Shown: positions 1-64,000, numbered from the stretch's first letter. The stretch: 64,000 nucleotides of DNA from Octopus sinensis (GCF_006345805.1 NC_043012.1:53940001-54004000), one strand, 5' to 3'. The notes: generated by a model not told the origin, from the sequence alone. A program made the numbers and translations.

Positions 1-1326
1 AGCAATAAACTGGGGTACTTTAGTTTAATGTATTAGTTACGGTTTACTTGTATAGATGTTTCTCTCTCACACACATTTTATGTGTATGTACAAATACATA
101 TATTAAATTACGAATTACGATCGATGATTACACACACAAACACACATTATATATATATATATATATATATATGACTGTGCAGATTCCAAAGAGGCTGATC
201 TGCGTCGGCAAGATTTATATCACTTAGGGAAATCAATAAAAAGAGCACAGTGAACTTGCCGTGAGAAGTGGAAAATCTAACGTTTCGGATTGTGACCTTC
301 TTCAAAGAAAATTTGGAATAATGAGAGAAAATTAATGAGAGATGGCAGAGTTGTACATCTTTCAATTTGCAAGCGGTTGAATTCTTTTTTAACTTGGATG
401 AAAACTGAAACTATCCGAAAAGTTTGTGTTTCCGCTCCTCCCAGGAAGAGTTTTATCATTTTTACTACATATATATATATGTGTGTGTGTATTTGTTTGT
501 GTGTGTGTATGTGCATGTGGTATGTAGACAAATATACAAATGTACACTCATAAACATCTTGAGTGTATGTGTATACATATATATTAACTTTATACGCAGT
601 AATTTTTTTACAACCATTAATATGCGTATATATATATATATTTTGTGTGTATTATTAAACCTCCAAATTAGTATGTTTTTCGACACAGTATATGTTTTTC
701 GAAAATATGTAAATGCCTATAATTTTGTGCATAGTTTTGTTTTGGCAACATAAGTAGCATCTTCATAAAATGTGTACCTGAAAGTGATCTAGAAAATAAA
801 TTTTAATGTCGATTTGGCAAATGTGTATCACTTAATCCTGTAAAACATATCACCCTGTCAAAGCAAGAAATATTTCATATGGAAATATATTAGGAATAAT
901 TATGTACGCATATTTGAAAATACCTCGTACGTAAATCTATTTAGCTGTGTAAAATTACAGCGTTAGCTAAGCATATTAAAAATATCTGTTCAAATATAAC
1001 TGTGTCTGGTTTTATTTACAAATGTGTTTTTTGATAGGATTATGAGTTGTAGTCGTCTAATTATTTCATATGCTATTTCATCAAGAGTAAATCGTTAATT
1101 GGTTGTGCAAAAAACCAGTACTTTCAAATTATATGCCCATCAACAGAATAATATAAAGCATATGACTGAAAATTGCTGTAAATGTGTAAACGACGGAACA
1201 AAAATATTTAGAGAATTTATACAATTTTCGAAATTATGAATTCAAAAACTATTTAAAGATCAATTCCTGCAATGATTTTTATGCATTAATATTAAAATAT
1301 ATTAAGAAAATATATTTTATGTATGC

Positions 1327-1362
<36 letters not shown>

Positions 1363-1365
<3 letters not shown>

Positions 1366-1707
1366 AAATTAGAGAATGGAGAAACATACTTAAATCATAA
1401 AACATCAACTATCCGATGATACCCAATCAATACTTTAATACACCATTACATATGAGTAAAGGCATTATACAAAATGAGATATACAGTAATAGTAAAAAGA
1501 TAAAGAGATATAAGTAAAAAATTTCAAATATAATATGCAATTAAATCAAAACTGACAGCTGTTTCGGCAGTGAGGGCAATCATACCTCATTTAACCTCTA
1601 AGCCATAAAGGCAGGTATAAATGAGGCATTAACAAGGATGCCCCACGGCCTCTTCAGAGAATTATTCGATCTTGAAAGGATGGACTTGGTGCAAACTTAA
1701 CTGTATC

Positions 1708-1759
<52 letters not shown>

Positions 1760-2404
1760 ATTAATAGTAATTTTTATTAACTTTCAAGCTTTAGAATTTT
1801 ATGAACTGAACCATGGTTTTAAGTTATTTTTCATCTCCCTATGTGTTAGTTTTTTTAAAAAAACTATTAGCCAATATGTATAATATCGGTACTTATTAAT
1901 ATTAATATATACATGATATATATTTTGTTTTATTTTGTTCTGTTTACCTTCCTTTATTGTACAATGAGTATTATATTATATAAGTGTAGCATTATGATGT
2001 ATAAGTTTTTATATTTTACATTTTTATATTTTTATATTTATATGTATATGGTTATATAATATTTTTCACAATTATAACAAATTAATTAATTCTCTGAAGA
2101 GGCCGTGGGGCATCCTTGTTAATGCCTCATTTATACCTGCCTTTATGGCTTAGAGGTTAAATGAGGTATGACTGCCCTCACTGCCGAAACAGCTGTCAGT
2201 TTTGATTTAATTGCATATTATATTTGAAATTTTTTACTTATATCTCTTTATCTTTTTACTATTACTGTATATCTCATTTGTATAATGCCTTTACTCATCT
2301 CATGTAATGTCGTCTGATGTGTATTAAAGTATTGATTGGGTATATCGGATAGTTGATGTTTTTTAGTATTTAAGTATGTTTCTTTCTCATTCTCTAATTT
2401 AGTG
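1363..2404. mobile_element. Inverted pair of ~300 bp Penelope pLTR-like repeats (1363-1663 / 2088-2404) with AT-rich spacer
   Basis: Arms are near-perfect reverse complements and each carries a hammerhead motif. Confidence 0.8.
2092..2199 (+). ncRNA. Type I hammerhead with long stem II (mirror copy at 1552-1659, minus strand)
   Basis: ct-CTGAAGA-ggccgtggggca...tgccctcactgcc-GAAA-C agct G-TC-ag. The core is intact, stem II is extended, stem III is a palindromic tetraloop, and the site is GUC. Confidence 0.75.
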
Positions 2405-2650
2405 TAGTATTATTTACGGTATATATTACCTTTAACCCTATTAATACAATAGATGAACTGATTGTTTCACACATTTTTAACATCTATGTATTAATCTTGT
2501 TGGGTACCTATCTGGCAGTATATTGGATATATATTATCCCATGGTGGGTGAATTTTCAACCCCTATCTCATTTTATAACCTATATATATATAGTATATAT
2601 ATATATATTATATATATATATATCAAAGAAGCAGTTAATTTTTTTTGAAA

Positions 2651-2925
2651 ATGAAGAAAGCACTACATATAGAAAACTGGTCATTGCAGTTTGATGGTAA
2701 ACGTATTGATGACCAAGAAAAATATGTGCTAGTTTTAAAGAATGAACGTAGAGGGATTAAGTTAGAAGCACTCTAATTACCAAACGGAAAAGCCGGTACT
2801 GTTGTGAAAGGAATAACAGCTGTTTTAGATGAATACAATTTATGGAACTGCGTAAAGATGATTGTCACTGATACAACGAGTGTGAACACTGGAAAAAGAA
2901 ATGGCACTGTCGTTCAGATGCAAAT
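2651..2925 (+). pseudogene. Decayed DNA transposase fragment (hAT-like RNase H fold)
   Basis: Translates WSLQFDGKRI...KLEAL*LPNGKAGTVVKGITAVLDEYNLWNCVKMIVTDTTSVNTGKRNGTVVQMQ, with an FDGK and DTTxxNTGxxxG pattern and one stop codon. Confidence 0.65.
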
Positions 2926-4566
2926 ACACTTTTATTCCGCATCCCTCTTGCGTTTACAAGGATTTACGCAGTGGACATACTGAAGTGTGAATCTAGTGTC
3001 ACCTTGTGATTATAGTTTTAAAAGCCCATAACTCCGAAACTACTTCAGCTAGAAAGCTGAAATTTCAGATATACTAATTCTGCATTGCATTGAGTCAACA
3101 CACCAAGTTGGGTAAAAACTTGAGCAGGTGTTATGAACCCCATTTGAATTTTGCATGATTTGGGTCAAAATTGCTGATCAATTTCTTAAGTTGAGGGTGA
3201 TGCTTTTTTTTTTTTTTTTCAAATGAAGCAAAATAAATGTTAGTTGCCTGATTTTTATGAAATTATTCACCGAATAATAGTACTGGGTTATCAGGTTGTG
3301 AAAAAGTCATAACCCTAATCTTTATATTCGCGTTTTCGTACAGCAGCGCTTGCACACACACAAACACACACGCACACACATACACACACATACATATATA
3401 TGTACAGGTGATGAAATAAAGTAGGAATTGTGGGATTGTAGTCGATATACTTGACTATATACCTCACCTAAATTAGAGATCTTTTGCCTGTACGGAAATA
3501 GCAGAGTCTTTAGATAAAACGCCTGTGGTGAACTCAGCATCTTTATCATTTTTACAATCGATAAGATAACGTGTTAGCGTTATTCTAACAGACTACACCA
3601 TCAATTACATGTTCTCCAATTGTTTAACCCTTTCTCTGTAATGTGTATACCACAGGTGATACGCAGGACATATTTCCCTGGTGTACATGCATCATATATA
3701 ATACACATTCACTATGTTTTCAAACACAACAGTAACTTGAGGTTTATGAAAGGAAGGCTTTATATTTCTTACAACCTATAAAACAAAAACAAAGTATATG
3801 TCTAAAAACAAGCATGAGCATTTAGACCAAACTTATGAAGATTATCTACATCCAAAATCGGTGGATTGGCTGAATTTGCAGAGCGGGAAATAAAAGGCAT
3901 TGCTCTGCCGAGTTCAAATTTTGCCGAACTCAGTTTCGCCTTTCCTTTCTTTCTGAGGGAGAGACTAATAAAACATAGAACTAACCAATTCTTGGCTTCT
4001 GTTTAATCAGCTACAACCACCCCAAGCAAGCTACGTGCAAGTAGTGCAAGACATGTACGATTTTTAAAAAAATCAATATTATCTGCCATATACAAAGTAT
4101 GAAGGAAGAGCTATTCAAATCCTATTCTAAATCATCGATTTTTTTAAACTACAGCGTCTTTGTGGTGGTGTACCCTGAATGCTTAGGTTATTTAGAATGA
4201 ATGGACGTAAGTAAACGTAATTAAAATCTTCCTCATAACGACAAAAGTATTCATGTGGATGTAGGCAGCATTAGTAAAGAAATATAATGAACTGAATGTG
4301 CTTATTAAATCTGGTTTTATACGAACATACGTGTGTGTGGGGGGAGGGCAAAAGTGCAGTGTCTGTAAATAGATAGATGACAATAGACAGATATACTGAT
4401 ACGTATACGTATAATGATATATATGTGTATACATGCATACAAATAAATATAATTTATATGATTTATATACATATGAATTATATGCATATATAATTTTTAT
4501 ATATAATATAATTTATATACATATAATTTATTTATATATGCAAAATATAATTTTTACATATCTATC

Positions 4567-4600
<34 letters not shown>

Positions 4601-4984
4601 GTGTGTATAAAATAATTACCAATATTATATACTTAATGTACGTGTGTTGCTTAAACGACAAGTGCTGCGGATTTTCGTTCGGACAAAAATCCCTTTCAAA
4701 ACATACGGTCTTCAAAAAAAAAAAACAATATAATTCAGAGATAAGCAAAGCTAAATTGCACCAAAACTAATCTCCAAACCGATAGATGCTTATTTTGCTC
4801 TATTCACAGCTTATCGATACCGTGCATTCGAATATAAAGTACACTGCATCTTTTAACACTATACGTTTTTAAAAGGACGATAAACTGTAGTCTCTGGCGT
4901 TTAAACAACACACGGGCGTTAAGTATATCGTGTTGATAATGATTACATTACACACACACACACACACACACACATCCATACAGA

Positions 4985-5400
4985 AGCTGGGTACGGGTGT
5001 GGAAATCAGCTGCCCAAGCGGATGTTGACATAAAGCTAAGGATCTGCGGAAAAGGAAATTAACTATTCTGGACTATTGAGAAATCTACAGTTACTTTATC
5101 TGGTTTACAAGCTCAGGTTTGTCCCTGTAATTATTGGGGCACTGGGATATGTGTGACACACTGCCTAAATACCAATCTTTAGAAATTAGGCTTCTGAAAG
5201 CCTTTCTGGCTTTCAGAAGACTGATTCGGAGACTACAGATCTAAGCCATCACTGGAAATTTATCTTTTAAGTTCATGTCGAGGCATGAGAATACATACCT
5301 AAAAGAAAACATACAAATCTGCGCATAAACATACATATATACATAGATACACTGTTGATATTGTTGAAATTCCAACGAAAGATCCTTGGAAAGAGTTTGG
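4985..5400 (+). mobile_element. 5'-truncated R4/Dong-like non-LTR retrotransposon 3' end (restriction-like endonuclease)
   Basis: Frameshifted VEISCPADVDI..YSGLLRNLQLLY..KLRFVPVIIGALGYVTHCL..KLGF..LIRRLQI*AITG. A homologous copy lies at 33040-33500. Confidence 0.7.
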
Positions 5401-5537
5401 GGGCGGAACACATACGCCATATAAACCGGGAAACCGGGCCCATGAGCCTGGCTAGGCTTTGAAAGGACGCATAAATAAAAATACATCATATATCTTATGA
5501 ACTTCTCTAATCTTTTTCTTTTTGTTTCTTTTTCCAG

Positions 5538-5823
5538 TCATCAAATGGTTATTTTGTCCACTACTTTATCCCTGAAAAACTGAAACCCATGAAAAAAGAT
5601 ATTTTATTTCTGCTAGACACCAGTAGTTCAATGATTGGTCGTAAGACGGACCAGCTAAGATCTGCTATGAAATTAATACTCAATGATTTAACTGGAGGAG
5701 AACGTTTTAACGTTTTGGATTTCAGTCATAAATTAGTGTTTTGGCGGCCAAAAATGACTTTATGGAGCGAGAAAAATAAAAACGATTGCTTAAAATGGAT
5801 AAATCAAAGGCCAATTGGTGGTA
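5538..5823 (+). CDS. ITIH-like gene, internal exon (start of vWA domain)
   Basis: Polypyrimidine-cag acceptor at 5535-5537 and a|gtaagt donor at 5823/5824. Translation SSNGYFVHYFIPEKLKPMKKDILFLLDTSSSMIGRKTDQLRSAMKLILNDL...FNVLDFS...PIGG matches the ITIH NGYFVHxF motif followed by vWA DxSxS. Phase 0 in, phase 1 out. Confidence 0.93.
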
Positions 5824-7182
5824 GTAAGTATTGCCATTTTTACTTCATCGGTTTTGTTTGTATGTTTGCTGAATGTATGGATAGATTCTTCGGAGAATAT
5901 ATATTGTTGAAGCGACAGGTACTCTATGAGCCAATTACATAAAAGTAACTTCTGTGCAACTATGTGGCAACTTGGGCATGCGTTTTATCTATTATTTGTT
6001 TTTAAATTAAATAGAGTTTTACAAATACTTAAAAAATTAAATTCGCTGCACGCAAATCATGTCACCGTGAGTATTTGTGTGTCTATGAACGTCTGTATAT
6101 ATATGGTAAAATCTGTCAAATTTAAGAAAGGTGCAAGCTTGGATTCCATATTTTTCTGTCTAAGAATTTTTTAGCCTAATCTTACACACGAGAATTTTAC
6201 AGCTTTATCTATTTCGACTTCCACCGTTAGAAACATATAGTAAAGATGAAGCGTGAATAGAGAGGTGGATGGACAGAAAGATTGAAAAGAATGATAATGG
6301 TGGTGGCGTGAGACCGACAGGTAAATTATAAAATATTGATGATGGTGTAAATAATTTTTAAAACATTATTTATTTATTTATTTAGTTTATCTATCCAATC
6401 ATTTATCATGCTTCGATTAACTTCTTGTGCTACATTTATTGACAAAACAAACAAAACATCAAAATAAGACAAAAAAAAACTAAAACAAAAACGGCACACA
6501 CGTTTGCGTTCATACAACAAAGAATAGGCTACTCGACAAAACCGCCTTCAGGCTACAATCAGATAAACCCTCCCCTCCATACAGAGACACATATGCAACG
6601 TACACAGTGATAGCTCCTAACGAGCCTTTCACTAGTGAGACTGCATGTCTGTTTCCAACCAATGGCGCCAGATACTTCAAGCCAGGTGTACGAACTAAGC
6701 GATCTAGTGAGGCAACTGTGTGTTGAATGTCACATGATAGTAAAAATTCTCGGCCAATTACTCCAGAGCATCGTGTGCCATGTAGGATGGAGCAGGGCCT
6801 CACAGGGAGACGCAGTTCCCCCTCCCTGGGCACCCTCTTCAATCTAGGTCTTGTTCACATGACTAACACATCGATGCAAGTGATGATGTCTTCTTCTTCT
6901 TCCAATCAGGACTCACGTCATTAGCCACAAAGAATAATCTCTAATTCGGGCCTACTCTAAGCTACTCAGAATGCGTGTGGTAACTTGAAAATCCACCCAC
7001 CACACGCGATAGATTGGCGGTTGCACGGGCACGAAAGCTACGTTGTTATCCTCATTCCGTAAACGGTGGCTTTTAACGAGTGAAAAGCTGAACCATCCTG
7101 GGGTACTGAAGATTCGCAATCTAGACTAGGGTCTGAAAGTTTTACCACACCATAGTAGGTTACACCATGGTTTCTCTGCTTT

Positions 7183-7368
7183 GTAACAGAAGTAGGAAGA
7201 ATGAGTGAGAGAAAGTTGTGGTGAAAGAGTACAGCGGGGTTCACCACCACCACCCCCGCCGGTACTCGTGGAGCTTAGGTGTTTTTGCTCAATAAACACT
7301 CACAGTAACCGCTCTGGAAATCGAAACCACGTTCTTACGACCGCGAGTCCGCTGCCCTAACTTGCGCC
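7183..7368 (-). mobile_element. SINE family B, partial
   Basis: Reverse complement of the family B head. Confidence 0.75.
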
Positions 7369-10300
7369 TCCACAAGTGATGATGTTGACTCTGAAACTTA
7401 ATGGAAAGTAGTGAGTTAGCCCGATATTGCCCTGGTTGCTCAAGAACCTAGAACTATCAGAAAGGACCACAACTCGATGTGCATCATGGTATTTTCGTGA
7501 GTACCCCGCAGAGCCTTCCGTCGCCCCTCTTCTTCACCTTCAGATCCTAATCAAAGATTAAGTCGTCTTTGATCTGAGTGCTTAAGTAGTCAAATCAGAA
7601 AACTACATAGTAACCTGAAATAGACACGCCTTAAAAGTATTGCCTCGGCATGAAACTAGCTAAAGAATAAGAAAATGTATTCTTTAGCTGTTCGTGCAAA
7701 AATCTATGTAAGATAACATTTTTAGCACCCAACAGGTAAACATTCATCCAGATCTATTAAAATCGATTTACTTAACTTAGGCAGTAAATGCTATTCAGAG
7801 CTCCTCTCTACTAATGCTTTGAGGTTTTTTTATTGTGATTGATCAAAGTGATTTATAGTGCTCATTGATGATTTTTTAATACCAAACTACCTGAGACCAA
7901 CACAGAATCTATGATACAAAACGTGACGTTTTAAAGAGTTTGCATCGAACATTTTCCAATAACAAACTTACATAAAGTTATGTTCCAAATTAAAAGCATT
8001 TAATAAAGAAAAACTAGATATTTTTACTGCATCTTTCCACGTTTTCAATTATAATTATCAAGTAAACGTATCTCATTAGAAATATCGATACGAAAAGTGT
8101 TGAATGCCAAATTTGTGCCTAATTAAATAACTCATTTCAAATTGCTAGAAATCGGAAGGTTTAGTATAGAGTTTACGAATTTAATTAGGAGGCCAAATGA
8201 TTTTATTAATTAAAATATTATATAATTGTTTGACTGGTCTGAAAAGAGGTTTGAAAATCATATAGCGCTCTGTGGAAATGTAAGAAATAAATAAAAATAT
8301 CAATGTGTCTAAGACACAACACACAAGTCAAATACATATATGCATACGTGTGTGTGCGTGTGCGCGTGAGTCTGTATGTCTGTGTGAATATGAGAAACTA
8401 ATTAAAGGCATATTAATTACTATACAAGCATATAAATTACCATACAAAATACGTTCTTGATTCTATTGCCATATGGAGGACACCGCAGCAATTTCATTGT
8501 ACAACTCAATCTCATTTCAGGTAAGAATTAACTTGAGTATCACTTTCCAGCGGCTGCAGTTGTTATGTCTAGCAGGTCGAGTAATCTCTTATCGCTTACC
8601 AGCGAACATAACTGTATTGTAGCGAACTTAATTCAATTTGCACTTTCCTCTCCTTCTCACTTAGAGATCTAAAGGGCAGTCATGCAGAAGGTTTTTTGGA
8701 GTGTTGGATTTAATGCATGGAACTGTTTAGTAATTCCTCAATCTGTTTAAACGTTTGAATACTGCCGAAGTCAGCTTCGACTTCAATCATCAAGTCCATG
8801 GTTCTCAGTCGGTATCGGCGATGTTTATCCAAGTAGTTTGAATTACCAACTCATTCTACTCTAGTGCAAGCGATCGACTATCTCAAAGATTCGTGTATTC
8901 TTAATACAACTCTTGGGTAGGTTCAGTGTAACATTCTATGTGAGATTTGGTCTTTGAAAGATGAGGCCAAAAAGATACAGCAAAATACGATTGTACAAGG
9001 TACCACGCGGTAGGATCGAACTCACCACCTGATGATTGCAAAGCCAAATTTTAAACAACTTAGCCATGCCTGCGTGTATATATATCTTCGTATCTTTTAC
9101 TTGTTTCAGTCATTAGACTGTAGCTATGCTGGGGCACTGCCTTGAAGGGTTTAGCCAAATAAATCGATGCCTAAATATTTTGCTAATCTCATAGTCATTC
9201 TACCGGTCCCTTTTCCCGAAATGTTATGTTACAAGGACATAAAACAACCAACACTGGTTGTGAGGTTTGGGTGGGAGACAAGCACAACTCAGACCCAAAG
9301 ACGAACACTTGTACGCGCGCGCACATACACACACACATATATGTAGTGTGTATGTAAAAGACTTCCACACATACACCATCAACCAAAATTCAATCACAAG
9401 ACACTGGTCAGACCACAGTTATAGTAGAAGTTATAAGCCAAAGGAGACGCGTAGTAGGACCGAAACCGAAACCACGAGTTAGATGTTTTGCAAACAACTT
9501 GTACATGCAAGTGCTACTAGTCGAAAGCTCCGTATACCGGAAGCCAGCTAGTGTATGGGGTGATCAGGAGAGAACGCGCGCCGTTTCGGATCCTACCTCT
9601 TGACGACATCATTGCGCACCGGACCCCTCACTGATATGAGGCCCGCTTGCTAGATCAACTGGTTATCAAATAAAGCTCAATATTCTTCTAGCCATCGCTC
9701 ATCGTCTCTTTTAACAAAATTCACACACGTACACATAAGAGATTTTTTATAGGATCCAAAACGCTGAATTCCTCTCAAAAGATATTGATTAATCCAAGCT
9801 TATTATAAAAACACCTCTGTGCCGCGCAGTAGTATCGAAAGTAGAACCACATAGTTGCAAAGCACACATTTTAACCCTGCAGATATCTCTAAGCCTATTT
9901 ATTTTGTAGTTATCTTTTACTTGCTCCAGTCACTAGAGGGTGGAGATGATGAGGCACCGCCTTAAAGAATATTTAGTTAAATTAATTGATCCTACTATCT
10001 TTTAAAGTTGGTAATTATTCTATCGGTCCGTTTTTCCGAACCGCTAAATTCAAGGGACATAAAACACCATCAGCGATATAGATAGATAGATATATAGATA
10101 GATACACGCGGCGGGCTTCTTTTCAATTTCCCTTCTAGCAAATCCACTGAGAAGACTTTCAGACCTGGTACTTATTCTATCGGCCTGTTTTAACGAACAG
10201 CTAAATTCAAGGGACGTAAACACACCATCAGCTATATATATACACGCGGCAGGCTTCTTTTCAATTTCCGTCTAGTAAATCCACTGATAAGGCTTTGATC

Positions 10301-12612
10301 GCCCCGAGGCTATAGTAGAAGACACTTGCCCAAGTTGCCACGCAGACTGAACCTGGAATGATGTGGTTGGGAAGCAAACCTCTTACCACGCAGCAACGCC
10401 TGCGCCAACTGGCTTCAATCAAATGTAGGTCATATCCTCAAAATGAGGATATGACCTACATTTGATTAGATCGTACTTGATTTAGTGACGCCAAATGGAT
10501 TAAAGACGAAGTCGACCTTGGCTGTATTAGAATTTCTGACACATGCGTACTAAACTAAATACTGCTATGTATGTATAATATGGGTTTTAACACTTCTGTG
10601 CTTTTATTTTTTAATAAAAATAAAGAAGACTTTTTGAGTGACCTTGAAAAGATTTTGCATTGTTAAACATAGGCTGAGTTAGGAATAGCTATGAAAATAC
10701 ACTAATGCCTGATTTTCAGTCATGATTTCAGATAAAGTATGGTGTAATTTGATAACATTGCACTTATTTTTTAAATGTTTTCAGTTGATCTGATTTAAAT
10801 TCTCTTCAATACTTTCATATATTCCCATACAATTACTTATTTGCAATTATAATGAATTGTGTCAAGTCTTCTATATATATTTAAACACAAGTCATGTCTG
10901 GTAAAGAGGTACCTTCTATATTTCTATATGATCACTCTTCCAGACAGAAATATGAAACCGCCCTCAAATCACACCGTTCTTTGACATGCATTCACCAAGG
11001 CACACGTGCCTCTCTAGCTGGAGGAATATTTCTCTCGACTCCAACTAGCGCCGTATATTTGGCGCTGTCCTTAGTTTCGCGGATTTCTTTACTCCTCACT
11101 CTAGCCCTGCAAGATAACGAAGGCGCTTTTGGCAAGATTTTACTTAGATCTGAAGTTGATATCCGGTTCCGAGAATTCACGTCTCTGGATTATCGGTCCC
11201 CGAGAGGTAAAAATTGACCTCGATAACAGATGATCTCAAAGCATAGAGATTCCGCCGCCTCACCATATCATAAAATAATAAAACATCCTTTTGGAGCTTT
11301 ATGGCCTCATAAGGGTTTTGTTTTCCCAGTTTCTGTGGAGTATATATTAACCCCCTGGATGGGAAGCCGGTCTGTCGAAAAATTACTCATATTTGATGGC
11401 TGATTGGACTCGAGCAACATGAAATGAATTGTTTTACTGAAGAACACGAGTCGCCTGGTCCAGGAATTGAAGACACAATCTTTCGACCATGAGTCCATCT
11501 CCCTAACCACTAGATCATACATCTCCACTTAACCATACTATACCGCCTTTAAAATTCAATTAAGCACTTCACACTCTATGGAACATAGGCTGACGACGGT
11601 TGTCCTCAATGTTCTCGACTCCGGTTTATCTATTCTGTAGCCTATCCAGCCCTGAGGATAGGTCTTACTTCTCTCGTGTCTTGCTAGCTTGGATTGTCAT
11701 TAGTGCTTCTGTAATTTTGCATGTTTTCTAGATAGGGCTGTTTTAGCCCTACACAAACCCATTTTTACCTTAGGAAGATGTAATCCATATTAGTCTGACC
11801 TCTGTTCTTTGACATTTCAAAGCATGGGTGGCCCAGCCAGGAGCTTACTCATATGCTGGTATCGCTAGACAATTGCATCAACCCCAATGCTCAACTCGTA
11901 CTTATTTCATCGACCCCGAAAGGATATAAGTTGAAGTCAAGCTCGGCAGAATTTGAATTCGGAACGAAATGCCGCTAAGCGTTTTGTCTGGTGAGCCAAC
12001 GATTGTGTCAGTTTTCCACCTGAGTAATAATGATCTTTTCTACCTGTAACACAAGGCCCAAAATTTTCAGGTGCAGCGCTAGTCGATTACCTAGACTCCA
12101 CTGCTAAACTGCTATTTATTTTATAGACCCCGAAAGGATGAAAGACAAAGATGACTAGGCGGAATTTGAACTCAGATCTTAAAGAGCTGGAAGAAATATC
12201 GCTAAAATGTTATCCAACGTGCTAACAACTATTCCTGCTCACCGCCTTACGTCGACTTGAAGAAGTGGGATGGCGAATTTCTGGACAAAAGATTTTATCG
12301 TGTTGCCTTTACATTTGGGATTCCTTCCGACGCATCCCATCTGAACGGTTCCCCCTTGGGCTGTGGAAACCACTAGAATAGCTCATTTTATTTCATTCTA
12401 ATAACACCGTTGTAAAGCACACTACCGCTACTGGATCGTTAACATATAATGATTTCAAAGTGGTTGTTATTATGATAAGATCTATAATTTTGGTTATCAT
12501 TATAATTATTTTTATTGCTAATAATCTTAGGTTCATCATATACATTACATACATAAATGTGTGTATGTGTGTATGCAATTATGGATATACATACATATAT
12601 ATATATATATAT

Positions 12613-13090
12613 AAATTAATTGTTATCGCCATATTAATATGGCATTCTTATAGATATAAGAATAATTGCTGCTGCTGGTCAGCTCCATGAGGCCACCGCC
12701 TTAAGATAGCTATTGATACACGATCTGTATCCATTATAACCTTCGAACAAGGGAGGTCAGCCGCTTCACACTGCCAGTCCGACAGCTACAGACGCGTTTC
12801 GGGGTATTGCCCCTTGTCAATGTAGCGCAGTCGGACCCCGCAGGTGTCGCCACTGACGACTCTGTTCGAAGGCTTATATTTACCTAGTTTCAGTGGAATA
12901 CATCCACTTGTTTTCAATAATAGAAATATTAAAATTACTAAGTCTCTATAAAAGAGATTACGACAGCGTTTACTGGAAATTAATTGTTATCGCCATATTA
13001 ATATGGCATTCTTATAGATATAAGAATAATCGCTGCCGCTGGTCAGCTCCATGAGGCCACCGCCTTAAGATAGCTATTGATACACGATCT
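12613..13090 (-). mobile_element. pLTR/retrozyme-like unit: 114 bp direct repeats (12613-12726, 12977-13090) enclosing a decayed hammerhead at 12786-12825
   Basis: Direct repeat is visible. Minus strand reads ctaca-ttgacaa-gggg caata cccc-gaaa-cgcg-tc-tgtag. Confidence 0.65.
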
Positions 13091-13207
13091 TCAATATATG
13101 TACAAATACTGTGTATATATATATTCATACTTACGTATGCGTACATATATATGTATTCATACTTATATATTCGTAAATATATATGTATTTATACTTATAC
13201 GTATATA

Positions 13208-13250
<43 letters not shown>

Positions 13251-13639
13251 TACACACACACACATAAATATATATTTATACTTATATAAGCGAATATATA
13301 TACAAATTTATACTTATATTTATCCAAGTACCGTTTGAAAGTTGTGGGGTGTTTTTCTACTTAAATTTCTTTCGAGATAACATTGAAAAGAGCAGAGCCG
13401 TGTGCAATGAAGAAATTGTGACGCAATGTTCTTATGTGATGTGATCTCGACCAATTTAGGGGACGCATTGCACGGGGGACCTAGTCTTGGGTGAATTGTA
13501 AACAGAATATCAATATTATTTGGATAATATTGGTGGAATACTTTCCATATGGTGCAAATAATGTATCGCTCACGGCGGCACTGCAGAGAATAGTTTCAGC
13601 TGTTTAAGTCGAGCCCAAAAATCAAGTGGCGCTTTGATC

Positions 13640-14460
13640 CTCATTATGCCTTGTGTTTGTAGGGGTCCACAATGGGCAGCAGTATTTGAGGTGGGGCCTT
13701 GCGAATGTGGAAAAGGATGATGGTTTCATGATCCCCAGATTGAAAAGTTCTGAGGAGTTAGTGATTTATGCCAAATTTTTGGATGCTGAAGATTGAGGTT
13801 ACAGAGTACTATAGTTATGGTTGGATGTTATGGATAGTGTTAGTATGGTTGCTTAGCACTACATCCAAGACATGTTGATTGGTTCATGGACGAGTTGTGA
13901 CAGGAAAAAAATCATCCATAAATTTGAAAAGTAACTCCACTACTTCTTTGTTTAAGCTTGAAGTGAAGGTTCTAATAATATTAGTGGACCAATCTACAGA
14001 GGGTAGGATGAAGTCGCCCGTCATCAGAATATTTCCTGGGTTAAATTGCAGGAGGAAAGATTTGATCTTCTCGATGCACTCTTGGAAATAGTGTAAGGGT
14101 ACTTGTGGGGGTCTGTAGAGCCCAATGACAGACAGGTCTTTACCTTTGTTGTGTACAGAGGCTGATTCGCAGTAGCCTTTGGAGAAAAGACCCTTGGCAT
14201 CTGCACTGAAAGAATCATGGAGGAAAACAACAACTATACGCTTTCTTTGGCCTGCCCAATCAGCGTGAATGGCAGAGATGTCTATGATTTTCAGTTCAGC
14301 CTCTGAATGACGGTCGTTTAGGTGGGTGTCAGTTAGGACAAGGAAAGGGATTGGCTGTCAGTATACTGCAATCCATCCCTAAATGTAGGATATTTTACAG
14401 TTTTGAGCTTTGATGGCTGGGTTGATACCTTGCGCATTAAGGAGGATTGTCGTTGTTAAG
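13640..14460 (-). mobile_element. CR1/L2-type LINE relic (APE endonuclease plus RT C-terminal motif)
   Basis: Minus strand gives LLNAQGI..VLTDTHL..SEAEL..VIGLYRPP..NILMTGDFILPSVDW..LDVVLSN, then FARPHLKYCCPLWTP. Confidence 0.8.
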
Positions 14461-15175
14461 GCAGCAGCTTCGTTGCGTTTCTTCAGGATCCACACATCAT
14501 GTTTGTTGGTGTTGCTGCCTTTCATCCTTTCGGGCTCGATAAAATAAGTAGCAGTGGAGTACTGAGGTCGATGTAATCGACTTATCCTTCTCCCACAATA
14601 CCCACACACACAAATACACACTCAGAAACTATTCTCTTCTTCCAAAATTTTAACCCATTGTTTAGTTTATTCTTATAGCGGAGAGCTGGCAGAATCATTA
14701 GCACGCTGGGCAAAATGCTTATCGGTATACCACAAGTCTTTAGACTGTGAGTACCAAGTCCACCAAGGTCGGCTTTGCCTTTGATCCTTTCGGTATCGAT
14801 TAAGAAATTATCAGTCCAACACTGGGATCAATATAATTGATTATCCCCGCTATCAAAATTTTTCAGGCCTTGTGCGTATAGTAGAAATGAATATTTAATT
14901 TCCTCTTTCCATGATCTGACATCAAATCCGCCTTGTGCTAAATCGCTTTTCTTCTAATCAGTGCTGGTAAAATAAGTATCATTAATATAATGTTGTCAGT
15001 TCACTTGTCTACGTTCTTCGTCTGTATGTTGTAACCTTGTGTTAGTAAATGAGTGTATTTACTTTTGACATCTAACGTTTAGAGGCTAAATCTGTTGTGA
15101 AAGCCTTTGTATTTCAAATTCCCTGGTTCGATACAATTGTTACCAGTAACCGTTTACAAATATTTCAATATAAAA

Positions 15176-15604
15176 GGCGCAGGAGTGGCTGTGTGGTAAG
15201 TAGCTTGCTTACCAACCACATGGTTCCGGTTTCGGTTCCACTACGTGACACCTTGGGCAAGTGTCTTCTACTATAGCCTCGGGCCGACCAAAGCCTTGTG
15301 AGTGGAATTGGTAGACGGAAACTGAAAGAAGCCCGTCGTATATATATATATATATATATACATATATATAGCTGTGTGTGTGTGTGTGTGTGTGTCTATG
15401 TTTGTCCCCCCAACATCGCTTGGCAACCGATGCTGGTGTGTTTACGTAGCCTGTAACTTAGCGGTTCGGCAAAAGAGACCGATAGAATAAGTACTAGACT
15501 TATAAAGAATAAGTCCTGGGGTCGATTTGCTCGACTAAAGGCGCTGCTCCAGCATGGCCGCAGTCAAATACCTGTAACAAGTAAAAGAATAAAGAGTAAA
15601 AGAG
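15176..15604 (+). mobile_element. tRNA-derived SINE family A (ggcgcaggagtggctgtgtggtaag head, central microsatellite, gtaaaagag tail)
   Basis: Homologous to multiple copies in the window. Confidence 0.9.
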
Positions 15605-16850
15605 TATATCTCCGTTTTCAAGCGCGACGAGCTGGCAGAATTTTTAGCACGGAGGGAAAAAAAAACTTTTCGTCCGTCTTTCCAATCTGAGTTCAAATGC
15701 GATGGAGAGCGACTTCGCTTTTAACTCTTTTGGGGTCGATAAAATAAGTACCATTTAAACACTGGAGTTGATCAAATCGACTCACCCTACCACCCCAAAA
15801 TTACTGGCCTTGTGCAAAAATTTAAAACTAATATATTAATCTTTAATATGAATTTTGAAATCATTATTTAATTGTTTCTTTACTTTTCATTTCATGTCTT
15901 TTAATAGAAACATCTCAGAATTTCAGCCATTCTCCTTCATGAAAGAATCTTTACTATTCACAATATTCTTCACCATGTTCTAAGGCGTGGTCCAGAAGTT
16001 CTTTCTGTATCATGTCCTATATAATATCTGTACCGTTTAAGCTTGTTCAAATAACATCAATAATTAAAATACTTCAAGCAAGAATATTATTCTCCATTTT
16101 TTTTGCCAAAGAAATCTGTCTAAATTGGTATTTTCACGGTGTCTTCGGTTTTTAATCTGGTTAAAGTATCAACAAATTGAATAATTAATTCCAAATTTAA
16201 TTAATTTTATTTCTCAAGGGACAAAATATTCAGTTCTAATTTTTTTTTTTTTTCCTGGTGAGAGAGAAAAATTTTACTAAACAGCTAAAATTTTACTCTA
16301 ATCAGTTCGATATGTTTAAAATTAGGTTCTTATGTTATTTTTCAAATTAACTTATGTAATTATTTGCTAAATGATCAATCTAATTACGTATGGAATTAAT
16401 TTAATTTATCGGAGGACAGAATTATTAGAGAGCAATAACGTCTATACTTTGTCTACTTTTCGTTCCAGCCTTTAGTCATTAATCTCCAGTCATTAATCTC
16501 CATTCGATCGTATATTTCTATCCAAAGCTATTATTTAATATAAAGCAATTTCCATATTCAAATATTGCAATAAAATGATTCATTTATATGCATACGTCTG
16601 TGTGTATCTGTGTTTAGCATATGTAGCTATCTCACTACTACAGTTTCGTGCAACAGTCCAGGAATTTGGACGCCATCATCTTCGACTGACATCTATAGTA
16701 ATCGGAGAAGTCAAACAAATGATGGCCGTGTCTTTCGCTTTCCAATCTGCCAGTGCAGAAGACTTAGGTGTCTAAATTGCTAGCCAATAGCGTGGAAGTT
16801 ACTATATGCGCATTACAAACACACACGTGTATGTATATATATATATATAT

Positions 16851-17415
16851 TGAGGAAAACGAGGTCACCAGGATTTGGGGAAAAGTTTATTCATTATTAT
16901 CAGCGCTTTCGTTCGTTTTTCGAACTTGTCTAATAAGATTGTGAAAGTGCAAACAGGTTGTTCATTTATGTAAAACATGTTTTTTGTTTTGTTTAGAAGA
17001 GAACAGTGTCTTGCTTTGGGGGTGGATGAGGTTTCTAGGACAATGCAGATAGATAGAGAGAGAGTGACATGTATTTACCGTTTATTTATTTATTTAATCA
17101 TTTACCATTGTATTGATATGGGTTCAAGGATGAATGGTGAATATAGTCAAGTGGAAGGGAGTCCTTCCCTCTCCCTACCAATCTATGTGTGTATTTATAT
17201 GTCTATCTATCTCCAAGGTCCTGGAACATCACCCCCAAAAAACAAAACAAAACCAATGTTCTCTTCTAAACAAAACACAAAAAAAACATCTGTTTTATAT
17301 AAATGAACAACCTGTTTGCACCTTCACAAACTTATTTCACAAGTTCGAAAAACGAACGAAAGCGCTAATAATAATGAATAAATTTTTTTTTATTCTGTCG
17401 ACCTCCTTTTTTCTC
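16851..17415. mobile_element. Diverged inverted repeat pair (~215 bp arms) with decayed hammerhead-like motif
   Basis: 16851-17062 is the reverse complement of 17200-17415. Motif ttat-[ttgacaa-like]-gttcg aaaaa cgaac-gaaa-gcgc-ta-ataa. Confidence 0.6.
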
Positions 17416-17449
17416 GATATACAATATCTGTACACCACTCCTGACACCA

Positions 17450-17512
<63 letters not shown>

Positions 17513-17556
17513 GTATAACTTATCCTCTTTCACTCATCTTGTGAGTATTGTGTACG

Positions 17557-17613
<57 letters not shown>

Positions 17614-17688
17614 GTGAGTAAGTGAGTGTGACAAGGAGATTGCACGGTTTAGTTTTATGAAAATTCATGCGATGTTATCTTCAATTAG

Positions 17689-18056
17689 GTACCGACATCA
17701 ACCGAGCTGTCGTTGAAGGTGCTAAGATGATGAAGACAGTCGACAACACAACAGCTGATGGCAGAGCCAGAGTTATCCTTTTTCTCACTGATGGTAGTGC
17801 AACATTTGGGGAATCCAGCCGAAATGTGATATTAAATAATCTTCATAAAGAAAATCTAACAAAAACACCAATATTTTCTCTTTCATTTGGAGCTGACGCC
17901 GACATGAAATTGTTACAAAGAATTTCTTTACAGAATTCAGGTGAAGTTAAACGGATCTACGAGTCAAATGATTCTGCACTTCAGCTAAAGAAGTTTTATG
18001 ATCAAATATCTTCAACGTTAATGACAGATATGAAAGTGAAATACATTCCAAAGGAA
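17689..18056 (+). CDS. ITIH-like gene, internal exon (vWA core)
   Basis: tag acceptor at 17686-17688 and gaa|gtgagt donor. Phase 1 in (A|GT = Ser) joins the previous exon in frame. Encodes TDINRAV...RVILFLTDGSATFGE...IFSLSFGADADMKLLQRISLQNSGEVKRIYESNDSALQLKKFYDQISSTLM, the typical ITIH vWA second half with LTDG. Confidence 0.95.
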
Positions 18057-18119
18057 GTGAGTCCTAGTTTATTTGTTTTGCTGTGTACGTGTGTCTATAG
18101 CCTTTTATTTTGTTATTTG

Positions 18120-18565
18120 TTTTTACTTGATTCAGTCATTAGACTGCGGCCATGCTGGGGCACTGCCTTGTGGAATTTTAGTCGAATGAATCGACCCTAG
18201 AACATTTTTTTTTCTTTTTAAGCCTGGTACTTATTTTGTCGGTCTCTTTTTGTCAAGGAGAGAAACAAGTAGAGAAAAAAATGCGTGTAGTAGCTAACGA
18301 TCTATCATGGCGTCTAACTTCGGACAGAATGGTCAGACGCGAGAGGGACAGTAGGGGAGATAACAGAGTCAAGTGACTTCCAATACGAATATATATATGT
18401 GCAACGGGCTTTTTTCAGTTTCCGTCTACCAAATCCACTTACAAGGCTTTGGTCGGCCCAAGGTTACAGTAGAAGACACTTGCCCAAGGTGCCACGCAGT
18501 GGGACAGAATACAGTGCCATGTGGTTTGGGAGGCAAACTTCTTAATACACCACCACGCCTGCGCC
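18120..18565 (-). mobile_element. SINE family A, interrupted copy
   Basis: Tail at 18120-18255 and head at 18400-18565, both in reverse orientation. Confidence 0.75.
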
Positions 18566-21151
18566 TATTTTATTTATTTATGTTTTGCTCTACTTAAATA
18601 AATAAAATGTCGTTTTATAATCCGAAGCTTCCTAAATGATCTCATTAGGATGCTTTTATAGACCTGTCAGAGAAGTTAAAGTGAGCAAACACCCAGTTGA
18701 ACACAATTGGAATGTAATTAAATAAATTCTAACACAAGCACTCAGTCGTGAAGTTTACTACTTTTGTGGGAAATAAATGTCAAATTGTAACAGTCACATG
18801 ATTTTTACTGAGAGCCTTCAAGTGTAGTGTATCTGGAGCAATTCCAGATTGTTATCAAATAGCAAACCCGATTAGATGAGAACCTATTTCCATCCAACGT
18901 GGAACCCATCACCGTATTGTGTAGCATTGGTATTTATTAACGGAAGGAAATGTCTGTGATAGATTTGCCCTATATTAAGTTAGGGAACGTCATAAACCTA
19001 TTTCTTTGCTTCTAATGTAACAAGATGTCGGCATTTCCCGACATATCTTTTAAATATTAATTTTTTCTTTTCAAATTTTGCAGTTTGTTAATATCCTCAT
19101 TTTGAGGAATGGAGGAATGTTCCACATGGGGATAAGATCTATAGTGTTTCTGCGTTCTAAATGAGTCGCGGCTTTGTGGGAAGAAGCTTGATTCCCAACC
19201 ACATGGTTCGTTACAATTGCATTCTTCGATGTTTGCAAGTCGATATAGAAACGAGCCTAAAATTTTTAAATGAGAGTCACAAGCTACCGTTTTCGATGCT
19301 GACGTCTCGTATGTTATCATCTCCAGCCTCATCATTATCACGTATATCATTGTCTTGTGCATCGGCGTCTTGTGCATTGCACGTAAACGCTAACTACAGT
19401 CGAATTAATAAACACAAATAGCAGTCAAATCTCTATTAAATAACACCATAGTTACCATTTGAAAAGCGAGGCGGAGAAATAGTGGATAGTTTTAATAACA
19501 ATACGTGACAGTCATAGCTAGAGTGCCGCTGAATGCAGATTTGCTCAATCAGAGCTGACTTCAGATAAATAACAACAGCCTATTTTCGACTAAACGAAAT
19601 GTTAAAGTGCTGTTCGTAACCAATAAAAAATTGTTAATGGTTCAATCACCTCGCTGGAACACTACGGTCTGGACTGTCTATGGCATCAAAATGGACAAAA
19701 CATAGGGAGAACTCATTTCTATGGTAATTCTCTTTACAATATTCATCATTCCAGATAACAAATGCAAACTGCTGTAGTTATCAGTGTTATATTACAATCG
19801 TAGTTACATGGAACCAATGACAAAAAATAATGACTTACTTGAAATACAGAGTTTAATGAGTGTATGATATTTCGGGCAAGAATACCTTTTTCAAATAGAA
19901 AACAATAATCAAAAAGTTCGAAGAAATGTGTTGTTACCAGTTGGCTATTCTAGTGCATCGTTCACAACGTTATGTAAATGTTCTTACTCTACTATAAATG
20001 AAACACGTGTAGGAGTTTCAAGATAACATATATCTACATATTTTGTTGTGGTTATTTTGATTTTTTATATTTTGATTTTTTTTCTTAATATTGCGGTTAG
20101 TAGAACAAGAACTAGATAAGTATTGAATCAATTTGGTAAATTGTACACTTTTATTCTTTAATTCTTTTATTCGATTCCGTTTTTGAACGACAGCCAAGTT
20201 TCGACACTGCCTTGAAGGGTTTAGTCGAACAAATCAACTCAAACCCTTATTCTGTTTAGATTTCGTATTAACTGAATCGATTTCTTTTGTCGACCTGCTA
20301 AGTTTGAGAGTGAGCATAACAAACCAATCTCAGTTGTCAAACACAAAGAGACTCACACACACATACATACAGGAGTATGTGCATGTGTGTGTATGACGGG
20401 CTGCTATACAAGTTTTATCTACCAAATTCACATACAACTCATTGGTAGATCTACGGCTATTGTACAAGGCACTTGCAGATGGTGCTGCGCAGTAGGACTG
20501 GATCCAAAGCCTTGAGATTGCGAAGCAAAATTATCATCCACTTGAACATAAATAAAATTTTTATCTTGATCTTGTATCGTTATTCAATTTTATAATTCAT
20601 GATGAGACTCTGCAAGTAGTTTAATTAAAAAAAACTAGCCATACTTTTTATTAGAAATGCCAAAGAAATTAGTATGTGTGGGAAATAAATTGTAAATACG
20701 TGGAGATAGATATTTTCTTAGCCAGACTAATTGATATAATATTGATTGACCGGGGCGAAGGATGGAAGTTTGGTTTCTCATCAATAACCCTGTTTTGTTT
20801 CTTTCTCTAAATAGTTAAATGTATCTGTCTCTCTAACTTCGAAAACACATAATCACAATGAAGTATCTTTCACCGCTATAAGCTGTATCATTGTTATATA
20901 CTGGGAAACTATTTCTTTAACTTGTGGTGTTTAGATTATATCCTTCTTTGAAACTATATGAGAAAAGGGGGGGGGGTAGTTCCGTGTACATCTCTTTGAA
21001 ACTTGCACTATATATGAGCCAACGAAGGAGCCTCTAGCTAGTCGTTCGACTCGCTAGTAATAACAGTCAAGTCTTCTCCCGCAAATATACCTTACTATCT
21101 TAAGTAAAAAGGTGTATCAACATTTTGATTTTTTAACAAATATTAAATATA

Positions 21152-21560
21152 GGCGTAGGAATGGCTGTGTGGTAAGTAGCTTGCTTATCAACCACATGGT
21201 TGCGTGACACCTTGGGCAAGCGTCTTCTACTATAGACTCGGGCCGATCAAAGCCTTGTGAGTGGATTTGGTAGACGGAAACTGAAAGAATCCTGTCGTAT
21301 ATATATATGAGTGTGCGTGTGTGTGTGTGTCTGTGTATCTGTTTATGTGTTTGTGTTGTCTTCCTCCCCCCCCCCCAACATCGCTTGACAACTGATGCTG
21401 GTGTGGTTACGTCCCCGTAAATTAGCGGTTCGGCAAAAGAGAGACCGATAGAATAAGTACAATGTTTACAAAGAATAAGTCCTGGGGTCGATTTGCTCGA
21501 CTAAAGGCAGTGCTCCAGCATGGCCACAGTCAAATGACTGAAACAAGTAAAAGAGTAAAG
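21152..21560 (+). mobile_element. SINE family A
   Basis: Same head, core and tail as the 15176 copy. Confidence 0.9.
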
Positions 21561-22124
21561 GACTATCATTTATATTTTAATACCAATTTAGTGACGCGTG
21601 TTACTCAACACTCAAACCTTTGATTATTTTATGTATATGTCCACTATACCCTGTGGGGATCACGGCCAGAGCACATTTAATGAAAAGTTTGCTCGAGAAG
21701 AATTGACCTGGGGCTAAACCACTATGACCATCAGACTTCATGAATATCATGTATTCAATAGTGATCTAACGACCCAGTAAATTACGGGCCATTAATTTTC
21801 ATTAGAGGAAGAAGTTTCGATGATTATCAACTTCCCTTTAAAATGATTTATTTTGATGTCGCTGCTTTCTTAGCAAGTTCAATAAATGAATGCATGTTGC
21901 GGCATCATACATTCTCTGTAACTCTCTCTATCTCTCTCTCTCTCTCTATCTATCTATCCCTTTCTTTGAAAGGAATAACATTTCAAATTCATGGAAATTA
22001 ACAAGGGCATAAATGTGTACAACATGATCATTAACTGGTTTAATTTCTTTCTGCCAAACATGCAACTTATATCCAATTTACATTTACCGGAAAATTAACT
22101 ACTATTTATACACTTGACTTTCAG

Positions 22125-22469
22125 GTCGATAATGGATCGATAACGAACAGCGAATTCAACCAATATTTCAACGGTACTGAAACAATAGTAGCTGGGAAAT
22201 TATCAGACAGTTACGTTAAACCAACTTCGTGGAATCTTGTCGCTAGAACAAGCACTGGAATGATAAAACGCTCAAAGAAATTTAAAACAATTCGCTTAGA
22301 TAAGTCTAAAAAGAAGTTCGGTTTTCTGACAGATAATGAAGTCGAAAACATACCCGAAAATCTTTGGGCTTACCTAAATATTAAACAAACTATAGATAAA
22401 TTGACAATTACTACTAATGAAAAGGAGAAAGGAAAATTATCGAAACAACTTTTGGATCTTTCTCTGAAG
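22125..22469 (+). CDS. ITIH-like gene, internal exon (post-vWA region)
   Basis: ttttcag-type acceptor at 22122-22124 and aag|gtaagt donor, phase 0/0. Encodes VDNGSITNSEFNQYFNGTETIVAGKL...ENLWAYLNIKQTI...LLDLSLK, matching the ITIH YFxGxExxVAGKL and ExLWAYLTI...LxLSLxY motifs. Confidence 0.93.
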
Positions 22470-23149
22470 GTAAGTGTAATTGATCATTCTGGCAAATAAC
22501 ATAATTTTCTTTTAATTATAGTTTTATATTTTGGCACGGGGGGAGGGTCTAAATCGATTACATCGATCCTAGTGCTCAACTGGTACTTATGTTATGCAAA
22601 GATGACCTCGGTGGAATTTGAACTCAGAATGTAAAGACAGACGAAAACCCGCTAAGTATTTTACCCAGTACCATAACGATTGTGCCAAATCACCACCTTT
22701 AATTTTTTTTTTATTATTGAAACTTACTCAAGTTCTACTTAAGTGAGTGAGCATAGCTGTTGCTTGAAATATTTCGTTTCATTTAAGCCCTAAGCTTTTC
22801 AAATGATTTAGTTCAGATAACATTGCATTAATCTAATTAGATAGATTGGTACACCTGAAACTGTAAAGGCATAGGAAAATAAATACCGTAAACCTGAGAA
22901 AGATAGCTTCAGTCCATTTCCTAGGAGATGAATAACATGGCGTTCACCTGATACCCATAGACTATCATGAAATTTGAAATCACCAAGATAGGAAGAAGTT
23001 AATTCAGTTGGAATAAACATGATGTTTGTAGTGTGATAGAATGAAGGAATTCCATGCGATTTTATGAGAGTTTATCTCGAACTAAAACCACAGACATTAG
23101 ATTAGATTGGTGTAGTATAGTAAGAAATTTAAAGGAGGAATTTTGGCTG

Positions 23150-23483
23150 AATACAGTTCCCTTCATTCACGTGACTTTTTGCTGTTCAGAAAGGGATGAA
23201 CGCCACGTAATCACGTGAATCCAGTTCCCTTCATTTACGTGACTTTTTGCCGTTCAGAAAAAGATGAACGTCACGTAATCAAGTGAATCCAGTTCCCTTC
23301 ATTTACGTGACTTTTTGCCGTTCAGAAAGGGATGAACGTCACGTAATCACGTGAATCTAGTTCCCTTCATTTACGTGAATTTTTGCCGTTCAGAAAGGGA
23401 TGAATGTCACGTAATCACGTGAATCCAGTTCCCTTCATTTACGTGACTTTTTGCCGTTCAGAAAGCGATGAACGTCACGTGAT
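23150..23483. repeat. 68 bp minisatellite, ~4.9 copies
   Basis: cagttccc recurs at 23154, 23222, 23290, 23358 (tagttcc) and 23426. Confidence 0.95.
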
Positions 23484-24529
23484 TACATCGCCTCTTCAAT
23501 AAAACTGTCGCCTCATACTCAAGCACAACATCAGTAAGAAGCACTCTTTGATATTATAGGTTGGTATGTCGGCCAAATATTTGAAAGGAGAAAGTTGAGA
23601 GAATATCTAGAAGGAGTCGACCCTGAGAATAATGACCTAAACGTAATGACTGATACGGTGTCCACTGTTAGAAATATTGGAAAGGCTACGATAAGAACTA
23701 CAGATATGTTTAAACCGAAGTAGAACACAACGATTACATTCTAAAGAGCTGAAGCTGTTCTAGAAGCATCAGTAGCCGAGACTTATCTCACTATGATGAA
23801 GGGAGAAAAGTTCACATCTTTTTAAAGCGATAAATTTCAATCAAGTTTTTTTTTTCCCCGAAAGCCATGATAATATATTTAGGAAAGTGCAGATCAATGA
23901 CATAGAAACAATGTTCTGTAGTGTGATGTTTCAGTAGAATGTGAACTTTGCACACACATATCAAAAATCATTGAACTCTTAGCGGAAAGGATGGATTATA
24001 TCTCCTTCGTGGAGTTTTAGCGATTCTAACAAACATATATATGAGTTTTAAAGATTGTGTCTCCTATATCTGCTTTGATGGGATTTCTGTGTTTAGGCAG
24101 GGTTTCAAGAAGTCGATATGTAGTGTATCTTTGCGTTATATCATCGTAAAAAAAGCGACCAGAAAAACGTCAGGGAAAGAGAGATCTGGGTGGCTTCGAT
24201 TAGAGAAGTGCTTAACAGAGGTTGTTAATAATGATATTGAATGTAACTAAATGAAGTGGAGGTAGTATCTCATCTGCAAAGTAATATATAGATTTAGTGA
24301 TGCTTGACAATTTATTAATGTAATCGAAAGGGAAATCTGAGACAGAAGATTCGTTGGGATTCTAGAATGTATGAACAGGAAAAGAGAGAGAGAGAGAAAG
24401 AAAGAGAGAGATGTTCGAACGATTAGATAGGATATGGTTTATGAGGAACGGATGTGATTCAAATTGATTAGTTCATAGCATAAGCTGTAAATTAGGAATT
24501 TGAGGTAGATACTATGCTTTGTGAAGTAA

Positions 24530-24684
24530 GAGTGGCTGTGTGGTAAGTAGCTTGCTTACCAACCACATGGTTCTGGGTTCACTCCCACTCCGTGACACCT
24601 TGGGCAAGTGTCCTCTACTATAGCCTCGGGCCGACCAAACCCTTGTGAGTGGATTTGGTAGACGGAAACTGAAAGAAACTCATC

Positions 24685-24738
<54 letters not shown>

Positions 24739-24940
24739 ATGTTTGTGTGTCTGCGTTTGTCCACCCAACATTGCTTGACAATCGATGCTGGTGTGTTTAC
24801 GTCCCCGTAACTTAGCGGTTCGGCAAAAGATACCGATAGAATACGTACTAGGCTTACAAAGAATAAGGGGTCGATTTGTTTAGCTAAAGGTGGTGCTCCA
24901 GCATGGCCACAGTCAAATGACTGAAACAAGTAAAAGAGTA
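24530..24940 (+). mobile_element. SINE family A
   Basis: Same head, core and tail. Confidence 0.9.
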
Positions 24941-25971
24941 ATACTTTTTTATAATTTTTGGCACAAAGCCAACAAGGTTGAGGGGATGGAGGGGTCGATT
25001 TCATCGATGCCATCGCACAACTGGTACCAATTTTATCGACTTTGGAAGAATGAAAGGCAAAGTTGACCTCGGCAGCATTTGAACTTGGATCGTAAAGCCG
25101 GGGCCGGAAGAAATGTTGCTTAATATTTTGTCCGGCGTGCTAACAATTCTGCCATGTCGTAATTGCTAACTGAATGCAACAGTTTTTATCTCACTTTGGC
25201 AATCGTGATAAAAGATAGAGAGACAATATTTGTGTCATATCACAAATTACTAATCTAATTTTTAAGTATAAAGTAATGGACATTAAAAACAATAATCACG
25301 TGATGAAACACATTAGAGATTGCTAGGATATATGTTACAAATTAACATATAAAATGATATATGAAACGAACCCCAGGAGATATACCGTTGTATCTGATGC
25401 ATTATAGTGTGCTAAAATAATCTTAACATATTTTGCTTATTAGTACAAAAGCAAGGCTGGCGTAGGAAACACATACACTAAGCGCATTCATATCGGTTTC
25501 AAATTTTGCCACAAGGCCGGTAAGTTCAAGGGAGAGAGTAAGTCGATCACGTCGGCCTCAGTGCACAGCTGGTACTTATTGTATCGACCCCGAATGGATG
25601 AAAGACAAAGTCAACCTCGACGGAATTTGAACTCAAAACATAAAAACGGACGAAATGCTGTTCCGCATTTTTAACCGGCATGCTAATGATTATGATAGCT
25701 CGCCACCCTAGTAAACGCATTCATATTAAATGTTTGCTTAAACACTTACCGTGGTGCGCGATTATGGTTTCGATTCCTGGACCGGGCGACGCGTTGTGTT
25801 CTTGAGCAAAAACATTTCATTTCACGTTGCTCCAGTCCACTCAGCTGGCAAAAATGAGTAACGCTGCGATGGACTGGCGTCCCGTCCAGCTGAGGAACAC
25901 ATACGCCACTGAAACCGAGAAACTGGGACCACGAGCCTGGCTAGACTTTAAAAGGGCGCATTTGTGGAGAC

Positions 25972-26265
25972 GCAATGGCCCAGTGGTTAGGGCAGCGGAC
26001 TCGCGGTTGGAGGATCACGGTTTCGATTCCCAGACCGGGCGTTGTGTGTGTTTATTGAGCGAAAACACCTAAATGCTCCACGAGGCTCCGGCAGTGGGTG
26101 GCGACTCCTGTTATACTCTTTCGCCACAACTTTCTCTCACTCTCTCTTCCTGTATCTTGAGTAACTCTGCGATAGACTGGCGTCCCGTCCAGCTGGGGGG
26201 AACACATACGCCACAGAAACCGGGAAACCGGGCCCATGAGTCTGGCTAGGCTTGAAAAGGGTGAC
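25972..26265 (+). mobile_element. tRNA-derived SINE family B (gcaatggcccagtggttagggcagcggactc head)
   Basis: A-box cagtggttag and B-box ggtttcgattccc. Homologous to the copies at 41312, 61002 and 7183. Confidence 0.85.
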
Positions 26266-27044
26266 GTTTATCGCTTATCGTTAAACACTTACCACTCACA
26301 CCATTTAACTGTCGCGTGTTCGCGTGTTCGCTTACCAAATGCATACATATTATCCTCTTCTACCCTAAACGGTGATACATAATACTAATCACTCACATAT
26401 GGCAGAAACACTTGCGTATTAGACACTCACATACTAAGCGCTTACATCCTAAACATGTACATACAAACAGCTTACATATGAAACTGATACTGAACATTTA
26501 TACACTTATTACATACTAATTAAGCCATCAAGAGAGTTTCCACGCGGTCGTTCGATCTGCTAGAAATAAGAGCCAAATCTCCCTCTAATTACATCGAATC
26601 GATTCGAAAAGTGAGAACACTTTGAACGTCATAGTCCTAGATATATTGTGACCGACAAAACGATGGAAAACCATTGATCACCTATTAGCTCGATGAGGTT
26701 AAACTTAGAACAACAGAAATACATAATAAATTGCAAATTAAACACTTAAATACGAGACAGTTACTAAAAACATGACATTGCTGTCACTTAGAAACGTGTC
26801 TGATTCGGTTACAGGTGTCATTTTTTCACAAAATGTTATATAGAGAGAGGGAGATACACACACCCAGAGACAAAGAGACAGACAGACAGGGAGAATTAAT
26901 ATAGTCAGCAGTGTGGATTGTTTTACCAAAAAGAAAACCTACAATTGTCACTAAATATGACTAGGGTTTAGAGACAGCTGCATTGTTAGAAATAAGAGTT
27001 AAATTGCTCTAATGCTGCTGTCAAACCACATAATAAATGTTCCT

Positions 27045-27279
27045 TCTCGAGGCATGCCAAGATCATAAGGGCTGGTTTCCCGGTTTCAGTGGCGTAGAAA
27101 TTCCCCACCTGGACGGGACGCCGGTCCGTCGCAGGATAGCTCATTTTTGCCAGCTGAGTGGACTGGAGCAACGTGAAATGAAGTGTTTTGCTCAAGAACA
27201 CAACGTATCGCTCGGTCCAGGAATCGAAACCACAACCGTACGATCATGGTGGTGACACCCTAACCACTAAGCCACGCGC
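27045..27279 (-). mobile_element. tRNA-derived SINE family C (related copies at 25752-25965 + and 11300-11530 -)
   Basis: gcgcgtggcttagtggttaggg..ggtttcgattcctggacc..cttgagcaaaacacttcatttcacgttgctccagtccactcagctg. Confidence 0.8.
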
Positions 27280-27302
27280 CTCGACGTCAAAGCACGTAGT
27301 CG

Positions 27303-27346
<44 letters not shown>

Positions 27347-27802
27347 CTGACAGAGACTGATCGCCCGAAAACACCGATCGAGAATTCCTTATACTGACCG
27401 GTCAGTTTCGGCAATTTCCATCCTTGTGTTTCGATATATATCGAAACACGACACACATATAAAACTAGATAATAGCATGTGAATATTAGTTAGAAAACTC
27501 TTTGGGATAAAAAAAAACAGTCGAAGACTGCCAATGGGAATCGAACCCACATTTTCTGCTCAGCAACATTTCTTCCGCTTCTTTACGTTCTAAGAGCAAA
27601 CTCTACCGGGATTGGCTTTGCTTTTCATCCTTCTTCTATAGTTCTCGCCTGTCTAGAACTATAGTAAAAGACACTCTTGCCGACGGTGTCACTCAGTGAG
27701 ATTGAACCCGGAACCATGTGGTTAGGAGGCGAAACTTTTACCACAGAGCTATACCATGGCGGTCGACTTACATGGAGAATGCATTTTATATATATGTATA
27801 TA

Positions 27803-28215
27803 GGCGCAGTAGTGGCTGTGTGGTAAGTAGCTTGTTTACCAACCAGATGGTTCCGGGTTCAGTCCCACTGCGTGGCACCTTGAGCAAGTGTCTTCTACTA
27901 TAGTCTCGGGCTGACCAAAGACTTGAGTAGATTTGGTAGACGGAAAACTGAAAGAAGCCCGTCGTATATATGTATATATATATATATATATGTGTGCGTG
28001 AATGTTTGTGTGTCTGTGTTTGTCCCCCTAGCATTGCTTGACAACCGATGCTGGTGTGTTTATGCCCCCGTAAATTAGTGGTTCGGCAAAAGAGACCGAT
28101 AGAATAAGTACTGGGCTTACAAAGAATAAGTCCCAGGGTCGAGTTGCTCGATTAAAGGCGGTGCTCCAGCATGGCCGCAGTCAAATGACTGAAACAAGTA
28201 AATGAGTAAAAGAGA

Positions 28216-28216
<1 letters not shown>
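27803..28216 (+). mobile_element. SINE family A
   Basis: Same head, core and tail. Confidence 0.9.
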
Positions 28217-28256
<40 letters not shown>

Positions 28257-28583
28257 TGTATGTATGTATGTATGTATGCATGTATGTATATATGCATGTG
28301 CGAGTGTTGTACTTGCAGAAAATAGAACAAACATTTTCAAATTAACATGGCTGCTGATTAATTACGAAATATAAATAAATTCAACCTGTCTAAAAAGAAA
28401 GGCGTCCGTCCTAGGCCGCTCTGCTTGCTTAACACGATAACGCGATAGCTTTCATTGTAATATGTCATATCATGTACACACATACACACACACATATATA
28501 TATACACACATACACACACACATGCTGCTTTAAAAGTGTGGGCAACATACATGATTATAACAATCTGTCTCTGTCATACACAC

Positions 28584-28620
<37 letters not shown>

Positions 28621-28668
28621 GTATATCGCGCACGCACACAGGCGCATTCCCTCTAGCTCTGTCTCTCA

Positions 28669-28699
<31 letters not shown>

Positions 28700-29116
28700 C
28701 TCCTTTTCTCCTCTATCTCTCTTCCACTCTTTATCGGTGACTAGTTTTGGATACTCGTCCATCAAATAAAATCTCTCTCCCTTTCTCCCTTCCCTATCAC
28801 TCGGTCTCTCTCTCTCTCACTCTATCTTTCACACTGACTATCTCTCCTCCTCTCCCTCACCTCTGTCTCTTTCTTCCTCTCCCTCTCTCTCTCTCTCTCT
28901 CTAATTTTAAAGACAACTATTCATTGTAATATGCAATTCATCTGCTGCAACTTAAACGGTGTGAGCACGACTGCACACACACACACACATACACACACAC
29001 ACACATACACACACTCACACATACACACACATACACACACCTATATTGTATAAAAGAAACACTCTCCAGTCCCCTTCCCCCTCTCTCTCTCTCATGTCCC
29101 CCCACTCTCTTTCTCT

Positions 29117-29159
<43 letters not shown>

Positions 29160-29453
29160 CTGCTTCTTTAGCTCAACAATAAGTTTAATACATTAAAGAT
29201 ACAGCATTTGAGCGTCTCATTAAAAACTCGTATCTTATCTAAAATCACGAATAGTAATAATATTACACACTAATTCATTATCTAAATTCATCACAACATA
29301 ACCATTAATTCTTTGCTTTTTAATTCAATTTATTTTTAGTATTTGCCTTGACATGGCTATAATATCGATTTTTTGACACAGACAAATACAGTACTTCAAA
29401 TTTGGAGTAGATTATATCGACCCTAGTACATGAAACGAACTTCAGTATGTCTA

Positions 29454-29667
29454 TGAGGGGGTGCTGATAAGTTCTTGGCTTTGGGTAAAAGAAAATACTG
29501 GAAGATCAGTTAATTATGATTTTATCCAGCATATTCTCCTCTCAGATTCACACACTTATTGCAGCGGTCCGTCAGTTTTTCGAAGGCCTGTTATAGAATT
29601 CGGAAGGTTGGGCCTTCAACCAGGCGTTTCGTGATACCCTTAAAACCAGAAACATTTTAGCACCCTC

Positions 29668-29700
<33 letters not shown>

Positions 29701-29908
29701 GACGCTGAAAAGTTTAGGGCTTTGAGTCAAAGAAAATATAGGAAGATCAGTTAATTATGATTCTACTCAATATATCCGCCTCTCAGATTCACACTTTTTG
29801 CAGCAGTCCTTCAGCTTTTTGAGACTTGTAAAATAATCCAGAATCCTAGCCCTCCAACCGGACATTTCATGATACACTTAGAGCCAGGGACTTTTCAGCA
29901 ACCCCTCT
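29454..29908. mobile_element. Two tandem ~215 bp mariner-type MITEs separated by (TG)n
   Basis: TIR-like ends gagggggtgctga..aag / ctttt(c)agcacccct with TA flanks. Internal sequences of 29454-29670 and 29698-29908 are homologous. Confidence 0.75.
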
Positions 29909-30261
29909 TACCTTTAGAAAAAGGAAGGTATTTAGTTCCATGCTCTAACGATTCTGCCAACCTGTTTTTATTTCTCACAACGATGTAAGGACTAAATTTT
30001 TGTAGGGGTCAGTCGGTTATATTCCTACACCTCTCCCAAAACTTGTCTGGAGTTTTAATTTTTCACTCCCATATAGAGAGAAAACAATGTAGACATCAAT
30101 ATTTGGACAGAAAAACGTAAAAAGAAATAATAGCTATAACAAAATGCCAGAATGTAATTTGTCTAAATCTGTAACGAGACTGGCAACCCACAGCTGTGCG
30201 CATAATTCCTTGTAATATTTTTGATAATATCATGGTCAATTCCCAATTATTGGTTATCTCT

Positions 30262-30645
30262 TTCTCTTTACTCTTTTACTTGTTTCAGTCATTTGACTGT
30301 GGCCATGCTGGAGCACCGCCTTTTTAGTCGAACAAATGAACTCCAGGACTTATTCTTTGTAAGCCTAGTACTTATTCTATCAGTCTCTTTCACCGAACCG
30401 TTAATTTACGGGAACGCAAACACACCAGCATCGGTTGTCAAGCTATGGTGGGGGAACAAACACACACACACACAAATATATACACACACATATTCATATA
30501 TACGACGGGCTTCTTTCAGTTTCCATCTACCAAATCCACTCACAAATATTTGGTCGGCCCGAGGCTATAGTAGAAGACACTTGCCCAAGGTACCGCGCAG
30601 TGGGACTGAACCCGGAACCATGTGGTTGGTAAGCAAGCTACTTAT
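30262..30645 (-). mobile_element. SINE family A
   Basis: Reverse complement of family A. Confidence 0.88.
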
Positions 30646-31825
30646 CAAAACCTTGGCTTTATTTTCAACCGTCTTCTTTCAAACCGAGGCAAGCAGGCAA
30701 AATTGTCAACACTCCGGGCAACTTACTGTATTTTCTGTCTTTTCTTGGGAAAGCGTCTTCGATGTAAGCATCCAAGTGATTCTTTAATCTTGCCTTACTT
30801 ATTTTTGCCAAGTACATCAATCCCAGTTTCTTAGTTTGCTGTCCACTTTCTCAAACTCGTTGGAAGGGAAACAAGAGCTAATCCTGAGCGTAAGGGACTT
30901 TGTCGAAAATGGTTGGATTTTGAACATAGTCTTTCTACCATAGCATTGTGCGATTAGATGATATAGTAAAAAAAGTACTTGTCCAAGATGATTGTATTAA
31001 TATGTGCGTATGGGTTGAGGTTGATTTCGATAGAATACATACCTGTTGTTTAATCTTTACCGCTTTTAACTTGGTACGTTACAATATCAGAGAGATTTCA
31101 ATTACTATTTCTAACACGTCAGGCGGAACTCTGAAGAGTACGCGGGAGTTCTGTCAAACCTGTCCACCCATTCTTTTAAACTAGTATTAAATTTAACTGT
31201 TTGCAATAGATAGTTCTCTCTTTCACACACACACACACCACACACACACACACACAAAAGACATGCATACGTGCATATATACATTTAAAAAAATTAAGAG
31301 AAAGTGGACATCTATGGACCATTGATGAGAGATTAGCAAAACCAGTACCCAAAATACACTTTCAGCTGCATACCTATTACTATTGGAGAAATAGGATACA
31401 TATCAACCTTCTGGAGCAATGTATAACTGAACTTGGTATTTTGGGGAGAGAACGCCCATCCTTGATTCACACGCTACAAATAATCGCAGTGTTTTAGATT
31501 ATAAAAATCTGCAAGACCTTAAGATTTAAAGGATGATCGTTAAATCAAAACATTTTCCTTCACAACCTTGCTACCAAGTATGCGGCTGGTCAAAATTCAC
31601 TCTGAATTAATAAGAGAAATAGAATATGCATACATATTATTTATGAGTAGCCAACACCTTTATGATTGCATTCAATATTTGTGATTTACTCATTCTCAAC
31701 CGAGAACATGACAAGCAAATGATTTTGTAAGCTTTTAGCATCATAGCAAGAAATCATCCTTTCACCTCTACCTTACGAAGGACTGTATTTAATATAGTAA
31801 CAGTAATCGCTTATTCTTACGCCTA

Positions 31826-31870
<45 letters not shown>

Positions 31871-31944
31871 AATGTGACCGCGTGTGTACCGTTGGCGATT
31901 TTTTTCCTCCGTCTTCCCTTCTTTGGATCTTTCTTTTTCCTATG

Positions 31945-31978
31945 TTTCTGACGAAGAGCTCCGCTCGAAGCGTTAACA
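31945..31978 (+). ncRNA. Minimal hammerhead-like motif (one core substitution) in a Penelope-type repeat
   Basis: ttt-CTGACGA-a-gagc tcc gctc-GAAG(A>G)-cg-tt-aac. Confidence 0.55.
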
Positions 31979-32384
31979 CCCCCCCTTCTTTCCTACTTTC
32001 CTAAGCGTCCCATAATACTATACTTGTTCCACGTCCTCGCGTTGTTGTGTTTTCTCTTTGTGTTTTCATGTTTGAATTAACTATATATATAAATATACAC
32101 TCACACATATGTATGTGTGTGTGTATACACATACATACATGTATGTGTGTCAGACTATGTCTGTGTTTATGTATGTATACATGCATATATTTATATACAT
32201 ATATCATCATCCTTTCACATGTTCAATCCACTGCTTGATGAAGACCTTAGTATGTTCTCTCCCCCAACCACGGTCTGATGTTTTCCTTGTCCATGTTTGG
32301 GGTCCAAGAATTTAACAGTTTTCATTCCAACTTTTGCATGGTCTGTGCGTAATTATATAAACTTTGTATGTATGTATGTTTCCA

Positions 32385-33030
32385 AAACAACTCTTTTATG
32401 GAGAGTTAGCTAAAGGAGAACGAGCACCACATAAACCAAAAAAAAGGTATAAGGACTTGCTGAAGGTTTCCTTAAGAGATGCTTGCATCTCTTCTGACAC
32501 ATGGGAAGTCATAGCTATTGATCGTAGCAGGTGGAGAAGGATTGTGCACGAGGGGACAGCCACTTTTGAGAAATCTCGAGTTGCACATGAGAAAGTAAGG
32601 AGGGATGCCAGGAAGGGCATCGCTGTTACACTTCCAGATGGGAAGGGTCTTCCTTTGATGCTGACATGCAGTGTCTGTGCAAGACCCTGCCTCAGTAAAG
32701 CTGGACTCAAGAGTCATCTTCGTAGTCATAAAGCGAGACAGATGAGTGACAACATGGCCACTGGTGGTGGTGTAACACACCATACTAATAATATCTGTCG
32801 GACATGTGGAAGATAGTGTAATTCGGCAGGAGGACTTAAACGACATGCAAAGGTACATGAAACCCAGTTACAACTACAGCCGGCTATTGCCGGTAAAGGT
32901 TTTAGTTGCTAATTCTGTACAAGACATTGTAGATCTTTAGCTGGGCTAAAAAGCCACATTCGATCACAGCACCAATAACAGTTAAGCTTCGTGAAATGGC
33001 CATACTCGATAACGAGGGGGCAGCCATCAT
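32385..33030 (+). mobile_element. RTE-clade LINE 3' fragment with three C2H2-like zinc fingers
   Basis: PKQLFYGEL..G.R....PKKRYKD.LK..L....I....WE..A.DRSRWR..VH.G...FE, then CSVCARPCLSKAGLKSHLRSH and two stop-interrupted fingers. RTE-like 3' tail tggccatactcga..gagggggcagccatcat. Confidence 0.88.
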
Positions 33031-33039
33031 GTATGTTTC

Positions 33040-33500
33040 TAACCTAGATCCAAGGCTCCTTCATTGGAATTTCAACATCATCAACACAGTATTGTTGCAT
33101 GTATGTGTGCATATGTGCAGTAGTTAGAGTCAGTGCATTAGCAGATTTGTATGGTTTCTTCAATGTATGTATTCTTATACATATAGTTGCAAGTGTAAAT
33201 ATGCGTATATATATATTTAAATGATAAGTTTTACACATATTTACAGTTCCAGTGATGACTCGGATCTGTTGTCTTCGAATCAACTTCCTGCTTTTGATAA
33301 GCCTAATTTTTCAAGATTGTTATTTAGGCAGTGTGTTACACATCCCAGCGTCTCAATAATTATTGGTGTGAACCTGAACTTGTAGCCAGTGTAGAGTAAC
33401 CGCAAATATCTCAGTAGTTCAGCGTATGTATGTACACCAAATAATATTAAATCAAAGAAAACAGATCTGAATATCTTGTCAGTGTTAAATAAATTCAAGG
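33040..33500 (-). mobile_element. 5'-truncated R4/Dong-like RLE element 3' end
   Basis: YAELLRYLRLLYTGYKFRFTPIIIETLGCVTHCLNNNLEKLGL..IRVITGTVNMCKT. Shares the 3' tail gttgaaattccaa..ccttgga with the 4985 copy. Confidence 0.7.
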
Positions 33501-34090
33501 AAATAGATTAAAACAACACAGAAATAACGGGGGAAAATTTTTTAATGTATTACTTTCACGCAGGAGTAAAAAAAAAGAAAAAAAGTCGAGGAATATTTTA
33601 TGTTTCGTATAATTTCTTCTTCTTCGGCGACAAAAATGTAGCGGAGACACTTTTATGTTAAAGAACACAACATGATATTTAACCAATATATTTAACTCTT
33701 TCTTCACTTTTTCTAAGATTTTCGTGAGGAAAACCAAACAGTGTGAAACTTAAATCATTATTTGACTTCTTTAATCATTGTAGCGTGGAAGGTAATTTCT
33801 ATGTCAGTTTTATATTTCCGTCATTCGTTTGTTTGTGTTGTTTTTAGTATAAATATTTATGTGGTTTGCTGTATTTATATACATATATACACACATGTGT
33901 ACGCGTATATGTGCGCATAGTTGTGCACACACCTTTTTATGTGTCTGTACATGAGTATAATTTATGTGCGCATGCGTGTTTGCATATGAGTATGGCTGTA
34001 TATGTGTGAGTACATATAGTGGTTCATTTATATATGTATGTATATGTGTATATGTAAGTATATAAAATCGCACAAATACACATAGTGGGT

Positions 34091-34130
<40 letters not shown>

Positions 34131-34349
34131 TGGGCCGTAGGTCAGCAGCACAGTTATCCTGTTGCGCTAGGTTCGGTTCTGTGCAGTATCTGTTTTGTAC
34201 ATATGCATATAAAATATCGGGTATATATGTGTGTGTGCGCGCGCGTCTGTATTTATGTATCTGCATCTTATATGTACACATATATGTATATATGACTGTG
34301 CGTATGCAAAACCAAGTTTATGCCTGTTGTGTGTGCATGTACATGTATA

Positions 34350-34415
<66 letters not shown>

Positions 34416-35220
34416 ATTCAGTAGAATTAGGTACTTAAGTTGAGGCACCAAGTCAGTCCGGTATTGTCCGCACAGCTCGAAGTTAGGTGAATAAAAAGCA
34501 AATAAGTAGAAAGAATGTCCAGGTATCAGTGCATTACGGACGTTTCAAGCGGCTCTATTTAATCGATCAACGCAAACATTACATCACTTTGAAATAAACC
34601 GTTCTCCTCAGGTGCATACGACCATATATATTTCCAACATAAAGAATACTCCATAACAATTTTTATTAGAAAATTTTCATCAGTACGAAGAACTAAAATA
34701 ATTACAATGCTTCTTTTTGTTATTATTGTAGCAGAATGAATTTAGGACAAAAATACCTAAAGCCTATTATAATTTAGAGCGGCAGAAGAAAATAATGGCG
34801 GTCAAGAAAGGGGAATGATAATATAGCTATATTCATGTTTATTCTTATCACATTCAAAAGACCCAATGCAGCAAGTAGTCTACATCCCCTTAGGAAAACC
34901 CACTGGGAATTGACAGTTAATTTCTTGCTGTTGGGGATAAATTCATTAATGTCAGACACTCCTCCTTACCCCTATTTTACTGTGACCATAAAATCAGCCA
35001 TATCTACAAAATAAAGAATATATCTTAGAAGATGCTAGCAAGATAATGATATATAGAGACGAGGCGATAACCAGAAAGAGGAAGGGCGTGGGTAATTTAA
35101 CATATGATTATCAACTAAAAGAGGCCGAAAATGGAAAGCAAAGGAGGCCACAATGAGATTTAAGTGTAGGAATTAAAAGTACGGGGAAAATGTGCATCCA
35201 AACTTAGCAAAATTTGTAAT

Positions 35221-35255
<35 letters not shown>

Positions 35256-35262
35256 TGTGTCT

Positions 35263-35302
<40 letters not shown>

Positions 35303-35528
35303 GTGTGTGTGAAATGATAATTGATTAAATAACCAGCAAATGGATATGGTAATATATATATTTATATGTATTTATGTATACACCCATACATACATACGTA
35401 TATATACATATGCCTGTATCGTATTTTGAAGCATAGAAGACCTACTTTTTTGTTTAAAAGTACAACTTGAAAATTTTCATGTAGCTTCGATGAAGCAGCA
35501 TCTATCATATATATATATATGTGTATGC

Positions 35529-35611
<83 letters not shown>

Positions 35612-35987
35612 GGAACAAAAACGCTATAGAAGACATTAAAACATTCGGACAGATAGACGATACAAAGGCAGAAAGAGAAACATCAATTAGAAGGACAGGC
35701 ACAAAAAACGGGTCATCGTGGCTTTCTTTCCTCAGTCAAGTTCAGAAGTCACGACCATTTTGGGCAGTTATATATATATAATATATATAATATATATATA
35801 ATATACATATATATATACATATATATATATATATAAATATATATATATATACATATATATATATACTATATATATATATAACATATATATATATACATAT
35901 ATATATATAACATATATATATATCAGATATATAGATACATATATATATACATATATATATACATATATATATACATATGTATATTAT

Positions 35988-36018
<31 letters not shown>

Positions 36019-36029
36019 TATATATGTGT

Positions 36030-39000
36030 GCGGTGTGTTGGTTTGCATACACACAGTCATATCTACACCAATATTCTAACAACATACACCACATAGAACC
36101 ACAATGGAATAAATCACTGAGAGATACAAAGTTCGCCTTTTGGAAGATTATCGAAAACAACAACACAGCGGATATATATACGAAAAACGGCTCAATCGGA
36201 CACCGTTAATTCTCCCTCGCAAACTCCTGATCAAAGCCATTACAGATGAACCTGAAGCACAAAAACGCCTCAGGGAAAGAATGACAGTGGATAAATGGAA
36301 ATGGAAATGGAACTTCTAAAACCGAGGGCACAGACGAATGATGAAAAATCCATCGATGAAGAGATCAACCAAGAAATTTGCTAAATGACCGAAGGTATCG
36401 ACCTAGAGAAGATCTCCAAATTATGGAAAGAGGATTGTGATAAAGAAGAACTGAAATCCCTCCAACGCTGAGAAAAAAGTGTCACTTGGTTCTCAAACCA
36501 TGAAACTGTCTTTCAGAGTACGTTTCCAACAACCCTTTCCTGAAAATAAGAAAATCAAAACAACACTCAAACACAGACTCACACCTATGTAAAAAAAAGG
36601 AACCATCACCCCTACCAAAAAAATAAAAAGAATACAAGACCTAACCCTAACTTTGTAACTCACCAGCGATACAACATCCGGAGTACCTAAACTTCAAACA
36701 GAGAAATGAAATAACACTACCAGCAGGATAGTCATTGTAATCTCCTTCCCGTAAGGAGTTACCAACGAAACTTTCGTTCTAACAATCTACTAAACAAACC
36801 ACGCACAACAAACCCGTACCATACGCAATAATTACCAATGACGTCTCCCTAAAACACCACATCCGAACATGGGATATCGGGATACACCTTTCGATGCCCT
36901 TCCAAGAACCCGCACCATAAATCACAACAGGGCACCTCGCAACAACAAGGAGCAAATACACAACAGCTACCGTCCCAATCACCTCAATTATGTTTTAGAC
37001 CCAATACGCAAACACAGAAACACGCAAACATAGAGACACCAGACAGACAGGAAGAACCAAAAGTGATAAAAATCATCAATCTAATTCACAAAGAACTAAC
37101 AGCAAACCAAATCAACATACTCTCCAAAGGGCTCAAGTTTACACCCCACCTCCCAACGCCCCAACTACAACGGAATAAAAGAAGACGTCGCAGAATTCTG
37201 TAGAAAACTACGACTCGCTGAGGAGCTCTACGACAAATTCAAGGAGGACGAATCGTTAGTCCGAAAAAGAAGTAACTGAGCAAAACTCTTGATCATTTCT
37301 GTGAATACGTCTCGAATTTCCCATATCAACATATACAGAAACAAAACCACAAGCCAAACTTCAGCAAAAAAGAATGGACTGAGCTGAACAAATTAAAAGA
37401 GGATAAAACAATAACAATCAAAGAGGCTGATAAGGGAAGTGCAGTTGTCTTAATGGACACGGTATACTATATAACTCTAGTACTATCCATATTAGAAGAC
37501 AAAATATGAAAAGGTCCAACACTACAGGCAGCAGAAAATAATCTATGTTAAACCTATACAGAGAAAGGCTCACCAAGGAATACGACTATATGACCAATTT
37601 CAAAAGTAAATCCAGTCAATTCTACGGTATTCCTAAGATACACAAAAGTGAGAAATTAAATATCGCATGCAGGATAGCCACAGACATAATAATCAAAGTC
37701 CTTTCGCCTAATGACCTCAAATTGAGACCTAGAATAACAGGTCCCGCATGTGAAACCCACCACCTCAGTAAATTTTTTAGATACCCTCTTAAAACCATTC
37801 CTCAAGCATATCAAAAGCTACATAAGAGATGACTTGGATATGCTCAATCACCTCCCTAAAACAATAAACAAAAGCACCCTACTAGTATCCTTCAATGTAG
37901 TCATCTTCTATTCGAATATCCCCCACAACCTAGGAATAGAGGCAATTCAGCTCTGGCTAGAGAATTACGCCAATGAATTCCCACATCGCATCGAAAAAGA
38001 ATTCGTAATAAAAGGGCTAAAATTCATTTTGGAGAATAACTACATGTCTTCAAAGACAACTTCTATCGACAAAAATCGGGGACTGCGATGGGTGCTAGAA
38101 TGGCTCCCTACTTTGCTAACCTAGTCATGGGATATCTTGAAATCAGTCTTTATCGTTAGGTAATAGAAAAATACTGCAACCCATTCTCACTCTACATAGA
38201 AATTAACTGCAAGATATATCTGGATGACTGTTTCATTCTTTAGCATGAAAGCATAGAGAGACTTAAAGAATTTTAAGCACTATAAATGGACTTGACGTAA
38301 ACATTCAATTTATGATGGAATATAGCCATCGACAACTTCCTATCCTCGACATCATCATTAAGAAATCTAACAACGAAATAGAAACAAATATATACTATAA
38401 GCCCACGGACTCCAAGCAGTATGTACCGTTCGACTCATGTCACCGCGGACACACTAGAATAAATATCCCTTTCAACCTATCAAAAAGGATTTGTACCATA
38501 GTTTCTAATAATAGCACCAGGGGCATACGACTACATGAACTAAAGTATACACTCATCACCAGGAACTACCTACCATCACTAATTGACATATGCTTTTAAC
38601 GTACTCTACAACTCAACAGCCATGAACTCAGACATCCCAAATTAAAGAAGAATTTACAACGAAAAGCTCTACCATACATCTCCACACACAAGCCTCTTAA
38701 CAATGAAACCTTCAACACCATCCTCCAAAGCATTCCCCTTCTAAAAAGGGACCAGAATGAATTTAATTCTCCAAACGCACACCATCATAAAAGCAAAAGG
38801 CAGCCCAAATCTATGAGAAGTCTCCTAACACAAACCCGAATACCCTCAACAACAACACTGAAGCCGTCAGTAAAAAAATGCGGTAGACCAAACTGTGGTA
38901 TATGCGTCAATCTAATTGAGGGATCAGAGATCTCTTTCAAACAGGGTCAACGTTTCACAGTGAAAAGCAACTTCCCATGTGCTTCGGAGAACCTGATATA

Positions 39001-39730
39001 CGTATTAACCTGCTCTGGATGTCGAGAGCAATATATAGGCCAAACAAAACATAGTCTACATCAAAGATCCCAGACCAAAATTCGGAAAAAGAGAAAAATA
39101 GCATTCAGCGAAAACATCGACATTCGCGTCAAAAGCAAACAACCAAGCTTCAGAATCTTTCCCCTCTATCAATTCAAGGACAATACTTTATCACAAAATA
39201 CTAACCCATTCTGAATGCATCCACAACAAATGACACTAACACCAGGACCTTAGAATAACACCCACGCAAATATTTAAAACGATATATTCAAATCAGTTAC
39301 CTCAAGAATTTATTCAGAACGATTTCAATCACTACTATCATCCACAACGAGTCACTTTTAGTCACTTGACAATTTAAAAGGATTCCATCAACCTTCTGCT
39401 ACTGTCATACCTCCCCCGCATTCTTTTATTAGTCTTTCACTTCTTTTCCTCCTCCTCCGCTGCCTCCTTTCTCTACTACTACTGCTTAAACAATCAAAGA
39501 AAAGAATGCATATCCAACTGGATGCTGCTAACTACCTAGAACCCACAAGAGTGAATAGGAGAGACAAAAACATACAGAAAAATGGAAAATGTCCCTTGCA
39601 TTTCAAAACTATAGAATAAATTTTTTAAAAAAACATTTCATTTAATTTTTTCACAATTTAATTATTTTTCATACTTTACTCTAAGTTGAAAACGTCGCAA
39701 TGACTAAAACCGATACTAAAATGTTCTTCA
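36030..39730 (+). mobile_element. Decayed, near full-length Penelope-like retroelement (RT + Cys linker + GIY-YIG endonuclease; Neptune-like)
   Basis: Motifs across frames: LSKGLKFTP, IKEADKGSAVVLMD, FYGIPKIHK, SYIRD..D.L, GTAMG..APTFANLVMGYLE, YLDDCFIL, YYKPTDSKQY..F.SCH, CGRPNCGIC, NLIYVLTCSGCREQYIGQT. Many frameshifts and stops. Confidence 0.93.
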
Positions 39731-39757
39731 TGATAAAATTATTTTAGCATTGTCTTG

Positions 39758-39928
39758 AGTGGCTGTGTGGTAAGTAGCTTGCTTACGAACCACATGGTTC
39801 CGAGTTCAGCCCCACTGCGTGGCACCTTAGGCAAGTGTCTTCTACAATATCCTCGATCCGACCAAAGCCTTGTGAGTGGATTTGGTAGAAGGAAAGTGAA
39901 AGAAGCCCGTCGTATATATGTATGTATG

Positions 39929-39994
<66 letters not shown>

Positions 39995-40222
39995 GTATGT
40001 GTGTGTATATGTTTGTGTGTCTGTGTTTGTCCCCCCAACGTCACTTGACAACCGATGCTAATGTGTTTACGTCCCTGTAACTTAGCGGTTCTGCCAAAGA
40101 GACCGATAGAATAAGTATTAGGCTTACAAAGAATAAGTCCTGCGCCCGATTTGCTCGACTAAAAGGCGGTACTCCAGTATAGCCACAGTTAAATGACTGA
40201 AACATGTAAAAGAGTAAAAGAG
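39758..40222 (+). mobile_element. SINE family A
   Basis: Same head, core and tail. Confidence 0.9.
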
Positions 40223-40240
40223 ATATACGCACACACGCAC

Positions 40241-40271
<31 letters not shown>

Positions 40272-41311
40272 CATACATACATACATACATACATACATAC
40301 ATACATCATCATATGGTGCTTCGAGAAAAGTTGACTGAGAAGGAGAGTGAGTGAGGGTATGAGAGAGACGGAGATAGAAAAGAAAAAAGTGACAAATTCT
40401 ATAACGTATATACTGCAACAATTTAATGCGTCTTCTCTATCGGAACATCTATACTGTTGTATAGAAGTAGGCGTTCTGGTATTGTTTGCTGCTGTTAAAG
40501 AATGAGCTCTCCTTCATCTCATCTCTAATCCTTGAAAGGAAGAACATCATCTAACCATCGCTGAGATGATTTCACAATACAAAAGAAAGATGCCTCAATT
40601 CAGCTACAGCACAATGGAAAACGTTCACTTTGAAAGTATGTTCTTGGATGTGATTGAATTATCTTAATTAACTTTATCACAGCTCACTATTTGCAACAAA
40701 GTATTTTATATCCGATTTGAATGAGAAAGTAATCAGAAAATTAAAGTTTGTATTTGAATAAGAAAGTTATAAGGAAATTAATGTGCGTGAGTGTATGTGA
40801 CTGTCTGTATATATTGGTTTTGAAAGTGCGGTAGGTAAACAATAGAATTTCTATAGCTTCGATTTATTAAGTCTGTCTGAATGTCAGATTGAAACGATGC
40901 GGACTTATTTGAATGAAAATGCCTGGTAGTTTCGTAAACAGTGGGATTACAGGTAAGTACAGAAGTACCTTACAAATGTAGAATGTAGGAAGTGATAAAT
41001 ATATTGACAGACACATACATATGTTCATACTTTGCACACAGCCACACACATGTATATATTTTTTTATATATATATATGTAAATGACAAAACCGAATATAT
41101 ACATATAGTGATACACTAGTTAGCAGGTTGAATTGCTAAACATGAGTTGTAAATTTGTTCCTGGTAACTGTATTTCAAATTCCAGCGGAATAAGTTTTGC
41201 TCTCCTTAACAGGTCGAGTACTGGTGACTGATTCCGCTTCTCGTATATATATATATATATATATGTATGTATGAGAGCGTTTGTGCACATGACACACATA
41301 CACACACATAC

Positions 41312-41574
41312 ATTGGCCCGATTTGCCGGTTTCTGTGGCATATGTGTTCTCCCAGCTGGACGGGACGCCAGTCCATCGCAGCGTTACTCAAGAAACAGGA
41401 AGAGAGAGTGAGAGAAGCAGGAAGAGAGAGTACAACAGGGGTCACCACCCACCCCTGCCGGAGACTCGTGGAGTTTTAGGTGTTTTCGCTCAATAAACAC
41501 ACACAACGCTCGGTCTGGGAATCGAAACTGCGATCCTACGACCGCGAGTACGCTGACCTAACCACTGGGCCATT

Positions 41575-41579
<5 letters not shown>
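41312..41579 (-). mobile_element. SINE family B
   Basis: Reverse complement of the family B head and body. Confidence 0.85.
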
Positions 41580-41606
<27 letters not shown>

Positions 41607-42769
41607 GCACATATATATATATAAAATCAGCGAATGGTTTGGAGAAAATCCAGGTTGCATATGTTTCATAGCTAGCAGAACTTCGGAAGTAGTAATTATC
41701 CAAACAAGGGCCCTCCTGCGAGTCAACATGGGAGCCCTTGACGACAATGTTAATTTCTCTTGAATAAGGTATTTTTGGCCCAACAAGTATATGCATTGAT
41801 ACATGCACACATGTCATATGTGTGTATTCTTCTGCACACGAATACATACACACACACACAGAGGCTTCCGTGCATTTTCCGTATATATGTAAGATAAACA
41901 AGAGACGAAGTTTAACAACTGAGCATATATTACGCAAGACACGTAGACATCTCGAGATATATCTATTTATCTACAAGTCATACCACGATTTCCTTTTTCA
42001 ATCAAATTTATGGCATCACTGAACGTTATTACAAGACACGTGCCGTTGTTTTGCTGCCATCTACAAAACAAGAGCATGAAACGAATCGAACTTCATTGAC
42101 AGTGTTCCTAGAATTTTTTTCAATGGAACAGGCGTTACTTCAAAAGAATTCAGTTGTGTATTGAATGAATGAAGCGTAAGAGGAAATGCGTTTGTTATAA
42201 GGAGATGCAAGATGAATAAATATGTTGTATGTTTTCATGAAACTGCTTAATGAATGATTATCTATAGTTTAAGAAATTTACAAACACACGCAATCGAATA
42301 CGCACGTCTCTTTGTTTGTGTAATTATGTGTGTGGGGGTGTTAAGGTTCTTAGAATTCACCCAATTCTGAGCGTAGGAACATCTATATATTATAGACACA
42401 GACGTGACTGTATGATTAAGAAGCTAGCTTTTCGAACCACATGATCCCAGGTTCAGTTCATCTTCTGCACCTTGAACAAGCAACTTCATAGACAGAAATT
42501 GTACGGAAGCCTGTAGTGTATGTAAATGTGTATGCAGGTGTGTGTGTGCTTGTGGTTGAGGTTGCCTCAGACCACCAACACCACTTGACAACCGATGTTG
42601 GTTTCCTTGCGTCCATGTCAGGCAGCGGTTCGTTAAAGGAAGCCGATAGAATATATAAGTCTCAAACTTAAACACTAAGTACTGGAGCCGATTTGCTCCA
42701 ATAAAACCTTTAAAGCAGTGCTCCAGCATGGCTACAGTCCAATGGCTGCAACAAGTAAAATATGAAAGA

Positions 42770-42927
42770 TCGCAGGAGTGACTGTATGGTAAGTAGCTTG
42801 CTTACCAACCACATGGTTCCGGGTTCAGTCCCACTGTGTGGCACCTTGGGCGTCTTCTACTACAGCCTCGGGCCGACCAAGGCTTTGTGAGTGGATTTGG
42901 TAGACGGAAACTGAAAGAAGCCCGTCG

Positions 42928-42960
<33 letters not shown>

Positions 42961-43172
42961 ATGTGTGTATATGTTTGTATATCTGTGTTTGCCCCACCAA
43001 CATCGCTTGACAACCGATGCTGGTGTGTTTACGTCCCCGTAATCTAGTGGTTCGGCAAAAGAGACCGATAGAATAAGTGCTAGGCTTACAAAGAATATGT
43101 CCTGGGTTCGAGTTGCTCGACTAAAGGCGGTACTCCAGCATGGCCACAGTCAGATGACTGAAAAGAGTAAAA
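42770..43172 (+). mobile_element. SINE family A (preceded by a diverged copy at ~42400-42770)
   Basis: Same head, core and tail. Confidence 0.88.
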
Positions 43173-43221
<49 letters not shown>

Positions 43222-43323
43222 TATATATACATATAATTAATAATATCAGGCAATAAAGATGTTAGAAAATTTTACTACCATTGGCCTAGCGTATAGAAGA
43301 ATTATATATTATTCATATAAATT

Positions 43324-43474
43324 ACAGTGTACATTTAAACACATTAAGAGGTTTCCATCAAAGGAATCCCTCACGCTAGAAAGAACAGCTAAAGGGGTTT
43401 GGACTTTAGCTGTTCTTTCTAGCGTAAGGGATTCCTATGATGGAAACCTCTTCATGTGTTTAAACGTACACTGT
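43324..43474. mobile_element. Palindromic (foldback) MITE, 71 bp arms with 9 nt loop
   Basis: Arm acagtgtacatttaaacac...cagctaaag matches the reverse complement of 43404-43474 with 4 mismatches. CAGTG terminus and TA-rich flanks. Confidence 0.85.
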
Positions 43475-44482
43475 TTAATATATATATATATATAACTCCC
43501 TAGAAAGAAAGGAAGGAAGGAAGAAAGAACGAAAGAAACGAAGGAAGTGTATGTACGGTAGTCTGATGTGTATGCATACATCTATGTATGCATGTTTATG
43601 TGTATACCTGTGTATGTGTGTATGCTTGTATGTATAAGTAAGATGTTTTTGTGAAGCAAAACAACATTCTTTACTTAGCTGTTGTAAAACAAGTGTTTGG
43701 CAGAGAATATTACTATGTCAACTTACAAGTGAAGTCTACAATTGGAATGTTAACAAATGTTACATACGTTTTATACTATGAATTCTTCAAGAGTACGTGT
43801 CATTCTTCAAGTTGCATAAATTCAATTTTTTGCGCGTAGAAGAAACTATAACACGTTAAAAGTCTGATATACGAGTAGATATTTTATGTAACTGATCCGT
43901 GAAAATGTCAGTTTTTATTTCCCTTTCGAGAGATACGAAGTTAGAAACTACATCTTTTATTGATATCTGGATGTGTATCAGTTGAGTGGTAAATATTTTT
44001 TAGATGAGTGATGTGTGTGTTTATGAGCGAAACACCTAAGCACCACGCCATTCCGGCAGGAAGTGATGGCGAACTTCTGTTGACTCTTTCGCCACAACTT
44101 TCTTCGTCTGTCTTTACGTTCTGAGTTCAAATTCCGCCGAGGTCGACTTTGCCTTTCATCCTTTCGGTGTCGATACATTAAGTACCAGTTGCGTACTAGA
44201 ATCTATCTAATCGACTTGCACTCTCACCCAAAATTTCGGGCCTTGTGCTTAGAGTAGAAAAGAATAAAATATTTTTAGATGTGAGATGAGGCTGGGCTGG
44301 CGGAAGTCTACAGTGCTTGTAACACGGAGAAGTAAGTTATAGCTTTGAAATTCAATACTTCACATACTTTACATCGACTATATCTAGAGATGTACGAGGA
44401 AAGGGATATATAAGTATATGTGTGTATGTTAACGTGTGTCTTTATATATATTTACACACACATACTCACAAATATATATATG

Positions 44483-47400
44483 TTTATATAAAATTAATTA
44501 AGGGTAGAAATTGATATTTATCAATTAAGACCAGTGGTCTAGCATATTAAAAAAGAATCCGAAGATTAAAATATTTATATATACCAATTAAGGACTGAAC
44601 ACGAAAAGTGGACAGTCAACATGCTAGATATAGACGTCAAATCGCCATTCACCACAAAAGATTATGTTCTCAGATCAAACTCAGCACAAAACCATAGCAA
44701 TAAACAAGTGAAAAATATACGAAATAAAATAATTACCCATGTACTAATTAGTTTCGGCTGTTATTTTCCGCAAGGAAAACTGCAGCCATCATCAGCATGG
44801 TCCGTTATAAATGCAATTTGCTGGACTAGATGCAAACACGATACCGAAATATCGCGTGCATGGAGTTCAGCCTATTACATTTGAATATACCTTTCAAATG
44901 CCTTTACTTTGGCGCGTTGAGGCCCGAGAAAACTAGCCTGCAGCATAATAATTAGCAGCAGTCAATTTATCGGTTAGAGAACATATTATTTATATAAAAT
45001 TAATTAAGGTAGAAATTGATATTTATCAATTAAGACCAGTGGTCTAGCATATTAAAAAAGAATCCGAAGATTAAAATATTTATATATACCAATTAAGGAC
45101 TGAACACGAAAAGTGGACAGTCAACATGCTAGATATAGACGTCAAATCGCCATTCACCACAAAAGATTATGTTCTCAGATCAAACTCAGCACACAACCAT
45201 AGCAATAAACAAGTGAAAAATATACGAAATAAAATAATTACCCATGTACTAATTAGTTTCGGCTGTTATTTTCCGCAAGGAAAACTGCAGCCATCATCAG
45301 CATGGTCCGTTATAAATGCAATTTGCTGGACTAGATGCAAACACGATACCGAAATATCGCGTGCATGGAGTTCAGCCTATTACATTTGAATATACCTTTC
45401 AAATGCCTTTACTTTGGCGCGTTGAGGCCCGAGAAAACTAGCCTGCAGCTAATAATTAGCAGCAGTCAATTTATCGTTAGAGAACATATATATTTATATA
45501 AAATTAATTAAGGGTAGAAATTGATATTTATCAATTAAGACCGTGGTCTAGCATATTAAAAAAGAATCCGAAGATTAAAATATTTATATATACCAATTAA
45601 GGACTGAACACGAAAAGTGGACAGTCAACATGCTAGATATAGACGTCAAATCGCCATTCACCACAAAAGATTATGTTCTCAGATCAAACTCAGCACAAAA
45701 CCATAGCAATAAACAAGTGAAAAATATACGAAATAAAATAATTACTCATGTACTAATTAGTTTCGGCTGTTATTTTCCGCAAGAAAACTGCAGCCATCAT
45801 CAGCATGGTCCGTTATAAATGCAATTGCTGGACTAGATGCAAACACGATACCGAAATATCGCGTGCATGGAGTTCAGCCTATTACATTTGAATACCTTTC
45901 ATGCCTTTACTTTGGCGCGTTGAGGCCCGAGAAAACTAGCCTGCAGCTAATAATTAGCAGCAGTCAATTTATCGGTTAGAGAACATATTTATTTATATAA
46001 AATTAAATAAGGTAGAATTGATATTTATCAATTAAGACCAGTGGTCTAGCATATTAAAAAAGAATCCGAAGATTAAAATATTATATATACCAATTAAGGA
46101 CTGAACACGAAAAGTGGACAGTCAACATGCTAGATATAGACGTCAAATCGCCATTCACCACAAAAGATTATGTTCTCAGATCAAACTCAGCACAAAACCA
46201 TAGCAATAAACAAGTGAAAAATATACGAATAAAATAATTACCCATGTACTAATTAGTTTCGGCTGTTATTTTCCGCAAGGAAAACTGCAGCCATCATCAG
46301 CATGGTCCGTTATAAATGCAATTTGCTGGACTAGATGCAAACACGATACCGAAATATCGCGTGCATGGAGTTCAGCCTATTACATTTGAATATACCTTTC
46401 AAATGCCTTTACTTGGCGCGTTGAGGCCCGAGAAAACTAGCCTGCAGCTAATAATTAGCAGCAGTCAATTTAATCGGTTAGAGAACATAGTTATTATATA
46501 AAATTAATTAAGGGTAGAAATTGATATTTATCAATTAAGACCAGTGGTCTAGCATATTAAAAAAGAATCCGAAGATTAAAATATTTATATATACCAATTA
46601 AGGACTGAACACGAAAAGTGGACAGTCAACATGCTAGATATAGACGTCAAATCGCCATTCACCACAAAAGATTATGTTCTCAGATCAAACTCAGCACAAA
46701 ACTATAGCAATAAACAAGTGAAAAATATACGAAATAAAATAATTACCCATGTACTAATTAGTTTCGGCTGTTATTTTCCGCAAGGAAAACTGCAGCCATC
46801 ATCAGCATGGTCCGTTATAAATGCAATTTGCTGGACTAGATGCAAACACGATACCGAAATGTCGCGTGCATGGAGTTCAGCCTATTACATTTGAATATAC
46901 CTTTCAAATGCCTTTACTTTGGCGCGTTGAGGCCCGAGAAAACTAGCCTGCAGCTAAGAATTAGCAGCAGCAGTCAATTTATCGGTTAGAGAACATAGTT
47001 ATTTATATAAAATTAATTAGGGTAGAAATTGATATTTATCAATTAAGACCAGTGGTCTAGCATATTAAAAAAGAATCCGAAGATTAAAATATTTATATAT
47101 ACCAATTAAGGACTGAACACGAAAAGTGGACAGTCAACATGCTAGATATAGACGTCAAATCGCCATTAACCACAAAAGATTATGTTCTCAGATCAAACTC
47201 AGCACAAAACCATAGCAATAAACAAGTGAAAAATATACGGAATAAAATAATTACCCATGTACTAATTAGTTTCGGCTGTTATTTTCCGCAAGGAAAACTG
47301 CAGCCATCATCAGCATGATCCGTTATAAATGCAATTTGCTGGACTAGATGCAAACACGATACCGAAATATCGCGTGCATGGAGTTCAGCCTATTACATTT

Positions 47401-48623
47401 GAATATACCTTTCAAATACCTTTACTTTGGCGCGTTGAGGCCCGAGAAAACTAGCCTGCAGCTAATAATTAGCAGCAGTCAATTTATCGGTTAGAGAACA
47501 TATTTATTTATATAAAATTAATTAAAGGTAGAAATTGATATTTATCAATTAAGACCAGTGGTCTAGCATATTAAAAAAGAATCCGAAGACTAAAATATTT
47601 ATATATACCAATTAAGGACTGAACACGAAAAGTGGACAGTCAACATGCTAGATATAGACGTCAAATCGCCATTAACCACAAAAGATTATGTTCTCAGATC
47701 AAACTCAGCACAAAACCATAGCAATAACAAGTGAAAAATATACGGAATAAAATAATTACCCATGTACTAATTAGTTTCGGCTGTTATTTTCCGCAAGGAA
47801 AACTGCAGCCATCATCAGCATGGTCCGTTATAAATGCAATTTGCTGGACTAGATGCAAACACGATACCGAAATATCGCGTGCATGGAGTTCAGCCTATTA
47901 CATTTGAATATACCTTTCAAATGCCTTTACTTTGGCGCGTTGAGGCCCGAGAAAACTAGCCTGCAGCTAATAATTAGCAGCAGTCAATTTATCGGTTAGA
48001 GAACATATTTATTATATAAAATTAATTAAAGGTAGAATTGATATTTATCAATTAAGACCAGTGGTCTAGCATATTAAAAAAGAATCCGAAGACTAAAATA
48101 TTTATATATACCAATTAAGGACTGAACACGAAAAGTGGACAGTCAACATGCTAGATATAGACGTCAAATCGCCATTCACCACAAAAGATTATGTTCTCAG
48201 ATCAAACTCAGCATAAAACCATAGCAATAAACAAGTGAAAAATATACGAAATAAAATAATTACCCATGAACTAATTAGTTTCGGCTGTTATTTTCCGCAA
48301 GGAAAACTGCAGCCATCATCAGCATGGTCCGTTATAAATGCAATTTGCTGGACTAGATGCAAACACGATACCGAAATATCGCGTGCATGGAGTTCAGCCT
48401 ATTACATTTGAATATACCTTTCAAATGCCTTACTTGGCGCGTTGAGGCCCGAGAAAACTAGCCTGCAGCTAATAATTAGCAGCAGTCAATTTATCGGTTA
48501 GAGAACATATTTATTTATATAAAATTAATTAAGGGTAGAAATTGATATTTATCAATTAAGACCAGTGGTCTAGCATATTAAAAAAGAATCAGAAGATTAA
48601 AATATTATTATACCAATTAAGGA
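44483..48623 (-). repeat. Tandem array of ~505 bp hammerhead-containing monomer, ~8.2 copies (ribozyme strand is minus)
   Basis: atgctagatatagacg recurs at 44621, 45126, 45630, 46127, 46631, 47139, 47645 and 48148 (spacing 497-508 bp). Copies are near-identical. Confidence 0.98.
44737..44800 (-). ncRNA. Type I hammerhead ribozyme, satellite copy 1. Further copies at 45242-45305, 45746-45808, 46242-46305, 46747-46810, 47255-47318, 47760-47823, 48264-48327
   Basis: Minus strand reads CCAUG-CUGAUGA-U-GGCUG-cag-UUUUCC-uugc-GGAAAA-uaa-CAGCC-GAAA-CUAAUUAG-UA-CAUGG. This gives stem I (5 bp), the full core, stem II, GAAA, a palindromic stem III and a GUA site. Predicted cut between 44742 and 44741. 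Confidence 0.92.
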
Positions 48624-48993
48624 GAACATAATCTTTTGTGGTGAATGGCGATTTGACGTCTATCTAGCATGTTGACTGTCCACTTTTCGTGTTCAGTCCT
48701 TAATTGGTATATATAAATATTTTAATCTTCGGATTCTTTTTTAATATGCTAGACCACTGGTCTTAATTGATAATATCAATTTCTACCCTTATTAATTTTA
48801 TATAATTAAATATGTTCTCTAACCGATAAATTGACTGCTGCTAATTATTAGCTGCAGGCTAGTTTTCTCGGGCCTCAACGCGCCAAAGTAAAGGCATTCG
48901 AAAGGTATATTCAATGTAATAGGCTGAACTCCATGCACGCGATATTTCGGTATCGTGTTTGCATCTAGTCCAGCAAATTGCATTTATAACGGA

Positions 48994-49057
48994 CCATGCT
49001 GATGATGGCTGCAGTTTTCCTTGCGGAAAATAACAGCCGAAACTAATTAGTACATGG
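48994..49057 (+). ncRNA. Type I hammerhead ribozyme, inverted satellite copy
   Basis: ccatg ctgatga t ggctg cagttttccttgcggaaaataa cagcc gaaa ctaattag ta catgg is read directly on the + strand. Confidence 0.92.
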
Positions 49058-49498
49058 GTAATTATTTTATTTCGTATATTTTTCACTTGTTTATTGCTAT
49101 GGTTTTGTGCTGAGTTTGATCTGAGAACATAATCTTTTGTGGTGAATGGCGATTTGACGTCTATATCTAGCATGTTGACTGTCCACTTTTCGTGTTCAGT
49201 CCTTAATTGGTATATATATATATTTTAATCTTCGGATTCTTTTTTAATATGCTAGACCACTGGTCTTAATTGATAATATCAATTTCTACCCTTAATTAAT
49301 TTTATATAAATAAATATGTTCTCTAACCGATAAATTGACTGCTGCTAATTATTAGCTGCAGGCTAGTTTTCTCGGGCCTCAACGCGCCAAAGTAAAGGCA
49401 TTTGAAAGGTATATTCAAATGTAATAGGCTGAACTCCATGCACGCGATATTTCGGTATCGTGTTTGCATCTAGTCCAGCAAATTGCATTTATAACGGA

Positions 49499-49562
49499 CC
49501 ATGCTGATGATGGCTGCAGTTTTCCTTGCGGAAAATAACAGCTGAAACTAATTAGTACATGG
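49499..49562 (+). ncRNA. Type I hammerhead ribozyme, inverted satellite copy
   Basis: Same motif. Stem II 3' strand is cagct (C>T, giving a G-U wobble). Confidence 0.88.
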
Positions 49563-49729
49563 GTAATTATTTTATTTCGTATATTTTTCACTTGTTTATT
49601 GCTATGGTTTTATGCTGAGTTTGATCTGAGAACATAATCTTTTGTGGTGAATGGCGATTTGACGTCTATATCTAGCATGTTGACTGTCCACTTTTCGTGT
49701 TCAGTCCTTAATTGGTATATGTTTATATA

Positions 49730-49806
49730 TATATATAGAGAGAGAGAGAGAGAAACACACACACACATATATATGTATATATAATATATATATGTATATA
49801 TATGTA

Positions 49807-49859
<53 letters not shown>

Positions 49860-49919
49860 ATACATATATATATATATATGTATGTGTATACATATATATA
49901 TATATATACATGTATGTGT

Positions 49920-49960
<41 letters not shown>
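49730..49960. repeat. Compound (TA)n/(GA)n/(CA)n microsatellite (representative of dozens in the window)
   Basis: Direct inspection. Confidence 0.95.
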
Positions 49961-49962
<2 letters not shown>

Positions 49963-50219
49963 GTCGTGCGTGCGCAGAGGTGGAGGTGAAGTATTAACCC
50001 ATCTGTAATTTAATTACTAACATATTACTTTTATATTCTACCTTTGGGAGTTGTGGTTTTTGTTATTGCTGTTGGTATGTATATGAGAGAAAGAATGTGT
50101 GTGTGTATACGTGTGTGAAAGAGAGAGAGAGAAACAAACAAAGAGTGACAGAGACAGAGAGCGAATGTGTATGGCGACTGATGAAGTAATCATTGAGTCA
50201 ACTTGATTGGAGGAATTGG

Positions 50220-50297
50220 TTTGAGCCAAATGGCCCTTGATTTGAGCCAAATGGCCCTTGATTTGAGCCAAATGGCCCTTGATTTAAGCCAAATGCC
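50220..50297. repeat. 21 bp minisatellite, ~3.7 copies
   Basis: ttgagccaaatggcccttgat repeated. Confidence 0.9.
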
Positions 50298-50349
50298 ATC
50301 AATTCTGCTGCTCGTCTTTCACCTCATCTCATCTTCGCTCATTTATTCC

Positions 50350-50660
50350 CAGGAAGGTCGTGGGGGCAGGATCCTCAAACACGCCTTCCATCGGGTCCTG
50401 TAAAAAGCAACCATCTCCCTGTTATCCGGCTGGATGCCCAAGCGAAACCGACCAAGCTCCTGGAGCTTATCCACCCATCTAGTTCGTGGTCTACCTCTGG
50501 TTCTCTGGCCGGTTGGTTTTTCCCGTAAATCCTGTCCGGCGATTCTTATAAATTCTGTCATTACCCAAGATTTATGACCATAGGTAACGGTAGGCACGAA
50601 TGCTGAATTGAACGTAGCGAGGTCGGATTTTCTACCTACATCCTTTCCTCCGATTAGAGA
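50350..50660 (-). mobile_element. RTE-type LINE 3' fragment
   Basis: FNSAFVPTVTYGHKSWVMTE..PTGQRTRGRPRTRWVD..LG..R..W...LR.LPPRP. Confidence 0.75.
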
Positions 50661-52245
50661 ATGCTGAAGCCGGCACATTACTACAACTCGTGTTTTTATC
50701 ATGTATCTTTTACTTGTTTCAGTCATTGGACTGCAGCCTTGCTGGAGCACGGCATTGAAGGATTTAGTCGGATATTTTAATCTAAATTACCGGACAGTCC
50801 TCATCTGTTTGATAAAGATTTCTCCTGTTAGCCGACAGAAAGATGCACTTAACAGTTTGGTGTTTACTTTATCAACCACAAACAGCTATTATTGTAATTA
50901 CTGTTAAGCCCTGTATCAGCCCTGATCAGCCTGACCAATAATCAAAGATGATCTAGTCTGTCTGCTCTTTCAGCTACTGTTTATCTAATACTTCATTATC
51001 TAATATAACCATTTTTTTTAAATGGCGGTGTGCAATTTAATGGAAATTTGGTTGATATATCTAGCTAGAAGTAGACACTCTACCCACGCATTAGAAGCAC
51101 CTTTGTTAGTTCGTCTTAGAGGAGCCGAAAGCTTGAAGGGTTCTGACAGCGAATATGAACTCAGAAATGAAAAAACCAAAATAAATGTAGTCGGGCATTT
51201 GTTTGGACGATTCCATGCCTGCTATTCCAAAGCTCTTTCTTTAGAAACAATATTGTGACAAACAGGATTAAACCTCATGCGATCTATCTATAGGCTATAG
51301 AGATTATTACCTTATGCAACCCAAATGATTGAGAAATGTGTTCGTAAGACGAAATATTTCTTTTACAATAGCCTTATATTTTTAATCTCCTTACTCTAAT
51401 CGTTTGTGGCGGCAACCTTGACTTCAACGTTGCATCGTCACCTCCAGTTAATCTAAAATCGTACCGTCAAATGTAGTTTCTGAATATAGCGCCAACCATA
51501 CTTTTATATTTCAATTTTTTATTCTTTAGCCAAGATTATCGGTCTTTACATTATCTTTCGTCAACAATCATCGGTTTCCTGACTTGGTAATCTTGAAGAT
51601 CTAATGCTTTTGAAACAACAATCTCTTATCTAATTATCTCTTGTTGGATTTTTACTTCTTTTTTCTCAGAACTCCAAAATCAGTTAACAAAATCGTTTTC
51701 CTTTGAGTCTTTTAATATAGAAATTGTAAATATGCGATAAAAGATGAATGTTTTTTTCTTAATTTTGTATTCATATCGTCAGGCGATTTGAGCTGATGGA
51801 TTAAATCGCCTGTTCATTTGTGAACGCATGAGAAGAAATACTTTTTTTTTAGAATTAGAGAAGGAGCTGATATGTTGGTGGTGATGTAATGTTGTTGTTG
51901 CTGTGATTGTTGTTGCGGTATTTTTGATAGTGATAGTGGTAGTGATGGTAGAGATGGTAGTGGTTGTGGACGTTGGCGTCGTCGTGATGTTAGTATTGAT
52001 GGTGGATGTGGTAGAGGAGATGGAGGCGGCGGTGGTGGTGAAAATGGTGGTGTGATAGTGATGTCGGCGATGATGATGGTGGCGGTGGTGGTGGTGGTGA
52101 TAACGACGGTGTAGTTATTGCTGAGTATACATATCTGTCTGTAGTTTTTAAGAACTCTCAACATTATAGTTTGCAGAGCACTTCAGTCTAGTCTGGTTGT
52201 TTAGTTTTTTTTTATATTTTTCTCATTTTTTATATTTCATTTTAC

Positions 52246-52303
<58 letters not shown>

Positions 52304-53240
52304 CGCTCGTACTGATATTGTACTTTAGACTAACACGTGGCGTAGCAGCCTGCTAGCAGTTGCTGCTCATTGCTCGTAGTCAATTGCAGACGATTTAGCT
52401 TCAGAAAGTTATCTTGACTTATTTATAGTTCTCTGAAAGTATCTACAAACAAAAAAATTATATATTTCATACATTGTTTAAGCAATTAAAACTGTTATGG
52501 GTTACTAAATACAAGTTGCGTAGACAAACCAGCCCAGCATCTATAGAATTAAACTGTTTGCTAAGATTGTAGATGTATCAAGTATCTTAAATAGTCATAA
52601 AGTTTTTAGATAAAGTTTGCATGAAATTTTATTCTCAGTTTACATATCAACTGTATCAATGGCTTCAACATAGTCGCTCAATCTGCTAGATGTAGCAAAT
52701 AAATCGCCCTCAATTCACGCCCGGCTGTCAGGGAAATGGAGTGAATAGATTGGATATTGGTTGTCCCTGTGTCTAGACACAGGCATGGCTGTGATGAAAG
52801 AAGCCTGCTTTGCAATTACGTGATTTCGGATTCAGCCACATCTCGCAGCAACTTGAGTGTCTTCTATTTTATCCCCGCGGGCCGACCAATGCGCTGTGAG
52901 TGAATTTGCTAGAAGGAAACTCTGTGGAAACCAGTCGAATACATGTGTGCATTTATGCGTGTCTTTGTTGCTGTGTTTGTCCCCAACAATGCTTGACAAC
53001 CTGTGCTGGTTTCTTTATATACCCGTAACTTAGCGGACCGACAAAAGTGGACGATGGAATAAGCACCACACTTAAATTACAATAAATACTGGGGGCGATT
53101 TCTTTCGATAAACTCTTTAAGGCGGTGCCCTAGCATGGCCGTAGTCTAACGGCTGTACCAAGTAAATAATCAAAGATATATCCCCATTAACATGAAGTGG
53201 CTACGCAAAGAATATGTGTTCATAAGATCTTCACGGATAA

Positions 53241-53945
53241 GGCGGTGAGCTGGCAGAATCGGTAGCAGGCCGGGCGAAATGTTTAGCGGTATTTCGTCTG
53301 CCGCTACGTTCTGAGTTCAAATTCCACCGAGGTCGACTTTGCCTTTCATGCTTTCGGGGTCGATTAAATAAGTACCAGTTACGCACTGGGGTCGATATAA
53401 TCGACTTAATCCGTATGTCTGTCCTTGTTCGTCCCCTCTGTGTTTAGACCCTTGTGGGTAGTAAAGAAACATGTATTTCATCTGCCGTTACGTTCTGAGT
53501 TCAAATTCCGCCGAGGTCGACTTTGCCTTTCATACTTTCGGGGTCGATTAAATAAGTACCAGTTACGCACTGGGGTCGATATAATCGACTTAATCCGTAT
53601 GTCTGTCCTTGTTCGTCCCCTCTGTTTAGCCTCTTGTGTGTAGTAAAGAAATAGGTATTTCGTCTGCTGCTACGTTCTGAGTTCAAATTCCGTCGTAGTC
53701 TACTCTGCCTTTCATCCTTTCGGGATCGATTTAATAAGTACCAGTTACGCACTGGGGTCGATATAATCGACTTAATCCGTTTGTCTGTCCTTGATTGTCC
53801 CCTCTGTGTTTAGTCCTTGTGGGTAGTAAAGAAATAGGTATTTCGTTTGCCGCTACGTTCTGAGTTCAAATTCCGCCGAGGTCGACATTGCCTTTCATCC
53901 TTTCGGGGTCGATAAATTAAATACCAGTTGCGTACTGCGATCGAT
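53241..53945 (+). mobile_element. tRNA-derived SINE with ~183 bp internal unit tandemly amplified ~3.6 times
   Basis: Head gcggtgagctggcagaatc. Unit start tatttcgtctgcc at 53290, 53474, 53656 and 53839, each with B-box-like gagttcaaattcc. Confidence 0.85.
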
Positions 53946-54020
53946 CTAATTTACACATGCATTTTTAGTCATTATTTTATTTGGCTAATTTTTATTGAAC
54001 TTCTATTTCAGAAAATAACT

Positions 54021-55052
54021 ATGACAGGCCCTAAGCTTACTAATGAAATGAAAAGTCATGTTGTGATTGTGGCTTCGAAGGCTAAACATGATTATTTAGA
54101 AATTTTCTGAAAGTTGCAAGATTTTTTGTCCAAAAGATTCGGTGTGACTTAGAGAGAGAAGATGGAAGCGTATTTCCTGTATCAATACGTACAAATCATT
54201 CCAAATGCTCTCATTCTATCAGGACACCTGAACTTATTCAGAAAGTTAAGCAAAACATTGAAGATAATCCAAGATAATCAATGAGGTCAGTTGCAAAAAA
54301 AATTTGTGTGTGAGAAACAATTAGAATTGTTGTGCATGAAGACATCAGATACAAATCTTTCGAGAGAAGAAGAAGTGAATCCATGTCAGAAAGAACAAAA
54401 GAAAAGGGTTTAATCAGATCCCCAAAACTTTTGAACAAACTTAAAAATCCATCAGAAGATGGTGTGATTTGGTTTTTCTCAGACGAGAAAAACTTTGACT
54501 AGGGCTAGAAAACTAACAGAAGAAATGGCAGATGGCTATGTGCAGACCCTAATGTTCCAACAGTAATGCACACAAAATTTCTTGCAAGTGTCATAGTTTT
54601 GGGTGTTGCTAGCAATGAAGGACATGTGATGCCTACTCACTTTTTTCCACAATGCCTTAGGATGAATGCTACTGCGTATACTGAAGTTCTAGATAGAGTT
54701 GTTAATCCTGGATCAACAGTAAATGCAATGGAAGGCTTTATGTCTTTGAACATGATGCTGTACCATCACACAAGGCTCAAATGACACAGAAATGGCCGAC
54801 AGTTTGCATGAACCCATCCCACCCAACGTTTGGCCTCCTTATTCTCCAGATCTCAATCCACTGGACTACTATATATGGAGCATCGTTGAGAAAAATGTCA
54901 ATGAACACCCACATATCACCAAAGATTCTTTGAAAGCCGCCATAGTTCGAGTCATGTCCGATATGAAGAATGACCACTTAATCCGAGTTTGTGAACGATT
55001 TCGACCATGCGTGTAGGCAGTTATTGATGCTTATGGTGGTTTTATTGAATGA
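54021..55052 (+). pseudogene. Decayed Tc1/mariner transposase, approximately DD37D (maT-like)
   Basis: WFFSDEKNFD..MHTKFLASVIVLGVASNEGHVMP..F..LRMNA..Y..VL..D(A)VPSHK..WPPYSPDLNPLDYYIWS..IE*. Frameshifts and stops are present. Confidence 0.9.
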
Positions 55053-55237
55053 AATTATGAAGCTTTATGTTATGATATAAGCGTTTTTTAAAAATATAAA
55101 TCTGTCCACAAATACGATTTCAGTCCTAAAATATATATACATACATACATATAGTTATATATATATATATATATATATATACAAACTTGCACACACATAT
55201 ATATTATATATATATATATATATATACAAACATACAC

Positions 55238-55271
<34 letters not shown>

Positions 55272-55396
55272 TATATATTATACAAACATACAATTATATA
55301 TATATATATTATATATATACAAACATACACATTATATATATAATATATATATAATATATAATATATATATATTATATATATATACAAACAACACAT

Positions 55397-55432
<36 letters not shown>

Positions 55433-55444
55433 ATAATAATAATA

Positions 55445-58400
55445 AATATTAGGGAATAAATCCAAAATTACAGGGAAAAAATCAGATTTAGGATTAAATC
55501 CAATTTTATAGTAAAATATTATAAAATATTATTAGAGACAAAACCACTATTTTGCAAAACAAACAAGGAAAGACTTAATCAATACATAAAATTTAATAAA
55601 TAGTCAAAAAAACCGCCACTACAATTGTTTTGTCTTGATCGACAATCTTCAGGTGGACTTCCAATCTAAAATATCAATATTTTAAAATATAAAAAATAAT
55701 TTTAAAATAATTAAGTATGAAATGAAAAAATATAAATATATAATCCATATATAACCTATATATAATCCATATATAATCAATATATAAACAATATATAAAC
55801 TAAAATAAACCTATCAACAATTAAATATAATATAAAATATAATAAATATAAAACAAACAAAAAAAATAATAATAATATAATAATAAATATAATATACACC
55901 CATACACATATACCTAATTATATATAACCATATCTAACTAATACACTAAATCACACCCCTATATATATCCCTATACATACACATAAAAACGTCTAGGCAA
56001 CTATAAATAAATAAAATAGCTAAATACTTCAACACAATACTTATTCATACTCCACACACACACACATACAACCCACATTCACGCTCTAAAACGGACATCA
56101 CTTAAAATTATGAAGGAGAAATGGAATAAATGGAATTAAAAATATATTCACTTGGTAAACGAACACTACTTAAAAATTATGAATGAAACAATGCAATAAA
56201 ACAACAGACATCGCAAATAGACACAAATTACTACGAATTCCTTAACAAACCTACCATGATAACCAAAACTCATAAAAAACATATAATGATAAAATCTCCC
56301 TTACTAAACTCTATAACATACCTATATAGCAATCCCCTAACCTAAACATTCACACACAAATACACACACGTAAACCACACACCACGACATATACAAATAC
56401 CCTCACCACTTACACATCCTATACATACATATAAACCTCAAATATACTCCAAAAACCCACTCACCCCACACAGACAAATAAACACAAAATTATGAATGGA
56501 TTCTTTATAAAACTACCATGATAAGCTAAAACCACAAAACATAAATGATAAAACCTCCCTTTACTAAACACTATAACATACTTATATAGCAATCCTTTAA
56601 CCTATACATTCACACACAATACACACACGTAAAACCACACACCCATAACAAATACAAACACCCACCCCACTCACACACACCCACAAGTAATATAAGCCTC
56701 AACATATACACCAAAACAAAATTACTTTACCAAGGAAACTAAACATATGTATAAAAAGTATAACCGCTCTGGAAACGAACATCTTTTAAAATAATGAATG
56801 GAGAAATGGAATAAATGGAATTAAAAATAATATTCACGTGGCAAAACGAACACCACTCAAAAATTATGAATGAAACAATGTAATAAAACAACCAACATCG
56901 AAAATAGACAAATTACCACGAATTCCCTAAAAAAAAAAAACCATGATAAACCAAAACTCTTAAAAACATATAACGATAAAATCTCCCTTTGCTAAACTCT
57001 ATAACAATCCCCCTAACCTAAACATTCACACACAAAAACACACACGTAAACCACAGACCCACGACTTATACACATACCTATACTAACATAAACCTCAATA
57101 TACACCAAAAACCCACTCCCTCCCCACACAGACAAATTAACACATACATCCCAAAACCTAAATAACAAAACCCATATACACATTCACACACAAACACACC
57201 ACACGCAAACACACACACACAACGATACATATACTCCCTCACATATACGAATACATACTCATAAACTCGATATATACAACAATATTTACACACCCAACTC
57301 ATACAGATAAATAAATTATACAACTAAAAAACTCACACACAATCTCATATACATAAACACTCCAATAAAAAACAACATTAAATACATCGTAATTAACCAG
57401 AATATCAAAAATAACAATATGACATAAGGAGAAATAAAATACATACTTACAAGTCAGTTTCAAATTATGAAGTGAAATTAAATTCTTAGCCGTTAAAAAA
57501 ACCAACCAAAATTACGTTACCATAGAAATATAACTTATGTAAAAAAAAGAATACGCGCCATGGAAAGTAAAGTCATTTAAAATTATGAATGGAGAAATAG
57601 AATAAATGGAACTAAAAACTATATCCACGTGGCAACCAACACTACTTAAAAAAATTTATTATGAATGGATTCTTAATAAAACTACCATAATAAATTATTA
57701 TAATAATTTATTATGGTAGTTTATTAAAGAATCCATTCATAATAAATTTTTTTAAGTAGTGTTGGTTTGCCACGTGGATATAGTTTTTAGTTCCATTTAT
57801 TCTATTTCTCCATTCATAATTTTAAATGACGTTTACTTTCCATGGCGCGTATTCTTTTTTACATAAGTTATATTTCTATGGTAACGTAATTTTGGTTTGG
57901 TTTTTTTAACGGCTAGAATTTAATTTCACTCATAATTTGAAACTGACTTGTAAGTATGTATTTTATTTCTCCTTATGTCATATGTGTTTTTTGATATTCT
58001 GGTTAATTACGATGTATTTAATGTTGTTTTTTATTGGAGTGTTTATGTATAGAGATTGTGTGTGAGTTTTTAGTTGTATAATTTATTTATCTGTATGAGT
58101 GTGGGTGTGTAAATATTGTTGTATATATCGAGTTTAGTGAGTGAGTATGTATGCGTATATGTGAGGGAGTATATGTATCTGTTGTGTGTGTGTGTTTTGC
58201 GTGTGTGTGTGTTTGTGTGTGAATGTGTATATGGGTTTGTTTTTAGGGTTTGGGATGTATGTGTTAATTTGTCTTGTGTGGGGAGGGAGTGGGTTTTTGG
58301 TGTATATTGAGGTTATAAGTTAGTATAGGTATGTGTATAAGTCGTGGGTCTGTGGTTTACGTGTGGTTTTTTGTGTGTGAATGTTTAGGTAGGGGGATTG

Positions 58401-59888
58401 TTATAGAGTTTAGCAAAGGGAGATTTTATCGTTAATGTTTTTAAGAGTTTTGGTTTATCATGGTTTTTTTTTTTTAGGGATTCGTGGTAATTTGTCTATT
58501 TTCGATGTTGGTTGTTTTATTACATTGTTTCATTCATAATTTTGAGTGGTGTTCGTTTTGCCACGTGAATATTATTTTTAATTCCATTTATTCCATTTCT
58601 CCATTCATTATTTTAAAAGATGTTCGTTTCCAGAGCGGTTATACTTTTATACATAGTTTAGTTTCCTTGGTAAAAGTAATTTTGTTTGGGTATATGTTGA
58701 GGCTTATATGTACTTGTGGGTGTGTGTGAGTGGGGTGGGGTGTTTGTATTTGTATGGGTGTGTGGTTTACGTGTGTGTATTTGTGTGTGAAGTATAGGTT
58801 AAAGGGATGCTATATAAGTATGTTATAGTGTTTAGTAAGGGAGGTTTTATCATTTATGTTTTGTGAGTTTTAGCTTATCATGGTAGTTTTATAAAAGAAT
58901 CCATTCATAATTTTTGTGTTATTTGTCTGTGTGGGGTTGAGTGGGTTTTTGGAGTATATGTGAGGTTTATATGTATGTATAGGTATGTGTAAGTGGTGAG
59001 GTTATTTGTATATGTCGTGGGTGTGTGGTTTACGTGTGTGTATTTGTGTGTGAATGTTTAGGTTAGGGGGATTGCTATATAGGTATGTTATAGAGTTTAG
59101 TAAAGGGAGATTTTATCATTATATGTTTTTATGAGTTTTGGTTTATCATGGTAGGTTTGTTAAGGAATTCGTAGTAATTTGTGTATTTGCGATGTCTGTG
59201 TTTTATTGCATTGTTTCATTCATAATTTTTAAGTAGTGTTCGTTTTACCAAGTGAATATAATTTTTAATTCCATTTATTCCATTTCTCCGTTCATAATTT
59301 TAAGTGATGTCCGTTTTCTAGAGCGTGAATGTGGGTTGTATGTGTGTGTGTGTGGGAGTATGAATAAGTATTGTGTTGAAGTATTTAGCTATTTTATTTA
59401 TTATAGTTGCCTAGACGTTTTTATGTGTATGTATAGGGATATATATAGGGGTGTGATTTAGTGTATGTAGTTAGATATGGTTATATATAATTAGGTATAT
59501 GTATGGGTGTATATATAGTTTATTATTATATTATTATATTTTTTTGTTTTGTTTTATATTTTATATTTTATATTTTATATTTAATTGTTGATAGGTTTAT
59601 TTTAGTATATATTGTTTATATATTGATTATATATGGATATATATAGGTTATATATGGATTATATATTTATATTTTTTTCATTCATACTTTAATTATTTTA
59701 AAATTATTATTTTATATTTAAAAAATATTGATATTTAGATTGGAAGTCCACCTGAAGATTGTCGATCAAGACAAGAAACAATTGTGTAGTGGCGGTTTTT
59801 TTTGACTATTTATTAAAATTTTATGTATTGATTAAGTCTTTCCTTGTTTGTTTTGCAAAATAGTGGTTTTGTCTCTAATAATATTTAT
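55445..59888. repeat. ~4.4 kb zero-spacer palindrome (arms ~55520-57700 / 57701-59888) of a Penelope pLTR-like AC-rich element with internal sub-repeats
   Basis: Centre actaccataataaattatta|taataatttattatggtagt is an exact palindrome. Arms mirror each other with scattered small indels. Confidence 0.9.
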
Positions 59889-60361
59889 ATATAATATAAT
59901 ATCAGAGCATTCTCTGCGCAATTCTCCGCGTTTTTTTCTTTTCATTGCTTATGCTCGTTCAAAAAATATTTTCTCGAAACCGATTATACTGTGTTGGGGT
60001 GGGAATTAGCATGGATCATTATTAAACGCTAAAATTGAATTGGACTGTCTGGAAATTAGGTGGATACTAATCGTTATTTATCTTTCACTTCCTCCAGTTA
60101 CGTTTCCGGTCAGCTAACTTAATTTACAGGCGTCGGCTGCACATACATATACATATACAAACCTGTATACATGCATAAATATACATAAACGCGTGTGGAT
60201 GTGTGTGAGTGTATGTGTGTATGTGCGAGTGTGTGAAAGTCATGAATCTGAAAATACCACTAATGTTTTAAATCTTTTTTAGTTGTTATATACATAAATG
60301 AAACTATGTATGTGTATAAAATATGTCTAATTATAATATATATATATACTATATATATATA

Positions 60362-60403
<42 letters not shown>

Positions 60404-60931
60404 TGTTCGTCTGTGTATGTATATATGTATGCAGAAAGAGAGAAGGACAGGTCGGGAAGAGAAGAGATATGGTTGTTTGAATTATGAAACCGTGAAACGA
60501 ATGATGGCGTAATTAACTCGAGCATCGTTGCGGCTGAATTTATTTGATTATATCATCTGATATACGCAATTAGATGATGTTTATATCTCTATAGTTCACT
60601 GTTTGCCTTTGTGCATAGTAAAAAAAAAAATGTCTGCCGTGCTTGTTCCGGCTCTTACAAAGTCATGTTTGCCGTTCATTCTTTCGGCGTCGACAAACTA
60701 TAATACTAGTCGTGTATGTACTGCAGCTGAAGGCATCGACTACTTGCCTTCCCTCCAAAATTTCTGGCACGAGCATAGCTGTGTGGTTTTTAGAGGCTCT
60801 CTTCGCAGTCAGTTGGTTTCAGGTTCTGTCTTACTAGACGGCGCTTTGGGCAAATGTCTTCTGCTGTAGCCCCGCCCCAACCAATGACTTCTGGGTGAAT
60901 TTGCTTAACAGAAACGGCAACCTCGTCGTAT

Positions 60932-60962
<31 letters not shown>

Positions 60963-61001
60963 TATATATATGTGTGTGTGTGTGTATGTGTGTGTGTGTG
61001 A

Positions 61002-61290
61002 GGTGCAATGGCCCAGTGGTTAAGGCAGCGCACTCGCGGTCGTAGGATCGCCTTTTCGATTCCCAGACCGGGCGTTGTGAGTGTTTATTGAGCGTAAACA
61101 CCTAAAAATTCCACGAGGCTCCGGCAGGGGGGGGGGCGATCCCTGCTGTACTCTTTCACCACAGCTTTCTCTCACTCTTTCTTCTGTTGGCCTGCTCGCT
61201 TAGCCAGCGGGGTGGCGTCATTTAAAGGCTAAAACATTACGAAGCGCATTGTGACCAGGCGTGTGTAGCAATATCTGATAGCCTGTCGGT

Positions 61291-61297
<7 letters not shown>
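61002..61297 (+). mobile_element. SINE family B nested in a family A copy
   Basis: Family B head at 61002, flanked by a family A 5' half (~60774-60915) and 3' half (~61335-61550). Confidence 0.8.
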
Positions 61298-61337
<40 letters not shown>

Positions 61338-63930
61338 TGTGTATGTCTATGTGTGAGTGTTTGTGTTCTCCACCACCGCTTGACAGCTAGTGTTGGTTTA
61401 TTTATCTCACCGTAACCTAGCGCTTCGCTAAAAGAGATCAATAGAAGTATCAGACTTAAAAAAGTACTGGAATCGATTGGTTCGAATAAGCCCCCTAAGG
61501 TGGTGCCCTAGCAAGGCCGCATCTCAATGACTGTAGCAAGTAAGTGTTAAAAGGTTGAGCCTAAACCAGAAACAATTAAAAAGCTGACCTAGCGAGGGAT
61601 ACAAAGATTTCCTTGATTCCGTAAAAATAGCATTTAGTTGTTTATATCAGTTACTCAATTCCGTTCTGTTTTACATCAAGTGTAAAACAATCATCACCCG
61701 TCTAAAGTTTAGCTTGTCTACACTGCACGTTTATAGTCTCCTAACGTATGCAGTCAGTTTTATTTACTGTTTACACACTTCGAATACACTTCTTTATCCA
61801 TAAATATCCTCTTACAAACTGTACTTGTTCAAACCAATGAAGGAATCCTCTATGCAAGAAAAACCAGTCAAATTTCAGACAAGTCAGATCCTATTGACTT
61901 TACTGTATAGAGAGGATACATTTTGATAATGTCCTCTTAGAAATATAACTGAAAGATGGCTAAGGATATAATATTTTTGGACATAGTTCTGCTTTGTATG
62001 AAAATAACCTCTGTTTATTTATGGGATTAATATAAATGCCTCGTATTTTAAAAGAGTGCTGCAACTCTACAACGTATGTTCAGATATCGTAGAGATTTAT
62101 TTGCTTGTTAACCTTTCAGGGTGGGTGAAATAAGTATCAGTGCCGAGGGTGAATAGCCAGAACAGTGACAGAGAGAGACCTGAATTTGTTGCGGTATCTG
62201 TACCGTCTAGGCGTCCTACGTTCAAATCTCGTACCAGCTGGTTTAGTCCTGTTACATAGTATCTTGCGGACCTTTAGCAGAATTCATTTTGTTGCAAGCA
62301 TTTACCCCAAGTCTTAGGTTTGAGGATACCTTACAGCCTCCCACTCCGCCATCACCAGTCTCGAAGACCTTGTGAAGGGTGTGGGCACTGCATTTTCTCC
62401 CAAATAAAAGATACTGCAAGCTTTTATAGCATTTATATTAAACTTTATTTCTATGCAGGAGACAATCCTGAGTTTTTTATCAATCATTAATTTAAGCTGT
62501 CACTACACTCAAAATTAATTCACAAAATAACCTAAATACCTCTTCAGTCACTCTAATATTTATCGGTAACATTTAAGTAATATGACGCTGAAGAAGTCTA
62601 AACAGGCCGAAACACAACCGGAGTTGTTGTTCTATTGCTGTAGATGACACTCACTCCCCATTATATCTTATATATAATTGACCTGTTCATCCACATTATA
62701 GGTTATCTCCGTTGTTCGTACACTAAAATTAGTCAATGCAGTCATGGATTTTTTCCATCGCAAAAGAGTATAATTTTAGTTAAATAAATTTTATTCATTT
62801 ACTATGTTAAGAATAACTATCATGGTAAATTTATGGCTCACCCAGGGGAAAAAAATTATTTTTCTTCACTTTTTTTCGTGTGCTGCCAACTAATCTGACC
62901 TCTGCACATGCTACAAGAGACTTTTTCCCGAAAAACGGAGGGAGTGAGAGGAATGAGGGGAATCCGAAGTTCCCCCGTCCCCACTCCGTCCTTTAGGCAT
63001 GTTCGGAGGAACATTTTGGCATTCATCTTATCCCTTCGTGTTCTGAAACCTTAAGTGGTAAACTTAACCTGTCACTCTGCTTAACACCTCTATATCCATA
63101 GGGTAGTTTGAAAGACGTGTCAGCCCCTACGGAAAAAGTAATAAGAACAATAGAGCAACAATATAATAATATTAAATACATGTACTGGTTTTAGTATATT
63201 CACTTTCATTGACACTGACACACATCTATAAGGTCTGCATGAACACCGTCATTTTCGTGGCACAAGATGATCGGTGCAATGTCCTGTGTAATATTTTACA
63301 AAGCTGTACTTTAATGATTGTTGCAAAGGCTGCCGAAACGGGGTCCTTCAACTACAGGGTAATCTGATATTGCTCTTGGGAAACTCTCTCCTTGATAATA
63401 GAAAATTAAAACAATATTTACAGATCGTGACAATACTTTCAGAACACACTGTACATAATTCCTTAGGTACTTGAGTGGATTTCACTGTTTGAAAGCATTC
63501 CAGTCAGTTCTCTGGTTTGAGGATGATGTCCTCCATTTGTTTTCTTTGCCTTGGAGACGCTAAAAGCAATTGGGGTGGGCACATTTTACTTCCCTTCTCT
63601 CCCTAAAAAAGAATATCTATAATGAATTAATCGTTTCAATCCCTGAACTGGAACAATGCTGGGACAACGCCCTGAGGAGTTAAATCGAATAAATCGTTCC
63701 TATTAACTATATATGTTCAACGGTGTTTCTTATTTTGCCGGCCCCTCTTGACAAACCAGAACCAGTAAGAGATGTAGACATAAACAAACCAACGCCAGTT
63801 AGCAAAGGTGGCGGTTGACAAACACAAGGACAAAGAGACACACATACATATATGCGTGTGTGTGTGTGATACTCACGCATGGACGCACACACGCAGTGTT
63901 TATAAAATACATTTATACATATATTATATA

Positions 63931-63980
<50 letters not shown>

Positions 63981-64000
63981 TAATATATGAGGTTTCCAGT

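What the first reader, a model, noticed from the sequence alone, without database searches (positions are those of the whole stretch)
44483..49720. ~505 bp tandem satellite in which every monomer encodes an intact hammerhead ribozyme (candidate octopus retrozyme / ribozyme satellite)
Seen in sequence: ten monomers carry CCAUG-CUGAUGA-U-GGCUG...CAGCC-GAAA-CUAAUUAG-UA-CAUGG with all invariant core nucleotides and a two-tier stem II (GGCUG/CAGCC, then UUUUCC/GGAAAA with a UUGC loop). The variants seen are tolerated or peripheral: one GUU site at 48269, a G-U wobble at 49543, stem I edge changes, and a 1-nt deletion at the stem II apex in copy 3. The rest of the monomer has further hairpins (gctggac..cgata/tatcg..gttcagc, gctaat/attagc, agacca/tggtct) and no conserved ORF. 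Established knowledge: hammerheads in tandem repeats are known from newt satellite 2, Schistosoma Sm-alpha, Dolichopoda pDo500, Penelope pLTRs and non-autonomous retrozymes that make circular RNAs. A weak palindromic stem III is typical of hammerheads that cleave as dimers, and an extra nucleotide between A9 and G10.1 is tolerated in CChMVd. Inference: a multimeric transcript would self-process into ~505 nt monomers that could circularise and be re-inserted by a Penelope-type RT. Adjacent copies are ideally placed to form double hammerheads through the 8-nt palindrome CUAAUUAG. I do not recognise this monomer as a described family.
Basis: partly seen in the sequence, partly recalled or inferred. 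Interest (0 to 1): 0.92.

Follow-up and report, generated by a model that had tools for sequence, protein, structure and literature searches.

The report
Octopus hammerhead retrozyme, Penelope-style insertion
The 5.2-kb repeat is one insertion of a small, recently mobile, non-coding retroelement whose 505-nt unit carries a complete hammerhead ribozyme motif; its insertion scars match those left by Penelope-like retrotransposons, so it is a new member of the known 'retrozyme' class, not a satellite.

Summary
Ten 505-bp monomers at 44,483-49,720 each carry a full type I hammerhead motif. I expect 0.02 such motifs per random 64 kb, and an equally good one about once per 204 Mb.

- The array is not head-to-tail. 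It has two arms placed head to head, with 8 ribozymes on the minus strand and 2 on the plus strand. The junction is at 48,620/48,621.
- It is not a satellite. The genome holds 359 exact ribozyme copies in roughly 150-170 dispersed short arrays.

Every insertion I examined sits in a (TA)n microsatellite. The outer 3' ends fall on the unit's two TATATA tracts, and the inner 5' ends are variable. Wherever both orientations occur, the arms are head to head (20 of 20 loci). These are the published marks of Penelope-like element (PLE) insertions, and intact PLE-type reading frames are abundant in this genome.

Folding predicts an inactive single ribozyme, a textbook double hammerhead for two copies, and a very stable circular monomer (z = -7).

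Not shown: cleavage, circular RNA, or the specific partner element. Rfam's hammerhead model misses the motif, and the young copies give no power to detect selection.

Verdict: a new member of a known kind, of moderate interest.

The parts
44483..49720 (.). One complete insertion of the 505-bp family: two arms head to head, with their 3' ends pointing outward
   Evidence: The flanks are microsatellite on both sides.
44483..48620 (-). Left arm: 8 full monomers plus a 5'-truncated one that starts near unit position q385. The outer 3' end is at q~502 (..CCCTTAATTAATTTTATATAAA).
   Evidence: register: q1 = 45,490 and q505 = 44,986 on the minus strand.
48621..49720 (+). Right arm: a 5'-truncated monomer from q~315, one full monomer, and a terminal monomer ending at q~415 (..GTCCTTAATTGGTATAT)
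44737..44800 (-). Hammerhead motif 1 (64 nt): CCAUG-CUGAUGA-U-GGCUG..CAGCC-GAAA-CUAAUUAG-UA|CAUGG. Predicted cleavage is at 44,742|44,741.
45242..45305 (-). Hammerhead motif 2, consensus sequence
45747..45807 (-). Hammerhead motif 3: 1-nt deletion at the stem II apex; stem I reduced to 4 bp
46242..46305 (-). Hammerhead motif 4, consensus sequence
46747..46810 (-). Hammerhead motif 5, consensus sequence
47255..47318 (-). Hammerhead motif 6: stem I edge C>U (U.G pair)
47760..47823 (-). Hammerhead motif 7, consensus sequence
48264..48327 (-). Hammerhead motif 8: GUU cleavage triplet instead of GUA
48994..49057 (+). Hammerhead motif 9, consensus sequence, opposite orientation
49499..49562 (+). Hammerhead motif 10: U11.1 (G.U at the base of stem II)
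44477..44490 (+). TATATGTTTATATA across the left junction. Possible target-site duplication, copy 1; ambiguous because of low complexity.
   Evidence: Read. The same 14-mer lies at 49,716-49,729.
49716..49729 (+). TATATGTTTATATA across the right junction. Possible target-site duplication, copy 2.
49721..49959 (.). Right-flank microsatellite, (TA)n/(GA)n/(CA)n: the target
44394..44482 (.). Left-flank TA/TG-rich microsatellite: the target

Best explanation
The region is a single insertion of a non-autonomous, non-coding retroelement of the metazoan 'non-LTR retrozyme' kind.

Proposed mechanism:
1. The 505-nt unit is transcribed as a multimer.
2. Its type I hammerhead has a 3-bp, self-complementary stem III. 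It is inactive alone and becomes active when two copies pair into a double hammerhead. This cuts the multimer after GUA into unit-length RNA.
3. That RNA can be ligated into a highly self-paired circle.
4. The enzymes of a Penelope-like element (reverse transcriptase plus GIY-YIG endonuclease) nick a (TA)n microsatellite.
5. The TA-rich DNA ends prime on one of the unit's two UAUAUA tracts (unit positions about 415 and 504). Copying runs round the circle, or along a multimer, and produces tandem cDNA.
6. The second DNA end does the same in the opposite direction. The result is two arms head to head, with fixed 3' ends outside and variable 5' ends in the centre.

Shown here: the motif, the predicted folds, the dispersal, the insertion anatomy, and the presence of intact PLE-type frames.
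Inferred: transcription, cleavage, circularisation, priming on a circle, and the identity of the helper element.
For: Motif:
- All core nucleotides and three helices are present in 10 of 10 copies, far above chance.

Folding:
- A single domain folds into an inactive alternative in which CUGAU pairs with AUUAG. Two domains give the double hammerhead, and the dimer is more stable by 5 kcal/mol.
- The circular monomer of the ribozyme strand has MFE -138.9 kcal/mol, z = -7.0, and is 69% paired. Its complement reaches -109.0, z = -3.8.

Dispersal:
- The family has at least 204 BLAST matches on many chromosomes at 92-100% identity.
- There are 359 exact copies of the 38-nt core plus stem II string, and 0 in the reversed control.

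Insertion anatomy in 21 insertions:
- 19 have two head-to-head arms.
- The outer ends fall almost only at q~415 or q~504, and 16 of the 19 two-armed insertions have one of each.
- The inner ends are variable.
- All 21 lie in (TA)n.
- In the first 100 genome-wide hits, all 20 loci with both orientations are ordered minus then plus; none is reversed.
- Direct target duplications of differing length: 33 bp (L050), 22 bp (L044) and about 14 bp (window).
- Rare variants are fixed in both arms in 11 of 19 insertions, which indicates one event and one template.
- No terminus lies at the ribozyme cut site (q244|245). The template was therefore not a cleaved linear monomer.

Literature and helper elements:
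- Craig et al. 2021 (PMC8557442) list the hallmarks of PLE insertions as 5' truncation, an inverted 5'-truncated copy at the 5' end, a tail at one end, and (TA)n targeting. The family matches all four.
- The genome has 147 scored GIY-YIG hits from 4,846 candidates, in frames up to 883 aa.
- A second EN-bearing family has 16,673 candidates and intact 784-aa frames, themselves arranged head to head or in 4.4-kb tandems.
- Three subfamilies each inserted several times. Within the ribozyme they differ only by G-C to G.U changes at 10.1/11.1 and 10.2/11.2, with no core change.
- The published retrozyme model proposes exactly this route, with PLEs as the candidate helper (PMC7229834; preprint 10.64898/2026.07.22.740005).
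Against: - Rfam's Hammerhead_1 model does not report the motif at the gathering score, at E<=10 on the region, or on a 111-nt slice. None of its genome-wide hits is a copy of this family (only 74 of 265,664 candidates were scored).
- The ribozyme is not measurably better conserved than the rest of the unit in 83 unique copies. No two-sided compensatory change was found.
- The most numerous subfamily carries G.U at the normally G-C 10.1/11.1 pair, which may weaken catalysis.
- No autonomous PLE sharing the unit's ribozyme or 3' end was identified. The one decayed PLE in the window shows no similarity, and Pfam does not confirm that remnant.
- The unit is 505 nt, longer than the 150-450 bp quoted for the class.
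- The 'tail' is 89 nt rather than 30-40.
- No expression or cleavage data are available.
Confidence: 0.8

Rival explanations
1. A PLE-mobilised non-autonomous element in which the hammerhead is a passenger or relic inherited from a PLE pseudo-LTR. Copies arise from linear multimeric or read-through transcripts. Neither self-cleavage nor a circular RNA is needed.
For: - The ribozyme shows no extra conservation.
- The largest subfamily has G.U at 10.1/11.1.
- No insertion terminus lies at the cleavage site.
- Naiad PLEs proliferate without hammerheads, and Craig et al. raise the possibility that hammerheads merely parasitise PLEs.
- The compact HHR2 family in the same genome spreads with an A.C mismatch at 10.1/11.1.
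Against: - All core nucleotides are kept in the consensus of all three subfamilies.
- The ribozyme-strand circle is exceptionally stable, and 30 kcal/mol more stable than its complement. That points to selection on this RNA.
- The inactive-monomer, active-dimer fold is the same regulatory logic as in newt and axolotl elements that do make circles.
- Tandem multimers with ends at internal tracts are what rolling-circle copying of a circle would give.
Confidence: 0.15
2. An ordinary satellite DNA that happens to contain a hammerhead-like string and is amplified locally by unequal crossing-over.
For: Tandem arrangement with about 98% similar monomers. Newt satellite 2 was historically described this way.
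Against: - About 46 separate loci appear among the first 100 exact hits, on chromosomes C1-C5 alone.
- Arrays are short, from 0.2 to about 17 units.
- Termini are fixed, target duplications are present, the target is always (TA)n, and arms are always head to head.
- The chance rate of an equally good motif is 1 in 204 Mb or less.
Confidence: 0.02
3. A foldback-type DNA transposon whose long inverted terminal repeats are built from tandem subrepeats.
For: Two inverted arms of variable length made of tandem units, with conserved outer ends.
Against: - The two outer ends usually differ (q415 against q504), which does not fit a single transposase recognition end.
- Target duplications differ in length (about 14, 22 and 33 bp), as in target-primed reverse transcription.
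- The inner ends are random truncations with no middle domain.
- Single-arm insertions exist (L038, L041).
- The known PLE-type ORF family in the same genome shows the same head-to-head geometry.
Confidence: 0.02
4. The inverted arrangement is an assembly artefact: chimeric or foldback long reads collapsed at repeats.
For: - In L043 the flanking DNA itself is inverted on both sides.
- Craig et al. warn that such structures trouble assemblies.
Against: - The polarity is identical in 20 of 20 loci.
- The flanks differ on the two sides in the other loci.
- The asymmetric 415/504 ends are hard to produce by a foldback artefact.
Confidence: 0.01

Closest known systems
Metazoan non-LTR retrozymes (Cervera & de la Pena 2020, PMC7229834): coral, mussel and axolotl families
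   Same: - A type I hammerhead in every unit of a short dispersed tandem array.
- Low GC (34%).
- No LTR, primer-binding site, polypurine tract or ORF.
- Target duplications longer than 4 bp.
- A highly self-paired predicted circle.
- Co-existence with PLEs.
   Different: - The unit is 505 nt, against about 170-400 nt.
- Stem II is a 32-nt two-tier hairpin, and there is an extra U after A9.
- The copy number is modest (359 exact ribozymes, against 5,000-120,000).
- Head-to-head arms and exclusive (TA)n targeting are documented here. Neither is mentioned in that paper (0 hits for 'inverted'; no mention of (TA)n targeting).
- There is no expression evidence here.
Newt satellite 2 / axolotl HHR_Amex1 hammerheads
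   Same: Weak stem III capped by a palindromic loop. Cleavage is poor as a monomer and efficient as a dimer. The motif here is predicted to behave the same way.
   Different: - Stem III here is 3 bp within a 10-nt palindrome, against a single base pair plus a tetraloop.
- There is no sequence relationship.
- The loop 1/loop 2 tertiary contacts could not be recognised here.
Penelope-like elements and their pseudo-LTRs (Craig et al. 2021, PMC8557442; Cervera & de la Pena 2014)
   Same: - 5' truncation.
- Partial tandems.
- An inverted 5'-truncated copy at the 5' end.
- An extension at one end only.
- A (TA)n target.
- A hammerhead near the 3' region.
   Different: - No RT or EN coding region.
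- The extension is 89 nt, against 30-40.
- PLE hammerheads are usually minimal variants, whereas this one has long stems I and II.
- No sequence link to a specific PLE was found.
Non-autonomous Chlamys elements such as MRC1 (Craig et al. 2021)
   Same: [quoted passage not shown]
   Different: Those are green-algal and lack canonical hammerheads. They share their 3' ends with known autonomous families, a link not established here.
Plant LTR retrozymes (Cervera et al. 2016, PMC4918200)
   Same: Non-autonomous elements with a hammerhead that spread through circular RNA.
   Different: Those carry type III ribozymes in LTRs, with a primer-binding site, a polypurine tract and 4-bp duplications, and are mobilised by Gypsy elements. 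None of these features is present here.

Membership tests
Hammerhead ribozyme, type I | Conserved core: C3 U4 G5 A6 N7 G8 A9, G12 A13 A14, A15.1-U16.1, and H17 (not G) at the cleavage site | tested here: met
   All are present in 10 of 10 window copies, with one extra U between A9 and G10.1. An extra U at this position raised the rate in CChMVd.
Hammerhead ribozyme, type I | Three helices around the core, with helix I open (5' and 3' ends in helix I) | tested here: met
   - Stem I is 5 bp (CCAUG/CAUGG).
- Stem II is 5 bp, a 3x3 internal loop, 6-7 bp and a UUGC loop.
- Stem III is 3 bp within the palindrome ACUAAUUAGU.
Hammerhead ribozyme, type I | Match to the curated covariance model (Rfam RF00163) | tested here: not met
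   No hit at the gathering score or at E<=10. No family copy is among the genome-wide hits. The model has 45 positions. The likely causes are the extra U, the 32-nt stem II and the short stem III, but I could not test this.
Hammerhead ribozyme, type I | Covariation that supports the helices | tested here: inconclusive
   Only one-sided G-C to G.U changes at 10.1/11.1 and 10.2/11.2 distinguish the subfamilies. There are no two-sided changes. The family is about 2% diverged.
Hammerhead ribozyme, type I | Site-specific self-cleavage 3' of H17 | not testable with these tools
   Needs in vitro transcription or RNA-end mapping.
Metazoan non-LTR retrozyme | A type I hammerhead in each unit of short tandem repeats dispersed in the genome | tested here: met
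Metazoan non-LTR retrozyme | Unit of a few hundred bp (150-450 bp) with low GC (<45-50%) | tested here: inconclusive
   GC is 34%, which meets the criterion. The unit is 505 bp, slightly above the quoted range.
Metazoan non-LTR retrozyme | No LTR, primer-binding site or polypurine tract; no coding capacity | tested here: met
   Units are simple head-to-tail repeats. The longest run is 36 codons on the ribozyme strand, and the antisense run is not conserved.
Metazoan non-LTR retrozyme | Expressed as unit-length, highly self-paired circular RNA | not testable with these tools
   In silico only: circular MFE -138.9 kcal/mol, z = -7.0, 69% paired.
Metazoan non-LTR retrozyme | Co-existence with autonomous PLEs | tested here: met
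   GIY-YIG frames up to 883 aa. An EN-bearing family with intact 784-aa frames. A decayed copy in the window at 36,853-39,214, identified by motifs only; Pfam finds nothing there.
PLE-type insertion architecture | 5' truncation with an inverted 5'-truncated copy joined at the 5' end | tested here: met
   19 of 21 insertions examined. 20 of 20 two-orientation loci genome-wide are ordered minus then plus.
PLE-type insertion architecture | A short extension ('tail') at one end only | tested here: met
   16 of 19 two-armed insertions end at q~415 on one side and q~504 on the other. The extension is 89 nt, longer than the published 30-40 bp.
PLE-type insertion architecture | Insertion bias for microsatellites, (TA)n in particular | tested here: met
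   21 of 21 insertions lie in (TA)n. Literature.
PLE-type insertion architecture | A 3' end or ribozyme shared with an autonomous PLE of the same genome | not tested
   Only one decayed PLE was readable, and it shows no similarity.
Satellite DNA | Long homogeneous arrays at a few loci, expanded by unequal exchange, without insertion signatures | tested here: not met
   About 46 loci appear in the first 100 hits. Arrays are short, termini are defined, and target duplications are present.

The most novel reading that the evidence does not exclude
This family may be the clearest genomic record so far of how animal retrozymes integrate. Both DNA ends of a PLE-made break in a (TA)n tract would prime on two neighbouring UAUAUA tracts, 89 nt apart, of one circular or multimeric ribozyme RNA ('twin priming'). 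That would give head-to-head tandem arms with one q415 end and one q504 end. If so, retrozyme mobilisation by PLEs moves from a correlation (co-occurrence, pLTR similarity) to a mechanism with predicted junctions. It would also mean that such insertions create long perfect hairpins that could feed small-RNA pathways.
Probability: 0.4. Interest if true: 0.65.

Novelty: new member of a known kind. Interest (0 to 1): 0.5.

Why it matters
Retrozymes are known from corals, mussels, amphibians and plants. Which enzyme moves the animal ones is still argued from co-occurrence and, in frogs, from sequence similarity to PLE pseudo-LTRs. The authors of the 2026 preprint say they have little evidence about the life cycle.

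This octopus family is small and young, and its junctions are clean:
- a fixed (TA)n target,
- two defined 3' priming tracts,
- arms that are always head to head,
- target duplications of differing length.

It therefore gives independent structural support for PLE-mediated, target-primed integration from a circular or multimeric template.

It also extends the class to cephalopods. A search for 'hammerhead ribozyme' with 'octopus' returned five papers (four listed), none of which reports a hammerhead in an octopus genome; the retrozyme paper and the 2026 octopus repeat annotation do not mention one either.

The family also shows that Rfam's type I model misses such variants, so genome annotations will overlook them.

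In practice, a 505-nt unit with an inactive-alone, active-in-pairs ribozyme is a convenient natural scaffold for studying circular RNA formation in a mollusc.

Tried and rejected
- **TRF:** missed the array because its period limit is 500. The repeat finder recovered it.
- **Rfam at three sensitivities on the window, plus L041:** no hammerhead. The microRNA-like hits (mir-2513 at 48,554-48,768; MIR7504 and others in L041) are hairpins created by the head-to-head junctions, not genes.
- **Genome-wide RF00163:** finds other hammerheads, but none from this family.
- **Conservation of the ribozyme against the flanks:** no difference. I rejected it as a test because the copies are young, neutral insertions.
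- **Compensatory changes in the predicted rod and in the ribozyme:** 9 of 11 common transitions keep the pair, about 55% expected by chance (binomial p about 0.07, my own calculation). None is two-sided. This is weak evidence, and the structure was predicted from one of the sequences.
- **Antisense 104-codon open run:** intact in 26 of 83 copies, so rejected as a gene.
- **Pfam on the window's PLE-like pieces, singly and joined:** no RT or GIY-YIG hit. The identification rests on motifs: DKG, YGIPKIHK, CX4CX2C, and GIY-X10-YIG with two internal cysteines. It also rests on the behaviour of its gene family.
- **Coordinate overlap between the PF01541 list and the EN-ORF list:** none, so they are different families or non-overlapping capped samples.
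- **Similarity between the 505 unit, the HHR2 element and the PLE remnant's 3' region:** nothing beyond the AT-rich ends.
- **HHR2 or 505-family places next to listed PLE ORFs:** none in the right orientation.
- **A 64-nt degenerate pattern:** I replaced it with an exact 38-mer.
- **Enrichment of inner 5' ends at the cleavage site:** 4 of 38 lie at q249-261. That is too few, and BLAST boundaries are too imprecise, to use.

Full report
**1. What is in the sequence**

The stretch 44,483-49,720 is built from a unit of about 505 bp. Start-to-start spacings are 497-508 bp. TRF did not list the array because its longest period is 500.

The string CTGATGA..GAAAC occurs ten times, against 0.28 expected. 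Each occurrence is part of the 64-nt sequence CCAUG-CUGAUGA-U-GGCUGCAG-UUUUCC-UUGC-GGAAAA-UAA-CAGCC-GAAA-CUAAUUAG-UA|CAUGG. In hammerhead numbering it reads as follows:
- C3-A9 is CUGAUGA.
- One extra U follows A9.
- Stem II starts with G10.1-C11.1. It runs 5 bp, a 3x3 internal loop, 6 bp and a UUGC loop.
- G12 A13 A14 follow.
- Stem III is A15.1-U16.1, C-G and U-A around AAUU. The whole segment ACUAAUUAGU is a 10-nt palindrome.
- A17 is the cleavage nucleotide.
- Stem I is CCAUG/CAUGG and is open, which makes this a type I motif.

A descriptor I wrote requires the core, three helices and UH. It finds exactly these ten sites and one unrelated site, against 0.02 hits per random 64 kb. In 204 Mb of random sequence with the window's dinucleotide make-up, motifs with stems at least 5, 5 and 3 bp long appeared five times. 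One of those had G10.1-C11.1, and none had a self-complementary stem III.

**2.

Eight motifs are on the minus strand and two on the plus strand. The array is two arms that meet 5' end to 5' end at 48,620/48,621, with both 3' ends pointing outward.

The unit is also not local. A search of the window's own genome (2.72 Gb, 13,516 contigs) gave at least 204 matches at 92-100% identity on many chromosomes. The 38-nt core plus stem II string occurs exactly 359 times, with none in a reversed control. The first 100 of those fall into about 46 loci. I therefore estimate 150-170 insertions genome-wide.

**3. Anatomy of the insertions**

I fetched 20 other insertions with their flanks. I mapped them in a common register: q1 = 45,490 on the minus strand, ribozyme at q186-249, predicted cut at q244|245.
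- Nineteen of the 21 insertions, counting the window, have two head-to-head arms.
- The inner ends are at scattered unit positions, which is 5' truncation.
- The outer ends fall almost only at q~415 (..GTCCTTAATTGGTATATA) or q~504 (..CCCTTAATTAATTTTATATA).
- In 16 of the 19 two-armed insertions, one end is of each kind. If the two ends were chosen independently, the binomial tail is about 0.002 (my calculation).
- All 21 lie inside (TA)n microsatellites, and both kinds of terminus are the unit's own TATATA tracts.
- Among the first 100 genome-wide hits, every locus with both orientations has minus copies to the left of plus copies: 20 loci, with none reversed.
- Target duplications are mostly hidden by the microsatellite. 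They are visible where the flank has complexity: 33 bp in L050, 22 bp in L044, and a possible 14 bp (TATATGTTTATATA at 44,477-44,490 and 49,716-49,729) in the window.
- Rare variants are fixed in both arms in 11 of 19 insertions, and arm-specific fixed variants are few. The two arms therefore come from one event and one template lineage.
- No terminus lies at the ribozyme cut site.

**4. Comparison with Penelope-like elements**

Craig et al. 2021 describe PLE insertions as follows:
- They are 5'-truncated.
- They are often partial tandems.
- They often have an inverted 5'-truncated copy joined at the 5' end.
- They have a 30-40-bp tail at one end only.
- They show a strong bias for microsatellites: (TA)n for Naiads, with the CX2-5CxxC linker suspected for Neptune-type elements.
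- Their target duplications are hard to discern.

The 505-bp family shows every one of these features. The one difference is that its one-sided extension is 89 nt.

The genome is rich in candidate helpers:
- Pfam's GIY-YIG model scores above its cut-off at 147 scored places out of 4,846 candidates, in open frames up to 883 aa.
- The window carries a decayed, frameshifted element at 36,853-39,214 (+). It has the motifs KEADKGSAVV, FYGIPKIHK, CGRPNCGIC and LIYVLTCSGCREQYIGQT.
- Pfam does not recognise these fragments.
- The EN-like ORF of this remnant has 16,673 first-look relatives in the genome. Many lie in intact 784-aa frames, and neighbouring copies lie head to head (six pairs) or 4.4 kb apart in tandem (two pairs).
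- I found no sequence link between the 505-bp unit and this remnant.

**5. The RNA**

A single ribozyme domain folds with stems I and II, but CUGAU of the core pairs with AUUAG of stem III. That is an inactive alternative.

Two domains cofold into a double hammerhead with a 10-bp intermolecular helix III and unpaired cores. The energy is -53.4 kcal/mol, against 2 x -24.2. Amphibian elements behave the same way: their weak palindromic stem III gives poor cleavage as monomers and efficient cleavage as dimers (PMC7229834).

An extra U after A9 is not a defect. In the CChMVd ribozyme, replacing the extra A10 by U raised the cleavage rate 3-4 fold (PMC3705267, citing De la Pena & Flores 2001).

The circular 505-nt RNA of the ribozyme strand has an MFE of -138.9 kcal/mol. 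Shuffles average -104.3 (z = -7.0), and 69% of the bases are paired. The complementary strand reaches only -109.0 (z = -3.8). A 30 kcal/mol asymmetry is what G.U pairs selected in one RNA polarity produce.

GC content is 34%, and there is no conserved ORF.

**6. Selection**

In 83 unique full-length copies from 26 insertions, the ribozyme is not better conserved than the rest. It has 0.0226 variants per position per copy, against 0.0216 overall.

About half of its variation is C to U at 11.1 and 11.2. These changes mark three subfamilies:
- C-C at these two positions: 9 insertions, including the window.
- C-U: 13 insertions.
- U-C: 4 insertions.

Each subfamily is linked to other diagnostic sites and each inserted repeatedly. 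Both changes keep the pair as G.U, and no core nucleotide differs among the subfamilies.

Nine of eleven common transitions at predicted paired positions keep the pair, but none is two-sided. With about 2% divergence, the data have no power to show purifying selection. Copies of a retroelement decay neutrally after insertion.

**7. Other hammerhead-bearing elements**

The descriptor also found a compact motif that I call HHR2: CCAC-CUGAUGA-AUGUC..GACAU-GAAA-CAAUUG-UA-GUGG.
- It lies in L041 as a short head-to-head pair next to the 505-bp insertion.
- It also lies in the window at 59,748-59,792. This is the end of a 4.5-kb non-coding palindrome (55,343-59,895, centre 57,700/57,701) whose other arm has a broken copy.
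- The genome has 163 copies at up to 2 mismatches. All pairs are ordered minus then plus, and the 3' ends again run into (TA)n.

Rfam's type I model finds eight further hammerheads above its cut-off elsewhere in the genome. These include a tandem pair 431 bp apart.

So this genome holds several ribozyme-bearing non-autonomous families that share the same insertion style.

**8. Conclusion and limits**

The best reading is a cephalopod member of the metazoan non-LTR retrozymes, mobilised by PLE enzymes through target-primed reverse transcription. Priming would occur at the unit's UAUAUA tracts on a circular or multimeric template. This is the route proposed in the literature (PMC7229834; preprint 10.64898/2026.07.22.740005). 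Here it is supported by junction anatomy rather than by co-occurrence.

I did not verify the species.

A search for 'hammerhead ribozyme' with 'octopus' returned five papers (four listed), and none of them reports a hammerhead in an octopus genome. Cervera & de la Pena 2020 does not mention octopus or cephalopods, and the 2026 Octopus vulgaris repeat annotation does not mention hammerheads, retrozymes or satellites.

Cleavage, circular RNA, transcription and the identity of the helper element remain untested. The Rfam model's silence remains unexplained.

Noticed in passing
window 55343-59895: A 4.5-kb imperfect, non-coding palindrome centred at 57,700/57,701. Each arm ends with a compact hammerhead-like motif (HHR2): it looks intact at 59,748-59,792 (+), while the GAAA is broken at about 55,610-55,650 (-). 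Each motif lies about 100 nt before a terminus ..GTCTCTAATAATATT that runs into (TA)n. This explains the sign flip in base skew at about 58 kb.
   Followed up: partly
L041 1173-1526; genome-wide places: The HHR2 family has 163 copies at <=2 mismatches. Every pair is minus then plus, about 100-130 bp apart. Its main subfamily has an A.C mismatch at 10.1/11.1. HHR2 ends lie beside 505-family insertions in L032, L036, L041 and L048, which suggests that (TA)n tracts are hit repeatedly.
   Followed up: partly
window 36853-39214 (+): A decayed, frameshifted canonical EN+ Penelope-like element with motifs DKG, YGIPKIHK, CX4CX2C, and GIY-X10-YIG with two internal Cys. Pfam finds nothing there. Its EN ORF family has 16,673 first-look candidates in the genome and intact 784-aa frames.
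   Followed up: partly
window 39745-39993: A tRNA-derived SINE-like element (..GGTTCCGAGTTCAGCCCCACTGCGTGGCACC..) directly abutting a (TA)41 tract.
   Followed up: no
L043 (G000:C13:57655000-57661400): The DNA flanking this insertion is itself inverted on the two sides (at least 59 nt), and both termini are at q415. This is either a larger palindromic duplication or an assembly artefact.
   Followed up: no
L037 1382-1439 (-): A third hammerhead-like motif: UAUCA-CUGACGA-AGAG..CUCU-GAAA-UCGGCCCGA-UA-UGGUA. It has a 4-bp stem III and A10.1-U11.1. It could be chance.
   Followed up: no
G000:C16:25146363-25146839 and other places: Rfam Hammerhead_1 scores above its cut-off at 8 places in the genome. 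These include a tandem pair 431 bp apart and a head-to-head pair (C13:23,787,518-/23,788,041+). They are probably further retrozyme-like families.
   Followed up: no
window 5511-5942, 17661-18200, 22044-22499 (+): Open frames that look like exons of a von Willebrand A / inter-alpha-trypsin-inhibitor-like gene (weak VWA hit, E 6e-4). The retrozyme insertion lies more than 20 kb downstream. I could not tell whether it is intronic.
   Followed up: no
window 54756-55016 (+) and 13884-14357 (-): A Tc1/mariner-like transposase C-terminus (..SPDLNPLDYYIW..) and a LINE endonuclease fragment (Exo_endo_phos_2, E 3e-4).
   Followed up: no
window 48554-48768; L041 1292-1414: Sub-threshold Rfam microRNA hits (mir-2513, MIR7504, MIR5185 and others) are hairpins created by the head-to-head junctions of these insertions. 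They are a source of false microRNA calls.
   Followed up: yes
window 23148-23480, 53288-53950, 50216-50295: Other tandem repeats: 68 bp x 4.9, 182 bp x 3.6 (with a tRNA-like GTTCAAATTCC box), and 21 bp x 3.8.
   Followed up: no
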